Origin: a virus
Taxonomy: Duplodnaviria; Caudoviricetes
DNA: 64,000 bases
Reading direction: 5' to 3' (one strand)
IMG/VR virus record: IMGVR_UViG_2706794597_000005
Span: 9,601-73,600 of that record
In this document: positions 1-64,000 of the stretch, piece by piece
How positions within the stretch are numbered: the first letter of the stretch is position 1
Layout: every line of letters begins with the position of its first letter
Position numbers and translations under genes: made by a program
Notes under the pieces: generated by a model
The model's database searches: none
What the model was told of the DNA's origin: nothing
Seen by the model: only the letters and a program-made list of their open reading frames with translations

Positions 1-139
1 TTATTTATCGATCTTGGGCGGGCCATGATGCTGCGTTCGGTTGGGTTGGGAGGTCAATGCGTGCTCATGGGGTGCGAGGGCGTGACGGGCGTCTGGTGGC
101 GTATGGCGCAAGGTGTCGGAATTGCTACTTTTCAGGCAC

Positions 140-164
140 AAAAAAGCCGCCCGGTTCGGCGGCT
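140..164 (-). terminator. Rho-independent terminator equivalent to the one between cos and Q in P2
   Basis: aaaaaaGCCGCC-cggttc-GGCGGCt; GC stem with a U-run on the minus strand. Confidence 0.75.
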
Positions 165-404
165 ATGATGTTCAAAACTATCAGTTAACTATTTAAAAAC
201 GCAATATCCACACCACAGTTATGCTGTTGATATCCGCCTACTTCCATGCGCTGGTAGTAGACTCAAGTGAAGTTTAAACTGCTCGTGATTGCTATCAATC
301 AATTCAAGCAGGTGTTTGTAATTATACCCGTTCAGTGCATGGCTGATACGGGCTCATCGATTTGTCCAAGATTCAGGAGGCTAACAGATGCCCCCTGCTT
401 AAAT

Positions 405-848
405 CTAATCACACCCAAGAGCTGAAGTCGTATCACACATCAGCTTTTCTGATAAATCACTGAGATGGTCAATACCAGCATATTTACAGTTGTAAATGGA
501 TTCCTTCTTACTCTTTAAGTTCATTACACTGACACCACGACTCTGGTCCCCATTTTCGTAGTGACTAAATATTGTGTATTTATACCCTAGATTCATAAAG
601 GAAATATTTAAATAGTCCGTTTGAAATCGAGAGTAATGATTGTAATTAAATCCTATGAAATCATCGCCTTTTGATTCAAAAATAAATTCATCTTTATTAT
701 TTTTTGTTAAGCTGTACCGCAGTACACCGTTATTTTCATTTAACTTGACAACACCTTTTCCAATGTCACATGAAAAATATTCTTCATTTGCAAACGATGA
801 AAAGCATATAAACATTGTAATAAACGTCAGTGTTTTATAATGAAGCAT
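405..848 (-). CDS. Putative periplasmic immunity protein for the upstream muramidase effector
   Basis: 147 aa; N-terminal signal peptide ending SSFA; several Cys; AT-rich; start overlaps the stop of the toxin gene. Confidence 0.7.
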   Translation of the reverse strand: MLHYKTLTFITMFICFSSFANEEYFSCDIGKGVVKLNENNGVLRYSLTKNNKDEFIFESKGDDFIGFNYNHYSRFQTDYLNISFMNLGYKYTIFSHYENGDQSRGVSVMNLKSKKESIYNCKYAGIDHLSDLSEKLMCDTTSALGCD

Positions 849-3159
849 TATAATTTTTCTCCATTTTTAAATCATAACCTTTTTGCCTTGGCCCATTATA
901 TCGTTTGGCGAATGACAACCAATCTTTAGAGCGGATAGAGCGGAGCAAGACACCATCAGACTCGATAAAACTAACGAACGCTTTTAATTGATTTTTTTCA
1001 GATTTACTGATGGCGAGAACAAAATCCTCAGGGCTCGCATAACCTGCAGCTGCATGGTTAGATGCCAGAATCTGAAATTTCCCCCATGATGCGGATTTAA
1101 GTGCCGCACTTTTATCTAGAGCATACGCTCTTACTAGTTTTGAATATTGCACAGATATCGCACCATATCCGCCTGCGACAGAATTTGATATGTCGTCATG
1201 CTGATCATATTTTCCATCTGTATATTTATGAAAGTGATGCCTTTCAAATAATATAGCAGGAACATAATCATCATCTAGTCGGAATTTAAAGTAAGCCCCA
1301 TAAGAACCAGTTTCTGTTTTCGCTACAGCTTTAATTGCTGCAACTTCACAGCCTAATTTACTTGCAGCCTCTACATAATCTGATTCTTCGATTTCATCGC
1401 CATTATAGAAATTTATAAATTCCAAAGGAATTAGATCTTCATTGATAGGAGTTTTAGGGAAATCGCTATTTTTTAACATTTCCAAAAACTCCAACGGGTG
1501 AAAATGCCAGACTGGCTTTCCCTCCATAAACGGCGGCACCTTGCTCATCCACTCGTGCTTCTGCAAGAAAAGCTTATTCACTCCGTTCATCGGCTCCCAG
1601 CCATCTCCGAACAAGCGGCCCCAGCGCGAGTTTTCACTGCCACCATGCCAGTCGCTGTCATGCTTCACCACCAGACGACGAGTCAGTTCCGGCAAATTCA
1701 TCTGCGACGAATGCAGGACGTTAAACAGCCGTTTGTTCAGTTCGCTGCTGTCCCACTCGGTCATCCCGCCTGTATTTCTGGCCCGCAACTGACCCAGCAC
1801 CCCGTCAAAAAATGTCTTCGCTTGTGCGCTGTCCGGCCCTTTTTCAGCATCAAAATGTGACGCCAGACTCTTCACTGCTTCCGTCGCCCAGCTTTCATCC
1901 AGTGGGCGCGAAAAGTCAGTTGTCGGCTCTGCCACTATCGCGGTGAAATTCAGTTGAGTTAAATCATGCTGGCTCAGTTGCTCCACATCGTCCTGATGCA
2001 TCCATGTATGTGGGCGGATTTGAAACCAAACCACACCAGCTTTGTCCGTGAACGGATGTGTCGTTTCACGGCGGAGGATCATGTCGCCGTCTTTTCGCGT
2101 GAGGGCACTCATCGGGCTGAAAGTGGCGTCATCCCCGTCGCCGTTACGCAGATAAAAAGGCCTTTTCAGTTTTAGCTTCACATACTGAGCGCCACTTTTT
2201 ATGCCCTTTATATTCGCCAGCACGTCCGGCACATGCGCATCTGTACTCAACAACTCAATGTGAGCTTTATATTCCGTCCGGTATTCACGGGTATATCCAT
2301 TTTCACTGATGTCCTGCGCGCCCAAAAAGCCCACCGGCTCACCGGCTTTTATCGCCACTTTTAGCGGGGCAGGAGGAAGCACCACCTCATCAAAGACCCC
2401 GTGATTTAGAGCATGGAGCATCCACACCGGCAAACAAACATGACATTCCCCGTCCAGCTCCATAAACTCCGGCCGCACTGATACCCAGAACAGTGGCCCT
2501 GTCGGAATGCCGTCGGTGACCTTTTGCATCAGCCCGAACAGCTCCGAGTTGCCCTTCAGTATGAAGGACGATTCATGCAGCATCGCCAGCACATTGCCCC
2601 GACTCAGAGTTTGCGCCAAGCCGCGTTTGTCTGTCATCACGTCAGGGGCAAGTTCCCGGTCATCATCGCCGCTGCTGTGCTGCCGAAGCCGAACACCGTG
2701 GCCTTTTTCTGTCACTCGATACAGTTTTCTTTTCGGGTATTCCGACAACGGTGCCATCTGCATGTACAGATGGTAAAGATCCAGCCAGCTCGCCGCGTCC
2801 TTCTCATCCGGTTTATACACCGATTTCACCAGCAAAAAGGTCGGTGAATGGCGCAGCTCCATTTTTTCAGCGTGGTTTTCATACAGCAATGCCGGTGTGT
2901 AATCACGGCAAACTCGCCATGCGACTACCTCGCCATCAATCATGCACTGGAGCGGCACCGACTTTTCCGGCGTTTCCTGACTTAGCACAGACGCCGGTGA
3001 TGACGTATCGCCCACATGAACCCCACCATGCCAGTAGCGATTGACACCGACCAACCACAAACCATGAGCCATCTTTTGCATGTCGGTCATCAGTTCGTCG
3101 TAGTGTTCGTATTCCCGCCCGTCTGCCTTCCGTATTGGGTAACGTATTTCCATCCTCAT
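835..3159 (-). CDS. T6SS effector-like polymorphic toxin: WHIX-like N-terminal region plus C-terminal N-acetylmuramidase (DUF3380/PF11860-like)
   Basis: N-terminal YWHGGVH (WHxxxH); WHFHP junction motif; C-terminal AAIKAVAKTE..ILFERHHF..SASWGKFQI..KDWLSFAKRYNGP..GYD muramidase motifs; no signal peptide. Confidence 0.8.
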   Translation of the reverse strand: MRMEIRYPIRKADGREYEHYDELMTDMQKMAHGLWLVGVNRYWHGGVHVGDTSSPASVLSQETPEKSVPLQCMIDGEVVAWRVCRDYTPALLYENHAEKMELRHSPTFLLVKSVYKPDEKDAASWLDLYHLYMQMAPLSEYPKRKLYRVTEKGHGVRLRQHSSGDDDRELAPDVMTDKRGLAQTLSRGNVLAMLHESSFILKGNSELFGLMQKVTDGIPTGPLFWVSVRPEFMELDGECHVCLPVWMLHALNHGVFDEVVLPPAPLKVAIKAGEPVGFLGAQDISENGYTREYRTEYKAHIELLSTDAHVPDVLANIKGIKSGAQYVKLKLKRPFYLRNGDGDDATFSPMSALTRKDGDMILRRETTHPFTDKAGVVWFQIRPHTWMHQDDVEQLSQHDLTQLNFTAIVAEPTTDFSRPLDESWATEAVKSLASHFDAEKGPDSAQAKTFFDGVLGQLRARNTGGMTEWDSSELNKRLFNVLHSSQMNLPELTRRLVVKHDSDWHGGSENSRWGRLFGDGWEPMNGVNKLFLQKHEWMSKVPPFMEGKPVWHFHPLEFLEMLKNSDFPKTPINEDLIPLEFINFYNGDEIEESDYVEAASKLGCEVAAIKAVAKTETGSYGAYFKFRLDDDYVPAILFERHHFHKYTDGKYDQHDDISNSVAGGYGAISVQYSKLVRAYALDKSAALKSASWGKFQILASNHAAAGYASPEDFVLAISKSEKNQLKAFVSFIESDGVLLRSIRSKDWLSFAKRYNGPRQKGYDLKMEKNYNASL

Positions 3160-3492
3160 TCCCTTAAGTTAAGTTTTCCCCATCCATCAGCGTTGAGGAC
3201 GTTACTATATTGCTCCTACAAATCCGGTGTAGGTTGGATCGAATTTATCACACCCTTTTACGCCAGACTTCCGCGTTAATTCAATTTCGGAAAAAACTCA
3301 ATGAAAAGGTGGGTTAACTTAAATCGAGGGATATCTGGTCAATAAACGTTAACTTATCTACCAACACTATAACTATTTTATAATTATCAACAATGTAATA
3401 CACCTAAGTTTACGAGTTCGTATTTGCTCAAATAAACATACATGACGAATCATCCCCTTTAATATGGTGGTATTGGCGCTTTACGTCCCATA

Positions 3493-4524
3493 TCACTCCT
3501 CACTTATCAGTTCATAAGGCTTGAACCCCACCACCTCCTCCCCAACCCACTCATTGACCTCTTTCATCCGTTCCTACAACGGCATTAGCTCGTTGCGCAC
3601 AAACACCTGACTGGCCTTTTCTATGTCACCAAATCCGCCGGTGTTATTGGGGATGATACCCATCATCTGCGGTGGTACGCGGTGGGCGCTGAGTAGGTCG
3701 TCGCGGCTGGCGTTTTTGATATTAAAAAAATCGTCTTTGGTGGCCACCTCGCTGAGTGGGACGATCTTGATACCGTCAGGTTTGCCATTTGGGGCGTAGA
3801 AAAACAGATTTTTAAAATTCCCTAACCCTTTGGTACTGCGCATGGCGTTGCGTAAGGTTTCTACGTCGGTATTACTTTGGGCAGCGTCGGTGACATACAT
3901 GATATAACCAGCATGTGCACCATTCTGGAAATACTTGCGACGAAATAACGTGGCCGATTCGTTCAGCCATGCTGAGTTGAGTGAGCTGAGATATTCAGGC
4001 AAACCATAAAGTTCCTGATTAATATCCGGTTCAATCAGGTGAAATACCGTGCCTGGCTCAAAGCGATGCGGTTCGCGGAAAGATTGCACGAACCAATACA
4101 CATCATCTTCTACTCCACGGCGGGTATATTTGGCCGGTGAACATTCCAGTCGCATTAATTTACCTAAGCGATTGAAGCGCTTCTCCAGAAAGGCATTGCC
4201 GAATACTAAGAAATCCAGTGCAAAGCGGCTAAACTCTTGGGCGCTAAGCAGCGGATGTGGGATAAAAGTGCTGGTCAGAATATTGCGTTTCACATACAGC
4301 GGTGAGCTGTGATGCACCGCCGCACGCAGACTTTTGGCCAACCCGGTGAAACTGATCGGCGGCTCAATCCATTTGCCGTTACCAATGCATTCGGCGTAAT
4401 CCAGAATGTCGCGACGATCCAGCACTGCGGAAGGCTCGCCAAAACTAAACACTTCCATTGGTTGCTGCGGTTGCCGAGTTAGATTGGTTGATTTTACTGC
4501 CTTGCGGCCTTTGCGTTTGCTCAT
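3493..4524 (-). pseudogene. Q: P2 portal protein gpQ with premature TAG at 3574-3576 (316 aa instead of 343 aa)
   Basis: The frame continues past the stop as ELMPL*ERMKEVNEWVGEEVVGFKPYELISEE* to TGA at 3493, matching the P2 gpQ C-terminus (ELIPLQDRIREINGWLGQEVIRF as recalled). Confidence 0.85.
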
Positions 4525-6287
4525 CAGTTAAAATCCAGAATTGAATATTGGGCATAACCGTTACCGGCGGTTAGCGGCTCGTTAATCATCGCGTGCATCG
4601 CCGCCCATGCGATATCTGCATGACTGGCGTCTTCGCTGCGGCTGGCTTGGTAAGTGGCACGGCCACCGCTGGCAGTCATGGTTTTGCGGATAGCCATAAA
4701 AGATTGGGTGATATCGGTGTGGCCGGAGTCATACTCCAGCCGCCCACTGGTGATCAGATCTTTGGCTTTCAGCACCAGCGCGGTTTTAATCTCCGGGCTG
4801 TAACAAATTTCCCGCACCGCCGGAAAGAACTCCCGCACCAGTTGATAGACGCCCTGCCCAATGCCCGTGGCGTCGATACCGATATATTCCACGCAGTATT
4901 TTTCAGTTAGGGTTTTGATGGATTCAGCTTGAGTGGCGAAGTCCATTCCCTTCCATTGATGGCGTTCCAAAATGCGGAATTTGCCGCCGGGTACCAGCGG
5001 TGGAGCCAATACCACGCAACCCGCACTGTCACCGGTGTGAGACGGGTCATAACCCAACCAAACCGCCCGATAACCAAAAGGTCGATAGGCGTAAGGATTA
5101 AAATCGTCCCACTCCTCCAGACTATCGACCATGCAGCCCTGCAACTCTTCGAACGGGAATACCGAGGTTTTATCATCGACGAATTCGCACATCAGCAGGT
5201 TTTGATATTCCGCTGGGCTGTATTCCAGCGCGAGTTGGTCGAGGTCAAACAAGTTACAGCCGCCCGCCAGCGCATCTTCGACAGTGACAATCTGTCGCCA
5301 CTGACCGTCGCCACACAGCGCACCGTGCATCAAATGGCTATGGCTGAGATTGACATAAATATGTTGTTCTTTGTTCTTACGCCCTTTATTAAACAGCTCG
5401 CCAGACCAAAACGGATAAGCGCTGTGGGCCAAACTGGATGGTGTGGAGAAGTAAGTGGTGCGCCATTTTTTGTGTAATGACATACCCGAAGCCACTTTAC
5501 GCAGCTCCTGAAACTTGGGTATCCAAAAGTATTCATCAAGATACAGGTTGCCGGTGTAACTCTGAGCGGTGCGGATATTAGTGCCGAGAAAGAACAGCCG
5601 CGCACCGTTGGCCAGCACCATCGGATCGCCTTTCAGGTCAACTTCTACCTGTCGGGCAAAATCAATAATGTAGTTTTTGAATACATGCGCCTGTGCTTTA
5701 CTGGCTGACAGAAAGATCTGATTGCGCCCAGTGGTTAGTGCATCTATTAGCGCTTCACGGGCAAAGTAGAAGGTTGCGCCAATTTGGCGCGATTTAAGAA
5801 TATTGCGAATACGGTGCTGCAAGCCAGCCCGATACCAACCTTTCTGATATTCAAACGTAGTTTCCAGAAAAATATCATTCAGCGCTTCAATAGCCGCGTC
5901 ACTAAACACATTCTTCTCGGCTGCCTTACGTTCCCCTTTATTACGGTTACGTATCTTCGGATTTAGATCGGCTTCATTGCCAGTTTGGTTGTAGCGATTA
6001 ACTCGCGCTAATCGCTCAATCTGGCGGCCTAGCAGGTCAATCTCTTTGTAGTCGCACCCCTCTTTGTTGTTCTTCATGATCAGTTGAATCAACCGCGCTT
6101 CCAGACTGCTCTCCACGCGGGATACCGGGGAAACATCCTCCCAGGCATCCCGCTGTTTCCAGCTCTGCACGGTTGGCGCTTTCTGGTTCAGCATCTCCGC
6201 AATCTGGCGCACAGAAAAGCCCTGCCAGTAAAACAAAGCCGCCTGCCGCCGTGGGTCGCTGATAAGGGTAGTTGGGGTCGTCGTCAT
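4524..6287 (-). CDS. P: Terminase ATPase subunit gpP
   Basis: 587 aa; DPRRQA..YWQG start, LKSRQIGAT Walker A, YLDEYFW, HADIAWA; P2 gene order. Confidence 0.97.
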   Translation of the reverse strand: MTTTPTTLISDPRRQAALFYWQGFSVRQIAEMLNQKAPTVQSWKQRDAWEDVSPVSRVESSLEARLIQLIMKNNKEGCDYKEIDLLGRQIERLARVNRYNQTGNEADLNPKIRNRNKGERKAAEKNVFSDAAIEALNDIFLETTFEYQKGWYRAGLQHRIRNILKSRQIGATFYFAREALIDALTTGRNQIFLSASKAQAHVFKNYIIDFARQVEVDLKGDPMVLANGARLFFLGTNIRTAQSYTGNLYLDEYFWIPKFQELRKVASGMSLHKKWRTTYFSTPSSLAHSAYPFWSGELFNKGRKNKEQHIYVNLSHSHLMHGALCGDGQWRQIVTVEDALAGGCNLFDLDQLALEYSPAEYQNLLMCEFVDDKTSVFPFEELQGCMVDSLEEWDDFNPYAYRPFGYRAVWLGYDPSHTGDSAGCVVLAPPLVPGGKFRILERHQWKGMDFATQAESIKTLTEKYCVEYIGIDATGIGQGVYQLVREFFPAVREICYSPEIKTALVLKAKDLITSGRLEYDSGHTDITQSFMAIRKTMTASGGRATYQASRSEDASHADIAWAAMHAMINEPLTAGNGYAQYSILDFN

Positions 6288-6330
6288 GGGCGCAAGGCTA
6301 CGAAAACGAGTTTAATTCTTCCTCAACTCA

Positions 6331-6350
6331 CTGTTGTGTCAGTGATTAAA
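6331..6350 (+). promoter_or_regulatory. Ogr-activated late promoter element in the divergent P/O region
   Basis: CTGTTGTG motif also found upstream of V (12753) and FI (18806), the known P2 late promoter positions. Confidence 0.6.
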
Positions 6351-6429
6351 GGATTTAGAGTGGTGGCGATGGGAATTGGGAGTCAGGAAACTAGCGCTGA
6401 TTTAACTGACCCATTCACGGACTCCCATT

Positions 6430-7251
6430 ATGGCTAAGAAAATTTCTAAGTTTTTCCGTATCGGTGTCGAAGGTGATACTTGCGATGGTCGTATTATCGA
6501 CGGTAATGACATTCAGCAAATGGCCGATACCTTTGATCCGCGCGTCTATGGCTGCCGCATCAATCTGGAACATATTAAAGGTTTACTGCCTGACAGCCCT
6601 TTCCGTCGTTACGGTGATGTGGTTGAGCTAAAAGCCGAGAAAATCAACGATGATTCCGCGCTAAACGGTAAGTGGGCGTTATATGCCAAGGTGGTGCCGA
6701 CCGACGATCTGGTAGCAATGGTACAAGCCCGGCAAAAGGTTTATACCTCAATGGAGATTCGTCCGAATTTCTCCAACAGCGGTAAATGCTATCTGATTGG
6801 TTTGGCGGTGACTGATGACCCAGCCAGCTTGGGGACTGAAATGTTGGAATTCTGCGCCCGCGCCAAAACCAATCCGCTGGCGGGTAAGAAACTGGAACCC
6901 ACCGATCTGTTCTCTGTTGCCGTTGAGGCCGCGATTGAATTTGAAGAAGTTCCTGAACCCGGAATCAGTTTACTTAGCCGGGTAAAAGAGCTGTTTAATC
7001 GCAAGCAATCCTCTGACGATGCCCGTTTTACTGATATCCACGCCGCTGTGACCACTGTAGCTGAACAGCTGCAAGTTCAGGCTGATGCTAACGAGCAACG
7101 TTTTCAACAAATTGAGCAACAGATTGAAGCCAATCAGCAGCAACTTTCCCACCTGCGCGCCAGCCTTGACCAGAGCGAAAGCCTGATCCAACTGCGCCGC
7201 CCGATGGCCAACGGCGGTAATGGTGATGAAACCTTTCTGACTAACTGTTAA
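6430..7251 (+). CDS. O: Capsid scaffolding protein/protease gpO
   Basis: SKFFRIGVEGDTCDGR, INLEH, GLAVTDDPASLGTE motifs. Confidence 0.96.
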   Translation: MAKKISKFFRIGVEGDTCDGRIIDGNDIQQMADTFDPRVYGCRINLEHIKGLLPDSPFRRYGDVVELKAEKINDDSALNGKWALYAKVVPTDDLVAMVQARQKVYTSMEIRPNFSNSGKCYLIGLAVTDDPASLGTEMLEFCARAKTNPLAGKKLEPTDLFSVAVEAAIEFEEVPEPGISLLSRVKELFNRKQSSDDARFTDIHAAVTTVAEQLQVQADANEQRFQQIEQQIEANQQQLSHLRASLDQSESLIQLRRPMANGGNGDETFLTNC

Positions 7252-7272
7252 TAACCAGACTGAGAGAGCCTC

Positions 7273-8340
7273 ATGCGACCTAATACCCGAATCAAATTCA
7301 ACGCTTACCTGACTCAGGTTGCCAAATTGAATGGCATTGAGGTGAGCGATGTGACGAAGAAATTCAGCGTCGAGCCGTCGGTTACCCAAACCCTGATGAC
7401 CCGAGTGCAGGAGTCATCCGAGTTTCTCAGCCGTATCAATATGGTGCCGGTGGCCGAGTTAACGGGTGAGAAAATCGGTATCGGCGTCACCGGTTCTATT
7501 GCCAGCACTACCGATACCGCGACTGGCGACGAGCGTGAAACCGCTGACTTTGCCGCGCTAGAAGCTCGCCGTTATCAGTGTGAACAGATGAACTTCGATT
7601 TTCATATCCGCTATAACACGCTGGATCTGTGGGCGCGGTATCAGGATTTTCAACTACGGCTACGTGATGCCATCGCCAAACGTCAGGCATTGGATTACAT
7701 CATGGTGGGCTTTAACGGGGTGAAACGTGCGGCTACCTCCAATCGTCAGCAAAACCCAATGCTGCAAGATGTAGCCGTAGGCTGGTTGCAAAAATACCGC
7801 AACGAAGCACCGCAGCGGGTGATGGATAAAGTGACCGGTAAAGAGGGTGCGATAATTTCCAGCGTCATTCGTGTCGGCGAAAATGGCGACTATAAAAACC
7901 TCGATGCGCTGGTATTTGACGCCACCAATACCATGATTGACCCGTGGCATCAAGAAGACCCCGATTTAGTGGTGATCTGTGGCCGTGAGTTGTTAGTCGA
8001 TAAATATTTCCCACTGATTAACCAAAAACAACCCAATAGCGAAATGCTGGCAGCGGATGTGATTGTTAGCCAGAAACGTATCGGCAACTTGCCAGCGGTG
8101 CGCGTGCCCTACTTCCCTGCCAACGCCATGTTAGTAACCCGTCTGGACAACCTATCGATCTATTTTATGGACGACAGCCACCGCCGCCATATCGAAGAAG
8201 TTGCCCGCCGCGATCGCATCGAAAACTACGAATCCATCAAACAGGATTATGTGGTGGAGGAATACGGCTGTGGTTGCCTGATTGAAAATATCCAACTATT
8301 GACTGAAACAAAAAACAAGCATTCAGAAACAGGAGCCTAA
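7273..8340 (+). CDS. N: Major capsid protein gpN
   Basis: 355 aa; KFSVEPSVTQTL, NPMLQDVAVGWLQKYR; P2 gene order. Confidence 0.97.
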   Translation: MRPNTRIKFNAYLTQVAKLNGIEVSDVTKKFSVEPSVTQTLMTRVQESSEFLSRINMVPVAELTGEKIGIGVTGSIASTTDTATGDERETADFAALEARRYQCEQMNFDFHIRYNTLDLWARYQDFQLRLRDAIAKRQALDYIMVGFNGVKRAATSNRQQNPMLQDVAVGWLQKYRNEAPQRVMDKVTGKEGAIISSVIRVGENGDYKNLDALVFDATNTMIDPWHQEDPDLVVICGRELLVDKYFPLINQKQPNSEMLAADVIVSQKRIGNLPAVRVPYFPANAMLVTRLDNLSIYFMDDSHRRHIEEVARRDRIENYESIKQDYVVEEYGCGCLIENIQLLTETKNKHSETGA

Positions 8341-8343
8341 GCC

Positions 8344-9000
8344 ATGTTAAGCCCCGCCAGACGGCACATGATGCGAGTTTTAGCGGCGGAGGCGGCGCAG
8401 CAGATTGAAGAGCCGCTGCGCCATGCCAATGGCTATGAACTAATGCTGTTAAAACTGGCTGAAGATCTTCGAGCCCTAAAAAATGTGCATTCAATGGAGC
8501 GCAAAGCTGAACGCAAACGGGAAATGCTGCCCTACTACGCCCCTTGGGTGAGCGGAGTGTTGAGCGAAGGTCGAGGCGCTCAAGATGCGGTATTGATGAC
8601 GGTTATGGTGTGGAAGCTGGATGTTGGCGATATTGCCGGTGCGCTGGAGATCGCCCGCTATGCCTTGCACCATCACCTCGTGATGCCGGATCGCTATAAA
8701 CGTTCTACGCCTTACTTATTGGCTGAAGATGTGGCCGATGCAGCTACTCGCGCCCACAGTGCGGGCCAGCCCGTCAATATCGACCACCTGCTGGCCACAA
8801 TGGAACTGACCGATGCCGAAGATATGCCAGATCAAGTGCGCGCCAAGCTACACAAAATCGCCGGTATCGTCCTGCGGGACAGTGGTAAAACCGAATCAGC
8901 CTTGGTACATCTCAGGCGCGCGTTACAGCTCAATAGCCATTGCGGTGTGAAAAAAGATATTGAACGGTTGGAGAGCCAACTACGCAAAGCCAGCCGCTAA
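8344..9000 (+). CDS. M: Terminase endonuclease subunit gpM
   Basis: MLSPARRH start, DMPDQVRAKLHK, GVKKDIERL. Confidence 0.93.
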   Translation: MLSPARRHMMRVLAAEAAQQIEEPLRHANGYELMLLKLAEDLRALKNVHSMERKAERKREMLPYYAPWVSGVLSEGRGAQDAVLMTVMVWKLDVGDIAGALEIARYALHHHLVMPDRYKRSTPYLLAEDVADAATRAHSAGQPVNIDHLLATMELTDAEDMPDQVRAKLHKIAGIVLRDSGKTESALVHLRRALQLNSHCGVKKDIERLESQLRKASR

Positions 9001-9089
9001 CCAAACGCGCCCCGCGCCGGGCGGCACGCAAGCCGCGACAACGTACCAGATCAACGTTTGCGTCCACCGCCCTCTATTTTGAGGTTGCC

Positions 9090-9596
9090 ATGACGACAGT
9101 GATTATTTCCAAAAAAGATGAGCAGCCACATGGCGGTACCATAGTCATTCCGCCATCTGCGCATGACGAGCCACTGATAAAGAACACATTCTTCTTTCCC
9201 GATATTGATCCGAAGCGCGTTCGTGACCTGATGCGCCTTGAGCAAACCATCGCCCCAGCCCGGTTACGGGAGGCCATTAAAACCGGTATGGCAGAAACCA
9301 ATGCGGAGTTACACGATTTTCGCGAGCAGCAAGTCGCCGCTGGGTTTAACCGCCTTATCGATGTGCCGTCGGATGAGGTCGATGGGGAGAATATCCGTGT
9401 TTCCCATTATGTGCGCGCCGTTTGTGCAATGGCAACCGCGACCTTGTATGAACGTTATCGCGGCGTGGATGCCAGTGCCAAAGGCGACAAAAAAGCTGAC
9501 AGTATCGACAGCACTATTGATGAGTTGTGGCGTGATATGCGCTGGTCGGTCTCGCGCATCCAAGATAAACCACACTGTATTGTGGGCCACATCTGA
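9090..9596 (+). CDS. L: Head completion protein gpL
   Basis: IKNTFFFPDIDP, ELWRDMRWSV; position after M. Confidence 0.93.
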   Translation: MTTVIISKKDEQPHGGTIVIPPSAHDEPLIKNTFFFPDIDPKRVRDLMRLEQTIAPARLREAIKTGMAETNAELHDFREQQVAAGFNRLIDVPSDEVDGENIRVSHYVRAVCAMATATLYERYRGVDASAKGDKKADSIDSTIDELWRDMRWSVSRIQDKPHCIVGHI

Positions 9597-9799
9597 TGCA
9601 AATCATTGCACAACAAGGCGATACCCTTGACCTCATTTGCGCTCGATATTACGGGTACACAGAGGGGGTATTTGAAACGGTGCTCGCCGCTAATCCGGGG
9701 CTGGCAGAACTTGGGGCGGTACTGCCGCATGGCACTCCCGTTGAGTTGCCAGATGTTCAAACCTCACCTGTCACAGAGACTGTAAACCTGTGGGACTGA
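9596..9799 (+). CDS. X: Tail protein gpX
   Basis: 67 aa; QGDTLDLIC.RYYG..LAANPGLAELG..VNLWD. Confidence 0.95.
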   Translation: MQIIAQQGDTLDLICARYYGYTEGVFETVLAANPGLAELGAVLPHGTPVELPDVQTSPVTETVNLWD

Positions 9800-9801
9800 C
9801 A

Positions 9802-10011
9802 ATGGAGAAGATCAGCACATTTATTACTTACTGGTTATCAGTAGCACTTGCATGGTTCGGCACACAGACGCCAGATAGGTTTGCACTCTATATCGGTGGG
9901 AGCTGCGCCATTTTTACCGCGCTGGTTAATTTTTGGTATCGCCGCAAAACCTTTAATTACCTCAGATCTATGGGGCTTAATGAAGGGGTGACCCGTGAAC
10001 TCAATCGTTAA
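9802..10011 (+). CDS. Holin
   Basis: 69 aa; hydrophobic segments and basic tail; lies between X and the endolysin. Confidence 0.85.
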   Translation: MEKISTFITYWLSVALAWFGTQTPDRFALYIGGSCAIFTALVNFWYRRKTFNYLRSMGLNEGVTRELNR

Positions 10012-10504
10012 ACGTTGCAGTGTCGGTGTAGTGCTGGCGTTGACGATATTGATGCCCGACTTTCATTTACTACATACCTCGCCGGAAGGTCTTGCCCTGA
10101 TCGCAGATATTGAGGGATGCCGTCTGCGGCCCTATCAATGCAGCGCGGGAGTGTGGACATCAGGTATTGGTCACACTGCTGGCGTTGTACCTAAAAGAGA
10201 TATTACCGAGCGTGATGCAGCGGAAAATTTAGTCGCCGATGTTCTCCATGTTGAGCAACAACTGGCGGCCTGTGTGCCGGTAGATATGCCGCAGCCGGTT
10301 TATGATGCACTTGTCAGTTTCTCGTTTAACGTCGGCACCGGAGCCGCCTGTCGCTCGACGCTAGTTTCGTATCTAAAACACCGACAATGGGAACAGGCAT
10401 GTAATCAACTATCTCGCTGGGTATATGTCAATGGAGTCAAAAGTAAAGGGCTGGAAAATCGCCGCCAGCGTGAACGTGCTTATTGTCTTAAGGGAACGCA
10501 ATGA
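9995..10504 (+). CDS. GH24 lysozyme, SAR-type endolysin
   Basis: Hydrophobic N-terminus containing Cys; EGCRLRPYQCSAGVWT (E..C..T triad as in P1 Lyz); GLENRR..E. Confidence 0.93.
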   Translation: MNSIVKRCSVGVVLALTILMPDFHLLHTSPEGLALIADIEGCRLRPYQCSAGVWTSGIGHTAGVVPKRDITERDAAENLVADVLHVEQQLAACVPVDMPQPVYDALVSFSFNVGTGAACRSTLVSYLKHRQWEQACNQLSRWVYVNGVKSKGLENRRQRERAYCLKGTQ

Positions 10505-10926
10505 AAACACTCATCGTGTTGCTAATTCTGGCCGTGTTCGGTGTGCTATGGCTGTGTGACGAGAACGACAAATTAAGCCGGTCGCTTGAGGGAGCTAATC
10601 GCGTCACCAACGAGCAAAAAAGTACGATTAACATGCTGAAAAATCAACTTAGCGTTGCTGCCAACCGAGCTGATAAAAATGAGAGAGCACAGGTTACCCT
10701 ACGACAACAGCTTGACTCCGCTGGAAAACTGGCAGCACAGCGTGAACAAACCATCACAAGATTACTCAATGAAAACGAAACCTTTCGCCGCTGGTACCGC
10801 ACTGATTTGCCTGATGTTGTGCACCGGATGCACCGACGCCCCGCCTGTACATCCGCCAGTCATTGTTTACAGCGGATGCCCGAGAGTCAGCCTTTGCCCG
10901 ATGCCCGGCAGCGACCCGAAAACTAA
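10501..10926 (+). CDS. lysB: Inner-membrane spanin LysB (Rz-like)
   Basis: N-terminal TM, coiled coil, ENETFRRW..LPDVV. Confidence 0.9.
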   Translation: MKTLIVLLILAVFGVLWLCDENDKLSRSLEGANRVTNEQKSTINMLKNQLSVAANRADKNERAQVTLRQQLDSAGKLAAQREQTITRLLNENETFRRWYRTDLPDVVHRMHRRPACTSASHCLQRMPESQPLPDARQRPEN

Positions 10927-11059
10927 CGGCGATTTGAGTGCCGATATTCGTCAGCTTGAGCATGCACTCGAACGTTGTGCGTTACAGGTTGAAATTGTTA
11001 AACAATGTCAGGATGAGTTAGATGCTGAAACCCGACAGTTTGCGCAAAACCCTCACTGA
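10769..11059 (+). CDS. lysC: Outer-membrane spanin lipoprotein LysC (Rz1-like)
   Basis: MKTKPFAAG..LCTGC lipobox, Pro-rich, TNGDL motif; overlaps the end of lysB. Confidence 0.88.
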   Translation: MKTKPFAAGTALICLMLCTGCTDAPPVHPPVIVYSGCPRVSLCPMPGSDPKTNGDLSADIRQLEHALERCALQVEIVKQCQDELDAETRQFAQNPH

Positions 11060-11489
11060 GGCTGTTCCGGTATTACGTACCAATCCCGATATGCTGCGTT
11101 TATTTGTCGATAACGGCAAAATTGCCGCCACACTGGCCGCATCACTGTCATTTGAAAAACAGTACACTCTCAATGTAGTGGTGACGGATTTCACTGGCGA
11201 TATTGATTTACTGCTGGTGCCGATAATGGCATGGCTACGTGAAAATCAGCCCGACATTATGACCACCGATGAAGGCCAGAAAAAAGGCTTTACGTGGTAT
11301 ACCGATATCAATAACGACAATAGCATTGATGTCAGTATCAACCTGTTACTGACCGAGCGTACCCTTGTCAGGGAGGTCGACGGCGCGTTACATGTGCAAA
11401 ACATACCGGAGCCACCGCGACCAGAACCGATAACGCGACCGGCAGAAATGTGGGTTAATGGTGAAATGGTGAGTCAGTGGAATGAATGA
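11022..11489 (+). CDS. R: Tail completion protein gpR
   Basis: MLKPDSLR..SLSFEKQYTLN..WLRENQPD. Confidence 0.93.
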   Translation: MLKPDSLRKTLTEAVPVLRTNPDMLRLFVDNGKIAATLAASLSFEKQYTLNVVVTDFTGDIDLLLVPIMAWLRENQPDIMTTDEGQKKGFTWYTDINNDNSIDVSINLLLTERTLVREVDGALHVQNIPEPPRPEPITRPAEMWVNGEMVSQWNE

Positions 11490-11928
11490 ATTTAAACCAT
11501 TTGAAGATAAGTTGGCTAGTCTGATTGCTGCGCTATCACCCGCAAGCCGTCGCAGTATGACTGTCGAAATTGCGAAGAAGCTACGCCAACGTCAGCAACA
11601 GCGAATCAAATCCCAAAAATCGCCGGATGGCACGGCCTATGCTCCGCGAAAGCGCCAACCGATCAAAGCGAAGAAAGGCCGAATTAAGCGGGAAATGTTC
11701 TCCAAATTACGCACCAACCGCTTTATGAAAGCCCAAGGCGATAACAGTGCTGCCGTGGTGGAGTTTACCAGCAAGGTACAGCGTATTGCCCGAGTGCATC
11801 AATATGGGCTAAAGGATAAACCGGGACGCAACAGTGCTGCGGTGGAATATCCCGAGCGTAAATTACTCGGGTTTAATAATGGTGATACCGAACTGATAGA
11901 GGATGAAATAATTAGAATGTTAAGTTAG
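11482..11928 (+). CDS. S: Tail completion protein gpS
   Basis: RIKSQKSPDGTAYAPRK, IARVHQYGL, YPERKLLG. Confidence 0.93.
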   Translation: MNEFKPFEDKLASLIAALSPASRRSMTVEIAKKLRQRQQQRIKSQKSPDGTAYAPRKRQPIKAKKGRIKREMFSKLRTNRFMKAQGDNSAAVVEFTSKVQRIARVHQYGLKDKPGRNSAAVEYPERKLLGFNNGDTELIEDEIIRMLS

Positions 11929-11931
11929 TGC

Positions 11932-12702
11932 TCATTCAAAACGTCTTTCCTCATTGTTTTTAAAATCAATAAACTTATTGTTAGTATCAAAGTAAATCAC
12001 ATAACCAAGAGTTAAAAATGACGTAATTATAAAGAGCAATACAATTAGTATCATCGCCGCAATGAATGACGAATTGTTATTTTCTATTGCGGTCATTAGT
12101 TCTTTTTTCTCTGCGGGATCTTTTGTAAGAAGGTAGCCACATGCTGATATTAGAATTTTCTTATTTGTAGCGGTTGTAAGTTCCCTGCATTGTTTCGCGT
12201 TGAAATATTCATTGCTTTCGGGGTCGTAAACATAGATTTCGGAGATAAGGGCGCGTTCACTGCCTGCATTAAACGAAGCATAATTATATTTGTATGTTCT
12301 TACCGAGTTGCAAACCATAAGAATGGATGCAAAAAAAAGTAAAACTAACGCTACATAGAGAACAATTTCAGCTTTGCCATGTTTGAACTTTCCTATTGGA
12401 GGAGCAAAGGAAAGAAATCTGAAGTTTTTTTCAGATAGAATTCCTTTGCTTATGGCTTTAGATACCAGCCTCGCGTCTTTCTTGTTGAGAACATTGATGC
12501 CGTGGTAAAGCCGAAGTAATTGCAAGTCTAGGAAGTCGCCATCCAGATTTTTTATAATTCTGTCAGTAAAGTCGACTTTAAGCGGTTTAGATATTAATCG
12601 GAGTAGATAGCCAATGCCTCCCGACACAACAAGATACAAGATAATAATCAACCAAAATATTTTATAAAGACCATCAATTCCACTGCCAATAAAATCAAAC
12701 AT
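11932..12702 (-). CDS. AT-rich cargo (moron) membrane protein of unknown function at the S-V (P2 orf30) site
   Basis: 256 aa; three hydrophobic segments; opposite strand to the late operon; low GC. Confidence 0.8.
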   Translation of the reverse strand: MFDFIGSGIDGLYKIFWLIIILYLVVSGGIGYLLRLISKPLKVDFTDRIIKNLDGDFLDLQLLRLYHGINVLNKKDARLVSKAISKGILSEKNFRFLSFAPPIGKFKHGKAEIVLYVALVLLFFASILMVCNSVRTYKYNYASFNAGSERALISEIYVYDPESNEYFNAKQCRELTTATNKKILISACGYLLTKDPAEKKELMTAIENNNSSFIAAMILIVLLFIITSFLTLGYVIYFDTNNKFIDFKNNEERRFE

Positions 12703-12821
12703 CTTGGATTCCTTTTCAAATTATTCAGCTTTCAAAACATCGTAACGATTACCTGTTGTGTAGTTTACTGCCCAATAGCATCACGTTGCCATCAAATGGC
12801 CACACCGGCATCCTCTCCGTT

Positions 12822-13457
12822 ATGAACACACTCGCAAATATTCAAGAACTTGCCCGCATGCTGCGCAATATGATCCGCACTGGCGTGATTGTTGAAACCG
12901 ACCTGATTGCTGGCCGCTGCCGTGTGCAAACGGGGGGTATTTATACCGACTGGCTCCAGTGGCTGACTCACCGCGCTGGAGGTTCTCGCACATGGTGGGC
13001 ACCCTCGGTGAGTGAGCAGGTATTAATTTTGGCGGTCGGTGGTGAACTTGATACGGCTTTTGTGCTGCCGGGGATTTTTGCCAACGACCATCCTGCGCCG
13101 TCTGCCTCGGCGGATGCCTATCACGTTACTTTTCCCGATGGTGCTGTGATTGAGTACGAACCGGAGAGCAGTGCATTAACCGTCAGCGGCATTAAAACCG
13201 CCAACATCACTGCATCGCAAACTCTTATCGCCTCCGTGCCAGAGGTACGGGTTAGCGCATCAACCCGTATTACTCTCGATTCGCCCGAAGTGATTTGCAC
13301 CAATACGCTGATCACTGGCTCACTGGAGGTACAAAAAGGCGGCAAGATGAGCGGCAATATTGAACATAGCGGCGGTTCATTGTCGTCAAACGGCAAAGTG
13401 TTGCATACCCACCAACATCCAGGCGACAGCGGCGGCACAACAGGAGCGCCACTATGA
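12822..13457 (+). CDS. V: Baseplate spike gpV
   Basis: 211 aa from ATG 12822; RNMIRTG, TDWLQW, C-terminal HTHQH metal-binding motif. Confidence 0.95.
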   Translation: MNTLANIQELARMLRNMIRTGVIVETDLIAGRCRVQTGGIYTDWLQWLTHRAGGSRTWWAPSVSEQVLILAVGGELDTAFVLPGIFANDHPAPSASADAYHVTFPDGAVIEYEPESSALTVSGIKTANITASQTLIASVPEVRVSASTRITLDSPEVICTNTLITGSLEVQKGGKMSGNIEHSGGSLSSNGKVLHTHQHPGDSGGTTGAPL

Positions 13458-13801
13458 CCGCAGGTTACATCGGTATCAGTCGCACTACTGGTCGGGCGAT
13501 CACCGATGCGGAGCATATTCGTCAAAGTGTGAGTGATATTTTGCTTACGCCCATTGGCTCACGAGTGATGCGCCGTGATTATGGTTCGTTGCTGTCTTCA
13601 ATGATTGACCAGCCGCAAACTCCCGCCCTTGAGCTGCAAATCAAGGTGGCTTGTTACATGGCGATCCTCAAATGGGAGCCGCGCGTAAAGTTGACCTCGG
13701 TGACCATAGAACGCCGGTTTAACGGTCAGATAATGGTCAACTTGACTGGCCAGCACGCTGAAACGGGCGAAAGTCTTTTGTTAACCCTTCCTGTGAGTTG
13801 A
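13454..13801 (+). CDS. W: Baseplate protein gpW
   Basis: HIRQSVSDILLTPIGSRVMRRDYGS, WEPR. Confidence 0.95.
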   Translation: MTAGYIGISRTTGRAITDAEHIRQSVSDILLTPIGSRVMRRDYGSLLSSMIDQPQTPALELQIKVACYMAILKWEPRVKLTSVTIERRFNGQIMVNLTGQHAETGESLLLTLPVS

Positions 13802-13805
13802 AACC

Positions 13806-14714
13806 ATGCCGATTATCGACCTGAACCAGCTCCCCGCACCAGATGTGGTAGAGAAGCTTGATTTCGAAACCATCCTCACCGAGCGCAAAGCGACACTGAT
13901 TTCTCTGTTCCCCGAAGAACAGCAGGAAGCCGTTGCACGCACGCTGGCACTGGAGTCAGAACCGCTGACCAAATTCCTTGAAGAAAATGCTTATCGTGAG
14001 GTTATCTGGCGTCAGCGAGTCAACGAAGCGGCCCGCGCCAATATGCTGGCCTATGCCGTTGGTCATGATCTTGACGTGATGGCGGCAAACAACAATACCG
14101 AACGGCTTACCATCATCCCGGCAAATAACACCACTATTCCACCTACACCGGCAGTGATGGAGTCTGACACCGATTTGCGTCTGCGAGCACAGCAGGCATT
14201 CGAGGGGCTGAGTGTAGCGGGGCCGGTCGGGGCTTATGAATATCATGGTCGTAGCGCTGACGGGCGTGTTGCGGATATTTCTGTGGTCAGTCCTACCCCT
14301 GCTTGTGTGACCATCACTGTGCTATCACGTGAAGGTGACGGCACCGCTAATTCTGATCTACTGGCTGCTGTAGAAAAAGCGCTCAATGCTGATGACGTGC
14401 GCCCGGTGGGCGACCGTGTAACAGTACAGAGCGCCAAGATTGTGCCATATCAGATTAATGCGACGTTATATTTTTACCCCGGCCCCGAGCAAGAACCCAT
14501 TAGACAAGCGGCAGAACAGCAACTCAAAACCTATATCAGTTTGCAGCATCGGATCGGGAGGGATATTCGCCTGTCTGCCATCCATGCCGTGCTTCACGTC
14601 GAAGGAGTGCAGCGTGTGGAACTGGCTTCGCCAGCCCATGACATGGTGCTCGATAAATACCAGGCATCTTATTGCACCCAATACACGATCACCGTAGGGG
14701 GGACGGATGAGTGA
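13806..14714 (+). CDS. J: Baseplate protein gpJ
   Basis: 302 aa; IDLNQLPAPDVVE, SVAGP.GAYEYH, VRPVGDRV. Confidence 0.96.
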   Translation: MPIIDLNQLPAPDVVEKLDFETILTERKATLISLFPEEQQEAVARTLALESEPLTKFLEENAYREVIWRQRVNEAARANMLAYAVGHDLDVMAANNNTERLTIIPANNTTIPPTPAVMESDTDLRLRAQQAFEGLSVAGPVGAYEYHGRSADGRVADISVVSPTPACVTITVLSREGDGTANSDLLAAVEKALNADDVRPVGDRVTVQSAKIVPYQINATLYFYPGPEQEPIRQAAEQQLKTYISLQHRIGRDIRLSAIHAVLHVEGVQRVELASPAHDMVLDKYQASYCTQYTITVGGTDE

Positions 14715-15312
14715 TAATCGCGTGTTGCCAGTGGGCTCGTCGGTGCTGGAAGTCGCCACCGCAATGGCTGCGGCTGAAATTACCCGAGTGCCAGTGCCGC
14801 TGCGCACATTGTGGGATCCGTGGCAATGTCCTGTCACACTGTTGCCTTATTTGGCGTGGGCGCTGTCGGTTGACCGGTGGGATTTTAACTGGTCGGAAGC
14901 GACTAAACGCCATGTTATTGCATCCTCATTTTTTATCCATCAACACAAAGGCACTATCAGTGCATTGCGGCGGGCGGTGGAACCGCTTGGCTATCTGATT
15001 GAGGTTAAAGAGTGGTGGCAGTTTAACGAGGAACCCGGCACTTTTCGCCTCGTTATCGGAGTGCTCGACAGTGGTATTACTGACGAAATGTATCAGGTGC
15101 TCGAGCTTTTAATTAATGATGCCAAACCGGCAAGCCGTCACCTGATTGGCCTTAATATCAGTCTAAGTTCAACCGGTAGCCTATTTGTCGGTACAGCCTG
15201 TTATCACGGCGAGATACTGACCATCTACCCCTATATAGCGGATGAAATCATCGTCGGGGGCGAGTTCTTCCCAGCTTCAGCTATACATTTAATTGACTCA
15301 CTGAACGTGTAA
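14707..15312 (+). CDS. I: Baseplate/tail protein gpI
   Basis: LLPYLAWALSVDRWD, HKGT, AKPASRH. Confidence 0.95.
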   Translation: MSDNRVLPVGSSVLEVATAMAAAEITRVPVPLRTLWDPWQCPVTLLPYLAWALSVDRWDFNWSEATKRHVIASSFFIHQHKGTISALRRAVEPLGYLIEVKEWWQFNEEPGTFRLVIGVLDSGITDEMYQVLELLINDAKPASRHLIGLNISLSSTGSLFVGTACYHGEILTIYPYIADEIIVGGEFFPASAIHLIDSLNV

Positions 15313-15316
15313 ACCA

Positions 15317-16789
15317 ATGACTACGAAATATTTTGCAATTTTGACGAATCAGGGGGCGGCCCGGTTGGCCAATGCGGCAGCATTAGGGACAACGTTAAAA
15401 ATCACCCATATGTCTGTCGGGGATGGGGGCGGAAAGGCGGTAACGCCAAATCCAGAACAAACAACGCTAATAAATGAAGTCAGGCGAGGCGTAGTTAATA
15501 TGCTCTCAATTGACCCGCAAAATATAAATCAGATAATTGTCGAGCAGGTTATTCCCGAAAATGAGGGCGGCTGGTTTATTCGTGAAATCGGTCTGTTTGA
15601 CAGTGAAGGAATGTTAATTGCCGTCGCAAACTGCCCTGAAACATACAAGCCATTGTTACAAGAGGGAAGCGGACGAACTCAAACTATTCGAATGATTTTA
15701 ATTGTTTCCAGTGCCAGTGCGGTAGAGTTAAAAATTGATCCGTCAGTGGTGCTGGCAACGCGTCAACATGTTGATAATAAAATCATTGAGGTTAAACAGT
15801 ACGCCGATGCTTTACATCAAAAGCATATTGATGCCGCGAACCCACATAGCCAATACGCGTTCAAACACAGCCCAGCTTTGACGGGAATACCAACAGCACC
15901 AACACCAGTACAAAATACCAATAATCAGCAAATAGCGACCACCGAGTTTGTGCGTACATGGATTAGCCTTCTGAAAGGTAACGTTCCGGTTGAACTTGGC
16001 ACCCTGAAAGCATTAGCGGACTCTCTTGGTACTAAGTTGGCGAAAGGTAGTAATGGCGCTGATATTCCCGATAAACCACGTTTTGTCGATAACCTTGGCT
16101 TGCGAGATACCGTCAATAAAGCGGCAGGCGCACTGCAAAAAAGCCAGAACGGCGCTGATATCCCCGATAAAACACGTTTTGTCGATAACCTTGGCTTGCG
16201 AGATACCGTCAATAAAGCGGCAGGCGCACTGCAAAAAAGCCAGAACGGCGCTGATATCCCCAATAAACCATTGTTTACTCGTAATATTGGGGTTTACAAC
16301 AAAGCTGAAAGTGATGCCCGTTATTTACGCGTGCCAGATAATTTACCTGTCGGTATTCCACTGCCGTGGCCGTTAGCTACACCCCCAACAGGTTGGATAA
16401 TTTGTAATGGTCAGCCATTTGATAAAGCGCGATGCCCTCAATTGGCAAAGGCCTATCCAAACGGCGTATTGCCTGATTTGCGCGGCGTGTTTATCCGTGG
16501 CTGGGACAATGGGCGAAACCTTGATGGTGGACGTACATTGCTCAGTTTTCAGGGAGATGCCATCAGGAACATTACTGGGTATTACGTTCAAAGGTTGGCC
16601 GGTAACTCATATTGGACTGACTGTGGAGGAGCGTTCTATCAGGAAGGTAAAGCTTTTGGACACAATGCTATTAATGATGGTGGTAATGGAGCAACAACCA
16701 AGAAATTTGACGCTTCCCGCGTCGTCCCAACAGCCAAAGAAAACCGTCCGGTTAATATGGCGTTTAACTACATTGTGAGGGCTGCATAA
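15317..16789 (+). CDS. H: Tail fibre protein gpH
   Basis: KYFAILTNQG N-terminal domain, GGWFIREIGL, collar domain PVGIPLPWP..PDLRGVFIRGWD, C-terminal ENRPVNMAFNYIVRAA. Confidence 0.95.
   Translation: MTTKYFAILTNQGAARLANAAALGTTLKITHMSVGDGGGKAVTPNPEQTTLINEVRRGVVNMLSIDPQNINQIIVEQVIPENEGGWFIREIGLFDSEGMLIAVANCPETYKPLLQEGSGRTQTIRMILIVSSASAVELKIDPSVVLATRQHVDNKIIEVKQYADALHQKHIDAANPHSQYAFKHSPALTGIPTAPTPVQNTNNQQIATTEFVRTWISLLKGNVPVELGTLKALADSLGTKLAKGSNGADIPDKPRFVDNLGLRDTVNKAAGALQKSQNGADIPDKTRFVDNLGLRDTVNKAAGALQKSQNGADIPNKPLFTRNIGVYNKAESDARYLRVPDNLPVGIPLPWPLATPPTGWIICNGQPFDKARCPQLAKAYPNGVLPDLRGVFIRGWDNGRNLDGGRTLLSFQGDAIRNITGYYVQRLAGNSYWTDCGGAFYQEGKAFGHNAINDGGNGATTKKFDASRVVPTAKENRPVNMAFNYIVRAA
16052..16270 (+). 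repeat. 96-bp (32-aa) tandem repeat within the tail fibre, two full copies plus a partial third
   Basis: NGADIPDKxRFVDNLGLRDTVNKAAGALQKSQ units starting at 16052, 16148 and 16244; nearly identical at DNA level. Confidence 0.95.
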
Positions 16790-16791
16790 TT

Positions 16792-17370
16792 ATGGCTTTT
16801 GTCATGTCTGACAAAGAACAGATTGTTACTGTTTTTAATTATCATTATGAGACTAAAGAATTTGTTGGGGAAAGTGATTACTATATTGCTCCCTATACTG
16901 GGCTACCCGCATCCTGCACGGAAATAAAACCTTTGCTCGCCAGAAAGGGATATGCAGTTATTTTTAATGAAGAAACCCAGCGATGGGAATATGTCGAAGA
17001 CCATCGCGAAACCGATGTTTACAACACGCAAACCGGTGAGCCACAGACCATCAATCAGCTTGGTTCGCTGCCAGAAAACACCACCCTACTGGCCCCAACC
17101 AGTCCATTTGACCGTTGGAATGGCACTAAATGGGTTAAAGACAGTGAGGCGGAAAAACAATATTACTTAGCCGAAGCAAGGCAAAGGAAAAGTATTTTGC
17201 TGGACGATGCCAATACTCAAATTGAAATTCTCAAAGACAGTATTGAGTTTGATATGTCCACCCCAACCGCCGAAACTGAGTTAGTAGCATGGCGTAAATA
17301 TCGCGTTCAACTTAATCAGCTAGATATATCAGCGGCACCGGGTATTGATTGGCCGAAAAAACCGGCGTAA
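16792..17370 (+). CDS. Tail fibre assembly chaperone (gpG/Tfa)
   Basis: GLPASCT..P, W.YVEDHR, WRKYRV.L..IDWP motifs. Confidence 0.92.
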   Translation: MAFVMSDKEQIVTVFNYHYETKEFVGESDYYIAPYTGLPASCTEIKPLLARKGYAVIFNEETQRWEYVEDHRETDVYNTQTGEPQTINQLGSLPENTTLLAPTSPFDRWNGTKWVKDSEAEKQYYLAEARQRKSILLDDANTQIEILKDSIEFDMSTPTAETELVAWRKYRVQLNQLDISAAPGIDWPKKPA

Positions 17371-17480
17371 TTCAGGCGAGCGCTCGCCCGCTTACTCCTC
17401 TGACAAACTCACGTTTTATTGAGTTCTGTATTTTAGTGCACAAAGGTTAAGATAACGATATGTTTATTTTAATAAGTTAA

Positions 17481-18170
17481 TTATGACATAAGAGGAAATG
17501 AACCTGTGGCTGCGAAGAAGCTTTGGGGTATATAGTTATTTATTTTATTCTCATAACAATACTCGATTAGCTGTTTTTTACTGGTAACATTAATTTTCCC
17601 ATAAATATTCTGAATTATGTTACAGATTGTCCTCGGTGATAAATGGATTTTTTTTGATATCTCCTTGCTGGTAAATGATTGCATGATATAAAAAATAACT
17701 TCCCACTCTCGTTTTGAAAACAGTTCAGATGGAGGTGTAAACACCAGTGAGGTTGGGATTTTTATTTTATACAAATTCTTCAGTAAGAGATTATCGACCG
17801 GTCTTCCATGGAAAATCGTTCCTTGTGAAACGCCGTCTTTACCTATTAAAGGATATTTATCAAAAAACCAAGCTTGAAAATAGGTTTGCCCGTCAAAAGC
17901 ATGTATTTCAATTGATGTTATACGGTCTTGCAATAGCTCGACTTTGCGGTCATGCTGCTGAAAATCTGTTTGAAATTCAGCGGTAGGCGCTGGGAGTTCT
18001 CCGTCAAATCGTCCTTCAACGCAAAATTTGTTTGGTAATGCCAATAAGGCTTTGTATTTATCATTTGCATAAATAAACTTTGATTGATTATCTTTGGCCC
18101 CCCAAGGCTCAGAACTGAGTTGCCAAAAATGTATTAATAACTTGAGTGAGTCGTATAGGGATTCATTCAT
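17481..18170 (-). CDS. PAS-domain LuxR-type HTH regulator (PAS4-LuxR solo-like)
   Basis: N-terminal EPWGAKD..FIYAN PAS motif; C-terminal FSKREWEV..KEISKKIHLSPRT LuxR HTH. Confidence 0.88.
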   Translation of the reverse strand: MNESLYDSLKLLIHFWQLSSEPWGAKDNQSKFIYANDKYKALLALPNKFCVEGRFDGELPAPTAEFQTDFQQHDRKVELLQDRITSIEIHAFDGQTYFQAWFFDKYPLIGKDGVSQGTIFHGRPVDNLLLKNLYKIKIPTSLVFTPPSELFSKREWEVIFYIMQSFTSKEISKKIHLSPRTICNIIQNIYGKINVTSKKQLIEYCYENKINNYIPQSFFAATGSFPLMS

Positions 18171-18324
18171 TCAATTCACCTTTTAGTGTCGTAATTATAT
18201 TTTAATTATTAATTAAATAGGTAACCATTTATCTTGTTTTTATATTTAAGTCGTGATTGTTTAATTATTAAATAGCGGTTACCATCAGCTGTCTAGGTCA
18301 TTTTTTACTCTGCTAACAAAAAGG

Positions 18325-18720
18325 ATGTTTGGCATGATAATTTTTTCAAATTTTGGTGGTAATAAAATAAAAGAAGACCACGTAGTGGGTATATCAATTA
18401 TAGAAATGTTTAAGAAAAAGGGTTTACAGGCCTATGGTACAATAATTGAACAAGGAAAGTATGTTGGCTGCCATAGTCATACTGAGGGTGAAGAATGGTA
18501 TATCATCCTTTCGGGGGAGGGTTCTATTTGGACAGCAGATGTTTTAGAGGGGATTTTAAAAAATCACCGAGAGGATAAATTTAGCAAAGGTTCTGTATTT
18601 TGTATTTATCCCAATACTGCACATCAACTCACCGCGAAAACAACGGTAGAGTTCGTATTTTTATGTCCAGAATCGCATGTTACCGATGACAGATATATGT
18701 TTGAAAATATTTTTAGGTAA
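18325..18720 (+). CDS. Cupin-domain protein
   Basis: HSH..GEEWY.ILSGEG and G.VFCI.PNTAHQ cupin motifs. Confidence 0.85.
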   Translation: MFGMIIFSNFGGNKIKEDHVVGISIIEMFKKKGLQAYGTIIEQGKYVGCHSHTEGEEWYIILSGEGSIWTADVLEGILKNHREDKFSKGSVFCIYPNTAHQLTAKTTVEFVFLCPESHVTDDRYMFENIFR

Positions 18721-18898
18721 TATGGGCAGATGGTCCACGCATAAAACCACTTTCCGGATAAGTGCTGCTTCGACTTTGCATGCCTAATGATTGTGTCACT
18801 GCCTGCTGTTGTGCCAGACCTTAACCAATTCAAATAAATAGCCTTTCTTAAAACCAACCGGACAATAACACTCATCTCTTAACCACGGAGTTAAACGG

Positions 18899-20089
18899 AT
18901 GAGTGACTATCACCACGGCGTACAGGTCATCGAAATCAACGACGGTACCCGTGTCATTTCTACTGTCTCAACCGCGATTGTTGGTATGGTCTGCACGGCC
19001 AGCGATGCAGATGCAGCAACATTTCCCCTCAATGAGCCGGTGTTAATTACCAATGTACAGAGCGCCATCGCCAAAGCCGGTAAAAAAGGCACATTGGCCG
19101 CAGCATTACAGGCTATTGCTGACCAGTCGAAACCCGTCATTGTTGTTGTGCGTGTGGAGGAGGGTTCCGGCGATGATGATGAAGCCAAACTCGCGCAGAC
19201 AGTTTCCAACATCATTGGCACCACTGACGAAAACGGTAAATACACCGGCCTGAAAGCCCTACTCACCGCCGAGGCGGTCACTGGTGTTAAGCCGCGTATT
19301 CTTGGGGTACCGGGACTGGACACCAAAGAGGTCGCTGCCGCACTGGCACCAATCTGCCAGAAACTACGTGCATTTGGTTATGTCAGCGCGTGGGACTGTA
19401 AGACTGTTTCCGAAGCGAAAGCCTATCGCGAGAATTTCAACCAGCGTGAGCTGATGGTGATCTGGCCGGATTTTCTGGCATGGAATACTGCGACTAACAC
19501 GACAACTATTGCCTACGCCACCGCTCGCGCACTTGGTCTGCGTGCCAAGATCGACCATGAACAGGGCTGGCACAAAACGCTGTCTAACGTCGGCATCAAT
19601 GGCGTCACCGGTATCAGCGCCTCGGTATTCTGGGATTTACAAGAACCGGGTACTGATGCCGACCTGCTCAATGAATCCGGTGTCACCACGCTGATCCGCA
19701 AAGATGGTTTTCGTTTTTGGGGCAACCGTACCTGCGCGGATGACCCACTATTCCTATTTGAAAACTATACCCGCACCGCACAGGTTATCGCCGATACCCT
19801 GGCCGAGGGGCATAGATGGGCGGTGGATAAACCTGTCACCGCCACATTGATTCGCGACATCGTAGATGGCATCAATGCCAAATTTCGCGAGCTGAAAACT
19901 AACGGCTATATCATCGATGCAAGCTGCTGGTTTGATGAAGAAGCCAATGACGCCGAAACCCTGAAAGCCGGAAAACTGTATATTGATTATGACTATACGC
20001 CGGTACCGCCACTAGAAAACCTGACCTTACGCCAGCGTATCACCGATAAGTATCTGGCAAATCTAGTCTCCTCGGTTAACAGCAAATAA
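18899..20089 (+). CDS. FI: Tail sheath protein gpFI
   Basis: 396 aa; MSDYHHGVQV.., KPRILGVPG, GFRFWGNRT. Confidence 0.97.
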   Translation: MSDYHHGVQVIEINDGTRVISTVSTAIVGMVCTASDADAATFPLNEPVLITNVQSAIAKAGKKGTLAAALQAIADQSKPVIVVVRVEEGSGDDDEAKLAQTVSNIIGTTDENGKYTGLKALLTAEAVTGVKPRILGVPGLDTKEVAAALAPICQKLRAFGYVSAWDCKTVSEAKAYRENFNQRELMVIWPDFLAWNTATNTTTIAYATARALGLRAKIDHEQGWHKTLSNVGINGVTGISASVFWDLQEPGTDADLLNESGVTTLIRKDGFRFWGNRTCADDPLFLFENYTRTAQVIADTLAEGHRWAVDKPVTATLIRDIVDGINAKFRELKTNGYIIDASCWFDEEANDAETLKAGKLYIDYDYTPVPPLENLTLRQRITDKYLANLVSSVNSK

Positions 20090-20101
20090 GGAGCCTGAAC
20101 A

Positions 20102-20620
20102 ATGGCAATGCCACGCAAACTGAAAATGATGAATGTGTTCCTGAATGGCTACAGTTATCAGGGCGTCGCCAAGTCAATTACGTTACCCAAACTGACCCGT
20201 AAGCTCGAAAACTATCGCGGTGCGGGCATGAATGGCAGTGCTCCGGTCGATCTCGGTTTGGATGATGATGCCCTGTCAATGGAATGGTCGCTTGGCGGTT
20301 TCCCTGATGCGGTTATCTGGGAGTTGTATGCTGCCACTGGTATCAATGCGGTACCGATTCGTTTTTCTGGCTCTTACCAGCGCGATGATAGTGGCGAAAC
20401 GGTGGCCGTCGAAGTCGTGATGCGCGGTCGCCAGAAAGAGATCGACACCGGCGAAGGCAAAGAGGGAGAGGATACTGAAGCGAAAATCTCGGTGGTCTGC
20501 ACTTACTTCAAACTGACGCTGGACGGTAAAGAATTGGTCGAAATAGACACCCTCAATATGATTGAGAAGGTGAATGGCGTCGACCGCCTCGAACAGCATC
20601 GCCGCAATATCGGCCTGTAA
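20102..20620 (+). CDS. FII: Tail tube protein gpFII
   Basis: 172 aa; MAMPRKLK..YRGAGM..HRRNIGL. Confidence 0.97.
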   Translation: MAMPRKLKMMNVFLNGYSYQGVAKSITLPKLTRKLENYRGAGMNGSAPVDLGLDDDALSMEWSLGGFPDAVIWELYAATGINAVPIRFSGSYQRDDSGETVAVEVVMRGRQKEIDTGEGKEGEDTEAKISVVCTYFKLTLDGKELVEIDTLNMIEKVNGVDRLEQHRRNIGL

Positions 20621-20681
20621 TCTTTACCCGGTCAGTCAGGCTGGCCGGTTTCCCCTGACAACTAAGTGAAACGAGAAAATC

Positions 20682-20963
20682 ATGACGAAAGAAAACGAGA
20701 ATATCGTCACTTTGGAAAGCCCGGTTAAACGTGGCGGGCAGGAAGTTGCGAGTATCACCCTGATCAAACCCAATGCCGGGACCCTGCGCGGTGTCAGTCT
20801 GGCGGCAGTAGCGAACTCTGAGGTTGACGCGCTGATTAAGGTGCTGCCGCGTATGACTTATCCGTCACTGACTGAACAAGAAGTCGCCGCATTAGAACTG
20901 CCAGACCTTGTGGCACTGGCTGGTAAGGTGGTGGGTTTTTTATCGCCGAATTCGGTGCAGTAG
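20682..20963 (+). CDS. E: Tail assembly chaperone gpE
   Basis: KPNAGTLRGVSL; ends VVGFLSPNSVQ. Confidence 0.93.
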   Translation: MTKENENIVTLESPVKRGGQEVASITLIKPNAGTLRGVSLAAVANSEVDALIKVLPRMTYPSLTEQEVAALELPDLVALAGKVVGFLSPNSVQ

Positions 20964-21115
20964 ATTTCCCGAAGAAACTGTCGGTCGATGATTTGATGGC
21001 AGATATTGCCGTGATATTCCACTGGCCACCATCAGAGTTATATCCCCTGAGTCTGACTGAACTCATCACATGGCGCGAAAAAGCGCTCCAGCGAAGTGGA
21101 AATACCCATGAGTAA
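20682..21115 (+). CDS. gpE+E' programmed -1 frameshift product (slippery TTTTTTA at 20936-20942)
   Basis: The -1 frame reads ..DDLMADIAVIFHWPPSELYPLSLTELITWREKALQRSGNTHE*, the P2 E' sequence. Confidence 0.9.
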
Positions 21116-23552
21116 CAACGTTAAGTTACAGGTATTACTCAAGGCTGTTGACCAAGCAACGCGCCCGTTTAAATCCATTCAGACAGCGAGTAAATCGCTG
21201 TCTGGGGATATTCGGGAAACACAAAAATCATTACGCGAACTGAGCGGTCAGGCATCCCGTATTGAGGGATTCCGTAAGTCCAGCGCACAGCTTGCCGTCA
21301 CCGGTCAGGAGCTGAAAAGAGCAAAAGAAGAAGCTCACGCGTTAGCTATTCAATTTAGAAACACCGAACAGCCGACCCGCGCACAGGCTCAGGCGATGGA
21401 GGCCGCCCGCAAAAATGCCGCCGCTCTTCAGCTCAAACATAATAGCTTACGACAGGCAGTACAGCGCCAGCGTCAGGAACTCAGTCAGGCGGGTATTAAT
21501 ACACGCACATTGGCGGCGGATGAACGACGTCTGAAAAGCGCCATCAGCGAAACCACGGCACAGCTCAATCGTCAGCGTGAAGCGCTGGCGCGAGTCAGTG
21601 CGCAACAGGCAAAACTCAACGCGGTAAAGCAGCGCTATCAGGCGGGTAAAGAGCTGGCGGGTAATGCGGCATCAATCGGGGCTGCTGGTGTAGGGATTGC
21701 AACATCTGGCACGTTAGCCGGTGCTGCGCTGCTGAAATCCGGTTATGACTTTGCACAGAAAAACTCCGAGTTACAGGCGGTGCTCGGCGTGGCAAAAGAC
21801 TCCACAGAAATGGCGACATTACGCAAACAGGCGCGCCAACTTGGCGATAACACCGCAGCCTCTGCCGACGATGCTGCGGGTGCACAGATTATTATCGCCA
21901 AAGCGGGCGGCGATGTGGGTGCCATTCAGGCTGCAACGCCAGTCACGCTAAATATGGCTCTGGCGAATCGACGCACGATGGAGGAAAACGCCGGATTGCT
22001 GATGGGGATGAAATCAGCCTTTCAGCTTGCAAACAATAAGGTCGCGCATATAGGTGATGTGATCTCAATGGCCATGAATAAGACCGCTGCTAATTTTGAT
22101 GGCCTCAGCGATGCATTGACCTACGCCGCCCCGGTGGCGAAAAATGCCGGTGTCAGTATTGAGGAAACCGCCGCTATGGTCGGCGCACTACATGATGCAA
22201 AAATCACCGGTTCAATGGCGGGTACGGGGAGTCGTGCAGTATTGAGTCGCTTACAGGCACCGACCGGTAAGGCGTGGGATGCAATAAAAGAGCTGGGGGT
22301 AAAAACTGCCGACCCCAAAGGCAACACGCGGCCAATTTTTACCATCCTGAAAGAGATACAGGCCAGTTTTGAGAAAAACAAACTGGGTACTGCCCAACGC
22401 GCCGAATACATGAAAACTATTTTTGGCGAGGAAGCCAGCTCGGCCGCGGCGGTTTTAATGACCGCTGCGGTAACCGGTAAACTCGACCAGCTTACCGCTG
22501 CTTTTAAAGCTTCTGACGGCAAAACCGAGGAGCTGGTCAACATTATGCAGGACAACCTCGGCGGCGACTTTAAAGCATTTCAGTCGGCATATCAGGCTGT
22601 GGGGACTGACCTGTATGACCAACAGGAGTATTCACTGCGCAAACTGGTACAAACGGCCACCCAATATGTATTGAAACTGGATCTCTGGATCCAGAAAAAC
22701 AAAGGTTTGGCTCAGACATTAGGCACTATTGCTGCGGTGGAGCTTGGCGTTGTCGGCATAATTGGGGCTATTGGCCTCGTCGCGTGGCCGGTTATCACTG
22801 GTGTGAATGCCATTATCGCTGCGGCTGGCGCGCTAGGCACCGTGTTCACCTCGGTATGCGGCGCAATTATGACTGCCATTGGTACGATCAGTTGGCCGGT
22901 GGTGGCTGTTGTGGCAGCCATTGCCGCCGGAGCGTTACTTATCCGTAAATACTGGCAACCTATCAGCGCATTTTTTGGTGGTGTAGTTGCAGGACTCAAG
23001 GCAGCATTTGCACCGTTCAGTGAAATGTTCGCGCCGCTTAAGCCGATGTTTGATTCTCTCGGCGAAGGCCTGCAAAAGGTCTGGCAATGGTTTAAAGACC
23101 TCATTGCACCGGTGAAATCCAGTAAAGAAACACTCGACAGTTGTCGCAATGCAGGCGTGATATTTGGTCAGGCGCTGGCTGATGCGCTGATGCTACCGCT
23201 CAATGCCTTTAACAAATTGCGCAGTGGTATTGATTGGGTGCTGGAAAAGCTCGGTATTATCAATAAGGAATCCAGCACACTTGACCAAACTGCGACTAAA
23301 GCCAGTGCCGTGACCCAGGGCAGCTCCTACATTCCAGCGACCAGTACTTATGGTGGCTATCAGACCTATCAGCCAGTTACCGCACCTGCGGGTCGTTCTT
23401 ACGTTGACCAGAGCAAAAACGATTACCACATCACGCTCTCTGGTGACGTCTCAACGAGTGACAATCTTAACCGCCAGTTCCGCGATGCTCTCGAACAATA
23501 TGAACGGGAAAAACGCGCCCGTATGCGTGCCAGCATGACATTCGATGGATAA
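21108..23552 (+). CDS. T: Tape measure protein gpT
   Basis: 814 aa from MSNNVKLQVLLKAVD; Ala-rich; GSMAGTG motif. Confidence 0.96.
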   Translation: MSNNVKLQVLLKAVDQATRPFKSIQTASKSLSGDIRETQKSLRELSGQASRIEGFRKSSAQLAVTGQELKRAKEEAHALAIQFRNTEQPTRAQAQAMEAARKNAAALQLKHNSLRQAVQRQRQELSQAGINTRTLAADERRLKSAISETTAQLNRQREALARVSAQQAKLNAVKQRYQAGKELAGNAASIGAAGVGIATSGTLAGAALLKSGYDFAQKNSELQAVLGVAKDSTEMATLRKQARQLGDNTAASADDAAGAQIIIAKAGGDVGAIQAATPVTLNMALANRRTMEENAGLLMGMKSAFQLANNKVAHIGDVISMAMNKTAANFDGLSDALTYAAPVAKNAGVSIEETAAMVGALHDAKITGSMAGTGSRAVLSRLQAPTGKAWDAIKELGVKTADPKGNTRPIFTILKEIQASFEKNKLGTAQRAEYMKTIFGEEASSAAAVLMTAAVTGKLDQLTAAFKASDGKTEELVNIMQDNLGGDFKAFQSAYQAVGTDLYDQQEYSLRKLVQTATQYVLKLDLWIQKNKGLAQTLGTIAAVELGVVGIIGAIGLVAWPVITGVNAIIAAAGALGTVFTSVCGAIMTAIGTISWPVVAVVAAIAAGALLIRKYWQPISAFFGGVVAGLKAAFAPFSEMFAPLKPMFDSLGEGLQKVWQWFKDLIAPVKSSKETLDSCRNAGVIFGQALADALMLPLNAFNKLRSGIDWVLEKLGIINKESSTLDQTATKASAVTQGSSYIPATSTYGGYQTYQPVTAPAGRSYVDQSKNDYHITLSGDVSTSDNLNRQFRDALEQYEREKRARMRASMTFDG

Positions 23553-23566
23553 GGAGATAACACACC

Positions 23567-24046
23567 ATGATGCTCGCACTCGGTATGTTTGTTTTTATGC
23601 GGCAAACACTACCCTACCAGAATTTTCAGCGTAATGCGGAGTATCGCTGGCCGTCTAATAGTCGGGTTGGTCAGCGTGATGCTTTTCAATTTCTTGGGGT
23701 TGGCGAAGAGAAAATCACACTTGGGGGTGTGCTTTATCCCGAACTCACCGGCGGTAAAATGACCATAACTACGCTTAGACTGATGGCTGAAGAAGGTCGC
23801 GCGTGGCCATTGCTGGATGGTACCGGCATGATTTACGGTATGTATATCATTAACTCGGTGAATGAAACCGGTAGTGTGTTTTTTGTCGACGGCACCCCGC
23901 GCAAAATCGATTTTACGCTAACGCTCACCCGCGTGGATGAATCGCTTGCAGCGCTATATGGCGATATAGGTAAACAGAGCGAAACGCTCATTGGCAATAA
24001 CGGCGATATGGTCGCAAAACTGGCTGGCGCAGTGGGGGCGAATTAA
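23567..24046 (+). CDS. U: Tail protein gpU
   Basis: MMLALGMFVF..QFLG.G..GVLYPELTGG. Confidence 0.94.
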   Translation: MMLALGMFVFMRQTLPYQNFQRNAEYRWPSNSRVGQRDAFQFLGVGEEKITLGGVLYPELTGGKMTITTLRLMAEEGRAWPLLDGTGMIYGMYIINSVNETGSVFFVDGTPRKIDFTLTLTRVDESLAALYGDIGKQSETLIGNNGDMVAKLAGAVGAN

Positions 24047-25206
24047 TGTTAGATGTGCTGACAAAAGATGCGGGTAGCATATTGATGCCGGATTTTATGT
24101 TAACGCTTGATAGTCGTGATATTACCGGCAATATCAGCAACCGCTTGATAAATCTAACGCTGACTGATAATCGCGGCTTTGAAGCCGACCAGCTTGATAT
24201 TGAACTTGATGATGCCGATGGGCGGGTCGCGCTGCCGCTACGCGGTGCCGTTTTGACGCTGTTTCTCGGCTGGAAAGGATTTGCGCTGATCGATAAAGGC
24301 AACTTTACCGTTGATGAAGTGGAACATCGCGGCGCACCGGATACCGTGACCATCCGTGCCAGAAGTGCAGATTTTCGTGGAACGCTAAATTCCAGACGCG
24401 AGGAATCATGGCATGACACCACGCTCGGCGCTATCGTTGAAGCCATCGCCACGCGGAACAAACTCATTGCCAGCGTAGCTCCAGCATTAGCCTCAATTAA
24501 AATTCCGCATATCGACCAGTCGCAAGAGTCCGACGCTAAATTCCTCACTCGCCTTGCCGAACGGAACGGAGGCGAAGTCTCCGTCAAAGCGGGGAAGCTG
24601 TTGTTTCTCATAGCTGGCCGCGGCGTAACGGCCAGTGGTCACCCCATTCCACCAGTCACCCTCACCCGCAGCGACGGCGATCGGCACCAATTTGCCATCG
24701 CTGATCGGGGCGCTTACACCGGTGTTACAGCTAAGTGGTTACATACCAAAGACCCGAAGCCGCAAAAGCAAAAAGTGAAGCTCCAGCGCAAACCCAAAGA
24801 ACAGCATTTAAGGGCGTTACAACACCCCAAAGCGAAACCGGAAGCGAAGAAAAAAACCACTAAAGAGCAGGAAACGCGCGAGGGTGAATATATGGTGGGC
24901 GAAGCGGATAACGTGTTTGCCCTAACGACGGTCTATGCCACACAAGCGCAAGCCATGCGCGCCGCTCAGGCAAAATGGGATAAATTACAACGTGGTGTGG
25001 CTGAGTTTTCTATTACGTTGGCCATTGGCAGACCCGAGCTTTACCCGGAAACCCCTGTCAAAGTGAAAGGATTTAAGTCGGTGATCGATAACCAGTCGTG
25101 GATAATTACTAAAGTTATTCATTCGCTCAATAATAGCGGTTATACGACAAACCTCGAACTTGAAGTTCTATTATCAGATATAAGCTATGAAGCTACTGAT
25201 GGATAA
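24046..25206 (+). CDS. D: Baseplate hub / late control protein gpD
   Basis: DNRGFEADQLDIELDD, HIDQSQESD. Confidence 0.95.
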   Translation: MLDVLTKDAGSILMPDFMLTLDSRDITGNISNRLINLTLTDNRGFEADQLDIELDDADGRVALPLRGAVLTLFLGWKGFALIDKGNFTVDEVEHRGAPDTVTIRARSADFRGTLNSRREESWHDTTLGAIVEAIATRNKLIASVAPALASIKIPHIDQSQESDAKFLTRLAERNGGEVSVKAGKLLFLIAGRGVTASGHPIPPVTLTRSDGDRHQFAIADRGAYTGVTAKWLHTKDPKPQKQKVKLQRKPKEQHLRALQHPKAKPEAKKKTTKEQETREGEYMVGEADNVFALTTVYATQAQAMRAAQAKWDKLQRGVAEFSITLAIGRPELYPETPVKVKGFKSVIDNQSWIITKVIHSLNNSGYTTNLELEVLLSDISYEATDG

Positions 25207-25289
25207 CTTGTTGAATACAAACAGATGATTTATTCATTTGAATAATTTAAAATAGTCAATAAGCTCAAATGAACGTTGAGGTGTTTATT

Positions 25290-25508
25290 ATGATGCGATG
25301 CCCTATTTGCCGTTGCACAGCGCATACTCGCTCCAGTCGTGAAATATCTGCCGAAACTAAAGAGAGATATAATCAGTGTACCAATATTAATTGCGGACAC
25401 ACCTTTATTACAATGGAGACATTTATTCGCTCTATTATGACTCCGGGTATTATTAATAAAGTTCCGCCACATTCAACGGCTCAAAGACAATCTACGCTCA
25501 ATTTCTAA
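25290..25508 (+). CDS. ogr: Ogr/Delta zinc-finger late gene activator
   Basis: 72 aa; CPIC..RSSR..ERY.QC.N..CGHTF. Confidence 0.94.
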   Translation: MMRCPICRCTAHTRSSREISAETKERYNQCTNINCGHTFITMETFIRSIMTPGIINKVPPHSTAQRQSTLNF

Positions 25509-25522
25509 TTATATTATTTGGC

Positions 25523-25555
25523 TAAAAAACAACCTGCGAACTCGCGGGTTTTTTA
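25523..25555 (+). terminator. Terminator after ogr
   Basis: AACCTGCG-aact-CGCGGGTT followed by a T-run. Confidence 0.7.
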
Positions 25556-25565
25556 GCGTCAAAAT

Positions 25566-25649
25566 ATCGCCATTGCCACAGATTTCTGTCGCCATTTTGT
25601 CGCCACTACTTTTGGGAGTTTTAACTGAGGGTTTTGTAATTTGTTGATA
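25566..25649. promoter_or_regulatory. att-arm region: repeated TGTCGCCA (candidate integrase arm sites) and an IHF site
   Basis: tgtcgcca twice plus variants at 25566-25605; 25637-25649 reads TATCAACAAATTA on the minus strand, matching WATCAANNNNTTR. Confidence 0.6.
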
Positions 25650-25662
25650 TTTAGGGATTTGT

Positions 25663-25709
25663 TGGTGGGTCGTGCAGGGTTCGAACCTGCGACCAATTGA
25701 TTAAGAGTC
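25663..25709 (-). tRNA. 3' half of tRNA-Lys(CUU); att core, not a complete tRNA
   Basis: Minus strand GACTCTTAATCAATTGGTCGCAGGTTCGAACCCTGCACGACCCACCA: anticodon loop, T-arm and CCA of enterobacterial tRNA-Lys; 5' half absent. Confidence 0.9.
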
Positions 25710-26060
25710 CCTAGAACCACATGTAACACACTGTTTTTAAAGCCTAAAACTGCATTCACACTGTGTATTTAGGAAAACAATGACCATTTAGCGACACTTT
25801 TGCGGCACACTCTTGCGTCACGAAAATGGCACGCACCAACATCATCTCACTCAATGCTACCTTGGCGCTTTGATTGTCCGCGATATGCAATTTTTCGTCA
25901 TGCCTTGGGCACAAATCTGACACACCTATCCCCACCCTGCGATCAATAGCTGACCATAAGCATCTCAAATGCTACACTCTTGCCGTCCGTTTTTGATAGC
26001 GATGCCTCAATGACGGAACCGTATCCAGTGATAACTATTCAATTAATTAAAGAGTTTAAA

Positions 26061-27146
26061 ATGAAGCAAGAAACAGGGATTTACCTGGATAGAATCGACC
26101 ACTTACGGTTTTTTGCTGCACTTCTAGTTTTTGTCCGCCACTTCAACGGTGGATATACATTTAATGGGTCAATTGACTCTATCAGGGGAATTGTTGGTGC
26201 GATCTTCTCATATGGTGTGACTGGGGTAAGTTTATTCCTTTTTATGTCAGGATTTTTGTTTTGCATCATATGTGATGCTGGTAAAAAAGATATAAATTAT
26301 TCTGGTTTTATGAGAAACAGAATATTAAGAATATTTCCACTTCTTACGTTTTCTATGTTTATAGTAATAAGTATGAGCGCTGGAACTTCATCGCCAATGG
26401 ATATATTTAGGCTTCTAACGCTACAGCTTAATACTGGAGGAATCAGCTGGGGAGTTGATAAATTCAATCTTTGGCCTATATGGACAATTGCTGTTGAATT
26501 TCAATTTTATCTAATATTCCCATTTATAATACGAGCATTTAAAAATGGCGGATATAAATATATAATTTCTCTAATGGTATTGATGTTAATAATTAGGCTG
26601 ATAATAATAGAGACATATCAGGCCAAATCTGGAGATATATTTTATAATTCACTAATAGGCAGGCTTGACCAGTTTTTGGTGGGTATTATTTTTGGGAAAA
26701 TGTATTTGAATGGATGCTTTTCTTGGTGTAAAAGAAAGATAATGGCAATACCCACAATGATTATTTGTTTGATTCTTATATTTTGCTATTTCTACTTAAG
26801 AAAACCATACATGAATTACGCCAATAGCCTTGGTTTCATTTTTGAAGCTTTACTGTGGGGTTTATTTGCAATGGGATATATTTCAATGTCAGGAGTGATA
26901 AATAGAACAATAAATACTATCCTTTCAAAGTTGGGAGAGATAAGTTTTTCATTCTACTTACTTCACTTCCCTGTTATGGTTGCTGTAATTAGCTATTTTA
27001 AAGTTAACTTTCAATCTCAGTATAGCGAAAATGGATTGGCTGTAACGTTATTAATTGGGCTTCCTTGCGTGATATTTGTTTCATCATTATCTTATTATGT
27101 TATTGAAAAGCCTTTTCTTGGAATGAGAAAAAAGTATAGCAAATAA
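26061..27146 (+). CDS. Acyltransferase 3 family membrane protein, probable O-antigen acetyltransferase
   Basis: RIDHLRFFAALLVF..H, GVSLFLFMSGFL, RILRIFP, WTIAVEFQFYL, GEISFSFYLLH; about 10 TM; no SGNH domain; AT-rich; convergent with the tailspike. Confidence 0.9.
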   Translation: MKQETGIYLDRIDHLRFFAALLVFVRHFNGGYTFNGSIDSIRGIVGAIFSYGVTGVSLFLFMSGFLFCIICDAGKKDINYSGFMRNRILRIFPLLTFSMFIVISMSAGTSSPMDIFRLLTLQLNTGGISWGVDKFNLWPIWTIAVEFQFYLIFPFIIRAFKNGGYKYIISLMVLMLIIRLIIIETYQAKSGDIFYNSLIGRLDQFLVGIIFGKMYLNGCFSWCKRKIMAIPTMIICLILIFCYFYLRKPYMNYANSLGFIFEALLWGLFAMGYISMSGVINRTINTILSKLGEISFSFYLLHFPVMVAVISYFKVNFQSQYSENGLAVTLLIGLPCVIFVSSLSYYVIEKPFLGMRKKYSK

Positions 27147-27169
27147 AAACCGCCCATTACAGGGCGGTA
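27146..27169. terminator. Terminator between the convergent acyltransferase and tailspike genes
   Basis: aaaaACCGCCC-attaca-GGGCGGT. Confidence 0.7.
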
Positions 27170-27172
27170 TAA

Positions 27173-29743
27173 TTAAACGTTATAGCCAGAGATATTAAAG
27201 CGTTGTCTTAATGAAGAGGCTGTTTTGATAGATACTCCACTACTAGATATAATGCAATTAACACTGAATAGTGCAGATACGCCAACATTCATGCTGAATG
27301 TCCCATTATCTACACTGGTTTTCTTAATTACGGCGGCCCCGCTTGCGTCAGTAAATGCAATGCTCGTAGTTGTAGCGTCTTTTGTTATCGTGAACTTAAT
27401 AACACGCGTTCCTGAAGACCCGTTGTCAATATTAATGTAGCGATCTCCTGTTGCTACATTCATTGCGGTAGGTATTCCTGTCTCAAAAATAGTAATAGGG
27501 GAAGGCCCATTTGCAATGCACCCTATCTCTATTCTACCTTGAGTGTTCCACAGAGCTCCAAACGTAATAACATTCCCACTCAGATAATTGTTAGAGCACA
27601 TTGATAAATCAAACAGGTTTGTCGGGGTGCCACTCCCCGTAAGGAATAGATTACCTGATGATGAAATCTTGTTGTCACTTATAGATAGCATCATGTTCGC
27701 GTACCCAGTAGCTAGAGTTGTAAAATCACTAAATACTTGAACATTAGAGAACCGGCCGATATTATTTGAAAAATCAACAACCCCAGAAAATCCCCCGCCA
27801 CCTGACAGGTTACCATTGGAGATTCCTATAATTGCTGATACCGTTGCTGATGGTATATTAAATCTATTATTACTTACTGTAATTTGTTGATAAAAGTTGA
27901 ATGGGTAGCACGACAGTTGAATGAAGTTAGTATTAAGTGTTGATAATGAGCTGAAGTGGTTATTCGTAAGCCTTATGTTATTATTGACTGGATTCCCATG
28001 TATATGTCCTAATCTTATCAATTCAATATCACAGTTATCTATATGAATAAACCTATTGCCATATTCAAGGGGGCCAATAGGCTCATTATGCCAATCGTCA
28101 GTTTCAGGAAAGAAAAATGTCCCTGTACTATTGGTTTCATTTGCAGTAGGGAAAATAGCCTTGATGGCAGAAACGTAAGATCTCCTGTAGTACCAGCGCT
28201 TATTTTGGCTTGTGTACTGGTATGAACTCTTTATTTTATGAGGAAAAACATGCCAATCATTCCAAGCATAGCAGTCAATGACCGTAATATCACTTTCTGT
28301 TACCAGTCTGGCACCATTATAAATATCATAAACAGAATTTCCATTAACCCGTATTTTCACCCCTGACTGATAACCATTGTAGTGATTAAGACTCCAGCAC
28401 TCAAAAACCCCAACGCATGTATAACTATAAATTCCATCCGCCCAAAACGTATCATCATTTATGATGCTATAATCATGAACTGAAACCGTGTTCATGGACT
28501 TCTGTAGTTGACGCTCAAAAAGCCCCTCGTTTGTTGTGCCAGCGTTAACTAAAGTGCCTGCCATGTTATGCACGGTAAAATTAGCAATATCCATTGTTTG
28601 GAACGGCCAGTCAGATATCTCTAAGATAAATTCGAATGGCTCTTCACAATGAAAATTAGTCATAGATATAGAGTTGCAACCGAAATCAGTAGTTTCTGGG
28701 TTTACATTTAATTTCCCAAGCCCAGAGAAAAGAATAACTCGCCCATGAGTTGTAAACTGTGAAAATGAAATATCCTTAATTTTGTATGCACTTCCAAGCT
28801 CGACACCACACATGCGAGTTGATTTTGCGCTGCTGGGAGCGCTGCCTTCAGCATGAAAGTTTTTTGCATTAATAAACCCCCCGGGATTAAGTACAAAACC
28901 AAGGCCTAACCCAGGATAAATAGTACCCCCGCCCCAAATATCCAACGATGACACATGTAAATTCATATCATCTGGCAGATATACAGACTCGCCCATCAGG
29001 TTGAGATTTACCCCGCCAAATGTTGACTCCATCTCAGCGAACGCCGCTTTGTTCAATGCGCCCGCTGTAGCATTGCTATACTTCCCGCCAAATGCTGTGA
29101 TGTCACCGTTCCGCCAGGCGAGATATTTGCTTAGTGGTTCATTGGGGAAGTTCTCACCACTATGATGTACAAGTCCAGACCCAGTGGGTTTTGCTAGCTC
29201 AATCATGACATCGGAGGCGCTCCCACTCTGGGGGAGAACACCGATTGGTCTCCCTCCAGCAATCGCAACTAACTTACCCTCCATTTCTGCAAGTGGTGGC
29301 ATTTCAGGTATATAGGTTTCAGGGATGCGAAGGGAACGCTGAAATATGTTTGGGTCGCCGCTAAATGGATATGTTGAGCGGAGGTTGATTTCTGAGTAGC
29401 CAACCCTCACCGGGTCTTCTGCTTCAACTTGCCAACAGTCACCGTAAATAGAAAATACCATAGTGCCATTAACGACATCACGCGCGCCGTCAAAGTCAGG
29501 AGATCGTCGCCATGTGGCTGGGGATGCAACCCAGATACCATTATCGATAGGGTTATCTTGCCCCATAACAAGAACTCGCATTCCCGTTGTTGTTGTTACG
29601 GTTCTAGTCCCTGTAAATGTTGATGATGTAATTGTTTGCTCGCCAAACAATGTTATGTGGTAGTCAGACGAGATGGCTACAGCTGGCTTTAGTGCAACAC
29701 TCGTCGTTAAACCGTATAGCCGATCTTCTTGCGTAGCTGGCAT
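27173..29743 (-). CDS. Tailspike / receptor-binding protein
   Basis: 856 aa; N-terminal particle-binding region (RVLV.GQ....NGIW), DITAFG linker, Asn/Ser-rich beta-helix-like body; last gene of the tail operon. Confidence 0.85.
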   Translation of the reverse strand: MPATQEDRLYGLTTSVALKPAVAISSDYHITLFGEQTITSSTFTGTRTVTTTTGMRVLVMGQDNPIDNGIWVASPATWRRSPDFDGARDVVNGTMVFSIYGDCWQVEAEDPVRVGYSEINLRSTYPFSGDPNIFQRSLRIPETYIPEMPPLAEMEGKLVAIAGGRPIGVLPQSGSASDVMIELAKPTGSGLVHHSGENFPNEPLSKYLAWRNGDITAFGGKYSNATAGALNKAAFAEMESTFGGVNLNLMGESVYLPDDMNLHVSSLDIWGGGTIYPGLGLGFVLNPGGFINAKNFHAEGSAPSSAKSTRMCGVELGSAYKIKDISFSQFTTHGRVILFSGLGKLNVNPETTDFGCNSISMTNFHCEEPFEFILEISDWPFQTMDIANFTVHNMAGTLVNAGTTNEGLFERQLQKSMNTVSVHDYSIINDDTFWADGIYSYTCVGVFECWSLNHYNGYQSGVKIRVNGNSVYDIYNGARLVTESDITVIDCYAWNDWHVFPHKIKSSYQYTSQNKRWYYRRSYVSAIKAIFPTANETNSTGTFFFPETDDWHNEPIGPLEYGNRFIHIDNCDIELIRLGHIHGNPVNNNIRLTNNHFSSLSTLNTNFIQLSCYPFNFYQQITVSNNRFNIPSATVSAIIGISNGNLSGGGGFSGVVDFSNNIGRFSNVQVFSDFTTLATGYANMMLSISDNKISSSGNLFLTGSGTPTNLFDLSMCSNNYLSGNVITFGALWNTQGRIEIGCIANGPSPITIFETGIPTAMNVATGDRYINIDNGSSGTRVIKFTITKDATTTSIAFTDASGAAVIKKTSVDNGTFSMNVGVSALFSVNCIISSSGVSIKTASSLRQRFNISGYNV

Positions 29744-29803
29744 TTATTTTTCTCCAGACGTGAGGAATCCCCACAGAGCAAATCTGCGGTGGTCTATTTA
29801 AGG

Positions 29804-29829
29804 AAAAAAAAACCCCGCCGGAGCGGGTT
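29804..29829 (-). terminator. Rho-independent terminator, near-identical to the one at 43879-43901
   Basis: A-run then CCCGC-cgga-GCGGG. Confidence 0.75.
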
Positions 29830-29837
29830 AGGTAATA

Positions 29838-30029
29838 TTAATTATTTCGTTTTTTCCTTGCCTCTCGCTTCATTAGCCACACTCCAGCAGCCAAGCCAGC
29901 AAAAAGCATCGCACCAGCGGAAAGGCTTGAATTAAAAAATACCATATCTAATATCGCTGCAATAATTAGGGCGATTGCTATATGTTTCATTAATCGCTCC
30001 GAGCTGTCAGGGTAATTATCTTTATTCAT
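29838..30029 (-). CDS. Small two-TM membrane protein
   Basis: 63 aa; two hydrophobic helices and a basic tail; AT-rich; between the ejection genes and the tailspike. Confidence 0.65.
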   Translation of the reverse strand: MNKDNYPDSSERLMKHIAIALIIAAILDMVFFNSSLSAGAMLFAGLAAGVWLMKREARKKRNN

Positions 30030-30056
30030 ATAATTAATTCCCAATATTATATTAAT

Positions 30057-32618
30057 TCACTTGCCAAGCATAAACTGAGATGGAGGGATTAAGAAATCGT
30101 TTCCTTGGTTTTTCCTCACATTTTGCTCAAATCTATGTAGTGAACCTGGAGATAATGACTCCTGGATCTGGTTTAGGATTAGATAATTCATAATTGGCCT
30201 TGCCCAGAACACGTTAATGAATGGCGTGTGGTCAACGGTAAATCTAAATGCATCACCAGCCTTTGCGTCACCAGACCGCGCTTTCTGGAACAAGGTGATG
30301 AGACTGCCAAAGTTACCAGCAACCGGGCCAAGCATTGCGGTTACGGGATCGTTACCGAATCTATTTGCTTCCCCAAATAAGAAATCACCAAACAAACCCA
30401 GACCGCCACCTTGCGCTGCCGCTGCCAGAAATGTTTTGCTATCTGCCGGGCGCGGGGTTTGTCCTTTAATCATCAGCTTAGTCTGCATCGACAGATAACC
30501 GAATGTGGTCATCCATAAAAACATCTGCGCCAGACCAAGCATTTCACCCTTACCACTTTTGAATAGAGCGCTTTGCAGATTGCCCCACCGGCTTTCTCCC
30601 AGCGGCACAGGCGTATAGCCGCGCCCGAATACTTCCCGCCCCAGAGCTTGCTGCATGAATGAAGCGGTAAATGATTTGTACTGCCCGATAAACCGGAGTA
30701 ACTCACCCTCCACTGTGCCTGGTTGTGTTCCTTGCTTCATCATGGCTCGCGTCCGCGCGCCGGGCTCTGTCATTGCGACTATCACGCGATCGAGAATATA
30801 ACCTCTCAACTTACCGGATAATTCTTCCCGCCCCGCCTCAATGCTTCGCTCATTAACCTTGATGTTTTTGTCAGAAACATACTTGGCGATCATCTCATCA
30901 GGTATTGAATCAATACCATCAGGCGTCATGAACTTGCGGCCTTCCGACCCTTTCAAATCCATTGACCGATAGACTGACCATTCGGCGTCTCCGATGCCAT
31001 GTAGGTCTAACGCACGTTTAAGATTGCTATTAAGCGCCCCATGTGGCGTGGCAGAGTTATCTGCAAGCCAGTGAGATATCATCGTTGCAGTCGTATTGCG
31101 AGACGCGTCAGTCCACCAACTCAGTCCATTCATTTTAAAGAATTGGCGCTGTAAGTTAGCAACCTTGCCGGGGAGTGTGACGTCACCTGAAAATCGCTGA
31201 AGTATTTCATCACGCATACTGTCAGCGTACACGCCAAGAGAGCTTAAAATCTGTTTCTGCTCGTCAGTTTTAAAGCGCTTTAATCGGCCAGAAAGCGATT
31301 CACTCAGTGCTGACATGAAGTTTTTACCCTGATACCTAAGTTCCAGAGCATTACTTGCAAGGTCGTTGAATGACGAGATCATAGCCCCGCCGAGCTTTAT
31401 CGTGGAGTCGATGGCGCGGGTAGTCGAGCCGAACCTTGCTAAAGTGGTTGAACCAGGAATGTTTGTCTGACCGGTCACCTCTTTCATTTCATTCTTGATG
31501 TTGCTCCGACGCCTGTCAGTGAACGCCCTCAGCGCCTTCTCATTACCTTTTAAATCTGCTGAGATTGTATCGGCAAGGTAATTAAGCATGTTCTCTGGAT
31601 TGGTTCCAAGCACTCGCATGAGGCCCGTATTCCGTGCAGAACTTTCAAGCCCACCATAAATAGCTTCACGCAGACTACCAACACCGAATTGCTTGTTGTA
31701 ATCAGACCACGCAACTCCATCTGCGAAATGAAGCACACGCTCTTGGCTGGCTTTCTTGGCGACGTTCTGACTTCCCTTGAACCCTTTCATCCAGTCTGGT
31801 TTTTCTGATGATAGATGAACACCAGAAGCTAACCCGTCATAAACGTTTTGCAGGAAAGCATTCTGATCGATAACACCATCAAAGGTGGACTTATCAAGCC
31901 TGGGTAGAATCGCATTTCGCCACGTATCAAAACCAGCGGCGCGGATCTTCATCATATCGTGGCCCTGCCGAGCGATATACCCAGGCATTTTACGAACCCA
32001 TGCGCCAGCACGGTTAGCATCAATTCGCGCCGACTCCTGCCACTTCGTGATTATTTGAGCAATTTTCACTGACTCATTAGTCATCCCGGCAGTAGATTCA
32101 TTTTTCCCAATACGCCACATAGCATCAGCTATTTCAGTATCATTGCTGCCACTGGCGAGGAATTTAATTAACCCCTCTTTATCCAGATCATGATTTAATC
32201 CAGAGAGATATTTAGAGCGGAGCTGAAATTGCTCACTGGAGGCAGATGACCGGCTACCAGTTCGCGCCTCATTGCGCCCAACAAGAATGGCTGACAGTCC
32301 AATGTCGGGGCGATCTGGGAAACTATCGCGGATAAATGTCAGACGCTGAGCGGCAATGCGGGTATTAATAGCTTTATTCCTGGCTTCAATGACGCGCGCC
32401 AATTTTTCTTCGTTGCCTAATTCATTGGCTGCCCGTAGTGCTGCTTCTTCCAGTGAGATACCTTCATTCTCAGCACGAATACGCTTAACAGTCGTTTCCA
32501 TGTTGTTAATCAGCGATTCCATTTCACCTTCTGAAAGCTCTCGCCCGGCGGCCTTATTCACTACCTGCTCACACGCGGTTAGAAACTGGTTAGCCATTAC
32601 ATTCTCCTGAGCATGCAA
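30057..32618 (-). CDS. Internal virion / DNA ejection protein
   Basis: 853 aa helical protein; ERVLHF, GGGLGLFGDFLF; last of the ejection gene cluster. Confidence 0.75.
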   Translation of the reverse strand: MHAQENVMANQFLTACEQVVNKAAGRELSEGEMESLINNMETTVKRIRAENEGISLEEAALRAANELGNEEKLARVIEARNKAINTRIAAQRLTFIRDSFPDRPDIGLSAILVGRNEARTGSRSSASSEQFQLRSKYLSGLNHDLDKEGLIKFLASGSNDTEIADAMWRIGKNESTAGMTNESVKIAQIITKWQESARIDANRAGAWVRKMPGYIARQGHDMMKIRAAGFDTWRNAILPRLDKSTFDGVIDQNAFLQNVYDGLASGVHLSSEKPDWMKGFKGSQNVAKKASQERVLHFADGVAWSDYNKQFGVGSLREAIYGGLESSARNTGLMRVLGTNPENMLNYLADTISADLKGNEKALRAFTDRRRSNIKNEMKEVTGQTNIPGSTTLARFGSTTRAIDSTIKLGGAMISSFNDLASNALELRYQGKNFMSALSESLSGRLKRFKTDEQKQILSSLGVYADSMRDEILQRFSGDVTLPGKVANLQRQFFKMNGLSWWTDASRNTTATMISHWLADNSATPHGALNSNLKRALDLHGIGDAEWSVYRSMDLKGSEGRKFMTPDGIDSIPDEMIAKYVSDKNIKVNERSIEAGREELSGKLRGYILDRVIVAMTEPGARTRAMMKQGTQPGTVEGELLRFIGQYKSFTASFMQQALGREVFGRGYTPVPLGESRWGNLQSALFKSGKGEMLGLAQMFLWMTTFGYLSMQTKLMIKGQTPRPADSKTFLAAAAQGGGLGLFGDFLFGEANRFGNDPVTAMLGPVAGNFGSLITLFQKARSGDAKAGDAFRFTVDHTPFINVFWARPIMNYLILNQIQESLSPGSLHRFEQNVRKNQGNDFLIPPSQFMLGK

Positions 32619-34279
32619 GTAGCATAGGCCTGAAGGCCTTTGAATATACTTTCGTCATTTGCTTCGCGGGTTGCTGCTTCAATGGCCCCTCTTAACTCAG
32701 GCGAGTCAATATCGTTAACCATGTTGGTTGCCAATTCCATTTCAGCGGTGAAATCTTCCTGGGCATTAACCAAGTCAGCGTTATCTCTATTTGCTCTGGC
32801 AAGGTGCGCATCAGCATCACGACTGGCATTAACTGTCGAAGCATCCGCATCTGCTTTGGGCCCCTGCTGAATCTGAGCGATTGACGCATCCCTCAATTGA
32901 GGGTCGCCCAGGTTAAACACCGGTTCTAAATCTGGCGTTTTCCCTTGCATCATATGAGATAACCCTGCCCGGAAAGCATTTTCTCTTACCGTCCAATGGG
33001 ATTCATCAATGCGCTGGGAGGCGTTTTTAATCCCTTGGGTAATGTTGTTAATTTTCAATGATTGCCTGATTTCATCAGCCCGATTATTTATCGCAGTCTT
33101 CAAGTTATCGGGAATTTCACCACGCCTAACGGAAGCTATTTCGCCTCTGGCTACCTCTGATTTAGAGTCAGATGATAATGACTCTTCAATCTCACTACGC
33201 CTTGATAGCAGAGCTTCTTTTTCGATAGCGATATCATTCACAGCCTGATTTCGGGCTTCCTTAAATTTCATGTTCTGCTGTTGATATACCGCAGTGCGCT
33301 CAGGCAATGACTGGTCAATAACATCTATAGCTCGGTTAGTATCGACAATTTCCTTTTGCAACCCAGCAACATCATCAACACGAAACGATGATGCGGCCTC
33401 TTGCTGAGCTAAATAGTCAGGAACGACATCATCGTATGCCTTGCTGTATGCGTAGCTGTCCATATCCCTGGCTATAGTTTCACTCAGGATTGGCGTTGTC
33501 CCGCTTTCATTGAATTGGCGCGAAACTGGTCTTGTGGATTCAGGCGTAACAAATGATTCAGTATTCATTACCGGACGTTCTACAGCATCAATAGTGGTAG
33601 TTGCCGCTTGAGTTCTGCGCCCCCTAACCATGTCAGCAATAACCCCGCCGCCAGCATGCATAATCCCGCCGCCAACTGTACCCATGAAGATATTCTCCAT
33701 CGCATTGGCCATAGAGTAATCTTCGCCTTCTGCCGCCGCAGCTTGAGCAGTGAACGGGATTGTTACTGCTGTTTGAGCGGCGCCCATAGCGGCACCCTGG
33801 ACGAATCGCTCTCCCACTCGCCCAAGCATTGTCGCGGCCTTTGCCTGTCCAGCAAACGGCACCAAGCCAATGGCAAGGTTTGCCGGGTCAGCCATTGACC
33901 CAGCAAGCCCTGCCATAAAGTTAAGTGGGGTATTGATAAATCCAGAGGGTGCTGACTGAGCTATTTGTTGCTTCGCTAATGACTCTTTTCGTGATTCGCT
34001 GACATGGTCAAGGTAGGATTTTGTTACTCCAGAATCGGGAATGTTAATGCTTTTAACGCCTAACTCTCGTAGCTTTGCATCAGCTTCAGACTTGCTTACA
34101 ATTACTGAGTTTGGGTCGTTAGCCAGATTATCAGCCTCAGAATAGCGAATTGCTGAAACCAAAGGCCCCTCCCTAAGCCCTGAATCAAAAGAAGCCTCCA
34201 ATGCATCGCCAAGACTGGAAGGAACATTACTGATTGGCTGGTTTATTCCCTGTCCCGGATCTCTGGTGTAGATTGGCAT
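32597..34279 (-). CDS. Internal virion / ejection protein
   Basis: 560 aa; Gly/Ala-rich segment DPANLAIG; gene order. Confidence 0.7.
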   Translation of the reverse strand: MPIYTRDPGQGINQPISNVPSSLGDALEASFDSGLREGPLVSAIRYSEADNLANDPNSVIVSKSEADAKLRELGVKSINIPDSGVTKSYLDHVSESRKESLAKQQIAQSAPSGFINTPLNFMAGLAGSMADPANLAIGLVPFAGQAKAATMLGRVGERFVQGAAMGAAQTAVTIPFTAQAAAAEGEDYSMANAMENIFMGTVGGGIMHAGGGVIADMVRGRRTQAATTTIDAVERPVMNTESFVTPESTRPVSRQFNESGTTPILSETIARDMDSYAYSKAYDDVVPDYLAQQEAASSFRVDDVAGLQKEIVDTNRAIDVIDQSLPERTAVYQQQNMKFKEARNQAVNDIAIEKEALLSRRSEIEESLSSDSKSEVARGEIASVRRGEIPDNLKTAINNRADEIRQSLKINNITQGIKNASQRIDESHWTVRENAFRAGLSHMMQGKTPDLEPVFNLGDPQLRDASIAQIQQGPKADADASTVNASRDADAHLARANRDNADLVNAQEDFTAEMELATNMVNDIDSPELRGAIEAATREANDESIFKGLQAYATCMLRRM

Positions 34280-37040
34280 TTGTATCCCTCATACCTTCAG
34301 CCATTGATGGCGTTTCTGATGTGCCTTGTCGCCCAAGTTGCCGCGCAGTTTCCTCATTACGAGCCTGGGATTCTTTAGCTGCCTGCCCTGGTGTATAAGC
34401 TCTCGGTTTATTCACTTCTTTTGATAGCTGATTGAAGTAGCCACGATTGGTCGAGCCCAACTGAGCCAAATCAGCAAAACTGGCCGTAACTGGGTTGCCG
34501 TCTGCCCCACTAACAATCAATCCATTGAGAGTGAGCATTAATCCAGTTTCATCTGCATTGGTTACCCATTCAGCATTATCTTTGATGCGATTTAGGCTTT
34601 GTTGCTGGTTAACTTCATTGCTTAGGCGAGGGTCGCCAATCAATGGTGTAATGTCTGCTGGCTTAAGCTTGCTCATAAATGCATCTACGCCATCCGATAC
34701 ATCATTCATATCAGTATTGGCAGCAACCGGTAGTCGCCAAGTTCCTTTAGTCTGGTACTGGCTGCCTAAAATATCCTGATAGGCTTGTGAAGCAGCATCC
34801 GAAGCGCTCATGCCTTTCTGCATATTGAGATAGGTAAGGCGGCGGCCTTGGTCATTAAAATTATTCCAAACAGGAACCCCGCCAGGCTGTCCAACCATCG
34901 TTGCTGAAAAGTCTTTGGATTGAGAAGCCCATTCAGTATCGGCACTTTCTGCCGCGCCACTGGAAGCCGAGTTTATTGAGCTGCGTAATTCTGCTGTTTT
35001 TACATCGCGGTTTTGCCAAAGCGCATTGGCAGCACGTGGGTTATTGGTCGCCATGACAACCTGAAGCACTGGCCCTGATTTCTTCTGAACTTGTTGCATA
35101 ACTTGCTGAGAATATGGCCCGAACTGCTGCCCAAGAGACTGGATTGCAGCAACATCCTGCTCCTTGTTATTGTCAATCTGCTGAAGAATTCCATTAACAA
35201 GCGAGTCGGGAAGGACATCTTTGTTTTTAATGCCCAGCCGTTGCTTCTCCATTAGAACCTGGTGGGCTAACTGAGCACCTGTTGATGGGTCGCTCTGGTA
35301 ATTCTGATATGCCTCACTCACCGTCGGAATGTTTTGCACCATCCAACCACCTGGATCCTTCTCCCTTGCGGCTATAACTTGCTGGTACTTCTGTGCAACA
35401 GCAGTATAACGCTGCTGTTTGAAAGCAAAATCAGCGTCGCCAGTAGCAGGCATCAATCCATTAACCGTCTCTATGCCGACATTAGCCGGGCTTGAGATAA
35501 CGGTCTGATATGCAGGTTGTAGGGCCAGCGTCTGCTGATATTGATTGAATTGCTGATAGGCTTGCGCACGGTCAGCAGGGGTAGAGTTAAGCTGTTGTGC
35601 TGACGTAAAGTCAGAAATGGTAACAGGGTTTTCTACTGGCTTCCCAGAATTTACCCTGGCAACATCATCCTGCATTCGTTGTTGAATATTAAACCGCTGT
35701 GCAGATGTCGCTGTATCAATGACGTTATAAGTCTGCTCAACCGCGCGGGTTTTCTGCACCCCATCCAGATCTGCAAACTCAGGCGAATCTATAATTGATT
35801 TTGCAGCACTTAATTTTGAGGCGTTACTCAGCACTGATGAAACATAGTTCTGCGTTTCCGCATAAGGGATTGAATTAGCAAATGACTCATCTGTGATTTG
35901 CCCTTTACGCGGATCACCAAATCGGCTAATCCATTCATCAACTTTACCCGGCCCAGCATTATATGCAGCCAGCGCCAGAACGGGATTACCACCGTATTTT
36001 TTAAGCTGCTGGTTGAGATACGCCTTGCCAAGGGAGGCGTTATAATTAGCATCATTCTGGTGGCGAGCAGGATCCCACGGCAAACCAGCTAATGCTGCGG
36101 CCTCTGGCCCGGTAGCTGGCATCACCTGAGCAATGCCGGTTGCACCTTTCCCTGATGTAAGTGGCTTACCATCATTCCCAAATTGACGCCCCCCACTTTC
36201 CTGCCCAATCACGGCAGAGAATAAGTCATCCGAATTAATCGCATTGCCCACTTTAAAACCAGATAGAGCCTCTGGGTTCATGAGCGAAATTTTCACATTA
36301 CCAATGCGCTCGTTTACTGAATCCCACGCAGCCTGATCCAGCATTTTTTTTCTGGTGTCTAATGGGATTAAAGCTGCAATGCCAGCACCAGATTTTAGCG
36401 CGCTGACTTGCTCTTTTGGGGTTAACGATGAAACTGATGCTGTTGCATAGTCTACCGCTGACCGTTGCTTTATTTGCTGTGCTTGCTCTGCTGAAATGTA
36501 CCCCCGACTATGTGCGCCGATAATAGCGTCATTGGTCGCGTTGATAAGCCCCATTCGGGTTGACTCATCTTTAGCACTGATTGCTGCTTCCCGATTTGAT
36601 GTGATTGTCTGGTCGAGAGTGGCCCGCCCAAAATCAACCTCTTTATTTCTAACCAACCCGCGAACCTGGTCATAACCACGAGCAATGTCATTGTTTGACT
36701 CAATTTCAAATAGTCGCTTATCTGAATTGCTAACCAACAATCCAGCAGATTCTTCTCTGGCCTTGCTGATTTGTTCGTTGTACCGGTCACCAAAAGTGGG
36801 GTAATCATTGTCACCATCAAAAGATGCCATAATATCAAGCTTCCTTTTCAGGAAGTTTGACTGCGCTTCAGCATAGTTAAACTGATCTTCCTTTTGCTGA
36901 ATCTGGCCGCCAACCCGCTCAAGTGATTGTCCTAATCCTTGCAGTGCTCTGGATGGGGCTGTTATGTCTGCGCTAGCGACTCCGCGCGCCACATCAGGAA
37001 TGCGGCGGCCAATATCATTTGCATCAGGAATACGAGCCAT
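34227..37040 (-). CDS. Internal virion protein with lytic transglycosylase (SLT) domain
   Basis: QESGG..SGKGATGIAQVMP..ALAAYNAGPG..ETQNYV SLT motifs. Confidence 0.88.
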   Translation of the reverse strand: MARIPDANDIGRRIPDVARGVASADITAPSRALQGLGQSLERVGGQIQQKEDQFNYAEAQSNFLKRKLDIMASFDGDNDYPTFGDRYNEQISKAREESAGLLVSNSDKRLFEIESNNDIARGYDQVRGLVRNKEVDFGRATLDQTITSNREAAISAKDESTRMGLINATNDAIIGAHSRGYISAEQAQQIKQRSAVDYATASVSSLTPKEQVSALKSGAGIAALIPLDTRKKMLDQAAWDSVNERIGNVKISLMNPEALSGFKVGNAINSDDLFSAVIGQESGGRQFGNDGKPLTSGKGATGIAQVMPATGPEAAALAGLPWDPARHQNDANYNASLGKAYLNQQLKKYGGNPVLALAAYNAGPGKVDEWISRFGDPRKGQITDESFANSIPYAETQNYVSSVLSNASKLSAAKSIIDSPEFADLDGVQKTRAVEQTYNVIDTATSAQRFNIQQRMQDDVARVNSGKPVENPVTISDFTSAQQLNSTPADRAQAYQQFNQYQQTLALQPAYQTVISSPANVGIETVNGLMPATGDADFAFKQQRYTAVAQKYQQVIAAREKDPGGWMVQNIPTVSEAYQNYQSDPSTGAQLAHQVLMEKQRLGIKNKDVLPDSLVNGILQQIDNNKEQDVAAIQSLGQQFGPYSQQVMQQVQKKSGPVLQVVMATNNPRAANALWQNRDVKTAELRSSINSASSGAAESADTEWASQSKDFSATMVGQPGGVPVWNNFNDQGRRLTYLNMQKGMSASDAASQAYQDILGSQYQTKGTWRLPVAANTDMNDVSDGVDAFMSKLKPADITPLIGDPRLSNEVNQQQSLNRIKDNAEWVTNADETGLMLTLNGLIVSGADGNPVTASFADLAQLGSTNRGYFNQLSKEVNKPRAYTPGQAAKESQARNEETARQLGRQGTSETPSMAEGMRDTNANLHQRSGTGNKPANQ

Positions 37041-37050
37041 TTAGTTGTCC

Positions 37051-37575
37051 TTAGAAAACGCTTCTTGTGCCTTTGGCGGCACTTATTTTTGCCGCCTTTG
37101 GTGTGGGTGAGCTTCCGCCAAAGCGGTCATAGAGAGAGCCACCTGTTTGTAGCAATGAAGACATAGCATTTATTTTCCCAGCCTTTTTTGCCGCATCCCC
37201 CTCGGCCCTACGAACTGCTGCCTGATTATTTAATTGATTACCTTGCTGATTTCCTCCCCATAGCGACGTAAGAGCATTTAACTCACCCTGCGATTCCATG
37301 TTAGAGATATTGTTAACGAAGGATGTTGAATCAGCAGCAGCACCAGATGCAGCCCCAACTGCCAGAGCGCGAGACTCAGCCAGCCTAGCCTGACGGCGGT
37401 CTTCCATTGCTTGGAGTTGAGATTGTGCCCTTACGCTATTTGCTTGCTTGTCTAGCTGCGACGCTTCTCCGTAGGCTTGTTTTTTTGCGGCCTTCCCCTG
37501 TGAGTATTGGCTGCCCGCATTGAGCAGTGAACCGCCAATCATAGCCCCCATAGCTATTGTGAATGGGTCTGCCAT
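37051..37575 (-). CDS. Small internal virion protein (T7 gp14-like position)
   Basis: MADP..G/A-rich N-terminus, AASG motif. Confidence 0.7.
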   Translation of the reverse strand: MADPFTIAMGAMIGGSLLNAGSQYSQGKAAKKQAYGEASQLDKQANSVRAQSQLQAMEDRRQARLAESRALAVGAASGAAADSTSFVNNISNMESQGELNALTSLWGGNQQGNQLNNQAAVRRAEGDAAKKAGKINAMSSLLQTGGSLYDRFGGSSPTPKAAKISAAKGTRSVF

Positions 37576-37913
37576 ATCATCACCTTTTCGTTTAATGGAA
37601 CAAAACCAAGCCTTCGCAAATACCTCGGAGCTGACTCATGCTTATCGCTTTCAATCGCGAGTATGGGCTGGTGATATTTTGAAAATATCTCTTTCACTGC
37701 CAGGCGGGATGCTTTCATTATTGCTACTGGGTATTGCTGGGCATCATCTTTCATGTCCATGAATGCCATGTAGTGATCAGATTGATGCATCACCCCGCAT
37801 ATCATTTTTGGGTCATCATCAACTTCCATCACGATGGCGCGCATAGTCGCAGGGATTCGCCCATACCAATTCCGTATGTCATCCTCATTGGCATGTCTGA
37901 TGTTATTTGTCAT
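37554..37913 (-). CDS. GNAT-like virion assembly protein (T7 gp13-like position)
   Basis: A.RYLRRLGF C-terminal GNAT-like motif; follows the nozzle gene. Confidence 0.55.
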   Translation of the reverse strand: MTNNIRHANEDDIRNWYGRIPATMRAIVMEVDDDPKMICGVMHQSDHYMAFMDMKDDAQQYPVAIMKASRLAVKEIFSKYHQPILAIESDKHESAPRYLRRLGFVPLNEKVMIWQTHSQ

Positions 37914-40563
37914 GAGTGGTTAGCCCTATAATTGCAGCCAATATTGTTGCTGGGCGAGGTGCCGCTGCCTGTATGCAGATACGTGAGTCCGTATCCCATT
38001 CACCAGGGAACTCAATAGCATCGTTATCGTATGCGTCCCAAATTTTCCCATCAGCAACAAACTCACCACGCTCTTCACGAGGCATGTCATCTAGATAGTT
38101 AAAATCAGGCCCATATTGGATACCCTGAGCGTGCGTATCAGCAAGGATCAACCCAACTCGCTCAACACGCTTTCGCTGAGTTAACGCAGTCCCCATTCCC
38201 GCTGAGTAAGCTAATTTAGTGCTTTTAAATTTAGCTTTATAACCAAGCCCGGCGGTAACATTGCTTTTACCAGATGTAAAAGTAATCTTCCCGTCGGTTA
38301 CTATTAGCTCACCAACATCAAACCCGTCAGCCCAAACAACAACGGAGCGGCCTTCGAGGTGGTTAAGCCCTGATATTTCAGTGATTGGATCGCCTGAGTA
38401 GGATATAAATGAGTCTGCAAGTTTAGATAACTGACCGCCTCGGCACTCGGCCTCTTGTGCCCACTTTTCCAAGCAGCGAACGCCGTTGCGATTAACAACG
38501 TAATAGACCTGATCCTCTATCTTGCCAGGCAATGTAACGACTTCCTCAACGAGTCCATCAGTCTCAAATAGCACCCAACACTTAACATTTTCGTTTCTGT
38601 CAAAAACTTGAACTGCTACAGCGCCATCAGAACGAACGCAATGAATACGCGTGTCAGGCTGCCTCTGGGCATCGATCGCGATGATAGATGGCAGTCCCAT
38701 CTCAGGGCATAAACTCATCATGTCTGCGCTAGCATAGTCATAAATACTTGAGTCGTAATTCAACTCAAACACTCTGGCACCGCTGCGCTGGACAAAGATT
38801 GCACCGCTATCGATTTTTAAAGCTGCAACAGAGTCACTTCCCTGAGTTGATGGATATTTAATGCCGAAGTTAGTAGGTGTCAGTGGCTCATCGAATGATG
38901 ATGACCTAAGTGATGCTTCTGCGCCCTCAGTACCAACAATTAAGCGTAGCAGCGGTACAAGCCAGTTAATTGTGTCAACTGGTCCAGATCCAATAGTCCC
39001 AGATATAGGGCCGGAGTCCCCCTCTGTTTCATCATCAAATGACGAGAATGCATCCGATACACTGCCCCAAAATTTATCCCCGCCTGCCCACCATAGTCGC
39101 CCCTCGTACAGAGCAACCGCGCTAGGCCAGCCTTTTTTGTCTGACCAGTCACCCTCGAACCAAATATCTGTAGAACCTGTCCCGCCGAGTTGACTGAGCA
39201 CAACGGCGCTAACACTTGTTCCAGAGTTAAACTCGATAACCTTAACTATCCCCGTCCGACTACCTCCTGCGAACTGGAGAGAAACACTGATATTCCCGCT
39301 AGTCCAGTTGCCTGTTTTGAATCCAAGGCGATAATAAATAATCTGATTATTAAGGTTGTCGTTATAAGTTGTCGCGCCATTAGTCATGCTGTACGTGGTT
39401 ACATCAACCCATGCACCCGGTTCGCTGACAGATCTTTGAAGTGTTAACGTTCCATTCCAGGGCCCAGACCCTGACTGAGTTAAAATAATAGTGACATTCC
39501 GTGATGCCTCGATACCTGTCACTTTGATGTAATCAGTGAATTGGCCCTCGCCACCAAGTAACGCATTTACTGTTTGCCCGCTTGATTCAAGCCGGAATAG
39601 AGACCCAACATGAGTGGTTCGGAATATTGGTGCTGATGCTGTTAGATTAATCACCCCAGATATCCCACTGGGAGTCAACCTAACGCCCGACACGTTTTCT
39701 ATACCAAACGGGCCATCGGTTGATTCATATGTCACCACTGACCACGAACCGTTGGCCCGGCGCTCAATTCTTCGTTGTTGCTTACCCCGGCAAGCTGCAA
39801 AAATGACATCGCCGCTCTGATCGTAACGGATCATGCCCAAATCAGACTCAGACCATGGCGTAGGCAGCTCAAGAACACCTGCTGCCTCAATAGCGATAGA
39901 GCGAGCGATGACCGGGTAGTCTGTTCTATTCGATATCTGAATATAGAAATTTCCTGTTGGGGTAAAAGTGAGTGAGTTAACCCCTGTGCCAAGGCTTGTT
40001 TCAGTTACATAGTTATCGCTGCCGGAAGATGAACCGACTCTTATCGTTACTGGACCTCTTGCAATATTCACCCTTATAGCGTGCTGTTTGTTTGCATCTG
40101 AACCAGAGACGGTAACTGATTGGCGAATGATGGCAGAGTTAAATCCAGTACCTTGTAATTGCGCGCCAGCGGTTGTCCATTGTGATACAGCGCCGGTCTC
40201 ATCAACGTCAGTCCATCCTGATAGATCAGATGTGAACCCAGAGTTGACTACCGTGGTGGATACAGCAGGCCTTGTCACTAGTGCGTCATTTACCCAAATA
40301 CGCATCACAGAATCAGTAAGCTCAAGCAGCGCACTATCATTAGTGGCAAAGATAAACTTTAGATATTTAGCTTTCTTGTTGCCTTTGGTTTGCCCAATGT
40401 AGCCAGTTCCAGGGCGCAACATCATTGAACCAAGTATTCGCGGCATCCAATTTGTTTGAACTTCAGCAGATAGAGCAATGCGATCAATATCGGTACGCGC
40501 TAAAGCTAGCTTGGATACAATGCCCCGGTTGAAAGCCAGAAGCGGTATGTTATTGCTCGGCAT
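37903..40563 (-). CDS. Tail tubular protein B (nozzle)
   Basis: 886 aa; AFNRG.VS, RPGT.YI, GWPSAV..YEGRLW. Confidence 0.85.
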   Translation of the reverse strand: MPSNNIPLLAFNRGIVSKLALARTDIDRIALSAEVQTNWMPRILGSMMLRPGTGYIGQTKGNKKAKYLKFIFATNDSALLELTDSVMRIWVNDALVTRPAVSTTVVNSGFTSDLSGWTDVDETGAVSQWTTAGAQLQGTGFNSAIIRQSVTVSGSDANKQHAIRVNIARGPVTIRVGSSSGSDNYVTETSLGTGVNSLTFTPTGNFYIQISNRTDYPVIARSIAIEAAGVLELPTPWSESDLGMIRYDQSGDVIFAACRGKQQRRIERRANGSWSVVTYESTDGPFGIENVSGVRLTPSGISGVINLTASAPIFRTTHVGSLFRLESSGQTVNALLGGEGQFTDYIKVTGIEASRNVTIILTQSGSGPWNGTLTLQRSVSEPGAWVDVTTYSMTNGATTYNDNLNNQIIYYRLGFKTGNWTSGNISVSLQFAGGSRTGIVKVIEFNSGTSVSAVVLSQLGGTGSTDIWFEGDWSDKKGWPSAVALYEGRLWWAGGDKFWGSVSDAFSSFDDETEGDSGPISGTIGSGPVDTINWLVPLLRLIVGTEGAEASLRSSSFDEPLTPTNFGIKYPSTQGSDSVAALKIDSGAIFVQRSGARVFELNYDSSIYDYASADMMSLCPEMGLPSIIAIDAQRQPDTRIHCVRSDGAVAVQVFDRNENVKCWVLFETDGLVEEVVTLPGKIEDQVYYVVNRNGVRCLEKWAQEAECRGGQLSKLADSFISYSGDPITEISGLNHLEGRSVVVWADGFDVGELIVTDGKITFTSGKSNVTAGLGYKAKFKSTKLAYSAGMGTALTQRKRVERVGLILADTHAQGIQYGPDFNYLDDMPREERGEFVADGKIWDAYDNDAIEFPGEWDTDSRICIQAAAPRPATILAAIIGLTTHDK

Positions 40564-40574
40564 TTATGCTGCCC

Positions 40575-41189
40575 TCATCCACGTGAATATCTTGCCGATC
40601 CCCCTTGGCGTGATCGAACCCAGCGGCCAGTCGGGAATATTTTAGTTGGTTCTTGAATCGCATCTTTTGTGAGTGCGTCAGTCTTCGCCATTTTGTACTC
40701 GCGCGCCAACCACTCCCTGTCTGAGCCATTTTTAAGGCGCGGTGCTATTTGCGTAGCAAGATAGGCAGCCACGAAGCTGCTAAATGTTTCTGGCCAGAGA
40801 GAAGAATCAAGGCCGAATGACTGGTCGTTTGATACATAGCGAATAAAAATCTCATCTAAGTCGCAGAACCAAAACCCAGCTTCATCTGTGTATTGAATAA
40901 TTGGGCTATTGAAAAACGGGTCTGATGCAAAGGCCACTGTCCGAACGTAATCATCTGGCTTATTGAATGCCCGACGATAACCGAACGGTGGCTCTACTGA
41001 AGGTGAGTAATTGACGCGCACAGAACGGATAGCAAAGTTCCATTGCCCTTGCTCAAGACAATATTTCAATGCTCCGTCCCAGACTGCATCAAGCAATCTA
41101 CGCGGCTCCCTGTTTTCAGTTAGAGATACAAGTTGCCGCTCTCCTACCAGCCGCAACGCATCGTTATAAACATTGAGCTGGTTCGACAT
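40575..41189 (-). CDS. Tail tubular protein A (adaptor)
   Basis: N.ALRLVGE, WNFA, P.DY.R motifs. Confidence 0.85.
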   Translation of the reverse strand: MSNQLNVYNDALRLVGERQLVSLTENREPRRLLDAVWDGALKYCLEQGQWNFAIRSVRVNYSPSVEPPFGYRRAFNKPDDYVRTVAFASDPFFNSPIIQYTDEAGFWFCDLDEIFIRYVSNDQSFGLDSSLWPETFSSFVAAYLATQIAPRLKNGSDREWLAREYKMAKTDALTKDAIQEPTKIFPTGRWVRSRQGGSARYSRG

Positions 41190-41190
41190 A

Positions 41191-41613
41191 TCACTCTCCT
41201 GATTCGTTCAACTTGTCAGCTTTAGCCTGGGCATCCTCTTTTGTCTCAATGCCGAGTTCAACAATCTCTTTGTCAGAAGTGCGGATGATTCTCCACTTGT
41301 GTTTTCCTGCAAACTCACATGTATATGCTTGCTCTTTTTCAATTGACTTATCAGTTCGTTTGCTAAGTTCCACATATGTAAAGAAATGGATGTGTGCAGA
41401 TACTTTAGTGACCTTGATAACAATACCTTCAGCAAAGAAAGAGCCATCTTCTGCAACAATCTCTACTCGGTCGAATTTGCGTAGCGTATTAGATACATGA
41501 GCCCATGAATCAGGATCTTTGAAGTCTTCGAAAGTTTGTCCGTGCTTGGCGGTAACGCTAAAAACTGTTCGCACATACTCAGATGGCTTGATAAGCGTGG
41601 GTAAAATTTTCAT
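41191..41613 (-). CDS. Hypothetical virion-module protein
   Basis: ORF within the structural operon. Confidence 0.6.
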   Translation of the reverse strand: MKILPTLIKPSEYVRTVFSVTAKHGQTFEDFKDPDSWAHVSNTLRKFDRVEIVAEDGSFFAEGIVIKVTKVSAHIHFFTYVELSKRTDKSIEKEQAYTCEFAGKHKWRIIRTSDKEIVELGIETKEDAQAKADKLNESGE

Positions 41614-41655
41614 ATAAGCCTTTTGAAGGGGCATTTCTGCCCCTGGTGAAATTAG

Positions 41656-41913
41656 TTAAGCTAAGGCGGTAACGGTCACTGCGCCGGTTGAAGCATTGAT
41701 CGCGGTTACTGATGCAACAGTTAGTACACCTGTGGTATCAACTACTGCATTGACAACATCGCCAAGCTTCATGCCTAGCTTTTTGCCATTAGTGAAGTAA
41801 CCCGCCCCAATAACTGCGGCTCGCGCATCTGCTGAGATGTAAGACCAGATAGCTCCGCCGCCCATGATACGGTCTTGCAGCAACGCGGGTGGGTTAGTGG
41901 TTGAATAAGCCAT
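41656..41913 (-). CDS. Probable capsid decoration/cement protein
   Basis: 85 aa; AGYFTNG..GMKLGDV; directly after the capsid gene. Confidence 0.6.
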   Translation of the reverse strand: MAYSTTNPPALLQDRIMGGGAIWSYISADARAAVIGAGYFTNGKKLGMKLGDVVNAVVDTTGVLTVASVTAINASTGAVTVTALA

Positions 41914-41925
41914 GTTTATCTCCTG

Positions 41926-42759
41926 TTATGCGAATGCAGAACCATCATGGATGATTTTTACAACGCCTTTGTTTTGCAAAAGTTTGCCGCCCATGTATGC
42001 CGTGGCGCGTGCCCATGAATAATCCTGCTCTTCGTCGTAACCGACTGGGGTTTGCAGGCCTTTAATATCCATGCCGTGGCCAATTGCATTGCGGTGATAC
42101 AGGAAGCAGGTCTCGGCGTTTGTGCCTTTACCTGGCAGGTTGGGATGGACGATCCAGTTAACACCAGCCCAAGTGAATGACTTCAATGAGCTATCAGAAA
42201 CAGTGAACGGTTTGTTATTCACGTAATCAACAGAGCCAAACTCTTTGGTCTGCATCAGGTACGCTTCAGCAGCTGGGGTGATCAATGCAAATAACTGGTT
42301 GTCGGCCGGAACCTCGTTATTACCAAGAATAACTTTGGCTTTCATAGCTAAAGCCAGTGACATTACGGCAGTTGCACCGGTTGTTTGCGTTGCTGCCGTC
42401 AATTCACCAATAATGTCTTGGTCAATTTTTCGGTTAAGCACTGCCATGGTGGTGCCTTGCATAATTGCTCGCTGGTCACCTTGGCTTGCAAAGACGTTGT
42501 AGTTCGTCTTGCGAACCAAGTCATGCCATTCAACCAAGGTTGCAATCGGTTGATTCAGGTTATCGCCACGAGCGGGGATCATGCCATTGACGCCACGAGT
42601 GACTGCTTCTGCGCCACCGGAATCAGCAACTAAGAACACAATCTGATTGCCCTTAACAACACCTTCAGTTGTTACAGTCTGCCGAACCAGTGATTGGCTC
42701 TGTTCAAAACCAGCAATAAACTCATTGCGGTACATTGTTTGGAAAGCGGTATTCGCCAT
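41926..42759 (-). CDS. Major capsid protein
   Basis: 277 aa after the scaffold; FEQSQSLVR, NRKIDQDII, GVVKI; strong RBS. Confidence 0.85.
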   Translation of the reverse strand: MANTAFQTMYRNEFIAGFEQSQSLVRQTVTTEGVVKGNQIVFLVADSGGAEAVTRGVNGMIPARGDNLNQPIATLVEWHDLVRKTNYNVFASQGDQRAIMQGTTMAVLNRKIDQDIIGELTAATQTTGATAVMSLALAMKAKVILGNNEVPADNQLFALITPAAEAYLMQTKEFGSVDYVNNKPFTVSDSSLKSFTWAGVNWIVHPNLPGKGTNAETCFLYHRNAIGHGMDIKGLQTPVGYDEEQDYSWARATAYMGGKLLQNKGVVKIIHDGSAFA

Positions 42760-42896
42760 TTTAATTTCCTCATCGGGTTATATGTCGCTCCGACGGGGTG
42801 TCCTTTCTTCAGGCAATAGTGGGGTGTCCCAAGTGAATGGGGGCCGATTGACTGGGGAATGGGGCCGTTTTACGCGTTGGTGTAAAAGATTGGTTA

Positions 42897-43865
42897 TTAG
42901 GAGTTGAAACGCTCTTTTGCTTCCAGGAGTTGCATATAGCGCTCCTGCATTTTTGTGTCTTTGTTATAAGCAGAACGGTTATCTTTCATAACCTTTTCAA
43001 TCTGCTCAAGTTCTGAATCTACTGCACTGATGTTTGTTGCGCCGGTGACTACAGTCCCAACCGGGTTAACCTTGCGAGCCATGTCAACCATCCAGCGCAT
43101 AATGTCTGGGTTGTTGAATAACGCGGTACCATCAATCGCTCTAGCCCCAGCAAATACATCACGAGCAGCTTCCGGCAACGTAGCAATGACGCCATTCACC
43201 AGATTGATATTTCTCTTGAACTCTGGCCCCCACTCCGCGCGCAGGGCTTCCTCTGTCTGTTCTTGCAGGTCAGCGTTGCGGTCGTAAACCTCTTGCCGCT
43301 CTGTTTCAATCTTGTTCTGGTTCCACTCGATAGCCGCCTGAACAACATCTTTAGAAACATTCTTGCCGTGCATGGTTTCGATAAAAGAGTTAACTCGCTC
43401 CTTATCTTCATCACCAATAATGACCCCAGATGGCATACCGCTCAGGTAATCAGCGGCCTTTTCTGGGACGTCATTCTCCTTGCGCCACGCTGCCAGATCT
43501 TCTGGAGTTGGGTTTTCTGGCAACTTCGCCGCTTTCAGTAATTCACCGGAGCTGACTTTGCTCTGTAGCTCTTTGTGAGCCTTAGCTAACGCTTGAGGTG
43601 ATGCATAGCGCTCCAACTGTTTGCGGTATTTCTGGTCATCACCCGCTAACTTATCGCGCCAGTCTTCAGGGAATTCCGCTACTACTGCCGGAGCAGCTTT
43701 ATCTGGGGCGTTTAACGTACTTGGCTGGGGTGCAGCTTCGCCGGTTGGGGTTGATGGCGTAGCATCAGCCACTTCAGTTACTGGGCCACCACCACCCTCC
43801 CCCCCCTCGGTGTTTAATTCATTACAGTAGCCGCGAAATGGGGATAGATTCATAAAGAGATTCAT
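42897..43865 (-). CDS. Capsid scaffolding protein
   Basis: Acidic/Pro-rich N-terminus, LRAEWG motif; between portal and capsid. Confidence 0.8.
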   Translation of the reverse strand: MNLFMNLSPFRGYCNELNTEGGEGGGGPVTEVADATPSTPTGEAAPQPSTLNAPDKAAPAVVAEFPEDWRDKLAGDDQKYRKQLERYASPQALAKAHKELQSKVSSGELLKAAKLPENPTPEDLAAWRKENDVPEKAADYLSGMPSGVIIGDEDKERVNSFIETMHGKNVSKDVVQAAIEWNQNKIETERQEVYDRNADLQEQTEEALRAEWGPEFKRNINLVNGVIATLPEAARDVFAGARAIDGTALFNNPDIMRWMVDMARKVNPVGTVVTGATNISAVDSELEQIEKVMKDNRSAYNKDTKMQERYMQLLEAKERFNS

Positions 43866-43899
43866 GTGTAAGCCTCAATAAAAAACCCGCCGGAGCGGG

Positions 43900-44187
43900 T
43901 TATTTTTTGTTTTTTCTCTGCTTTGATTGTTCAATCACGGCAGCCGGTAAGTTAATTATCTTCACTATGGACGCGCCAATATGCCGCTTACCCTCCGCGA
44001 ATGCCGTGTCTCTATCACTGTTAGGCCGATAACTCAGATCGTAATAACCGGTCAATGTCATCAATTCCTTAGTGATTAGTTTCTGCTGGGCATCCGTTGC
44101 GGTTCCTTCGTGAAGTGCTTTAAGCGCATAAACGAATGGGAGATTGTCAGCCCACGGATAGGGCTCATATGGCGGTGGTATCGTCAT
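43900..44187 (-). CDS. Bbp19-like small phage protein
   Basis: DTAFAEGKR..G motif; directly after the portal. Confidence 0.7.
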   Translation of the reverse strand: MTIPPPYEPYPWADNLPFVYALKALHEGTATDAQQKLITKELMTLTGYYDLSYRPNSDRDTAFAEGKRHIGASIVKIINLPAAVIEQSKQRKNKK

Positions 44188-45794
44188 CCAATAGCCTCCG
44201 CAGCCTGAGCTGCTGCTGCAACGTTTTGCATCACGCTAGCACCTTGCTGCACATCATCAACGGCCGCCTGAGCTTGTTCTTGCTGCGCTTGTTGCTGAAT
44301 TAACTGGTTAGCGTCATCTTCGCTGCGCATCCATTTAGCTGGCACACCGAATCCATCCATTGCATCACGGAACGCAACACGGATATCCACATCAGCAATA
44401 ACGGTTGGGTCAATCTGCGCGGCAACGCCAAGCATCTGGGCTGCATTCTGGAGTAACCCTTGCTTCTCTTTGCCGATAGCGTCTTGTAATGGACTCTGGA
44501 AAGTGAACTTAACCTCTTGCCCGCGAAGTGATTCCGGTATATCCATCGGAGAGCCGAACGCACCGCCGCGCATGAGAATGTCGAATGACATCTCGCACAG
44601 GTCGCCACTGTATTCATATTCGATTGGCGCAAAGATTGGCAGGGCTTGACGGATATACTCTTGAACGCGCTGACTGACTTCATATGCTGTCATCTCGCGA
44701 ACTGATGGCAACGTTAGCTTATCAAGATAGAACGCTTGAGAAATCATCTCGCGCACATCATCGCGTATGTTTATGCCTGCTGGCAGTGATGTGTTCTTGC
44801 CAAACTCCGCAATCACTTTGCGAATATCAGTATCCATCTCAATATCGGCCCAAGTGATTCCGCCAGCCATCAAGTTGAAGTCATCGCGGAATACTTCACG
44901 GCTGGCTACCATCGGTGGGTCAACCGCTTTCTCGCCAGCTTCAAGCAATACGCGGCTGATTGACTGAATTAGTCGTGCATCAGGCAATGCAACTATGGTC
45001 GCAGGGGAGTAGGCATATTGAGAGCCAGCAACAGTCTGCCATCGCGGTATAACATACATCCGGTGAAATATTGGCACCTCTTCCATGACATGCTGATTCT
45101 CTACGTCAATGTAAACTGAGATATAGGGAGCTGCGTTTTTGTCGCCGTACTCTTCAGATGGCACGACAATGTGACGGCATTCGAATTCCCGGTAAGGCTC
45201 TTTATCAAATGAGACATTTACTTTCGCGTGAACCTTATCCCCAAATGTGGCTTTGAGGTCTCTGGCTGTTGGCTTCCACTTGCGATGTACTGTATCGATA
45301 ATGCCTTCTGAGTTTTCAGCCCAAGCCAAATCACGCAGGTGCCAACAGCGGTAAAGCAATCCGTCTGCATTCTTGTTTAGCTCAACACTGATAGCGCACT
45401 GGCCGAATGCTGCATAGTCATGATCGGCTTCCTTAGTCGCTCGCACAAACTGAGTGCGGCGGTCATACATCGCCTTGAACTGTACATCTCTGGCCCATTC
45501 AAGCCACACTTTAGCCGAGTGATCGTTTGAGTCATCATCGCCAGTGTTCAAATTGAACCACTTATCACGACGAAGCATTGATGCAAATGAGTTACCCAAA
45601 TCACGGCGAGCCATAACCGGGTAAGATGTCATGAGGTGATCTGCAAATTCAGTACCAAGCGAACGGCAAACAGTGAAGTCGGCGCGCTCCGGGTAGAACT
45701 GTTCTGCTATTTCTTGCCACAAATTGAGGATTGGTGACTTTTTGCCGAACAGGTGATCACCCTGTTTAATTAATTGCTGAGCGCGAGCTTCCAT
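44184..45794 (-). CDS. Portal (head-tail connector), podovirus type
   Basis: 536 aa; PRW....YAYSP..ALPD, MTAYEV.QR. Confidence 0.92.
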   Translation of the reverse strand: MEARAQQLIKQGDHLFGKKSPILNLWQEIAEQFYPERADFTVCRSLGTEFADHLMTSYPVMARRDLGNSFASMLRRDKWFNLNTGDDDSNDHSAKVWLEWARDVQFKAMYDRRTQFVRATKEADHDYAAFGQCAISVELNKNADGLLYRCWHLRDLAWAENSEGIIDTVHRKWKPTARDLKATFGDKVHAKVNVSFDKEPYREFECRHIVVPSEEYGDKNAAPYISVYIDVENQHVMEEVPIFHRMYVIPRWQTVAGSQYAYSPATIVALPDARLIQSISRVLLEAGEKAVDPPMVASREVFRDDFNLMAGGITWADIEMDTDIRKVIAEFGKNTSLPAGINIRDDVREMISQAFYLDKLTLPSVREMTAYEVSQRVQEYIRQALPIFAPIEYEYSGDLCEMSFDILMRGGAFGSPMDIPESLRGQEVKFTFQSPLQDAIGKEKQGLLQNAAQMLGVAAQIDPTVIADVDIRVAFRDAMDGFGVPAKWMRSEDDANQLIQQQAQQEQAQAAVDDVQQGASVMQNVAAAAQAAEAIG

Positions 45795-46037
45795 TTATCC
45801 ACCTAACTTGTCACTGCCGCCGCTTAAAATTGTGCTGGTTCGCCCGCTTCTCTGTTGCTGCTCCGCTGTCTTGCGTCGCCGGGCGCGGGTGACCGCATCA
45901 GTATCTTCCGTTGGCATTGTTTCATCTGCCGCTGGCTGAATGATTGTTGTATCTGCTGATCCACCGCCAAGGATGTCGCCAACAGGCTTTAAAATTGAAC
46001 TAAGTGCGCTGGAGAAAAACTTCCCAATCCCGCCCAT
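45795..46037 (-). CDS. Small virion protein preceding the portal
   Basis: 80 aa; ends GRTSTILS..LGG. Confidence 0.7.
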   Translation of the reverse strand: MGGIGKFFSSALSSILKPVGDILGGGSADTTIIQPAADETMPTEDTDAVTRARRRKTAEQQQRSGRTSTILSGGSDKLGG

Positions 46038-47635
46038 TACCGTTTCCTCTTAGTTGATGAGTGACCTAAATTAACCTTTGGTGCCACGCCTATCCTGACC
46101 TTGTAGCCACCTCTGACGTTTTCTTGCTTTTCACCATCAGACCAAGCCATCACAACAGCGTCACCGTCATCGGGTGAGCGTCCAAGCCTATTGCATAACT
46201 TGTCTTTTGCTTCGAGATGAATAACGCCGCCGCCAGCGCCACGCTTAACTTCATAAGTTGGGGCAGTTAGGTCAGAGAGAAGTTTTGGATCGTCAGGGAG
46301 AGCAATGTCAGATCCGCCCGGCTGGTCAGGGTTTAATGCCTCCCTGAATTGCCAGTATGCCTGCGTACGAATATTAGAGAATGATAGAAGCTTGTCAGAT
46401 GTTCGCTTGTGTGATGCCTTGATGCCCATATATGACGCAGCATCAACGCCGTTCTCGCGAAGATGTCCGTAAGCATCGCCCCCCCATCCTCCGCCAATAT
46501 CAATAATTACCTTGGCATTGTTGCGACGCTTAGAAATGACAAGTCCCGCCACATCAGAGCCGCCGGGAGTTTCTTTCCCCGGTACAGATTGAGTTTTGTC
46601 GAACCATGAACCATAACGAGCTGCCAACACCGTGTTATCTTTCCCGCCTTGCGCGACGTCGACGCCGATGGCACTCATATCCACACCTATTGGTGGCTGA
46701 GGCTTCCAGCGAGCCATTGCAGCTTTAACCCATGCTGTAGGAATGCACTGGAATGCTTCGTCTTGCAGTGATGCAGCGAAATGTCCATCACGATAAGCAT
46801 CACGCAATTCTTTAGGAAGCGAGTTTAATATTCGCGAATACTCACCGTCTGCTGCTAAATCAGGGTTATCACTTAGCTTTGCAGGGATGAATGTTCGTGA
46901 CTTTGCAAATACCGGTGAGCCATCTGGTGCATTCCCATGAGGGCCTCGTCCATCAACCTCAACTTCTTCATCAACTTCACTCCGAATATACCAGCGCAAT
47001 TCCCCTGGCTTGGCTGGGTTTGGGTGTGAGGGGTCTAACCATGCGCCCCAGCGCTTGATTACCCATAGCCCAGACGCAGAGGTTGGGGGGTTACCAGTAC
47101 AAACAACTCGGCATCTTTGTCCTTTCGTCGTTGACCGGTTCCAAATGGTTATGAACTCATATTGAGATTCTAGAAAGTCGGTAATTTCATCAAAACAAAT
47201 CAGGTCGTGCGGGTCGCCTTTATAGCGTTGCTTGTCCGTTTCAAGTTCGCAGCCACCGAACTGAATAAGTTTCTTTCCTCTTCGCCAAACTAGGTCAGAT
47301 CCGTTCCAACCATCACGACTGCCGTCAAATAGATTCCCAATTAACTCAGCCTCAGCCAGTTTCTTAGCATCTTCGCGAATGCGCCGGAGTATTAACGTGC
47401 GTTCGTGTTGAGTTACAGCCAGCCCGTTAACCAGAGCTGACTTCCCGCCTCCAGCTTGACCGCCGTAGAAAAGCTCATCAGCTTCACAATAATAAGCGTC
47501 AGTCTGGGGGCCGGGATTAGGTATCCATATCTGATCTCCCGTCGCGCTAATTACCTCTTTAGCTACCTGTTCTAAAGATTCAGGCGATAGGCCGGTAAGC
47601 CGATTGAGTACATCGTCGAATGAGATTGCAGACAT
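46037..47635 (-). CDS. terL: Terminase large subunit
   Basis: YGGQAGGGKS Walker A, FDE, TGNPP, GVDVAQGG.D, RSPD.GDA nuclease motifs. Confidence 0.95.
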   Translation of the reverse strand: MSAISFDDVLNRLTGLSPESLEQVAKEVISATGDQIWIPNPGPQTDAYYCEADELFYGGQAGGGKSALVNGLAVTQHERTLILRRIREDAKKLAEAELIGNLFDGSRDGWNGSDLVWRRGKKLIQFGGCELETDKQRYKGDPHDLICFDEITDFLESQYEFITIWNRSTTKGQRCRVVCTGNPPTSASGLWVIKRWGAWLDPSHPNPAKPGELRWYIRSEVDEEVEVDGRGPHGNAPDGSPVFAKSRTFIPAKLSDNPDLAADGEYSRILNSLPKELRDAYRDGHFAASLQDEAFQCIPTAWVKAAMARWKPQPPIGVDMSAIGVDVAQGGKDNTVLAARYGSWFDKTQSVPGKETPGGSDVAGLVISKRRNNAKVIIDIGGGWGGDAYGHLRENGVDAASYMGIKASHKRTSDKLLSFSNIRTQAYWQFREALNPDQPGGSDIALPDDPKLLSDLTAPTYEVKRGAGGGVIHLEAKDKLCNRLGRSPDDGDAVVMAWSDGEKQENVRGGYKVRIGVAPKVNLGHSSTKRKR

Positions 47636-47656
47636 GGGTACCTCGGTGAGATAAAG

Positions 47657-48043
47657 CTATGCAGTAACGCCAGCGTTTTTATCTGATGCGATAGTCGCGT
47701 TCTGTTTAGCTGCTAATGTAGCGATATCATTTTTAATTGCAGTGAGTGCGGAGTTGACTGATGTCAATGAAGCGGCTGAAGTGTCTGTTGTGGCCGCAGT
47801 CGCTACCGGGACTACCGCTACAGTGTTGCCACCAGACGTACCGCCAGAGGAATCAGTCAACGGGGTAATCGCTGATTGTTGCAATACACCACCACGAACA
47901 GATGCAGTTGGTGCAGGGATGGTTAGCGTGACGCCAACCCCTGCAACAATCTCACCATCCAGAACAAGCGAGCACTTACCGTTTGAATCAGGCGCTGTAA
48001 TGCCCAATCGCTTACCGTGCAATGAAACTAAGATATCAGGCAT
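47657..48043 (-). CDS. Head-fibre/decoration-like protein between terS and terL
   Basis: A..RGGVLQ..A..L..K.NA..AGV pattern resembling phi29-type head fibre domains. Confidence 0.5.
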   Translation of the reverse strand: MPDILVSLHGKRLGITAPDSNGKCSLVLDGEIVAGVGVTLTIPAPTASVRGGVLQQSAITPLTDSSGGTSGGNTVAVVPVATAATTDTSAASLTSVNSALTAIKNDIATLAAKQNATIASDKNAGVTA

Positions 48044-48686
48044 TTTGTTGCTCCCGCGTTGATTGCGTTAAGATGAATGCAACACGGCGCGCAATGTCCG
48101 TCGTGTTGAGGTCTTTCTTGAGTGGGTCATCAGGGTCTTTCGCTACTTCATCGAGGTTGTACGCTTGACGCTCAAGACTGATTAGGTTTTTCAATGCATC
48201 GCTGAGCGCTTTAACCGACTTGACGCGATCAGGCATACTGATTATTTTCTGATAGATTTCATTCAATCTATCCTGACCTTTATCGTCAGGTTTAAACATC
48301 AGCTCACCCAGCTTTTCTAAAGCAGGAACATCAGCGCACTCGGCACTTAGTTCATCGAATAGCGTATTAGTAATTTCTCTGGCCCGACGAATGTCACCAC
48401 GATGTTCCATGCGGACGCTGGCAATTACCTCAGCGCTAGCTTCAATGAGTACGCGTTCGGTCAGTGTCGTTTCAGTGCGTACCTGTTTGCGTACCTCTTC
48501 TTTGCGTACTAAATCCTCGGCGCGTTCTTTTATCTTTGCAGAGAGGTCACGCGACCAATCATCACGCTTTGCTCGCTTCCTTACTGCACCCTCACTGATA
48601 TTGTGTTGTGAGGCTATTTCACGCAGAGACATCAAGCCGGCTCGGTACGCCGATTCGATGGCCTCCCAATCTGCTGGTTTTGCCAT
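48036..48686 (-). CDS. terS: Terminase small subunit
   Basis: DWEAIE..YRAG..SLREIA..EGAVRKRAKR..W.RD HTH; LERQAY. Confidence 0.9.
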   Translation of the reverse strand: MAKPADWEAIESAYRAGLMSLREIASQHNISEGAVRKRAKRDDWSRDLSAKIKERAEDLVRKEEVRKQVRTETTLTERVLIEASAEVIASVRMEHRGDIRRAREITNTLFDELSAECADVPALEKLGELMFKPDDKGQDRLNEIYQKIISMPDRVKSVKALSDALKNLISLERQAYNLDEVAKDPDDPLKKDLNTTDIARRVAFILTQSTREQQNA

Positions 48687-48885
48687 GATTGTCTCCGTTG
48701 GTTGGCATTATCACAGGCACTCGTAAATGCCTGCTGTAATGTCAGTTATCATTTGTTCGCAGCTTTGCCACGCCTTCACAGAGTTGCTCTGCTACTTCTC
48801 GTCTTTCCGAGCCGTCAAGATAGGCCCAGTGAAACAGGCGATCACCTCCATCGAGAGAAGCTATCTATTCCTTGTCGGGGGAAAT

Positions 48886-49347
48886 CTACTTAGCCAGGCA
48901 CACGTTAGTGATATACGCCTGCAAGCCGTTTATTTGGCTTGTGGCAATTCCGATGCGCTCTCTGAGATGGAGATAATCCCGTTGAGCGGACTCAGTAAGT
49001 CGGGCGCTGGCATCATCAGGGACGCTGGCGGGTCCGGTGGTTTTGGACACTGGCTTTGTGCAAGTCGCGTTGAGCTGCAACCGCTTAGCGCCAGAAGCGA
49101 TATCAGCACGAAGGCGCTCGTTTTCAGATTTGGCATCTGCCAACTCCTTTGTGTATTTGATATCAATAGCGGCTACTGCTTGGCGCTGGGTCTCTATCTG
49201 GTCAAGAGTGGCTTGTTGCTGCTTGGCTACTTTGTTTAACTCAGCTACATCACGATTGAGTGATTGCACTCGGTAATGGTAGTAAGTCAGTCCAAACAGT
49301 GAAGCGATAAGCACAGCAACCAGAACGGCGGTTAATTTGCCAGACAT
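48886..49347 (-). CDS. Rz: Rz inner-membrane spanin
   Basis: N-terminal TM; D.KYTKELADAK..LRADI..G..RL; QI.GLQ.YI..C. Confidence 0.93.
   Translation of the reverse strand: MSGKLTAVLVAVLIASLFGLTYYHYRVQSLNRDVAELNKVAKQQQATLDQIETQRQAVAAIDIKYTKELADAKSENERLRADIASGAKRLQLNATCTKPVSKTTGPASVPDDASARLTESAQRDYLHLRERIGIATSQINGLQAYITNVCLAK
48930..49136 (-). CDS. Rz1: Rz1 outer-membrane spanin lipoprotein nested in Rz
   Basis: LALSGC lipobox and Pro-rich CPKPPDPPA segment in an alternate frame. Confidence 0.88.
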   Translation of the reverse strand: MPNLKTSAFVLISLLALSGCSSTRLAQSQCPKPPDPPASLMMPAPDLLSPLNGIISISESASELPQAK

Positions 49348-49844
49348 AACGCCTTCTCCTTTTCACGCCGGATGACTAAACCAGGCAATTGCTTCCCGCC
49401 ACCGTACGTCCATCGAGGGAATTGATAACAGGCCTCAGTAAACTTCCCTTCTCGCAGCATTCGATACATCGTTGATTTCTGCATCTGGGGGCAACCCGCG
49501 TTAAATGTGATGGAAGTAACCGCATCGAACTGGCCCTGATTCAGCTTGTTGCCATTGCCAAATTTGTTTACACAACGTTCAGCTTCAATAATATTTTTCT
49601 CCCAGTCTGCGGCGATCTGCTCATCAGACTTTCGGATGCCCTGCTTAACGCCATGAGTATTACCAATGCCATCGGTCAGCACTCCGGCCGGACATACGTA
49701 TGGGTCACGGCGGCATGATTCAGCATTACCAATAAGCTCTAAACCTTTCTCGCTAGTCCTAACCGTTCCGTTAGATACGACGATTGCAATAATAGCTGAT
49801 ACAGCGCAGGCGGTACCGGTAGTGACGCGCTTTAGTGCTGACAT
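49332..49844 (-). CDS. SAR endolysin, GH24 (P1 Lyz-like)
   Basis: Cys in the SAR helix; GLELIGNAESCRRDPYVCPAGVLTDGIGNT. Confidence 0.93.
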   Translation of the reverse strand: MSALKRVTTGTACAVSAIIAIVVSNGTVRTSEKGLELIGNAESCRRDPYVCPAGVLTDGIGNTHGVKQGIRKSDEQIAADWEKNIIEAERCVNKFGNGNKLNQGQFDAVTSITFNAGCPQMQKSTMYRMLREGKFTEACYQFPRWTYGGGKQLPGLVIRREKEKALCLAN

Positions 49845-50131
49845 TAATCAGCCTCCATTCTCTGCAAAGCCTCATTCACCACAGAGATTGCTTCAGGGTT
49901 AGTCTCGGCTGTCTTATCTTCCAAGAATTCACGAAGCAATTGAGTGCGCTTCTGCTCTTCCTTGAGTTGCGCATCCTTTTCACGCCGGTTCGCGTAATAC
50001 GTTTTTATTGTGAACCAGGCACTAATCAAAGCGCCGACAATAAAAATGTAATCCTGAGTGCTCAAAACAGAGAACGCGGCAAGTGACCCCGTCCACCAAT
50101 ACTGTAATTGGCTTGTGTCGTTCATTTTCAT
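49844..50131 (-). CDS. Holin with Met-Lys-Met dual-start motif
   Basis: ATG AAA ATG starts at 50131 and 50125; TM segment; charged tail; hairpin upstream. Confidence 0.8.
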   Translation of the reverse strand: MKMNDTSQLQYWWTGSLAAFSVLSTQDYIFIVGALISAWFTIKTYYANRREKDAQLKEEQKRTQLLREFLEDKTAETNPEAISVVNEALQRMEAD

Positions 50132-50268
50132 GACCCACCTCCCCATCCGGGGAATTATCTTCCCGGCGATTGGTCGGGTTCGTATGCTGTTTTGGGAATA
50201 GCCCTGCCGCCGTTTCCACTTTTCGCTAGAGGGCGTTTGCGGTTGATTGGTGTAGGCGGAGGGCTAAA

Positions 50269-50592
50269 TTATTTAAACGAGGCGTTACGCTTCAACATCT
50301 GCGCAATGCTCATGTCTTGGAACAAAATCTCAATTTCAAGCTTTTCAGCTAAAGCATATTCAGCTCGAGCACCGGCACTAGATTGCCACCCATCGAGCAT
50401 GTAAATAGCATCAGCTCGTTGAAGCATTGCTATGCAAATACACATGTAGTCAGGTTGAGATAATCCGTCAGGGAGAATTGCTGGGCTCAATGTGACGTGA
50501 CCAGATTCTGCTATCTCTTTGGCTGCCGCATTGAATGCAGAGCGATTGAAATCAGGCAAGCCAGTCATGGGGCCAGCGATATAAGTTTTCAT
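50269..50592 (-). CDS. DUF4406 / nucleoside 2-deoxyribosyltransferase-like protein
   Basis: YIAGPMTG..N..AF..PA..AML..DAIYML.GW..S.GA.AE. Confidence 0.85.
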   Translation of the reverse strand: MKTYIAGPMTGLPDFNRSAFNAAAKEIAESGHVTLSPAILPDGLSQPDYMCICIAMLQRADAIYMLDGWQSSAGARAEYALAEKLEIEILFQDMSIAQMLKRNASFK

Positions 50593-50776
50593 TGTTCTGG
50601 CTCCGTAAATAAAAAAGGCCCACCGAAGTGAGCCTTAAAAGTTGGTTATGCGTGGAGTTACTTAACGCATAAGAGAAATAGGTTAACGCATTCGGCTGGG
50701 TACTGTTTCACAACGATTGGATTAACCAACCCAGTACCCATGCGAATATCATTTTAATATTTATGATGTATATCAC

Positions 50777-50805
50777 TTGATGCGTAGTCTGTTTTCGATT
50801 ACATT
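50777..50805 (+). promoter_or_regulatory. Sigma70 promoter of the acr-aca operon with an overlapping inverted repeat (candidate Aca operator)
   Basis: TTGATG-17 bp-TACATT; GTAGTC-N7-GATTAC at 50784-50802. Confidence 0.65.
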
Positions 50806-50837
50806 AATCACATAGACAACGCGACGAGGCAAGCAAA

Positions 50838-51296
50838 ATGAAATTATTCCACGGCTCTTACAGCAACACCGCACCAGTTATCAAAGTAGGACAGTTCGCA
50901 ATGAGCGGTGATAACGTGTTTGATGGTCTGTTTGCTTCTGCTGAAGCAGAAATAGCAGAGTCACATGGTGATTTCATTCACTCTTATGAAGTTGATTCAG
51001 TCGCAACTAACTCAGATTTGAACGCCAGCATTGAAGAAGTGATTTCGTTCTTATCTTCTGAAATCGAAGCCGATGCTGATGAAATTGAATCACTGGCTAA
51101 CGCAATTGCTGATGATGAGTGTGATGATGCTTTTGAACACCTGTTAGCGCCTCGCTCTTGCACTGGCAACGCCTCATGGGAAATGCAGCGGCTGCGTGGT
51201 CGTGTTGCCGCTCACCTCGGTTTCGATGCGGTAGAAATGGATGACGAGCACGGCACTTCATACTTAATCGTAAATCCAGCAATCACGGCGGCTTGA
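50838..51296 (+). CDS. acrIF11: AcrIF11-family anti-CRISPR ADP-ribosyltransferase
   Basis: LFHGSY, VFDGLF, SHG, WEMQRLRG..A..LG...VEMDDEHGT match the recalled Pseudomonas AcrIF11 (LFHGSY, VFGGLF, WELQRLRG, VEMEDEHGT); very acidic. Confidence 0.88.
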   Translation: MKLFHGSYSNTAPVIKVGQFAMSGDNVFDGLFASAEAEIAESHGDFIHSYEVDSVATNSDLNASIEEVISFLSSEIEADADEIESLANAIADDECDDAFEHLLAPRSCTGNASWEMQRLRGRVAAHLGFDAVEMDDEHGTSYLIVNPAITAA

Positions 51297-51297
51297 T

Positions 51298-51468
51298 ATG
51301 GAACTAATCGAATATATCAAACTAAATTTTTCAGCCAATCAATCTGAGTTTGCCCGACACATGGGTGTTGACCGACAAAAAATCCAAGTGTGGATAAAGA
51401 GTGAGTGGATTGTTGTTGGTAATAAGCTTTACGCCCCACGCCGAGAGATTCCTGAAATTGATATGTAG
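51298..51468 (+). CDS. aca5: Aca5-like HTH anti-CRISPR-associated regulator (56 aa; below the ORF-track cutoff)
   Basis: MELIEYIKLNFSANQSEFARHMGVDRQKIQVWIKSEWIVVGNKLYAPRREIPEIDM; shares EYI..NF..N...FARHMGVD..WIKSEW..RREIP with the recalled Aca5; starts 1 nt after the acr stop. Confidence 0.85.
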   Translation: MELIEYIKLNFSANQSEFARHMGVDRQKIQVWIKSEWIVVGNKLYAPRREIPEIDM

Positions 51469-51474
51469 AAATGC

Positions 51475-51505
51475 AAAAAGCCCAACCGGTTAGGGCTGGG
51501 CCTTG
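51475..51505. terminator. Terminator closing the acr-aca cassette
   Basis: aaaaaGCCCAACC-ggttag-GGCTGGGC. Confidence 0.65.
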
Positions 51506-51612
51506 AATACTTGCTCGGCTCACTCCCCAACACTGTCATGACATTATGGGGACTACGAAGTTGTCATGACCGGATACCTACTTGCCGAGCGGTGGTATCG
51601 TACGCTCTTTAT

Positions 51613-51706
51613 AAAAGCCCCGGCGATTAACCGAGGCTTCAAGTGCGTCAACAATGGACAAATTCCCACTGTTAGAAACTTTAACCCCAACTTTCGGAAA
51701 AGTAAA
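51613..51706 (-). promoter_or_regulatory. Late promoter pR' region and tR'-like terminator
   Basis: Minus strand TTTACT..TAAAGT just downstream of Q; hairpin aaaaGCCCCGG..CCGAGGC at 51613-51639. Confidence 0.55.
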
Positions 51707-51743
51707 TAGCTATAGATAAAATAATTAACTATTTTCTAATTCA

Positions 51744-52514
51744 TTATTTGGTTACCTCCTTAAGCACCCTTTCTGCGTTACTTTCCTCGACATCAAGCTG
51801 ATGAATCAATGAGTCATAAAACGGTTTTATCGTCTTATCCCACGTTGCCGCACTAATTAAATCGGTGAATGCACAAATTGCCCTGAATGCGTCTGCTGCC
51901 GGTATTCGCTCATACCCAAGCCCGTTGCAGCGCTTGCAGTCACGTAGAACTGGAACACCTTGTCTCTCCGTTTCTTTTTGGTCAACAGCAACTCGCCTGC
52001 CACGGCAATCACGACACGCCACCGAAAGATGCCCCTTGCCATTACAGTGAGTGCAAATTTCGTCTACAACTTCGACCTTGGTTTTTGCTGGTGTTTTATC
52101 CCCGCAACCAGGGTGCTTGATAACGTTCTTTGCCCCGCTGATAAACTTCTTTCCCTTACATCGCGGACACTCTTCCACCCCAGAGGCGCTGCGGCAATAA
52201 TCCTTATAGGCGAAAGTTGCGAGCTTTTGCACTACCTTCACTTTAATCTTGGTGTCTAGCTTGCGTAAGGCTGCAACCTTGTCGCAATGCTTCATTCCAT
52301 ACTGAGTGAGTAATTGAATTGCACGTTTAACATCATCCTGACTTAGCCCTAGCTTTCCCCAAAAAGCTTTAATGCCAAGCTCCGCCCTCGACTGGCACAT
52401 TCCGAAAGCACCCATATGATCGGTGCCGGTAAGAGTGTCGCCAGTACATCTAGGTGAGTCAGTGAAGGACTGAGTTTTGCAGAAGAAATATTTTGATGCT
52501 GATTCTAAGCTCAT
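51744..52514 (-). CDS. Q: Late antiterminator Q (Cys-rich type)
   Basis: TLTGTD.M.AFG, DYCRSA, repeated CxxCxG motifs; between the nin region and lysis genes. Confidence 0.9.
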   Translation of the reverse strand: MSLESASKYFFCKTQSFTDSPRCTGDTLTGTDHMGAFGMCQSRAELGIKAFWGKLGLSQDDVKRAIQLLTQYGMKHCDKVAALRKLDTKIKVKVVQKLATFAYKDYCRSASGVEECPRCKGKKFISGAKNVIKHPGCGDKTPAKTKVEVVDEICTHCNGKGHLSVACRDCRGRRVAVDQKETERQGVPVLRDCKRCNGLGYERIPAADAFRAICAFTDLISAATWDKTIKPFYDSLIHQLDVEESNAERVLKEVTK

Positions 52515-52702
52515 TCTGACCTCTTCCTGCCAGTTGTCCCGACCATCAGCCGACCATTAACAATGGCGTGCCGTTCGCCTTTAAAGTCATTGGCGTATTT
52601 CTTTACTGTTGAGCGCTGAGTGTTTAGCTGGACCGCAACAGTTGATTGGTTTCCATAAGCGGAAATTAGTAACTCGGGAATAGTTTTCACATCTGCTTTC
52701 AT
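52511..52702 (-). CDS. ninH: NinH
   Basis: TIPELL...GNQ..VA..R.TV.KY..HAIVNG.LMV. Confidence 0.88.
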   Translation of the reverse strand: MKADVKTIPELLISAYGNQSTVAVQLNTQRSTVKKYANDFKGERHAIVNGRLMVGTTGRKRSE

Positions 52703-53343
52703 GCGGCCTCCTGAAGTTTTTTAAGCGATCGGGTTTTTGCCCTATATTCGTCACGAATGCGGATATAATCATCACGCCGGTAATGATTCATTTCGTGCGG
52801 ACCATCAAGCCAATCAACCAATTCTTGTCCAAACTTCTTTGCCAGCGATTCCCTGTACATCTTCTCAACCGTTGCCGCCTTGCCGCCGTACTTAGCTGAC
52901 CCGGCATTGCACGATTTGCACTGCCGATAGGCATTGCACTCAACGAACCGGAGTTCAGGGAAGCCGCCGACAGTTTTAAAATGACCACAATCCCACTGGC
53001 CACCGTGCAGATCTGGCGGGTTGGTTTCGCCGCAGCTAATGCAGGGCTGGTCGTGGTCGCGGGTTCGGATGTATTCGTTGAAGGCTTGCTGGGCTAACTT
53101 TTTGAAGTGACTATCTGGCTTGAGTTCTAACTTGCGGATTTTTAGGCTTTGCCTTTCGGCTTGGGTTTCCTTTTTTCGTCGCTGTTCATCTTTCTGTATC
53201 GTGTTCTGGCGGGCCTTAACTGCTAACTGCTTTATGTATTCCTCTTTGTGTTTTTCATCGCACCACCACTCATACTGCGTCGCTGGCTTGAACCTCGTTT
53301 TGCATACTTTGCAGTTACGATGGCTCGGTAGCTTGTTTATCAT
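52699..53343 (-). CDS. ninG: NinG/Rap endonuclease
   Basis: Q.AFN.YIR.RD...CISCG, WDCGH, ELRF..QC..CN. Confidence 0.92.
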   Translation of the reverse strand: MINKLPSHRNCKVCKTRFKPATQYEWWCDEKHKEEYIKQLAVKARQNTIQKDEQRRKKETQAERQSLKIRKLELKPDSHFKKLAQQAFNEYIRTRDHDQPCISCGETNPPDLHGGQWDCGHFKTVGGFPELRFVECNAYRQCKSCNAGSAKYGGKAATVEKMYRESLAKKFGQELVDWLDGPHEMNHYRRDDYIRIRDEYRAKTRSLKKLQEAA

Positions 53344-53464
53344 CGGCTTCCTCCAACATTTCTATTGAAGCGTTTTCCTGATCGCACTTATCACACGAAT
53401 AAACTTCATCGGGCTTTAGCGTTGCGCGGCAGAACGCGCAGACTGAGCGCTGTAGTTCAAGCAT
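53315..53464 (-). CDS. ninF: NinF-like small zinc-finger protein (49 aa)
   Basis: Hand translation MLELQRSVCAFCRATLKPDEVYSCDKC..; lies between ninE and ninG. Confidence 0.7.
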   Translation of the reverse strand: MLELQRSVCAFCRATLKPDEVYSCDKCDQENASIEMLEEADDKQATEPS

Positions 53465-53630
53465 TCTTTCTACTCCTGAGTCTTAGCCAGCGTTTAGCTA
53501 ATAACGGATAGATGGCGTCATATGTGGGTATTTCGCTGGCGGGGATTTGTTTGGTTAGCTTGGTTCGGGATGTCTTGCGGAATATCAGGTTATCTATGGC
53601 GATCTGTGTCGGGCTACGTTGTCGGCTCAT
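53457..53630 (-). CDS. ninE: NinE (57 aa)
   Basis: Hand translation MSRQRSPTQIAIDNLIF..SEIPTYD..RWLRLRSR. Confidence 0.8.
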   Translation of the reverse strand: MSRQRSPTQIAIDNLIFRKTSRTKLTKQIPASEIPTYDAIYPLLAKRWLRLRSRKNA

Positions 53631-53803
53631 TCATGCCGCCTTCCTGATTTTCTTAGGAAAATCCAATAGGGCCATGTGATGCCAATGCAAAATGCCCTCG
53701 CATACCCCACGACTGTTTCTTTACTGCCTTGAATGTCATGAGCCCATTCAGATACAACTCCAGCCATCCAGAAATATGCTGCGACTAATATCAGAGTAAT
53801 CAT
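53627..53803 (-). CDS. Small membrane protein (58 aa)
   Basis: Hand translation MITLILVAAYFWMAG..CIGITWPYWIFL; GAGGT RBS; overlaps the ninE start. Confidence 0.6.
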   Translation of the reverse strand: MITLILVAAYFWMAGVVSEWAHDIQGSKETVVGYARAFCIGITWPYWIFLRKSGRRHE

Positions 53804-53812
53804 GCTGCCACC

Positions 53813-54262
53813 TCAGAAGTAGCTATAAAGTTGGTTGATAATGTTCTGGTCAGTCGTTCGACCAAACAGGTGTTTTATTGCGGCGTTAACCATCGCGTTG
53901 TAACAGCGTTCGAACTCGTCAGGCTCCATGTTCGCGTAAGCCAAACTCTTTGCTTCCGTCCTGATATCACCATTCAGCCTCATCGTTTGCTCATAGAATC
54001 CCGCCAGAATGGTTAAGTCCTTTCTGAATCGGTCAAATTGAGTGGATTCATCTGCGTTGGCCAGCGCCGTTTTATCAGCAGACCAGTGGGAAAAGCAGAA
54101 ATTGAATAAGGCGAACATTTTTCGGTGAAAGGCGGGGTTGCGAGTTAGCTTAATGTCGGCGGTGTACATCTCGCCGTTTTTGAACTTGGTTAACCTAGGT
54201 AAGTCATGATCGAAGGCTGGTACAAAAACGCCACCGGCATTCTTGACCATTTCGATTTGCAT
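53813..54262 (-). CDS. DUF1367 family protein
   Basis: RNPAFHRKMFAL, FRK.L...AG.Y, KSLAYANM...EF...Y. Confidence 0.8.
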   Translation of the reverse strand: MQIEMVKNAGGVFVPAFDHDLPRLTKFKNGEMYTADIKLTRNPAFHRKMFALFNFCFSHWSADKTALANADESTQFDRFRKDLTILAGFYEQTMRLNGDIRTEAKSLAYANMEPDEFERCYNAMVNAAIKHLFGRTTDQNIINQLYSYF

Positions 54263-54355
54263 TAAAAATCTACCTGCTCGGGTGAGTTAGCCAAATTAGC
54301 CATACGAAGAATATTCCGGAACATATGGCACCTAAGAAATAAAACCACTCACTGG

Positions 54356-54889
54356 TCATAGTGGCCTCTCCGGCGAGTCAGGTAGTTGTGCCCAATATGT
54401 GATTGTCACTTTGTCAGGGTCACAGTCATCCTCAATTGGCTCTAGCCGGTCGCGCTTATACTTCTTGTTATCACAGTGATAATAAAACGGTATGTAACAA
54501 GGCTCATCGCCGTCATAGTAAGTACCCCAGCCCGTATAATGACCTTCTTTGTCGGGCATTCGGTCACTGAACTTAATCCAACAATCCGGTATCTCCGGAG
54601 AGTTCAACTGTGAAATTGGCGGGAATAAATAAAGCTTTTGGTCATCTTTAATTTCGATTTCATTTTCATTTTTATCAACAAAACTCCATCCGTAGCAATC
54701 GCCGCCGCCCGTATAGATGAAATCTATAGGCTCAGCCCTCTTTGCAGCTAACGCGATTCGAGCTAGGGAAAGTAATTCTCGAGGGCTTACTGGCATTTCA
54801 TCACCAGTTGGAGTGTTATGAATCTCTTGCTGGCAGGAACTTATAATTTCTTCAATCTCTTCTACAGTGAAACTATCTAATTCTTTCAT
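54356..54889 (-). CDS. Eaa/DUF551-like mosaic phage protein
   Basis: LARIALAA, NSPEIPD.WI..S.RMP..TYWAQLP. Confidence 0.7.
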   Translation of the reverse strand: MKELDSFTVEEIEEIISSCQQEIHNTPTGDEMPVSPRELLSLARIALAAKRAEPIDFIYTGGGDCYGWSFVDKNENEIEIKDDQKLYLFPPISQLNSPEIPDCWIKFSDRMPDKEGHYTGWGTYYDGDEPCYIPFYYHCDNKKYKRDRLEPIEDDCDPDKVTITYWAQLPDSPERPL

Positions 54890-54898
54890 GGGGTTACC

Positions 54899-55114
54899 TC
54901 AATAGCAGAAGTCAACAGTGAATTCGTTTTCACACTCAGGGCATGTGACATCAACGTCTCGAGTTGCATGTGTGTCGTGCTCTAGTGGCTCGAAATCAGC
55001 ATCACAGCGGAAGTCTTCATCATCCATCATGTCAAATCGCTCACGACACTTAGGGCAGGTAACATACAATTGGATTTCCCAATTTGCGTAAGTTTTTACC
55101 TTCTTAATACTCAT
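54899..55114 (-). CDS. Small zinc-ribbon protein
   Basis: CPKC..CPEC motifs. Confidence 0.65.
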   Translation of the reverse strand: MSIKKVKTYANWEIQLYVTCPKCRERFDMMDDEDFRCDADFEPLEHDTHATRDVDVTCPECENEFTVDFCY

Positions 55115-55276
55115 TCACTCTCTCCCCCTCTCAAATTCAGCTATCAGCAACAGCACATTTTCCGGCGTTGCATCGTCTTGCCAGTTGTCTGATGTGTCGC
55201 TAGCTTCACGGAGCATGATTTCTTCTTGTGCGGCAGCTTTAAGGTCGGTGATTAGTGCTTCGATTGACTTGCTCAT
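55115..55276 (-). CDS. Ead/Ea22-like small protein (53 aa)
   Basis: Hand translation ..ATPENVLLLIAEFE; coupled to both neighbours. Confidence 0.55.
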   Translation of the reverse strand: MSKSIEALITDLKAAAQEEIMLREASDTSDNWQDDATPENVLLLIAEFERGRE

Positions 55277-55464
55277 TCATTTTCCATCCCCAGAAATGAC
55301 AGTGAAGTTATCCCGATTGGTTTAACGCCAAATTTAATTTCAATTAAACCCTTTAATCGCTCCAAATCTTCTTGGCTAACAATTCTAAACAGTATCTGTG
55401 CTATTCCTGTTGCATTGCTTTCACCAAAATCAGCACAGTAATGGTATATGTATCGGTTACTCAT
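55273..55464 (-). CDS. Hypothetical phage protein
   Basis: Translationally coupled ORF in the nin region. Confidence 0.6.
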   Translation of the reverse strand: MSNRYIYHYCADFGESNATGIAQILFRIVSQEDLERLKGLIEIKFGVKPIGITSLSFLGMENE

Positions 55465-55662
55465 TCACTCTCTCCCTTGATTCATTGCAGCATGTCTATC
55501 GCATGGGTTATCGAATTCGCAGCATTCAGTAAAGCCACCGGTACATTTTTTAAACCAAACATGCTCTTTACTGTGGTTTACAGCGTGCTTATCCGGGCCC
55601 CATGCGGTTCTTGCTGCAGAAAGGAATTGAGTCGCGTCTTCTTTGTTGATTAATCTACTCAT
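55465..55662 (-). CDS. Hypothetical Cys/His-rich phage protein
   Basis: Translationally coupled ORF in the nin region. Confidence 0.55.
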   Translation of the reverse strand: MSRLINKEDATQFLSAARTAWGPDKHAVNHSKEHVWFKKCTGGFTECCEFDNPCDRHAAMNQGRE

Positions 55663-55949
55663 TTCCCGCCTCCTTTAATCCGAATGCCCGCGTTCTTGAG
55701 TGCTTGCTTGATGTCGTAATTTAATCTTGATGGGTATCCATATGGATCAAAGTCAGGATACTCCACCTCAATGCTTTCACGGCTGGCTTTCCAGAAATGC
55801 CAAGCCAGCCCAATTCCGGCTGTAACAATTCTTGCCTCATCCCAATACCCGTCACCATGCCTAGCAGAAATCACCTGCTCAATCCTTAACCCCCTTTTGG
55901 CTGCAAATTCAATTTCAAACTCTTCCCGCGATTTAGTTATGTCCATCAT
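55659..55949 (-). CDS. Hypothetical phage protein
   Basis: SREEFE..AW..WKASR..AGI.IKG pattern common after replication gene P. Confidence 0.65.
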   Translation of the reverse strand: MMDITKSREEFEIEFAAKRGLRIEQVISARHGDGYWDEARIVTAGIGLAWHFWKASRESIEVEYPDFDPYGYPSRLNYDIKQALKNAGIRIKGGGK

Positions 55950-56635
55950 GATTTCCTCGTCATGTTCAGCTTGGCGCGCAGTTCAGCAATGTGATCCAGT
56001 GCCTTCTCGTTGCTAACCGGTATGTGAAGTTTGGGGATTTGCACTACCGGCGCGGGGATCGGCTCACCAGATTCAATGCGCTTCGACATGTCAGCCAACT
56101 CTTTGCCGCAACGTTTCCGTAAGTCCTGCTCAGATAGCCCCTGCACTCGCTGCTGTGAATAAAGCTTTGTGACCATCCAGTAAGCCGGATTGCTGGGCCA
56201 AGGGAATGCTTCGGCACTGCTGAACATGTCACGACGCTTGGCATAATCCATCACCATGTCATAAAGCTCATCAGCATCAGGCAGTCCAGCGGCGCGGGTG
56301 GCACCCTGCTTACACCATGCAATGAATTGACCAGGTGACGGGAGGAACGGCGTAGCCTGCTGACGAGCAATCTTCATACCGGCATCAACTTGATCCATGT
56401 TGGTAATGCCGTTTTCTATGAATGCCAACACCCACTGGCGACGTAGCTCGTTCAGGTCGCGTTGGTCTTTGATGCTAGTCATCAGCGCTGGAAATGCAGC
56501 CTTCAACTGGCGAAATAGCTCGTTGAATATATCCGCGGCCTGCTCTGGCACCTGCTGCTTTGGCTTATCAGCGGCGTACATCTGCTGCAATGATTGACCA
56601 TCACGGTTCTGGATGGCTGTGACGACATTTCTCAT
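55946..56635 (-). CDS. P: Replication protein P (DnaB loader)
   Basis: FNELFRQL.AAFPA, RRQW..AF.ENGI, PFLPSPGQF..WC. Confidence 0.93.
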   Translation of the reverse strand: MRNVVTAIQNRDGQSLQQMYAADKPKQQVPEQAADIFNELFRQLKAAFPALMTSIKDQRDLNELRRQWVLAFIENGITNMDQVDAGMKIARQQATPFLPSPGQFIAWCKQGATRAAGLPDADELYDMVMDYAKRRDMFSSAEAFPWPSNPAYWMVTKLYSQQRVQGLSEQDLRKRCGKELADMSKRIESGEPIPAPVVQIPKLHIPVSNEKALDHIAELRAKLNMTRKS

Positions 56636-57621
56636 ACCGATACCCCGTTTATCCAGTCAGTGTTATCGAAGTCCAAAACAGGCTTACCAGTGGCAGTGCC
56701 TGATTGCTGTTTCTTGCGCTTGATGTCCAGCTTGTCCCATTTCTCGCGAAGCGTTGACGGGCAAAGCACGTTGCCACACCAGAAACTATCCTGAGTGGCC
56801 CACTTGAAGAGCACACACATATCTCGGTGATTCCTGCCATCCCGTTCACGCATCAACCTGATGCTATTGGCCCAGCCAGCAAAAGACGGCTTTTTAGCGT
56901 CAGGGGCAATCATCAACACGGCGCTGAACATCCACTCAGCTGCTCGAAGGTCTTCAGCAGTTCCCCAATTTTTACCGCTTTGGATTGCAGCATCAGGACG
57001 AACTACAGGAAGCTTCTTAGGTGGGGTGTCAGGGGATTCGTTAGAATTCTCTGACGTAAAGGGTTTTATATTATTGTTATTACCTTCTTGTTCATGATGT
57101 GCGGGTTTAAGTGCGGCGTTATGTGCGGCACCACCTTCTAAAGCCGCGCCGTTACTGGCTTCACCATGTGCGGGTTTAAGTGCGGCGTTATGTGCGGGTA
57201 AATTGTCTATTTTTTCGGCATATTCAGCGTAATTTAGGATGGTGATTACCGTCCCTTTTCGCTTCTCTCCACCCGTTGCAATCATCCCTTCTTTGACGAA
57301 AAAGGAGAGCATCCTGCCCACCGCATCACGGCTTGTTGGCTTACCTTCTCTATCGCACAGAGATAGCCCTAAATCAGCCGCTGTCGTGACCAGTTGACCG
57401 GCTTGAAGATTCCATTGGTGACCTTTGAAATTAACCGTGCGGGGCTTTCTTTGAGCACCCAATAGCAGGTCCTCCCAGAGAGTCCGCAGGAAAACATCTT
57501 TGTGCCAAGGTTTCTTCTTGATGCTTCGGTACAACGGGACATAACCAAGCTTCTGGTTCTCCATCCTGTTGCTCCTGCGCTCACGTTCGGCGCTGATATC
57601 AAATACTTTGGCTGTACTCAT
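56632..57621 (-). CDS. O: Replication initiator O-like protein
   Basis: WANSIRLMRERD, FWCGNVLCP..LR.KWD.L, DFDNTDW; internal iterons. Confidence 0.9.
   Translation of the reverse strand: MSTAKVFDISAERERRSNRMENQKLGYVPLYRSIKKKPWHKDVFLRTLWEDLLLGAQRKPRTVNFKGHQWNLQAGQLVTTAADLGLSLCDREGKPTSRDAVGRMLSFFVKEGMIATGGEKRKGTVITILNYAEYAEKIDNLPAHNAALKPAHGEASNGAALEGGAAHNAALKPAHHEQEGNNNNIKPFTSENSNESPDTPPKKLPVVRPDAAIQSGKNWGTAEDLRAAEWMFSAVLMIAPDAKKPSFAGWANSIRLMRERDGRNHRDMCVLFKWATQDSFWCGNVLCPSTLREKWDKLDIKRKKQQSGTATGKPVLDFDNTDWINGVSV
57060..57198. repeat. Replication origin: six AWGTGCGG iterons in two 32-bp direct repeats, next to an AT-rich tract
   Basis: atgtgcgggtttaagtgcggcgttatgtgcgg at 57097 and 57166; 12-bp period; inside O. 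Confidence 0.85.
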
Positions 57622-58298
57622 GCGGCAATATCCTTGATTTGATGAGCAGCCAGTAATCCGGCGATCCATTGGATGCCTTTGGGGGTGAACTTGTTTTGGA
57701 TGAAGGCGTGACCGTTTGTTAGGTTCTCGCCTGTTTTAACAGTGAAGCGACCTGCATCGATGTGTTGAGCGTAAGGCGTTAGCTTCCCAGCCAACAGATA
57801 CATGATCTCGCTATCGATCAGGAACTTACGGAAGGTTGGTTCTTTGATGTGAAGAAGCTTGCACGTTTCGCGAAAACCAAGAGATCCGGTTGCAGTTACG
57901 TAGCTGTCAACGAACTGAACTTTCGGTGCTGCAATAGCAAGTTGATTTTCAAGTTTCTGTTTTTCTTCTGCGAGGTCTGCCGCCAGTCGCAAGGCATCTG
58001 GCAAGTTTTGAGGAATGCGCGCCTGATTTTCCAGCTCCTGCCAGCGGTCAACTAATCGAGCCGTGAACTCAGGGGAAAGCTGAGCAACGACGATGTAGCT
58101 ATCGCGCTTGCTAACATGGTACTGCTGATACCGCTGACCATTCTGCGGGTGGGTGTACGCCGTTGGCGCAGACCCCTGAATTACGCCTTTAGCCATTAAG
58201 CGCTCAATGGTTCTACAAACATCGGCATGGCGAGACTCCAGAAGTTCAGCTATTTCTACGCTGCACATAGTCTGATTTACTACTGTTGATAAACTCAT
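57618..58298 (-). CDS. Rha-N / KilAC (ANT) antirepressor, Roi-like
   Basis: M.S.EIAEL..RH..V, FTARLVDRWQELE, ALRLAADL, PKV.F.D, FTPKG..W. Confidence 0.88.
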   Translation of the reverse strand: MSLSTVVNQTMCSVEIAELLESRHADVCRTIERLMAKGVIQGSAPTAYTHPQNGQRYQQYHVSKRDSYIVVAQLSPEFTARLVDRWQELENQARIPQNLPDALRLAADLAEEKQKLENQLAIAAPKVQFVDSYVTATGSLGFRETCKLLHIKEPTFRKFLIDSEIMYLLAGKLTPYAQHIDAGRFTVKTGENLTNGHAFIQNKFTPKGIQWIAGLLAAHQIKDIAA

Positions 58299-58390
58299 GT
58301 ATAATTACCTCTGTAATTGGCTTGCATACCTGATTACCGATGCCCTAACAGTTCGTGCTGTTGGGGCATTTTCATTTGGGATATTCATGA

Positions 58391-58924
58391 TTAGAAACGC
58401 ATTGGCATGATGACGACCGAGGCTTTACTGAATGAACCGGCAAACTCGATGATTGCATAACCTATCGTGCTACTAGGCTTAATTCGGATACCGCAATATT
58501 TAGGACTGTAGAGCTTTGCTGCCTTTTCGATATCAGCTAAATAACCAGCGTTGAAGCCAATCTCTGAAACTGGATTATTTTCTTTCGGTATGATTCGTTC
58601 TACTTTTGGATACACTCCATCAATGACTTCACATAAACCTATGCAAGCCTTGATACCATTCTTATCCAGGTAAGAAACAACGCCGGTTTCAGTATCGATA
58701 ACTGCTGTTTTGAACTTGGTAAATTTAGGGCCATTGATGGCAACAATGACGTTCCCTTCCAATCCTTCTGTATCGTGCTCACCGATGAATAACCGATGAC
58801 CATCTGTTGCAAACAGCTTCTTATCAGGCGCAAAGCAGATCCCGTTTAAGTAATAACGAACATCTTTCTTTGCCTGAAAAATCATTGCGCTTAATAGCGC
58901 CTCTTTACTCAGCGTTAAAATCAT
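58391..58924 (-). CDS. Truncated DNA polymerase III beta-clamp-like protein
   Basis: DVRYYLNG..ATDGHRL..IDGVYP...RIIP..IGFN..YL..VIMPMR, DnaN central and C-terminal motifs; 177 aa. Confidence 0.75.
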   Translation of the reverse strand: MILTLSKEALLSAMIFQAKKDVRYYLNGICFAPDKKLFATDGHRLFIGEHDTEGLEGNVIVAINGPKFTKFKTAVIDTETGVVSYLDKNGIKACIGLCEVIDGVYPKVERIIPKENNPVSEIGFNAGYLADIEKAAKLYSPKYCGIRIKPSSTIGYAIIEFAGSFSKASVVIMPMRF

Positions 58925-58933
58925 TTTTTAATC

Positions 58934-59221
58934 TCAAAAGTTGATAGTAAATTGTTTGGAATCCATGCCCTTCTGTTGGGCTTTTTGCTTTCCGGTCACC
59001 GCAATCACAGCCTGCCTTGCGATTTCCCTTATCACGCTCGTCTCCCATATCTTCTCCAGAAGAACAAACGTCACTGCCATGTCATGTACGTTTAACCGGC
59101 TTACCTTTGATTCGGCCCAGCCAGCCTCCCGCGCAAACTTGCTCTGGCCCTTGATAGCCATTCGGCTTCGTAGCTCAGATTCAACTTCCATAATTCTCTT
59201 GCTGTTACTTGCACGTTCCAT
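58934..59221 (-). CDS. cII: CII transcriptional activator
   Basis: MERA..ESEL..GQSKFA..G..ESKVSR; position after cro. Confidence 0.85.
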   Translation of the reverse strand: MERASNSKRIMEVESELRSRMAIKGQSKFAREAGWAESKVSRLNVHDMAVTFVLLEKIWETSVIREIARQAVIAVTGKQKAQQKGMDSKQFTINF

Positions 59222-59291
59222 TGCGTACTCTTCCCTTGTGATTTGAATGTTGCTGTTCCTCCCCGATGGTTTGGGGATTTAGTTTTGATGG

Positions 59292-59322
59292 GCGCTTTTC
59301 AGCGCAGAGGATTTAATGAGCG
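59292..59322 (-). promoter_or_regulatory. nutR (boxA and boxB)
   Basis: Minus strand CGCTCATTAA..GCGCTGAAAAGCGC. Confidence 0.8.
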
Positions 59323-59330
59323 GGTGGTGA

Positions 59331-59570
59331 TTAAGCGGCGTTAAGTTGATTTGTAGGTAACCCGTCAGTTTTGTTCGGGTAGTCATCACTGTTTAATTCA
59401 TGAGGTGTTACCGCCCAATTGGTTGCCTCTGACCATTGAATGGCCTTGCGTCCCTTTGGTTTGTAACGACCAGCAATAACTTGACTAACAAAACCCTGAG
59501 TAACACCGGCAGCAACCGCATAGTCAGCTTGGCTAATGCCGTTCTGTTTTAGGTAATCATTCAGATTCAT
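59331..59570 (-). CDS. cro: Cro-like repressor
   Basis: HTH SQ..A...GVTQG.VSQ; VTPHEL..YP..DGLP; divergent from cI. Confidence 0.88.
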   Translation of the reverse strand: MNLNDYLKQNGISQADYAVAAGVTQGFVSQVIAGRYKPKGRKAIQWSEATNWAVTPHELNSDDYPNKTDGLPTNQLNAA

Positions 59571-59597
59571 ATCTATCTCCATTTGCTAGATACGACA

Positions 59598-59662
59598 ATA
59601 TTAGTGCTACTGATTAAGAAAAGCAATAGCTGCACTATTTGTTAATTATTAGCAATACGAAT
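59598..59662. promoter_or_regulatory. OR1-3 operators and pR
   Basis: 15-bp sites at 59600, 59625 and 59648 related to ATTAGTAGCACTATT; minus strand TTGCTT-17 bp-TAATAT. Confidence 0.8.
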
Positions 59663-59674
59663 AAAGTCGCGAGC

Positions 59675-60388
59675 ATGGCAAAGAAAAATGTAATTACTGA
59701 AGAAGACTTGAAAATTGCGGATCGCTTAAAGCAAATTTGGGATAGAAAAAAAGACCAGTTAGGACTTAGCCAGGAAAAGGCGGCGGGAATACTTGGTTTT
59801 AGCACTCAAGCAGCTATAAGCCAATTCCTTAATGGCAAGACTTCTCTTAACACAGAAAATATCCTCAAATTCTCTGCGCTGCTTGATGTAGCACCGGAGG
59901 AAATTAATCCATCTATCGGGCCACTGCTTGCACATGTAAGGGCAACGGCACAGACAACTAATTATAAGGATCCGACTCCAGCTTATGGTTACCCATTGAT
60001 TAGTTGGGTTCAGGCTGGAGCATTTAGCGAGATTGATGGGTCATTCACTGAAAGAGATGCCATCAGGTTAGTGGACTCCACTAAAAGAGCCGGGAATAAC
60101 GCATTTTGGCTGGAAGTTAAAGGCGACTCAATGACGGCTCCTGTAGGGGTTAGTTTCCCAGAAGGCATGCTCATTCTTGTTGATCCTGATAGGGCAGTTC
60201 ACGATGGTGACCTGTGTGTTGCATATTTGACGAACAAAAAAGCAGCCACCTTCAAGAAATACGTTGAGGACGCTGGTGATCACTTCCTTAAACCGCTAAA
60301 TCCCGCGTGGCCTTTGACTGAAATCAATGAAGACTGCCGCATCATTGGGAAGGTCATCGATGCTACGTGGGAAGATTTGGACAGCTAA
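59675..60388 (+). CDS. cI: CI repressor with S24 autocleavage domain
   Basis: HTH; VQAG cleavage site; KGDSM Ser and TFKK Lys. Confidence 0.95.
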   Translation: MAKKNVITEEDLKIADRLKQIWDRKKDQLGLSQEKAAGILGFSTQAAISQFLNGKTSLNTENILKFSALLDVAPEEINPSIGPLLAHVRATAQTTNYKDPTPAYGYPLISWVQAGAFSEIDGSFTERDAIRLVDSTKRAGNNAFWLEVKGDSMTAPVGVSFPEGMLILVDPDRAVHDGDLCVAYLTNKKAATFKKYVEDAGDHFLKPLNPAWPLTEINEDCRIIGKVIDATWEDLDS

Positions 60389-60419
60389 CCCACTGCTAGC
60401 CCATAACTTAGGGGGCGCA

Positions 60420-60554
60420 ATGAAAAACTATGCAGTTCCAATCATTCTGATTGTGATAGCTATCATAGGTCTCCTATACGCCAACCGCACATCAGAGAGA
60501 ATAGCTCAATGGGTTAGCCAGGTGTTATCGTTTATCTTCACTGCTAGCCCATAG
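60420..60554 (+). CDS. Small membrane peptide (44 aa) flanked by 15-bp direct repeats
   Basis: MKNYAVPIILIVIAIIGLLYA..; GGGGG RBS; cactgctagcccata at 60391 and 60539. Confidence 0.55.
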   Translation: MKNYAVPIILIVIAIIGLLYANRTSERIAQWVSQVLSFIFTASP

Positions 60555-60858
60555 AGGGGTGGGTGGGTGGATAGTAAAAATTATACTTTTCGATTACTAA
60601 CCACCCCAAAATATGGAAATATCACTGATAGCACCTATACAACGTGTTAATGTGTACTAAGATTAATCAACGAAATAAATTTTAAGTAAAGGTTATAGGA
60701 CTCTTGCCGATATGGTGTTTATTGGATATACATATAGACCTAATTAAGCAAGGGACGCTTTATGAATCATTTTGGTTGCTAAACGTACCTTCCTGTATAA
60801 ATAAAGCTCAGATCTATTGAAATCTGGGTTGAATGACACAATAAAAGGAGTATGATTA

Positions 60859-61206
60859 GTGACCCATGATTTTAGTGATTGTGCGAAGGTTTCAGGTGCT
60901 GAAGCATCTTTGCAGGAAAGACAAATCTATACGGTGCAATTGGGCGTTAAATCGCTAATTGACTTTGTTGTTACAAGCTTTGAATTGCTTGGAATCGATA
61001 AGTTTCATGAGTTAGTAGACCCATCTTTGGGTGACATCGAAGCTATAATTATTAAGTTAGATGCAAAGGCTAAGCAGATTGGTGATATTGATCTGCAGCA
61101 GATACTGCTCAGTGCACAAATCATGATAAAAAATATTAAAGAAAAGAATCCTGAACTTTGTGAGCAAGGGTCTAAATTCCTTAAAAATGCCATGGTGTTC
61201 AAGTAG
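60859..61206 (+). CDS. Hypothetical protein at the rex-equivalent locus
   Basis: 115 aa; AAGGAG RBS; AT-rich. Confidence 0.7.
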   Translation: MTHDFSDCAKVSGAEASLQERQIYTVQLGVKSLIDFVVTSFELLGIDKFHELVDPSLGDIEAIIIKLDAKAKQIGDIDLQQILLSAQIMIKNIKEKNPELCEQGSKFLKNAMVFK

Positions 61207-61232
61207 TTATTGCCGCCCACGAGGAGATTACT

Positions 61233-61358
61233 ATGACTAACAAACAGAAATGCATTAGTGAAATGCTGCAACTCACCAAGCAACTTAATGCTATCGTTGC
61301 ATCGCTGCATGCAAAAAGAGATCAGATGCTGGAAGAAATGACGCAAAAAGCTGCGTAA
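61233..61358 (+). CDS. Small helical protein (41 aa) at the rex-equivalent locus
   Basis: GAGGAG RBS; MTNKQKCISEMLQLTKQLNAIVASLHAKRDQMLEEMTQKAA; followed by a terminator. Confidence 0.6.
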   Translation: MTNKQKCISEMLQLTKQLNAIVASLHAKRDQMLEEMTQKAA

Positions 61359-61375
61359 ATTCTGGTAAAGTTCTC

Positions 61376-61403
61376 AAAACCCGGCCCCGATGCCGGGTTT
61401 TTT
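61376..61403 (+). terminator. Rho-independent terminator
   Basis: aaaaCCCGGC-cccgat-GCCGGGtttttt. Confidence 0.8.
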
Positions 61404-61531
61404 GTGCCTGTAATCTTGCAATATAAAGAAACTCATCTACGCTAAGAGCACAACATCAGGGATTACAAATATATAAACTTAGTCTTTACCTTTGCCCACC
61501 GCGTCCCGTGTGGGCTTTTTTATGTCTGTAA

Positions 61532-61738
61532 TCAGCCTTCTGGCGGTAATCTCAGAATATCAATAGCTAGCTCGACGGCTAAAGTTACCTGTTCCTCCTG
61601 ATACAGTACCTCTATCATCTCTGCTATCGAATCCTTCGACACTTCCTCACTCTCTATTAGTATCTGCATCACAGCAGTACCGATAACTTGCGCCACTTCT
61701 GGGCGTTGCTGCTCGAAAAACTCTTGTTCGCTATCCAT
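61532..61738 (-). CDS. Small acidic hypothetical protein
   Basis: 68 aa; GGTGAG RBS; converges on the hairpin at 61493-61521. Confidence 0.6.
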   Translation of the reverse strand: MDSEQEFFEQQRPEVAQVIGTAVMQILIESEEVSKDSIAEMIEVLYQEEQVTLAVELAIDILRLPPEG

Positions 61739-61855
61739 ATCTCACCCATCAAAGAATAAATTTCACCCAATTTAGCACACTTGACGACGTTTTTTCGGCT
61801 GGATGCTTGAGGGTAACCACTACATTGAAAAAATAAATACATATAGAAATCAATA

Positions 61856-61922
61856 ATAAGTAGCACTACTATAAATAATTATTAGAAGCACTATTGACCT
61901 TAATAATTAGTAGCACTATTAT
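61856..61922 (+). promoter_or_regulatory. OL1-3 operators and pL
   Basis: ataagtagcactact, attagaagcactatt and attagtagcactatt at 25-bp spacing; TTGACC-17 bp-TATTAT. Confidence 0.85.
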
Positions 61923-61964
61923 GAATCCATCAACACGGCAGGACGCCAAAAGTACGACAGGGAG

Positions 61965-61995
61965 TGTTCTTTAAGATAACAGCGCTGAAAAGTGC
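61965..61995 (+). promoter_or_regulatory. nutL (boxA and boxB)
   Basis: TGTTCTTTAA..GCGCTGAAAAGTGC; a long RNase III-like stem follows (62014-62117). Confidence 0.8.
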
Positions 61996-62130
61996 AAAAC
62001 AACCAAAGCGAATGAGTTTTGGGATGTGGTGAAAATCTTGCTGTAGAGGCTGATGGTTGCAAATGCAGTCACAGTCCAGACAGAGAACGGCACTGTCCAC
62101 CGCATCACCAAAACTCATACAGGAGGTTTT

Positions 62131-62301
62131 ATGAATACTAAATTACTTAAGGTCACCGTGCGCGCTTCTGGAAATCCAGTCTACTTTGGTCGCACTTTCG
62201 TTGGTCACACTAAAACCGAATTCTCATACAAAGGCCGCCCAGCTACTAGCGTCATCAATCCTAAGCAGCGCTATATGAAGCTGTCTCCAATCTCCCTTTA
62301 G
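62131..62301 (+). CDS. Small basic protein upstream of N (56 aa)
   Basis: AGGAGG RBS then ATG at 62131; MNTKLLKVTVRASG.. Confidence 0.6.
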   Translation: MNTKLLKVTVRASGNPVYFGRTFVGHTKTEFSYKGRPATSVINPKQRYMKLSPISL

Positions 62302-62363
62302 TTATTTCATCATGCCGCTTAATTAAGGCGGCATTAGTGAAGTTATTAACTGGAGGTAACACC

Positions 62364-62711
62364 ATGGCTCATCAAGGTTATGACAACGCCAGACAGCGCC
62401 GTAACGATAAGCGCTTGGCTCTCACAGCAGCATATAACGCACAACACGGCATCGTAGAACCAGAGTCACGCGAAGTTAAGCGCCCTACTCTGCGATTGAA
62501 CCGTAAGCCAGCCAGCCGCATAGAAAGCGCTATCAAGCCTATCAGCTTCGAATACAGAGCACAGATAGAGAAAGCGGCGGAGTTTTACGGGGCACTGGCA
62601 GAGAAAGCATCAGAGAAACGCCAGCGCGCCAATCTGAAAGTTCGCGGCAACTACGACCAGCAAGTCAACGCTCGCCAGAAGATGCGCGGTAAAAGCATAC
62701 CGCTTATTTAG
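62364..62711 (+). CDS. N: Early antiterminator N
   Basis: Arg-rich NARQRR..R motif; C-terminal ARQKMRGKSIPLI; downstream of pL/nutL. Confidence 0.88.
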   Translation: MAHQGYDNARQRRNDKRLALTAAYNAQHGIVEPESREVKRPTLRLNRKPASRIESAIKPISFEYRAQIEKAAEFYGALAEKASEKRQRANLKVRGNYDQQVNARQKMRGKSIPLI

Positions 62712-62740
62712 AAGCCCACCACATAGTTAAGGGGTAAGAG

Positions 62741-63043
62741 ATGATACAGAATCCAAAAGTTATAGTTTTAGAGCGAAATAAAAGCGGCAGTTACGCAATA
62801 GCAATTACGGATGGCAGTGATAATTTTAATGACGCACTGTTAGCTGTTTCGGTAAAGCTACGCGATAACACCGACAGCTTAGAATCTATGATGGAAGCGG
62901 CACTTTGCTATGCTGCTCAACGGATCTTACAGTTAGAAAAAGGTGGCTACTCACAGCCACCTAGTGGGGAGCCAGAGGCAGTAGGTGGTACAGGTTTGCA
63001 GTCAACAAAGCCATATCCAGAACCAACGCCGATCGCTCTATAA
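62741..63043 (+). CDS. Hypothetical phage protein
   Basis: ORF with RBS following N. Confidence 0.55.
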   Translation: MIQNPKVIVLERNKSGSYAIAITDGSDNFNDALLAVSVKLRDNTDSLESMMEAALCYAAQRILQLEKGGYSQPPSGEPEAVGGTGLQSTKPYPEPTPIAL

Positions 63044-63334
63044 GCCATCTGAGGGAGCGAGTGTTAAATATCCAGACCAGCGATCAAATGAGCACACCAC
63101 AATTTGTGGGCTATTATCTGAAACCTGCAAGGCCACACGCTGGATGCTATCCCGTACTTCTTCAATAGGTTGAGTGAGATTAGCCACATAGGTTCCCGTA
63201 GGTAAAGAACTAACCCTGCCACTATCACCGATTATTTCTTTGCTGAACCCTATGCCTCGCATCATTTCGTGCAAAAGTTCGTATTCATTTGCATCACCGC
63301 CAGAAATTTCGACTCTGGCTATATAGCTGGTCAT
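63038..63334 (-). CDS. DUF2622/GhoS-like small protein
   Basis: Y.ARVE......YE.LHE.M...GF...I..D.G....LP..TY; AAGGA RBS; antisense to the pL operon. Confidence 0.7.
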   Translation of the reverse strand: MTSYIARVEISGGDANEYELLHEMMRGIGFSKEIIGDSGRVSSLPTGTYVANLTQPIEEVRDSIQRVALQVSDNSPQIVVCSFDRWSGYLTLAPSDGL

Positions 63335-63565
63335 ATCCAATTCCTTATTTTGACTGTGGAATAACCAACATATCAATTTCCTTTGACTGTGGAAAGCAGG
63401 GAAACCACGGCTGGGCGTGGCTAAATATCCCAGCACTTGAAATCAAACAGTAACCCCAGTGACCTTACCCCTGCCACTTAACCGGTGGCAGCAATAAGAC
63501 CACTGAAACAAACAACGAGCTGCTTAATGCGGCTTTTTTAATGCTTAAAAATTGAGGATGACCGC

Positions 63566-64000
63566 ATGAGCAAAGAAACAGTGATTACTTATAAGGGCTT
63601 TGACCAGAAGCTTCAGTGTCGTGGCTTTCAGTTTGAAATGGGTGGAACCTTTGAACACGAAGGGGAAGTTGAGGCTTGTGCTACTGGCTTCCATGCTTGT
63701 GAGTATCCACTGGATTGTTTCGGATATTACGAACCGGCGAGTTCTGTTTATGCTGTGTGTGAGCAATCAGGCGACCTGTCCCGCCATGATGCTGATAGTA
63801 AAATCGCTAGCCGAAAGATATCACTTAAAGCGGCGATAACTATTCCTGGCTTGATCAAGGCTGCTATCGAATACGCCACGGAACGATGCACCAAGAATAA
63901 AGCGGATCATGTTAAGGGCAACCAGTCTGCATCGTCAGCCACGGGTGACCGGTCTGCATCGTCAGCCACGGGTGACCAGTCTGCATCGTCAGCCACGGGT
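63566..64000 (+). CDS. Phage protein with YKGF..C..GFHAC domain and SASSATG repeats (partial; runs off the window)
   Basis: Hand translation MSKETVITYKGFDQKLQCRGFQF..GFHACEYPLDCFGYY..; 27-bp tandem repeats from about 63924. Confidence 0.8.
   Translation, partial: MSKETVITYKGFDQKLQCRGFQFEMGGTFEHEGEVEACATGFHACEYPLDCFGYYEPASSVYAVCEQSGDLSRHDADSKIASRKISLKAAITIPGLIKAAIEYATERCTKNKADHVKGNQSASSATGDRSASSATGDQSASSATG

Follow-up and report, generated by a model that had tools for sequence, protein, structure and literature searches.

WHIX proteins are cargo effectors of the T6SS and have been catalogued by Fridman et al. (2025; PMC12135965), whose Table 1 contains 353 unique WHIX-muramidase proteins. 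In the part of that paper considered here, membership is assigned with the authors' PSSM in RPS-BLAST searches (E ≤ 1e-6, at least 70% coverage), the founder sequence is WP_005373349.1, the WHIX domain either opens the protein or is preceded by an extension longer than 99 aa, and a T6SS is encoded in over 98% of WHIX genomes. The examples given stand within T6SS clusters or auxiliary modules; the words 'prophage' and 'mobile' are absent from the main text, and the S1 Dataset of gene neighbourhoods may contain such cases. A P2-like phage with a T6SS effector cluster is likewise on record: the part of PMC13366799 considered here describes a PAAR2-TseV1-TsiV cluster in AB4, a P2-like phage of Burkholderia gladioli, and refers to Jamet et al. 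(2017) for polymorphic toxins of temperate phages. The locus described here looks like a known kind of weapon in a rarely described carrier. A search of the literature outside subscription journals and supplements returned no paper placing a WHIX effector in a prophage.

In this study, we analysed a 64,000-nt stretch of viral DNA (the window), part of a 73.6-kb record, in which a 774-aa gene and an overlapping 147-aa gene lie beside the Q gene of a P2-like prophage that appears to be complete and whose host is of Yersinia type. The pair is probably a WHIX T6SS cargo effector and immunity cassette that arms a T6SS-bearing lysogen against cells without the prophage. Like AB4, as described in the part of PMC13366799 considered, the element is a temperate P2-like phage with a putative T6SS effector and its putative immunity as a moron; unlike AB4, whose cluster supplies a PAAR spike tip and a nuclease toxin, the window pair comes without a spike part and would target the cell wall. 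The features of the locus are listed below.

145..164, minus strand: terminator-like GC hairpin and T run, downstream of the pair (hairpin scan; within conserved 1-200)
201..3465, no strand: variable cargo segment relative to Yersinia phage vB_YenM_201.16 (blastn)
405..848, minus strand: putative periplasmic immunity gene, 147 aa (ORF list, linkage, alignment)
786..848, minus strand: signal-peptide-like N-terminus of the 147-aa protein, residues 1-21 (sequence read directly)
835..3159, minus strand: effector gene, 774 aa, WHIX-type N-terminal domain and PF11860 N-acetylmuramidase (ORF list, Pfam, homologues)
847..1347, minus strand: PF11860 muramidase toxin domain, residues 605-771 (Pfam, PHROG, PDB chains)
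1465..3159, minus strand: WHIX-type loading domain, residues 1-565 (phmmer matches, AF2 model)
1495..1509, minus strand: WHFHP, residues 551-555, with which the conserved part of the WHIX domain closes, shortly ahead of the toxin-swap point (alignment)
3016..3033, minus strand: WHGGVH, residues 43-48, WHxxxH family signature (invariant in a 32-sequence alignment)
3160..3465, minus strand: AT-rich non-coding stretch upstream of the effector, 35.6% GC (composition; common only to the Yersinia P2-type copy L007)
3574..4524, minus strand: P2 Q-type portal gene (PF04860, phage matches)
4524..6287, minus strand: P2 P-type terminase gene (phage matches)
9995..10504, plus strand: lysozyme of the phage itself (PF00959), located with late ORFs for structure and lysis

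The effector resembles the WHIX subclass I muramidase effectors in its WHxxxH near the N-terminus, its bipartite domain of about 560 aa, its swappable peptidoglycan-targeting C-terminus, its downstream signal-peptide gene and its relatives encoded after vgrG; in contrast to the published examples, its gene stands as an orphan in a P2-like prophage. The motifs WHGGVH and WHFHP, which a preceding sequence-only reading had picked out, are not a chance occurrence, because W43, H44, G46, H48, W551, H552, H554 and P555 are invariant across 32 aligned family members with identities down to 23%. A phmmer search against 1.84 billion representatives yielded 406 proteins at E ≤ 0.001, the matches spanning effector residues 3-565 and frequently being bipartite (3-143 plus 255-565); in these relatives the domain begins at residue 1 or stands behind an extension of 150-175 aa. 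The account of subclasses I and II and of a bipartite domain in PMC12135965, as far as considered here, fits because of these two starting positions and the split matches. Relatives with N-terminal 560 residues 60-91% identical to those of the effector end in differing cell-wall hydrolases, and the C-termini found on related N-termini comprise PF11860, PF05838, GH104, GH19 (PF00182) and pesticin (PF16754). The toxin-swap point lies at about residue 560, where DNA homology to a related locus with a GH108 C-terminus (L003) stops at window position 1481 (blastn); the GC content is 53.5% over 1480-3159, the WHIX-type part of the gene, and 36.7% over 835-1479, the toxin part. The AF2 model of the WHIX-type domain has a pLDDT of 92 and a pTM of 0.90 and is disordered from residue 567 onward. 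The match of the N-terminus to the published description of the T6SS loading domain, which the sequence-only reading had anticipated, is supported, with membership judged by proxies (the invariant WHxxxH, the bipartite phmmer matches and the swappable C-termini).

An NCBIfam search returned no family for either the 774-aa or the 147-aa protein, and the cluster listings searched for effector relatives contained none of the accessions named in the part of PMC12135965 considered. The profile of the A1 alignment, run against PDB sequences, matched only the GH19-type C-termini of other rows and nothing in the WHIX part. In an Atlas search, hypothetical-protein clusters alone were found at 0.94-0.97; below 0.9 the leads were pesticin, GH19 and VgrG3-C-terminal clusters.

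The C-terminal domain had been described as a DUF3380-type muramidase, and the Pfam search bears this out: PF11860 matches residues 605-771 with E 2.9e-44 and 151.8 bits (curated cut-off 22.3). The C-terminal 189 residues match the endolysin chains 7q4s (E 1.6e-34) and 5nm7 (E 1.5e-25), and the domain also matches PHROG endolysin families. E616, in a KTET block, pairs with a Glu of 7q4s in the alignment; we take it to be the putative catalytic residue. This part of the protein is like the endolysin of PDB 7q4s/7q4t and other PF11860 phage endolysins, but in the window protein it follows a 565-aa WHIX domain in one polypeptide and is accompanied by the gene of a predicted secreted partner, and the effector gene sits outside the late structural/lysis block of the phage. 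The effector was also considered as the phage's own lysin and this candidate was rejected, the gene lying in the A-Q site on the strand opposite the late structural block and a separate PF00959 lysozyme being encoded at 9995-10504.

The overlapping signal-peptide gene of the sequence-only reading was recovered as the 147-aa ORF, which shares 14 nt (835-848) with the effector ORF and has a GC content of 32.3%. Its product starts with MLHYK, followed by a hydrophobic stretch that ends in SFA immediately before NEE, and on direct reading this N-terminus looks like a Sec signal peptide. Four Cys residues are invariant in 22 homologues. Among 83 loci, a homologue of the 147-aa protein lies immediately downstream in all eight that have a full muramidase C-terminus, and the toxin-immunity linkage holds at L059 and L053 despite a WHIX part that is 30-34% identical; five of the 83 have an immunity homologue adjoining a toxin remnant of 34-50 aa, and 70 are without an immunity homologue. 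The gene tracks the toxin domain and not the WHIX domain, since it co-occurs with the muramidase in eight of eight cases even where WHIX has diverged, and its reading as a toxin-linked, putatively periplasmic partner gene is supported. The predicted model of the protein is all-beta (pLDDT 86.7), and Foldseek found no PDB match for it at E ≤ 0.001.

The A, Q and P genes of the element match those of Yersinia Peduoviridae phages, and its ORFs are P2-like in size and order up to position 25206. Its genes follow the set and arrangement of P2 (int, repressor, A, Q, P and late genes to D), with int and repressor labelled by position and size only. Window positions 1-200 are 90% identical to Yersinia phage vB_YenM_201.16, which in blastn has 352 bp in place of 201-3465. 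Because the hairpin falls within the conserved 1-200 and only 352 bp occupy this place in vB_YenM_201.16, the pair stands between Q and a conserved terminator-like site, in agreement with the position that had been proposed for it, and the variable segment agrees with the proposed P2 A-Q cargo site. We take the A-Q interval to be the old/tin cargo site of P2, known for an anti-phage role. Like old/tin, the window pair lies between replication-side accessory genes and Q, in an interval whose content differs among related phages; unlike it, the cargo appears to be an interbacterial weapon with its antidote and comprises no known anti-phage system. PADLOC assigned neither protein to a defence family at E ≤ 0.001. 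If the effector is delivered by a T6SS, interbacterial weapons would join the contents of the P2 A-Q site, which has mostly been discussed for anti-phage genes. A methyl-directed restriction enzyme gene adjoins the pair within the same interval.

A promoter scan upstream of the effector found no site with 9 of 12 consensus positions, and no terminator-like site was found on the minus strand between Q and the effector. With neither a promoter nor an intervening terminator detected, the pair might depend on late P-Q transcription running into it and not be expressed in the lysogen. Isolates that contain at least 90% of the sampled words of the stretch were found, but no RNA run that contains it. 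A weaker promoter candidate is visible by eye in 3340-3400 and is not relied on.

Related cassettes were found at the same site in two further P2-like elements, L007 and L003, so that three such elements carry a WHIX gene at the A-Q site (the window, one of 80 genome loci and one of three IMG/VR loci). In L007, which lies in a Yersinia genome (G001), the cassette has amino-acid identities of 94% in the WHIX part, 98% in the toxin part and 96% in the immunity protein, and the backbone identities are 78% for Q, 75% for P, 62% for A and 50% for int. L007 is a decayed prophage, and carriage of the cassette there is therefore uninformative on any benefit to a phage. In L003 the WHIX part is 93% identical, the toxin is of the GH108 type and the downstream ORF is a different one. 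E. coli plasmids, with IncI1 among the plasmid types, carry the same pair with its 14-nt overlap, and a Salmonella copy is flanked by transposase (IS) genes. Across these contexts homology runs from 13 nt before the ATG through the stop codon of the immunity gene, and on these alignments the pair is a mobile cassette. Among 50,697 phage records, not one contains the WHIX-type N-terminal domain. A single effector-immunity unit, bounded alike in each case, is shared by phages, conjugative plasmids and IS-flanked sites, and it offers a concrete system for asking by what routes orphan T6SS effectors spread and come to meet a compatible spike.

The link to the T6SS is provided by the wider family: at 32 of 80 genome loci a co-oriented vgrG immediately precedes the WHIX gene, and at L029 a 785-aa vgrG ORF ends 12 nt ahead of it. 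Within the clade of the window protein (at least 58% identity), vgrG occurs within 10 kb in none of 12 genome loci. The 73.6-kb record has no TssC, Hcp, VgrG or PAAR family match, consistent with the earlier remark that vgrG, hcp and PAAR are missing from the window, and delivery would depend on a host VgrG. In the Yersinia genome G001, with its near-identical cassette (94-98%), tssC is matched at three loci, of which one is broken; vgrG is present four times, once with a native WHIX gene behind it. G001 is not the host of this prophage, since the flanks of the record give no match to it.

The WHIX core looks by fold like a split M23/LytM domain. In a fold search with the model, M23/LytM domains make up 17 of the best 20 rows (Z 7.0-9.6), with 119-144 residues aligned over a span of model residues 2-566, and an SH3-like insert lies within this core. 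The zinc motifs of M23 peptidases are HxxxD and HxH. Like the M23/LytM peptidases, the WHIX core has HxGxH near its start and HxH near its end, in the same motif order; unlike them, it has HxxxH in place of HxxxD (Asp to His) and about 400 residues inserted in the fold. Pfam gave no match of PF01551 (M23) to the effector at E ≤ 1, and Foldseek against the PDB gave no row for the WHIX model at E ≤ 0.001, its best rows being low-score chance matches. In the literature outside subscription journals and supplements, no paper was found that calls the WHIX core M23-like; in the part of PMC12135965 considered, 'M23' is used only for N-terminal extensions.

On the reading that we favour, the 774-aa protein would be a subclass I WHIX-type T6SS cargo effector, residues 586-774 would be an N-acetylmuramidase cutting peptidoglycan in the periplasm of a T6SS-struck cell, and the 147-aa protein, Sec-exported, disulfide-bonded and periplasmic, would neutralise this particular toxin domain. 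The pair would have landed as a promoter-less mobile cassette at the A-Q (old/tin-type) cargo site of the P2-like prophage, and a lysogen owning a compatible T6SS would obtain both an extra weapon and self-protection, killing otherwise identical prophage-free cells. We infer expression in the lysogen, loading onto a host VgrG, toxicity of the effector, rescue by the 147-aa protein and any effect on fitness. If the effector is delivered by a T6SS, lysogeny would alter who can live beside whom, and lysogens could kill non-lysogenic kin. The benefit could instead be defensive, the immunity gene protecting the lysogen from neighbours that fire the same muramidase and the effector being a passenger that is perhaps undeliverable in the host. 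The persistence of immunity homologues beside toxin remnants at five of 83 loci suggests that in some genomes selection retains the immunity gene by itself, and the absence of an adjoining vgrG throughout the clade of the window effector (0/12) points the same way. A useless passenger would, however, be expected to decay, whereas the effector ORF is intact across 774 codons, retains the conserved family residues and shares 94-99% identity with copies from several Yersinia genomes, and we regard the defensive explanation as unlikely.

Two further explanations assign the protein to lysis. As a phage lytic protein, it would be a virion-associated peptidoglycan hydrolase for DNA entry or an accessory endolysin, made late with P and Q. 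Its C-terminus does match PHROG endolysin families and solved endolysins, an M23/LytM-like core with an SH3-like insert is an architecture common among phage lysins, and the gene is co-oriented with P-Q with no predicted terminator between Q and itself. Yet the phage already has its PF00959 lysozyme, the N-terminal domain is absent from the phage records searched, the related vB_YenM_201.16 has only its short segment at this site, plasmids and an IS-flanked site carry the same pair and wider relatives follow vgrG, and a secreted, toxin-linked partner gene is unexpected for an endolysin; such a role is very unlikely. Release by prophage-induced lysis as a bacteriocin-like toxin, acting on neighbours from outside without a T6SS, seems even less likely: late read-through from P-Q may occur and some relatives have pesticin-type C-termini, but Pfam and NCBIfam detected no receptor-binding or translocation domain in the effector, and the family is linked to vgrG. 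To our knowledge, the outer membrane bars an external muramidase from the peptidoglycan.

A more far-reaching proposal, which we regard as possible but doubtful, joins two ideas: that the cassette acts as a selfish addiction module, at the level of the population, for any carrier, and that WHIX is an active, split, metal-binding M23-type domain. The sharply bounded, promoter-less unit would move among P2-like phages, plasmids (IncI1 and others) and chromosomal sites flanked by IS elements; loss of the carrier would entail loss of immunity and killing by T6SS-armed siblings, so that, carrier-free cells being killed, the phage or plasmid would be kept without benefit to the host. The substrate groove of WHIX would hold the VgrG tail and may cut peptide cross-links after delivery, by which 'single-blade' WHIX effectors would become two-bladed. 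The M23-like core with its invariant His cluster offers a testable idea of how WHIX grips the VgrG tail.

The effector gene and the gene that overlaps it probably encode a WHIX-type T6SS cell-wall toxin and a putative immunity protein, carried as a mobile cassette in a P2-like prophage. The window corresponds to bases 9601-73600 within a 73.6-kb IMG/VR provirus record, and the 9.6 kb preceding it (L001) contain ORFs in P2 order. The late genes downstream of P extend to a gpD-sized ORF ending at 25206. Given this order, the extent of the late genes and a PF00959 lysozyme gene, the prophage therefore looks complete, with its own lysin.

Features of the prophage around the effector pair (window coordinates unless L001 is named)
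405-848, minus strand: partner ORF, 147 aa (ORF listing); 14-nt overlap with the effector ORF
835-3159, minus strand: effector ORF, 774 aa (ORF listing)
3574-4524, minus strand: Q, P2-type portal gene (PF04860 match), upstream of the effector on the same strand
4524-6287, minus strand: P, terminase gene (phage matches), upstream of the effector on the same strand
9995-10504, plus strand: lysozyme gene of the prophage (PF00959), among the late genes
L001: integrase-sized ORF and repressor-sized ORF, labelled by position and size only
L001: replication gene A, matching Yersinia Peduoviridae phages
L001 8539-9408, plus strand: PvuRts1I-like/SRA gene (PADLOC mREase_II, E 1e-127)
L001: 123-aa ORF, listed after the PvuRts1I-like/SRA gene

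Against the Yersinia phage vB_YenM_201.16, window positions 1-200 (90% identity) and 3466-4524 are conserved, and positions 201-3465 stand in place of 352 bp. A terminator-like hairpin at 164-145 (-) falls within the conserved 1-200 segment, so that the pair does lie between Q and a terminator-like site, as the sequence-only reading had described. Neither a consensus promoter in 3160-3573 nor a terminator-like site in the interval from Q to the effector was detected, and no RNA run was found to contain this DNA. Two more P2-like elements have related cassettes at the same place, and the WHIX-type N-terminal domain occurred in none of the 50,697 records of a phage collection. The first element, L007, sits in a complete Yersinia chromosome (genome G001); its cassette proteins are 94% (WHIX part), 98% (toxin part) and 96% (partner) identical to those studied here, and its Q, P, A and int products just 78%, 75%, 62% and 50%. 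L007 (1-9700) is a remnant that retains residues 283-586 only of P, plus D, with O, N, M, L, K, FI and T unmatched and the cassette intact. The second, L003, is an IMG/VR contig with GPA (PF05840), a WHIX part of 93% identity, a GH108 toxin and a downstream ORF of 134 aa that differs from the partner. The PvuRts1I-like/SRA gene adjoins the effector pair in the same A-Q cargo interval, so that defence and offence genes are neighbours at this site.

The expected C-terminal muramidase was recovered: Pfam places PF11860 (N-acetylmuramidase) at effector residues 605-771 (E 2.9e-44). Among solved structures, the last 189 residues of the protein match endolysin chains 7q4s/7q4t (E 1.6e-34), 5nm7 and 7rum. 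Residues 1-600 gave no family match in Pfam, and the effector gave none in NCBIfam. The N-terminal part belongs to a large family: a word-indexed search returned 227 proteins, in which the same 560 N-terminal residues, at 60-91% identity, are fused to PF11860, PF05838, GH104, GH19 or pesticin C-termini. With exhaustive phmmer, 406 representatives reached E ≤ 0.001; the domain starts at residue 1 in some and after 150-175 residues in others, and many matches are in two pieces (3-143 and 255-565). The motifs WHGGVH and WHFHP, already noted from the sequence, are present, and their residues W43, H44, G46, H48, W551, H552, H554 and P555 are invariant in a 32-sequence alignment reaching down to 23% identity, as are H300, D307 and H500. 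PMC12135965 describes WHIX proteins as having a WHxxxH motif and a bipartite domain, falling into subclasses I and II, being fused to peptidoglycan-targeting domains and having signal-peptide genes downstream; its Table 1 counts 353 with N-acetylmuramidase. The present family resembles them in motif, bipartite domain, N-terminal and extension forms and cell-wall fusions. Accession numbers of that paper were absent from the cluster listings examined for effector relatives. Assignment of the effector to WHIX, which bears out the predicted N-terminus, thus rests on proxies (motif, bipartite domain and the architecture of relatives) rather than on the published PSSM.

In line with the overlapping signal-peptide gene of the sequence-only reading, the N-terminus of the 147-aa partner is signal-like; the protein also has four invariant Cys residues, and none of its 34 homologue clusters carries a name or a Pfam family. 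Linkage was counted over 83 loci (80 genomic and three viral). A partner homologue lies directly downstream in all eight loci with a full muramidase C-terminus, including L059 and L053, which keep it although their WHIX parts are just 30-34% identical to that of the effector; in five further loci the partner gene adjoins a toxin remnant of 34-50 aa, and the remaining 70 have no partner homologue. The GC content falls from 53.5% in the WHIX part to 36.7% in the toxin part and 32.3% in the partner gene, and DNA homology to L003 ends at about residue 560, right after WHFHP. The linkage counts, the GC step and this break argue that toxin and putative immunity partner travel as one module, swapped at the end of WHIX in the manner of polymorphic toxin systems.

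The pair itself is also found well beyond P2-like elements. Of 72,556 plasmid records, 64 contain it, with 43 of those typed as conjugative, and the 14-nt overlap is identical on an IncI1 plasmid and on the E. coli plasmid p2. In Salmonella enterica subsp. arizonae (L010 8940-13982) two rve-family transposase genes flank the pair, within housekeeping genes, and in an IMG/VR contig (L002 1353-9959) a 789-aa relative directly follows filamentous-phage genes (Rep_trans, Zot and secretin). The DNA common to these contexts runs from 13 nt before the ATG to the partner stop codon, a boundary that leaves the mobile unit without a promoter of its own.

A link to T6SS was sought in relatives found by scanning a single genome for each species. 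Among the best 80 of 211, 32 have a vgrG homologue no more than 5 kb upstream in the same orientation; its aligned part mostly stops about 0.8 kb short of the WHIX gene. At L029 (7635-13015), 12 nt separate a vgrG ORF (785 aa) from the WHIX-only ORF downstream of it (578 aa), an arrangement that resembles the split form which the WHIX paper mentions; a separate 347-aa ORF without a Pfam match follows. None of the 12 loci of the effector's own clade (at least 58% identity) has vgrG beside it, and its members are orphans. The reported lack of vgrG, hcp and PAAR genes holds throughout the 73.6-kb record, in which family searches found no TssC, Hcp, VgrG or PAAR. In G001, three loci match tssC, one of them in broken form, and vgrG is present four times. 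At L106 (1058-7380) of this genome a native vgrG (801 aa) precedes a WHIX gene that an in-frame stop codon divides in two (ORFs of 453 and 577 aa), followed by a 269-aa ORF. WHIX relatives (E ≤ 1e-10) occur in five of the 28 genomes searched in the genus of G001. These matches make a compatible apparatus plausible in this lineage, on the basis of G001 rather than of the record's own host.

The fold of the WHIX domain offers an additional lead. An AlphaFold2 model built from the alignment (pLDDT 92.0, pTM 0.90) gave no Foldseek match at E ≤ 0.001. With an all-against-all aligner, M23/LytM domains filled 17 of the top 20 rows, among them StM23, DipM, a V. cholerae zinc peptidase, SpoIIQ, EnvC, LytM, lysostaphin and Csd3; Z was 7.0-9.6, where values under 8 can reflect a common arrangement, with 119-144 aligned residues scattered across model residues 2-566. 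Residues 144-236 match SH3-like domains and 413-491 helical bundles. The M23 motifs are HxxxD followed by HxH, and the WHIX motifs HxGxH (44-48) and HxH (552-554) run in the same order; the invariant histidines form a cluster (H44, H48, H300, H500, H552 and H554). By the consistency of the aligner rows and the motif order, the predicted domain (residues 1-565, window 1465-3159) resembles an M23/LytM core that is split and carries an SH3-like insert and a helical bundle. The main text of PMC12135965 uses 'M23' solely for N-terminal extensions, and a literature search found no paper linking WHIX with M23.

The observation made from the sequence is thus confirmed. Sequence, structure and context support its interpretation, with delivery, toxicity, rescue by the partner and a gain for lysogens as predicted consequences. 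Effectors of the WHIX-muramidase type were known before, as were orphan T6SS effectors that move horizontally. A PAAR2-TseV1-TsiV cluster has been published from a P2-like phage of Burkholderia (PMC13366799), in a paper that refers to earlier work on temperate-phage polymorphic toxins. The literature search found no WHIX effector reported in a P2 cargo site, and no single sharply bounded cassette common to P2-like phages, conjugative plasmids and IS-flanked sites.

Several neighbouring genes may be recorded. A 571-aa AAA ATPase at the left edge of the record (L001 1-1716 (-)) adjoins the integrase-sized ORF and is matched by PtuA-like models and by PDC-M01A, a candidate defence family (E 3e-219). 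A 256-aa ORF at window 11932-12702 (-), on the opposite strand within the late region, matches phrog_2407 (unknown function; E 3.6e-97) and may be another moron. A PAS-LuxR (GerE) regulator (17481-18170 (-)) and a cupin protein (18325-18720 (+)) lie between the tail-fibre and tail-sheath genes, in the position of the P2 Z/fun cargo site. Directly after the gpD-sized ORF is an Acyl_transf_3 gene (25980-27146 (+)), of the family of O-antigen acetylases that serve in lysogenic conversion. From 27173 to about 58000, PHROGs matches delineate a second prophage in tandem with the first, with a tail protein, large virion proteins (one with a lytic domain), a head-tail adaptor, a terminase and an O-like/DnaD-like replication gene.

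Follow-up and report, generated by a model that had tools for sequence, protein, structure and literature searches.

A predicted acrIF11–aca5 anti-CRISPR operon on a mobile cassette of a lambdoid prophage from Yersinia

Layout of the acr–aca locus

We analysed a 64,000-nt stretch of viral DNA (the window), in which a lambdoid prophage of Yersinia bears a short cassette of two genes, one for an AcrIF11-family enzyme and one for an Aca5-type repressor. An earlier note, made from the sequence, had described six elements at this locus. All six were present where the note had placed them, with qualifications for two, the inverted repeat and the terminator. The features discussed below are as follows.

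50223-50254, minus strand: diverged protospacer of a Yersinia type I-F spacer (28/32 positions, preceded by 5'-CC)
50753-51459, plus strand: extent of the mobile acr–aca cassette (block common to relatives)
50762-50777, plus strand: putative CRP-like dyad, TATGA-N6-TCACT (8/10 to TGTGA-N6-TCACA, at a fixed offset in relatives)
50777-50805, plus strand: predicted sigma-70 promoter (−35 TTGATG at 50777-50782, 17-nt spacer, −10 TACATT at 50800-50805)
50784-50802, no strand assigned: predicted Aca5 operator (IR1), GTAGTC-N7-GATTAC, the right arm overlapping the −10
50826-50829, plus strand: Shine-Dalgarno GAGG, 8 nt upstream of the acr ATG (from sequence)
50838-51296, plus strand: acrIF11-family gene, 152 aa, predicted ADP-ribosyltransferase (NF052490, 6kyf_A, Foldseek, conserved residues)
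51298-51468, plus strand: aca5-family gene, 56 aa, predicted HTH repressor (identity to the prototype, phrog_10103 at E 1e-11, structural model)
51477-51504, minus strand: hairpin with U-run, predicted terminator of the late (Q-dependent) transcript (folding energy and z)
51744-52514, minus strand: Q antiterminator gene (PF03589, E 1e-37)

The cassette was indeed found in antisense orientation with Q and the lysis genes as its neighbours, as the note had claimed. Q is encoded on the minus strand on one side, and the lysis block, made up of a DUF4406 gene, a holin, a lysozyme (PF00959) and Rz (PF03245), lies on the other. The note had also described a coupled 56-aa gene downstream of acr, and this gene starts 1 nt after the acr TGA and is translationally coupled to it. 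An Rfam search of 50200-52000 returned sub-threshold rows only, namely STnc100 (28.9 bits against 47), Phe_leader and PsrR1. The same window contains a P2-like region at approximately 9165-25000.

Family membership of the two gene products

The 152-aa product of the acr gene is strongly acidic (pI 4.11; 29 Asp + Glu against 6 Lys + Arg), in agreement with the acidic ORF of the earlier description. Its proposed AcrIF11-like identity was confirmed by profile and sequence searches. Residues 1-144 aligned with positions 1-142 of the 142-position NCBIfam model NF052490 (AcrIF11 equivalog) at 133.5 bits and E 9.9e-39, the curated cut-off of this equivalog-level model being 50 bits. Phmmer matched residues 1-145 to the crystal chain 6kyf_A, “AcrF11” (E 7.2e-15), and at E 5e-4 it also found 8dwq_A, from the second AcrIF11 structure. 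The AlphaFold model (pLDDT 80, pTM 0.80) had 6kyf as its best Foldseek match (E 1.8e-8, TM 0.63/0.69, 37% identity), with 8dwq next; of the 400 matches at E <= 10, 6kyf alone reached E <= 0.001. Pfam at E <= 1 gave two chance-level rows only for this product, the Pfam set searched seemingly being without PF26151; a precomputed PF26151 assignment was present on all 120 acr homologues listed.

The curated HMM, the sequence and the predicted fold all place the protein in one family with the AcrIF11 proteins of P. aeruginosa (AcrIF11Pae1, 6KYF; AcrIF11Pae2, 8DWQ), with which it shares the H/F/H/D(E) active-site residues and the conserved N-terminal MxLFHGS and C-terminal EMxDEHGT motifs. The AcrIF11 residues H7, F26, H37 and D115 are listed in PMC8120803, and D115/E116 are given by Chen et al. 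2025 (PMC12421852). H7, F26, H37, D115 and E116 align with H5, F32, H43, D136 and E137 of the 152-aa protein, which are invariant across 21 homologues. Judged by this alignment, all NAD-binding or catalytic residues reported for AcrIF11 in these sources are kept.

The protein differs from P. aeruginosa AcrIF11 in its very acidic composition (pI 4.1) and in insertions near residues 15-25 and in a helical region at approximately 93-113; it is 37% identical to 6KYF, whose chain 6kyf_A comprises 137 residues. For AcrIF11Pae1, the length implied by the earlier note is about 132 aa. The earlier note had linked the approximately 20 additional residues to a possible difference in specificity. The homologue lengths do not mark them as a special feature: among the 120 homologues listed the median is 155 aa and 110 fall within 148–166 aa, so that this length is normal in the enterobacterial clade. 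The residues additional to the prototype fall in the helical region, which is described as the most variable part of the AcrIF11 family by Chen et al. 2025 (PMC12421852).

The suggestion that the 56-aa protein is Aca5-like also held. BLASTP aligned it end to end with WP_039494319.1 (32/59 identical, 54%; E 2e-21), a protein given as the Aca5 prototype in PMC7648647 and PMC9410906, and here taken from a Pectobacterium locus (L010:4489-4668). Compared with this prototype, the Yersinia-branch Aca5 has 56 instead of 60 aa and is without a 5-residue insertion. Pfam HTH_28, the family listed for Aca5 in PMC9410906, matched at E 0.001 and 19.6 bits, below the 25-bit cut-off. The AlphaFold model consists of three helices and a beta-hairpin (pLDDT 91); Foldseek found no significant neighbour for it (best E 1.4), the weak matches being mostly HTH proteins.

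A word-indexed protein search returned 8 Aca relatives, the named ones all from Yersinia, a number that reflects the limit of such a search with a 56-aa query and not rarity. Searches by context and by profile added 8 further relatives from genomes and 66 from viral contigs, and the exact Aca protein was present on 27 contigs. An acrIF11 homologue followed by the same aca5-type gene was found in 8/17 genome loci, and 24 of the 66 viral loci had an AcrIF11 homologue upstream of the Aca5 relative, directly adjoining in 23. The locus resembles the acrIF11–aca5 operons of Enterobacterales prophages in its gene pair and gene order, in the fixed place of aca5 at the 3' end, and in being prophage-borne; it differs from other such operons in its single acr gene in place of a stack of acr genes. 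These operons were reportedly first described by Marino et al. in 2018. They were the starting point of the acr search of Pinilla-Redondo et al. 2020 (PMC7648647).

Promoter, operator and cassette boundaries

The predicted promoter matches the sigma-70 consensus at only 8/12 positions, and in a consensus scan of the plus strand 50777-50805 fell below the threshold and was not listed. We nevertheless accept it as real because it is positionally conserved in related loci: TTG and TAnAnT occupy the same columns in an alignment of 59 promoters. The operator stretches across the promoter spacer and onto the −10, and both half-sites agree with the family consensus RTARYC. The earlier note had claimed a promoter containing a 6-7-6 inverted repeat; the promoter and the geometry stood, but complementarity of the arms is imperfect (5/6).

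Taken alone, the inverted repeat at 50784-50802 is no better than chance. Across the 59 aligned Aca5-linked promoters (alignment A3), 95.3% of cells were paired against 84.3% after shuffling, with 0/500 shuffles as high, and slid controls gave 21–46%. Four of the seven pairs in the operator arms change on both sides in this alignment. The dyad is present in 58/59 promoters, L002 departing from the pattern. The G/T variant of the window recurs in 10/49 distinct promoters and is therefore a tolerated form. On this comparative evidence, we assign 50784-50802 as the predicted Aca5 operator.

Repression of the cognate promoter by way of such repeats is described for the Aca families, Aca5 included (PMC9410906). 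The inverted repeat lies within the core promoter here, as in the Aca5 promoter of Shehreen et al. 2022 (PMC9410906), a likeness that is based on the text description there. That source also states a second, similar upstream repeat for Aca5, which is found in L071, L073, L075, L081, L087-L096 and L107; the window, in contrast to those Aca5 promoters, is without the second copy.

Yersinia-branch promoters have a CRP-like dyad where other branches hold the second operator copy. Eleven distinct Yersinia-type promoters have the dyad at a constant distance from the operator (offset −22); across them its half-sites are nearly invariant and its spacer is variable, and 10 related loci (9 distinct promoters) match the CRP consensus at 9/10 positions at this offset. 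Its centre is at approximately −42.5 from the predicted start. The CRP consensus is TGTGA-N6-TCACA, and at class II promoters the dyad is centred near −41.5. Within the window by itself, the dyad does not rise above chance: 12 matches were counted, where 7.0 ± 3.3 are expected. The left half-site reads TATGA there, against TGTGA in 10/11 relatives (a G-to-A change), and the window's dyad may be a weakened variant. We propose only tentatively, from the motif and its position, that in the Yersinia branch a CRP-type dyad (TGTGA-N6-TCACT) overlapping the −35 in a class II position might replace the second Aca5 operator, with acr activated by cAMP-CRP; we regard this as possible but rather doubtful. 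In Pectobacterium, the type I-F cas operon is reportedly activated by this cAMP-CRP signal (PMC4499141). A narrow literature search found nothing tying CRP to an anti-CRISPR or acr promoter.

The block 50753-51459 is common to L008, L018 and L022-L024, whose flanks differ, and exactly this block is absent at the related prophage sites L033, L037 and L038, from which we read the ~0.7-kb acr–aca unit as a mobile cassette. The hairpin at 51477-51504 had been taken for the terminator of the operon. The hairpin exists but suits the opposite, late strand: on the minus strand it folds with −20.3 kcal/mol (z −3.0) and is followed by a U-run, making a good intrinsic terminator, whereas on the plus strand, the operon's own, it is weak (−13.1 kcal/mol, z +0.4, without a U-run). 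In L033, the hairpin adjoins a 59-nt element with the cassette absent between them, and a comparison of the loci places it in the phage backbone and not in the cassette. Together, the minus-strand terminators at 51613-51640 and 51477-51504 would bar late transcription from the cassette before Q is produced. Once Q is present, antiterminated polymerase would cross the cassette in antisense, and this antisense transcription might have an effect of its own.

Proposed function and competing explanations

The locus is very probably a functional acrIF11–aca5 anti-CRISPR operon on a 0.7-kb mobile cassette of a lambdoid Yersinia prophage. This reading builds on the family membership of both genes, the conservation of the catalytic residues, covariation in the operator, the mapped limits of the cassette and the type I-F spacers against such phages. 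Three of 198 Yersinia type I-F spacers match the window, with a 5'-CC PAM in all three. Y. vastinensis carries acrIF11–aca5 and a type I-F system together, and its Cas8f has an Asn in PLNIS at the place of PA14 N250 in PQNIS. No self-targeting spacer was seen in Y. vastinensis by BLAST of the array against the genome, a search in which imperfect matches can be missed. The 73.6-kb record, which holds the provirus only and not the host chromosome, contains no Csy3.

In the proposed mechanism, the sigma-70 promoter would drive a bicistronic acr–aca transcript. By analogy with AcrIF11, the predicted 152-aa mono-ADP-ribosyltransferase would use NAD to modify the PAM-recognising Asn of Cas8f (N250 in PA14), and the assembled type I-F Csy complex, once modified, would be unable to bind DNA. 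Because the Acr is an enzyme, it would act substoichiometrically and in trans; since it would act in trans, it could plausibly protect the neighbouring P2-like prophage as well. A dimer of the 56-aa Aca5 would bind RTARYC-N7-GRYTAY across the spacer and the −10, presumably as a repressor, and the promoter would be shut down when enough Aca5 has been made.

The distribution of the presumed target bears on another reading, in which the AcrIF11-like enzyme of Enterobacterales aims at something other than Cas8f (another Cascade type, or a defence or host protein) and its clade is a functional offshoot. Csy1 was found in only 6 of 28 Yersinia species representatives, leaving 22 without a match, and Csy3 in only three of the five acrIF11–aca5 genomes, both Pectobacterium genomes being without a match. 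Homologues also occur in E. coli and Klebsiella, identity to the tested enzyme is 37%, and the helical region is longer than that of the prototype and different from it. However, phage-borne Acrs often pass through target-less hosts, and Klebsiella plasmid AcrIF11 homologues had no effect on I-E or IV-A3 there (PMC11781037), so that AcrIF11 homologues are often found in hosts lacking the presumed target. A different target is also quite improbable given a score far over the cut-off of the equivalog-level NF052490, the target Asn kept in Yersinia Cas8f, the Yersinia I-F spacers that match this phage type and the high specificity for Csy1 that Chen et al. 2025 report for AcrIF11 (PMC12421852).

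The order of the genes, an enzyme and then a small HTH autorepressor, overlapping or coupled, would also suit a toxin–antitoxin-like module, in which an ADP-ribosyltransferase toxin and an HTH antitoxin/autorepressor stabilise the prophage or abort infection with no CRISPR inhibition. Several Aca proteins resemble the antitoxins HigA2 and GraA according to Shehreen et al. (PMC9410906), and the weak structural matches of the Aca model include HigA2 and HipB. We give this module very little credence: both families have been characterised as an anti-CRISPR and its repressor, AcrIF11 expression is described as specific to Csy1 in vivo (PMC12421852), and Aca5 stands behind many unrelated small acr genes (42/66 viral loci are without an AcrIF11 homologue upstream), which fits a promoter regulator and not a cognate antitoxin. 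It is likewise highly improbable that the cassette is an inactive passenger, either decaying or with a crippled promoter. The operator mismatch, the mutated left half of the CRP-like dyad (TATGA, where 10/11 relatives have TGTGA) and the 8/12 promoter point in that direction, but both frames are intact and of full length with the catalytic residues conserved, the window's G/T form of the operator occurs in 10/49 distinct promoters, and the exact Aca protein is present on 27 contigs.

As an acrIF11–aca5 operon, the cassette is an ordinary example of a system already described and not something new, and its discovery value is small: the enzyme is named by an existing NCBI family model, and the acrIF11–aca5 pairing was already a published starting point. 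Its use lies in a clean annotation of a Yersinia prophage with a predicted catalytic anti-CRISPR, giving exact cassette boundaries and the operator half-site RTARYC. The CRP-like dyad at approximately −42.5 may be the one new lead. If CRP activation is true, counter-defence by the phage would rise together with the defence of the host; and if the site is real, it would be a first example of an acr promoter under a global regulator of the host, with a bearing on the timing of counter-defence.

Layout of the locus and its two genes

The locus is an ordinary, intact acrIF11-aca5 operon in a 73.6 kb provirus record, and it adds a new Yersinia-branch member to a known kind of system, for which a curated HMM exists and whose relatives have been characterised by experiment. 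As the earlier note had stated, two plus-strand ORFs lie between the Q antiterminator gene and the lysis block, antisense to all surrounding genes:

48886-49347, lysis block: Rz (PF03245)
49332-49844, lysis block: lysozyme (PF00959)
49844-50146, lysis block: holin (phrog_1350)
50269-50592, lysis block, minus strand: DUF4406 gene (E 3e-35; phrog_355 'nucleoside 2-deoxyribosyltransferase')
50838-51296, plus strand: acrIF11 ORF (152 aa, pI 4.11, 29 acidic versus 6 basic residues)
51298-51468, plus strand: aca5 ORF (56 aa)
51744-52514, minus strand: Q antiterminator gene (PF03589, E 1e-37; phrog_127)

GAGG is found 8 nt 5' of the acr ATG. The aca ATG lies one base past the acr stop and has a poor Shine-Dalgarno sequence, so its translation is likely coupled to that of acr. 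Close homologues of both proteins are from Yersinia, chiefly Y. kristensenii (95-97% identity). The DUF4406 gene opens the late operon, with the terminators on one side and the holin gene on the other, a moron-like position directly adjoining the acr cassette.

Searches against the AcrIF11 and Aca5 families, proposed earlier as a check, matched both. The NCBIfam equivalog NF052490 ('AcrIF11 family anti-CRISPR ADP-ribosyltransferase') matched Acr over the entire model with 133.5 bits (cut-off 50). A PDB sequence search returned only two matches, both to solved structures of AcrIF11: residues 1-145 aligned with 6kyf_A at E 7.2e-15, and the C-terminal 40 residues with 8dwq_A at E 5e-4, the latter being AcrIF11Pae2 (PMC12421852, PMC13131331). 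An AlphaFold2 model of Acr from 21 homologues had a pLDDT of 80 and a pTM of 0.80. In Foldseek, 6kyf (E 1.8e-8, TM 0.63/0.69, 37% identity) was its sole match at E <= 0.001 among 400 at E <= 10, with 8dwq ranked second. For AcrIF11, the residues given for NAD binding and catalysis are His7, Phe26, His37 and Asp115, with D115A dead (PMC8120803), and the D115/E116 loop is described as conserved (PMC12421852). H5, F32, H43, D136 and E137 of Acr align with His7, Phe26, His37, D115 and E116, respectively, and are invariant across the 21-sequence alignment.

The protein search yielded 148 relatives at E <= 0.001 from 169 candidates. The 120 matches listed come from Yersinia, Dickeya, Pectobacterium, Brenneria, Serratia, Klebsiella, Enterobacter, E. 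coli and others, and several of them bear the NF052490 name at NCBI. The earlier note had taken about 20 extra residues and the acidity as hints of novelty, which was not upheld: among the 120 matches listed, the median is 155 aa and 110 fall within 148-166 aa. Residues absent from 6KYF sit near Acr positions 15-25 and 93-113, and the latter stretch falls within the helical region, where the family varies most according to Chen et al. (PMC12421852). The usual length and this location leave no ground for altered specificity, which may nevertheless occur.

The second gene proved aca5-like, as proposed. The Aca5 reference is WP_039494319.1, a 60-aa HTH_28 protein of Pectobacterium (PMC7648647, PMC9410906), with which Aca shared 54% identity end to end (E 2e-21). 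Pfam HTH_28 matched Aca below its cut-off (E 0.001), and phrog_10103 matched with E 1e-11. The AlphaFold model (pLDDT 91) comprised three helices and a beta-hairpin; Foldseek found no significant structural neighbour for it (best E 1.4), the top rows being mostly HTH proteins (CylR2, Xis, Fis, HipB, HigA2 and Cro; none significant). Among 17 genome loci encoding AcrIF11 relatives (out of 34 pattern matches), an Aca-related ORF lay directly 3' of the acrIF11 homologue in eight (phmmer E 6e-31 to 2e-12), and the one in L010 (Pectobacterium odoriferum) matches WP_039494319.1 letter for letter. The other nine (L005, L006, L011-L017) had no Aca-related ORF directly downstream. L005 and L006, on Rouxiella badensis plasmid pSP2, hold two identical acrIF11 homologue copies, each preceded by an 87-aa ORF resembling another HTH regulator. 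In the Yersinia similis locus L013, the AcrIF11-like tblastn match covers 1363-1847 and the open frame stops at 1788 (141 aa); this copy may be frameshifted or truncated. The genome is also Csy1-positive, if genome G029 is the same one.

Promoter, Aca5 operator and upstream dyad

The control elements upstream of acr are as follows:

50762-50777: putative CRP-like dyad, overlapping the acr promoter -35
50777-50805, plus strand: predicted promoter (-35 TTGATG, 50777-50782; -10 TACATT, 50800-50805)
50784-50802: inverted repeat GTAGTC-N7-GATTAC, complementary at 5 of 6 positions

The repeat occupies the -35/-10 spacer and extends with its right arm into the -10. A consensus promoter scan did not list this promoter (8/12 consensus matches). 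The 6-7-6 inverted repeat reported earlier stands in position, but its arms are not fully complementary, and taken alone it is no evidence for an operator; the case is comparative. A profile built from eight Aca5-linked upstream regions detected a corresponding region in 50 of 66 IMG/VR loci encoding an Aca5 relative; these, the window and eight genome loci gave an alignment of 59 sequences (49 distinct). Here 95.3% of the cells of a seven-pair dyad were paired versus 84.3% in shuffles (0/500 as high), counts that score G-T as paired and are biased towards the dyad because dyad-bearing sequences seeded the alignment. Sliding the partner columns dropped pairing to 21-46%. Both-sided changes occurred in four of the seven pairs: the outer (A-T/G-C), two inner (A-T/G-C and T-A/C-G) and the innermost (A-T/G-C). 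Both window half-sites conform to the half-site consensus RTARYC, and the G/T at the mismatched pair recurs in 10 of the 49 distinct promoters and is thus a tolerated variant. Within the alignment, the Buttiauxella promoter (L002) departs from the pattern. Shehreen et al. (PMC9410906) describe such a core-promoter repeat for each Aca family, Aca5 included, and repression of ten tested promoters by about 90% by cognate Aca proteins.

The 5' leader (50806-50825), from the -10 to the ribosome-binding site, reads CATAGACAACG in the window and ATCGAAACGAG in most relatives. It is conserved among Aca5-linked promoters even with a non-acrIF11 downstream gene, and may have an additional role in regulation or stability.

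A TGTGA-N6-TCACT dyad, which corresponds to the CRP consensus, occurs in the window and in loci L008, L009, L045-L051, L065 and L069 (11 distinct sequences), 22 nt upstream of the operator (21 in L069). Each of its ten half-site positions is conserved in at least 10 of the 11 sequences, whereas five of six spacer positions are kept in just 5 to 8 and the sixth in all 11. Its presence in L065 and L069, which have different operator variants and no AcrIF11, speaks against recent common descent as the sole cause. Other branches carry a second Aca5 operator copy or an A-rich stretch at roughly this position. The dyad centre lies at about -42.5 relative to the start implied by the predicted -10, a class II position. 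The window's own left half-site is TATGA (8/10 match), and CRP-like matches within the window were not above chance (12 versus 7.0 +/- 3.3 expected). CRP-cAMP reportedly regulates type I-F CRISPR-Cas in Pectobacterium (PMC4499141), and a limited literature search found no paper tying CRP to an acr promoter. A CRP site in Yersinia-branch acr promoters would be a new detail, and we consider this putative assignment conceivable but rather doubtful.

Cassette boundaries and terminators

Comparison of related Yersinia prophage regions indicated that 50753-51459 is common to other acr-bearing loci and that the flanks differ. The block is absent from the related prophages L033, L037 and L038. L033 has a 59-nt hairpin element (window 50689-50747) immediately next to hairpin 51463-51507; in L037 and L038, the counterpart of 51613-51640 comes after this element. 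Y. vastinensis (L008) and locus L024 carry the block on the opposite side of the element. On this comparison, the acr-aca block is a mobile cassette. The cassette-free sites and the insertions on either side place hairpin 51477-51504 in the backbone, not the cassette. Folding agrees: the minus strand gave -20.3 kcal/mol (z -3.0) followed by a U-run, and the plus strand -13.1 kcal/mol (z +0.4) without one, so the terminator that the earlier note had assigned to the acr-aca operon belongs to the opposite strand. Two more terminators are present:

50615-50636, minus strand: terminator
51613-51640, minus strand: terminator (-23.3 kcal/mol, z -4.9)

With three minus-strand terminators, a late transcript from downstream of Q would pass all three and read the cassette antisense, which may affect acr expression; without Q, the cassette would be insulated from it.

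The 59-nt element forms a stable minus-strand hairpin (-25.7 kcal/mol, z -3.6) and, in the related prophage loci compared, borders backbone pieces of the lysis side or the Q side. Copies with 92-100% identity are present in many Yersinia genomes, some of which have it at multiple sites. A 961-base query containing it matched 20 of 28 Yersinia species representatives; a single genome gave as many as 9 matches, and some matches were flanking terminator pieces rather than the element. A sub-threshold Rfam match to the sRNA STnc100 (50605-50681, minus strand; 28.9 bits, gathering score 47, E 6e-4) overlaps terminator 50615-50636 and a 13-nt-arm hairpin at 50646-50672.

Type I-F targets and matching spacers

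Csy1/Cas8f is encoded in 6 of the 28 Yersinia species representatives. Among five genomes carrying acrIF11-aca5, Y. vastinensis, Rouxiella sp. and Ewingella sp. were Csy3-positive, with no match in the two Pectobacterium genomes. Y. vastinensis Cas8f matched PA14 Csy1 (5uz9_A) with E 8e-65, and the Asn in its PLNIS stands opposite N250 in PQNIS of PA14. No spacer of Y. vastinensis was seen to target its own genome.

Nine type I-F array loci in seven Yersinia genomes yielded 198 spacers; one genome flagged as limited and a few scattered repeats were left out. Three of these spacers matched at least 24 nt of the window:

4006-4037: protospacer, 3 mismatches, 5'-CC
31656-31687: protospacer, 5 mismatches, 5'-CC
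50223-50254: protospacer, 4 mismatches, 5'-CC, about 500 nt from the cassette

The 5'-CC precedes all three on the spacer-sense strand (chance about 2e-4 with equal base use) and equals the type I-F PAM, written GG in PMC7648647. The spacer matching 50223-50254 is from the species representative G026, whose type I-F style array (18 repeats) has no accompanying Csy1 match and is possibly an orphan array.

The three matches, all with the CC PAM, show that phages of the window's kind are targets of Yersinia type I-F systems. Window 9165-25000 has 77% identity to P2-like tail and baseplate modules (pro147, STYP1, Yersinia phage P37), and lambdoid Yersinia phages of the vB_YenM group match 48757-63504 piecewise; the record thus joins two prophages, P2-like (9165-25000) and lambdoid (39000-64000). 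As an enzyme, the Acr would shield both.
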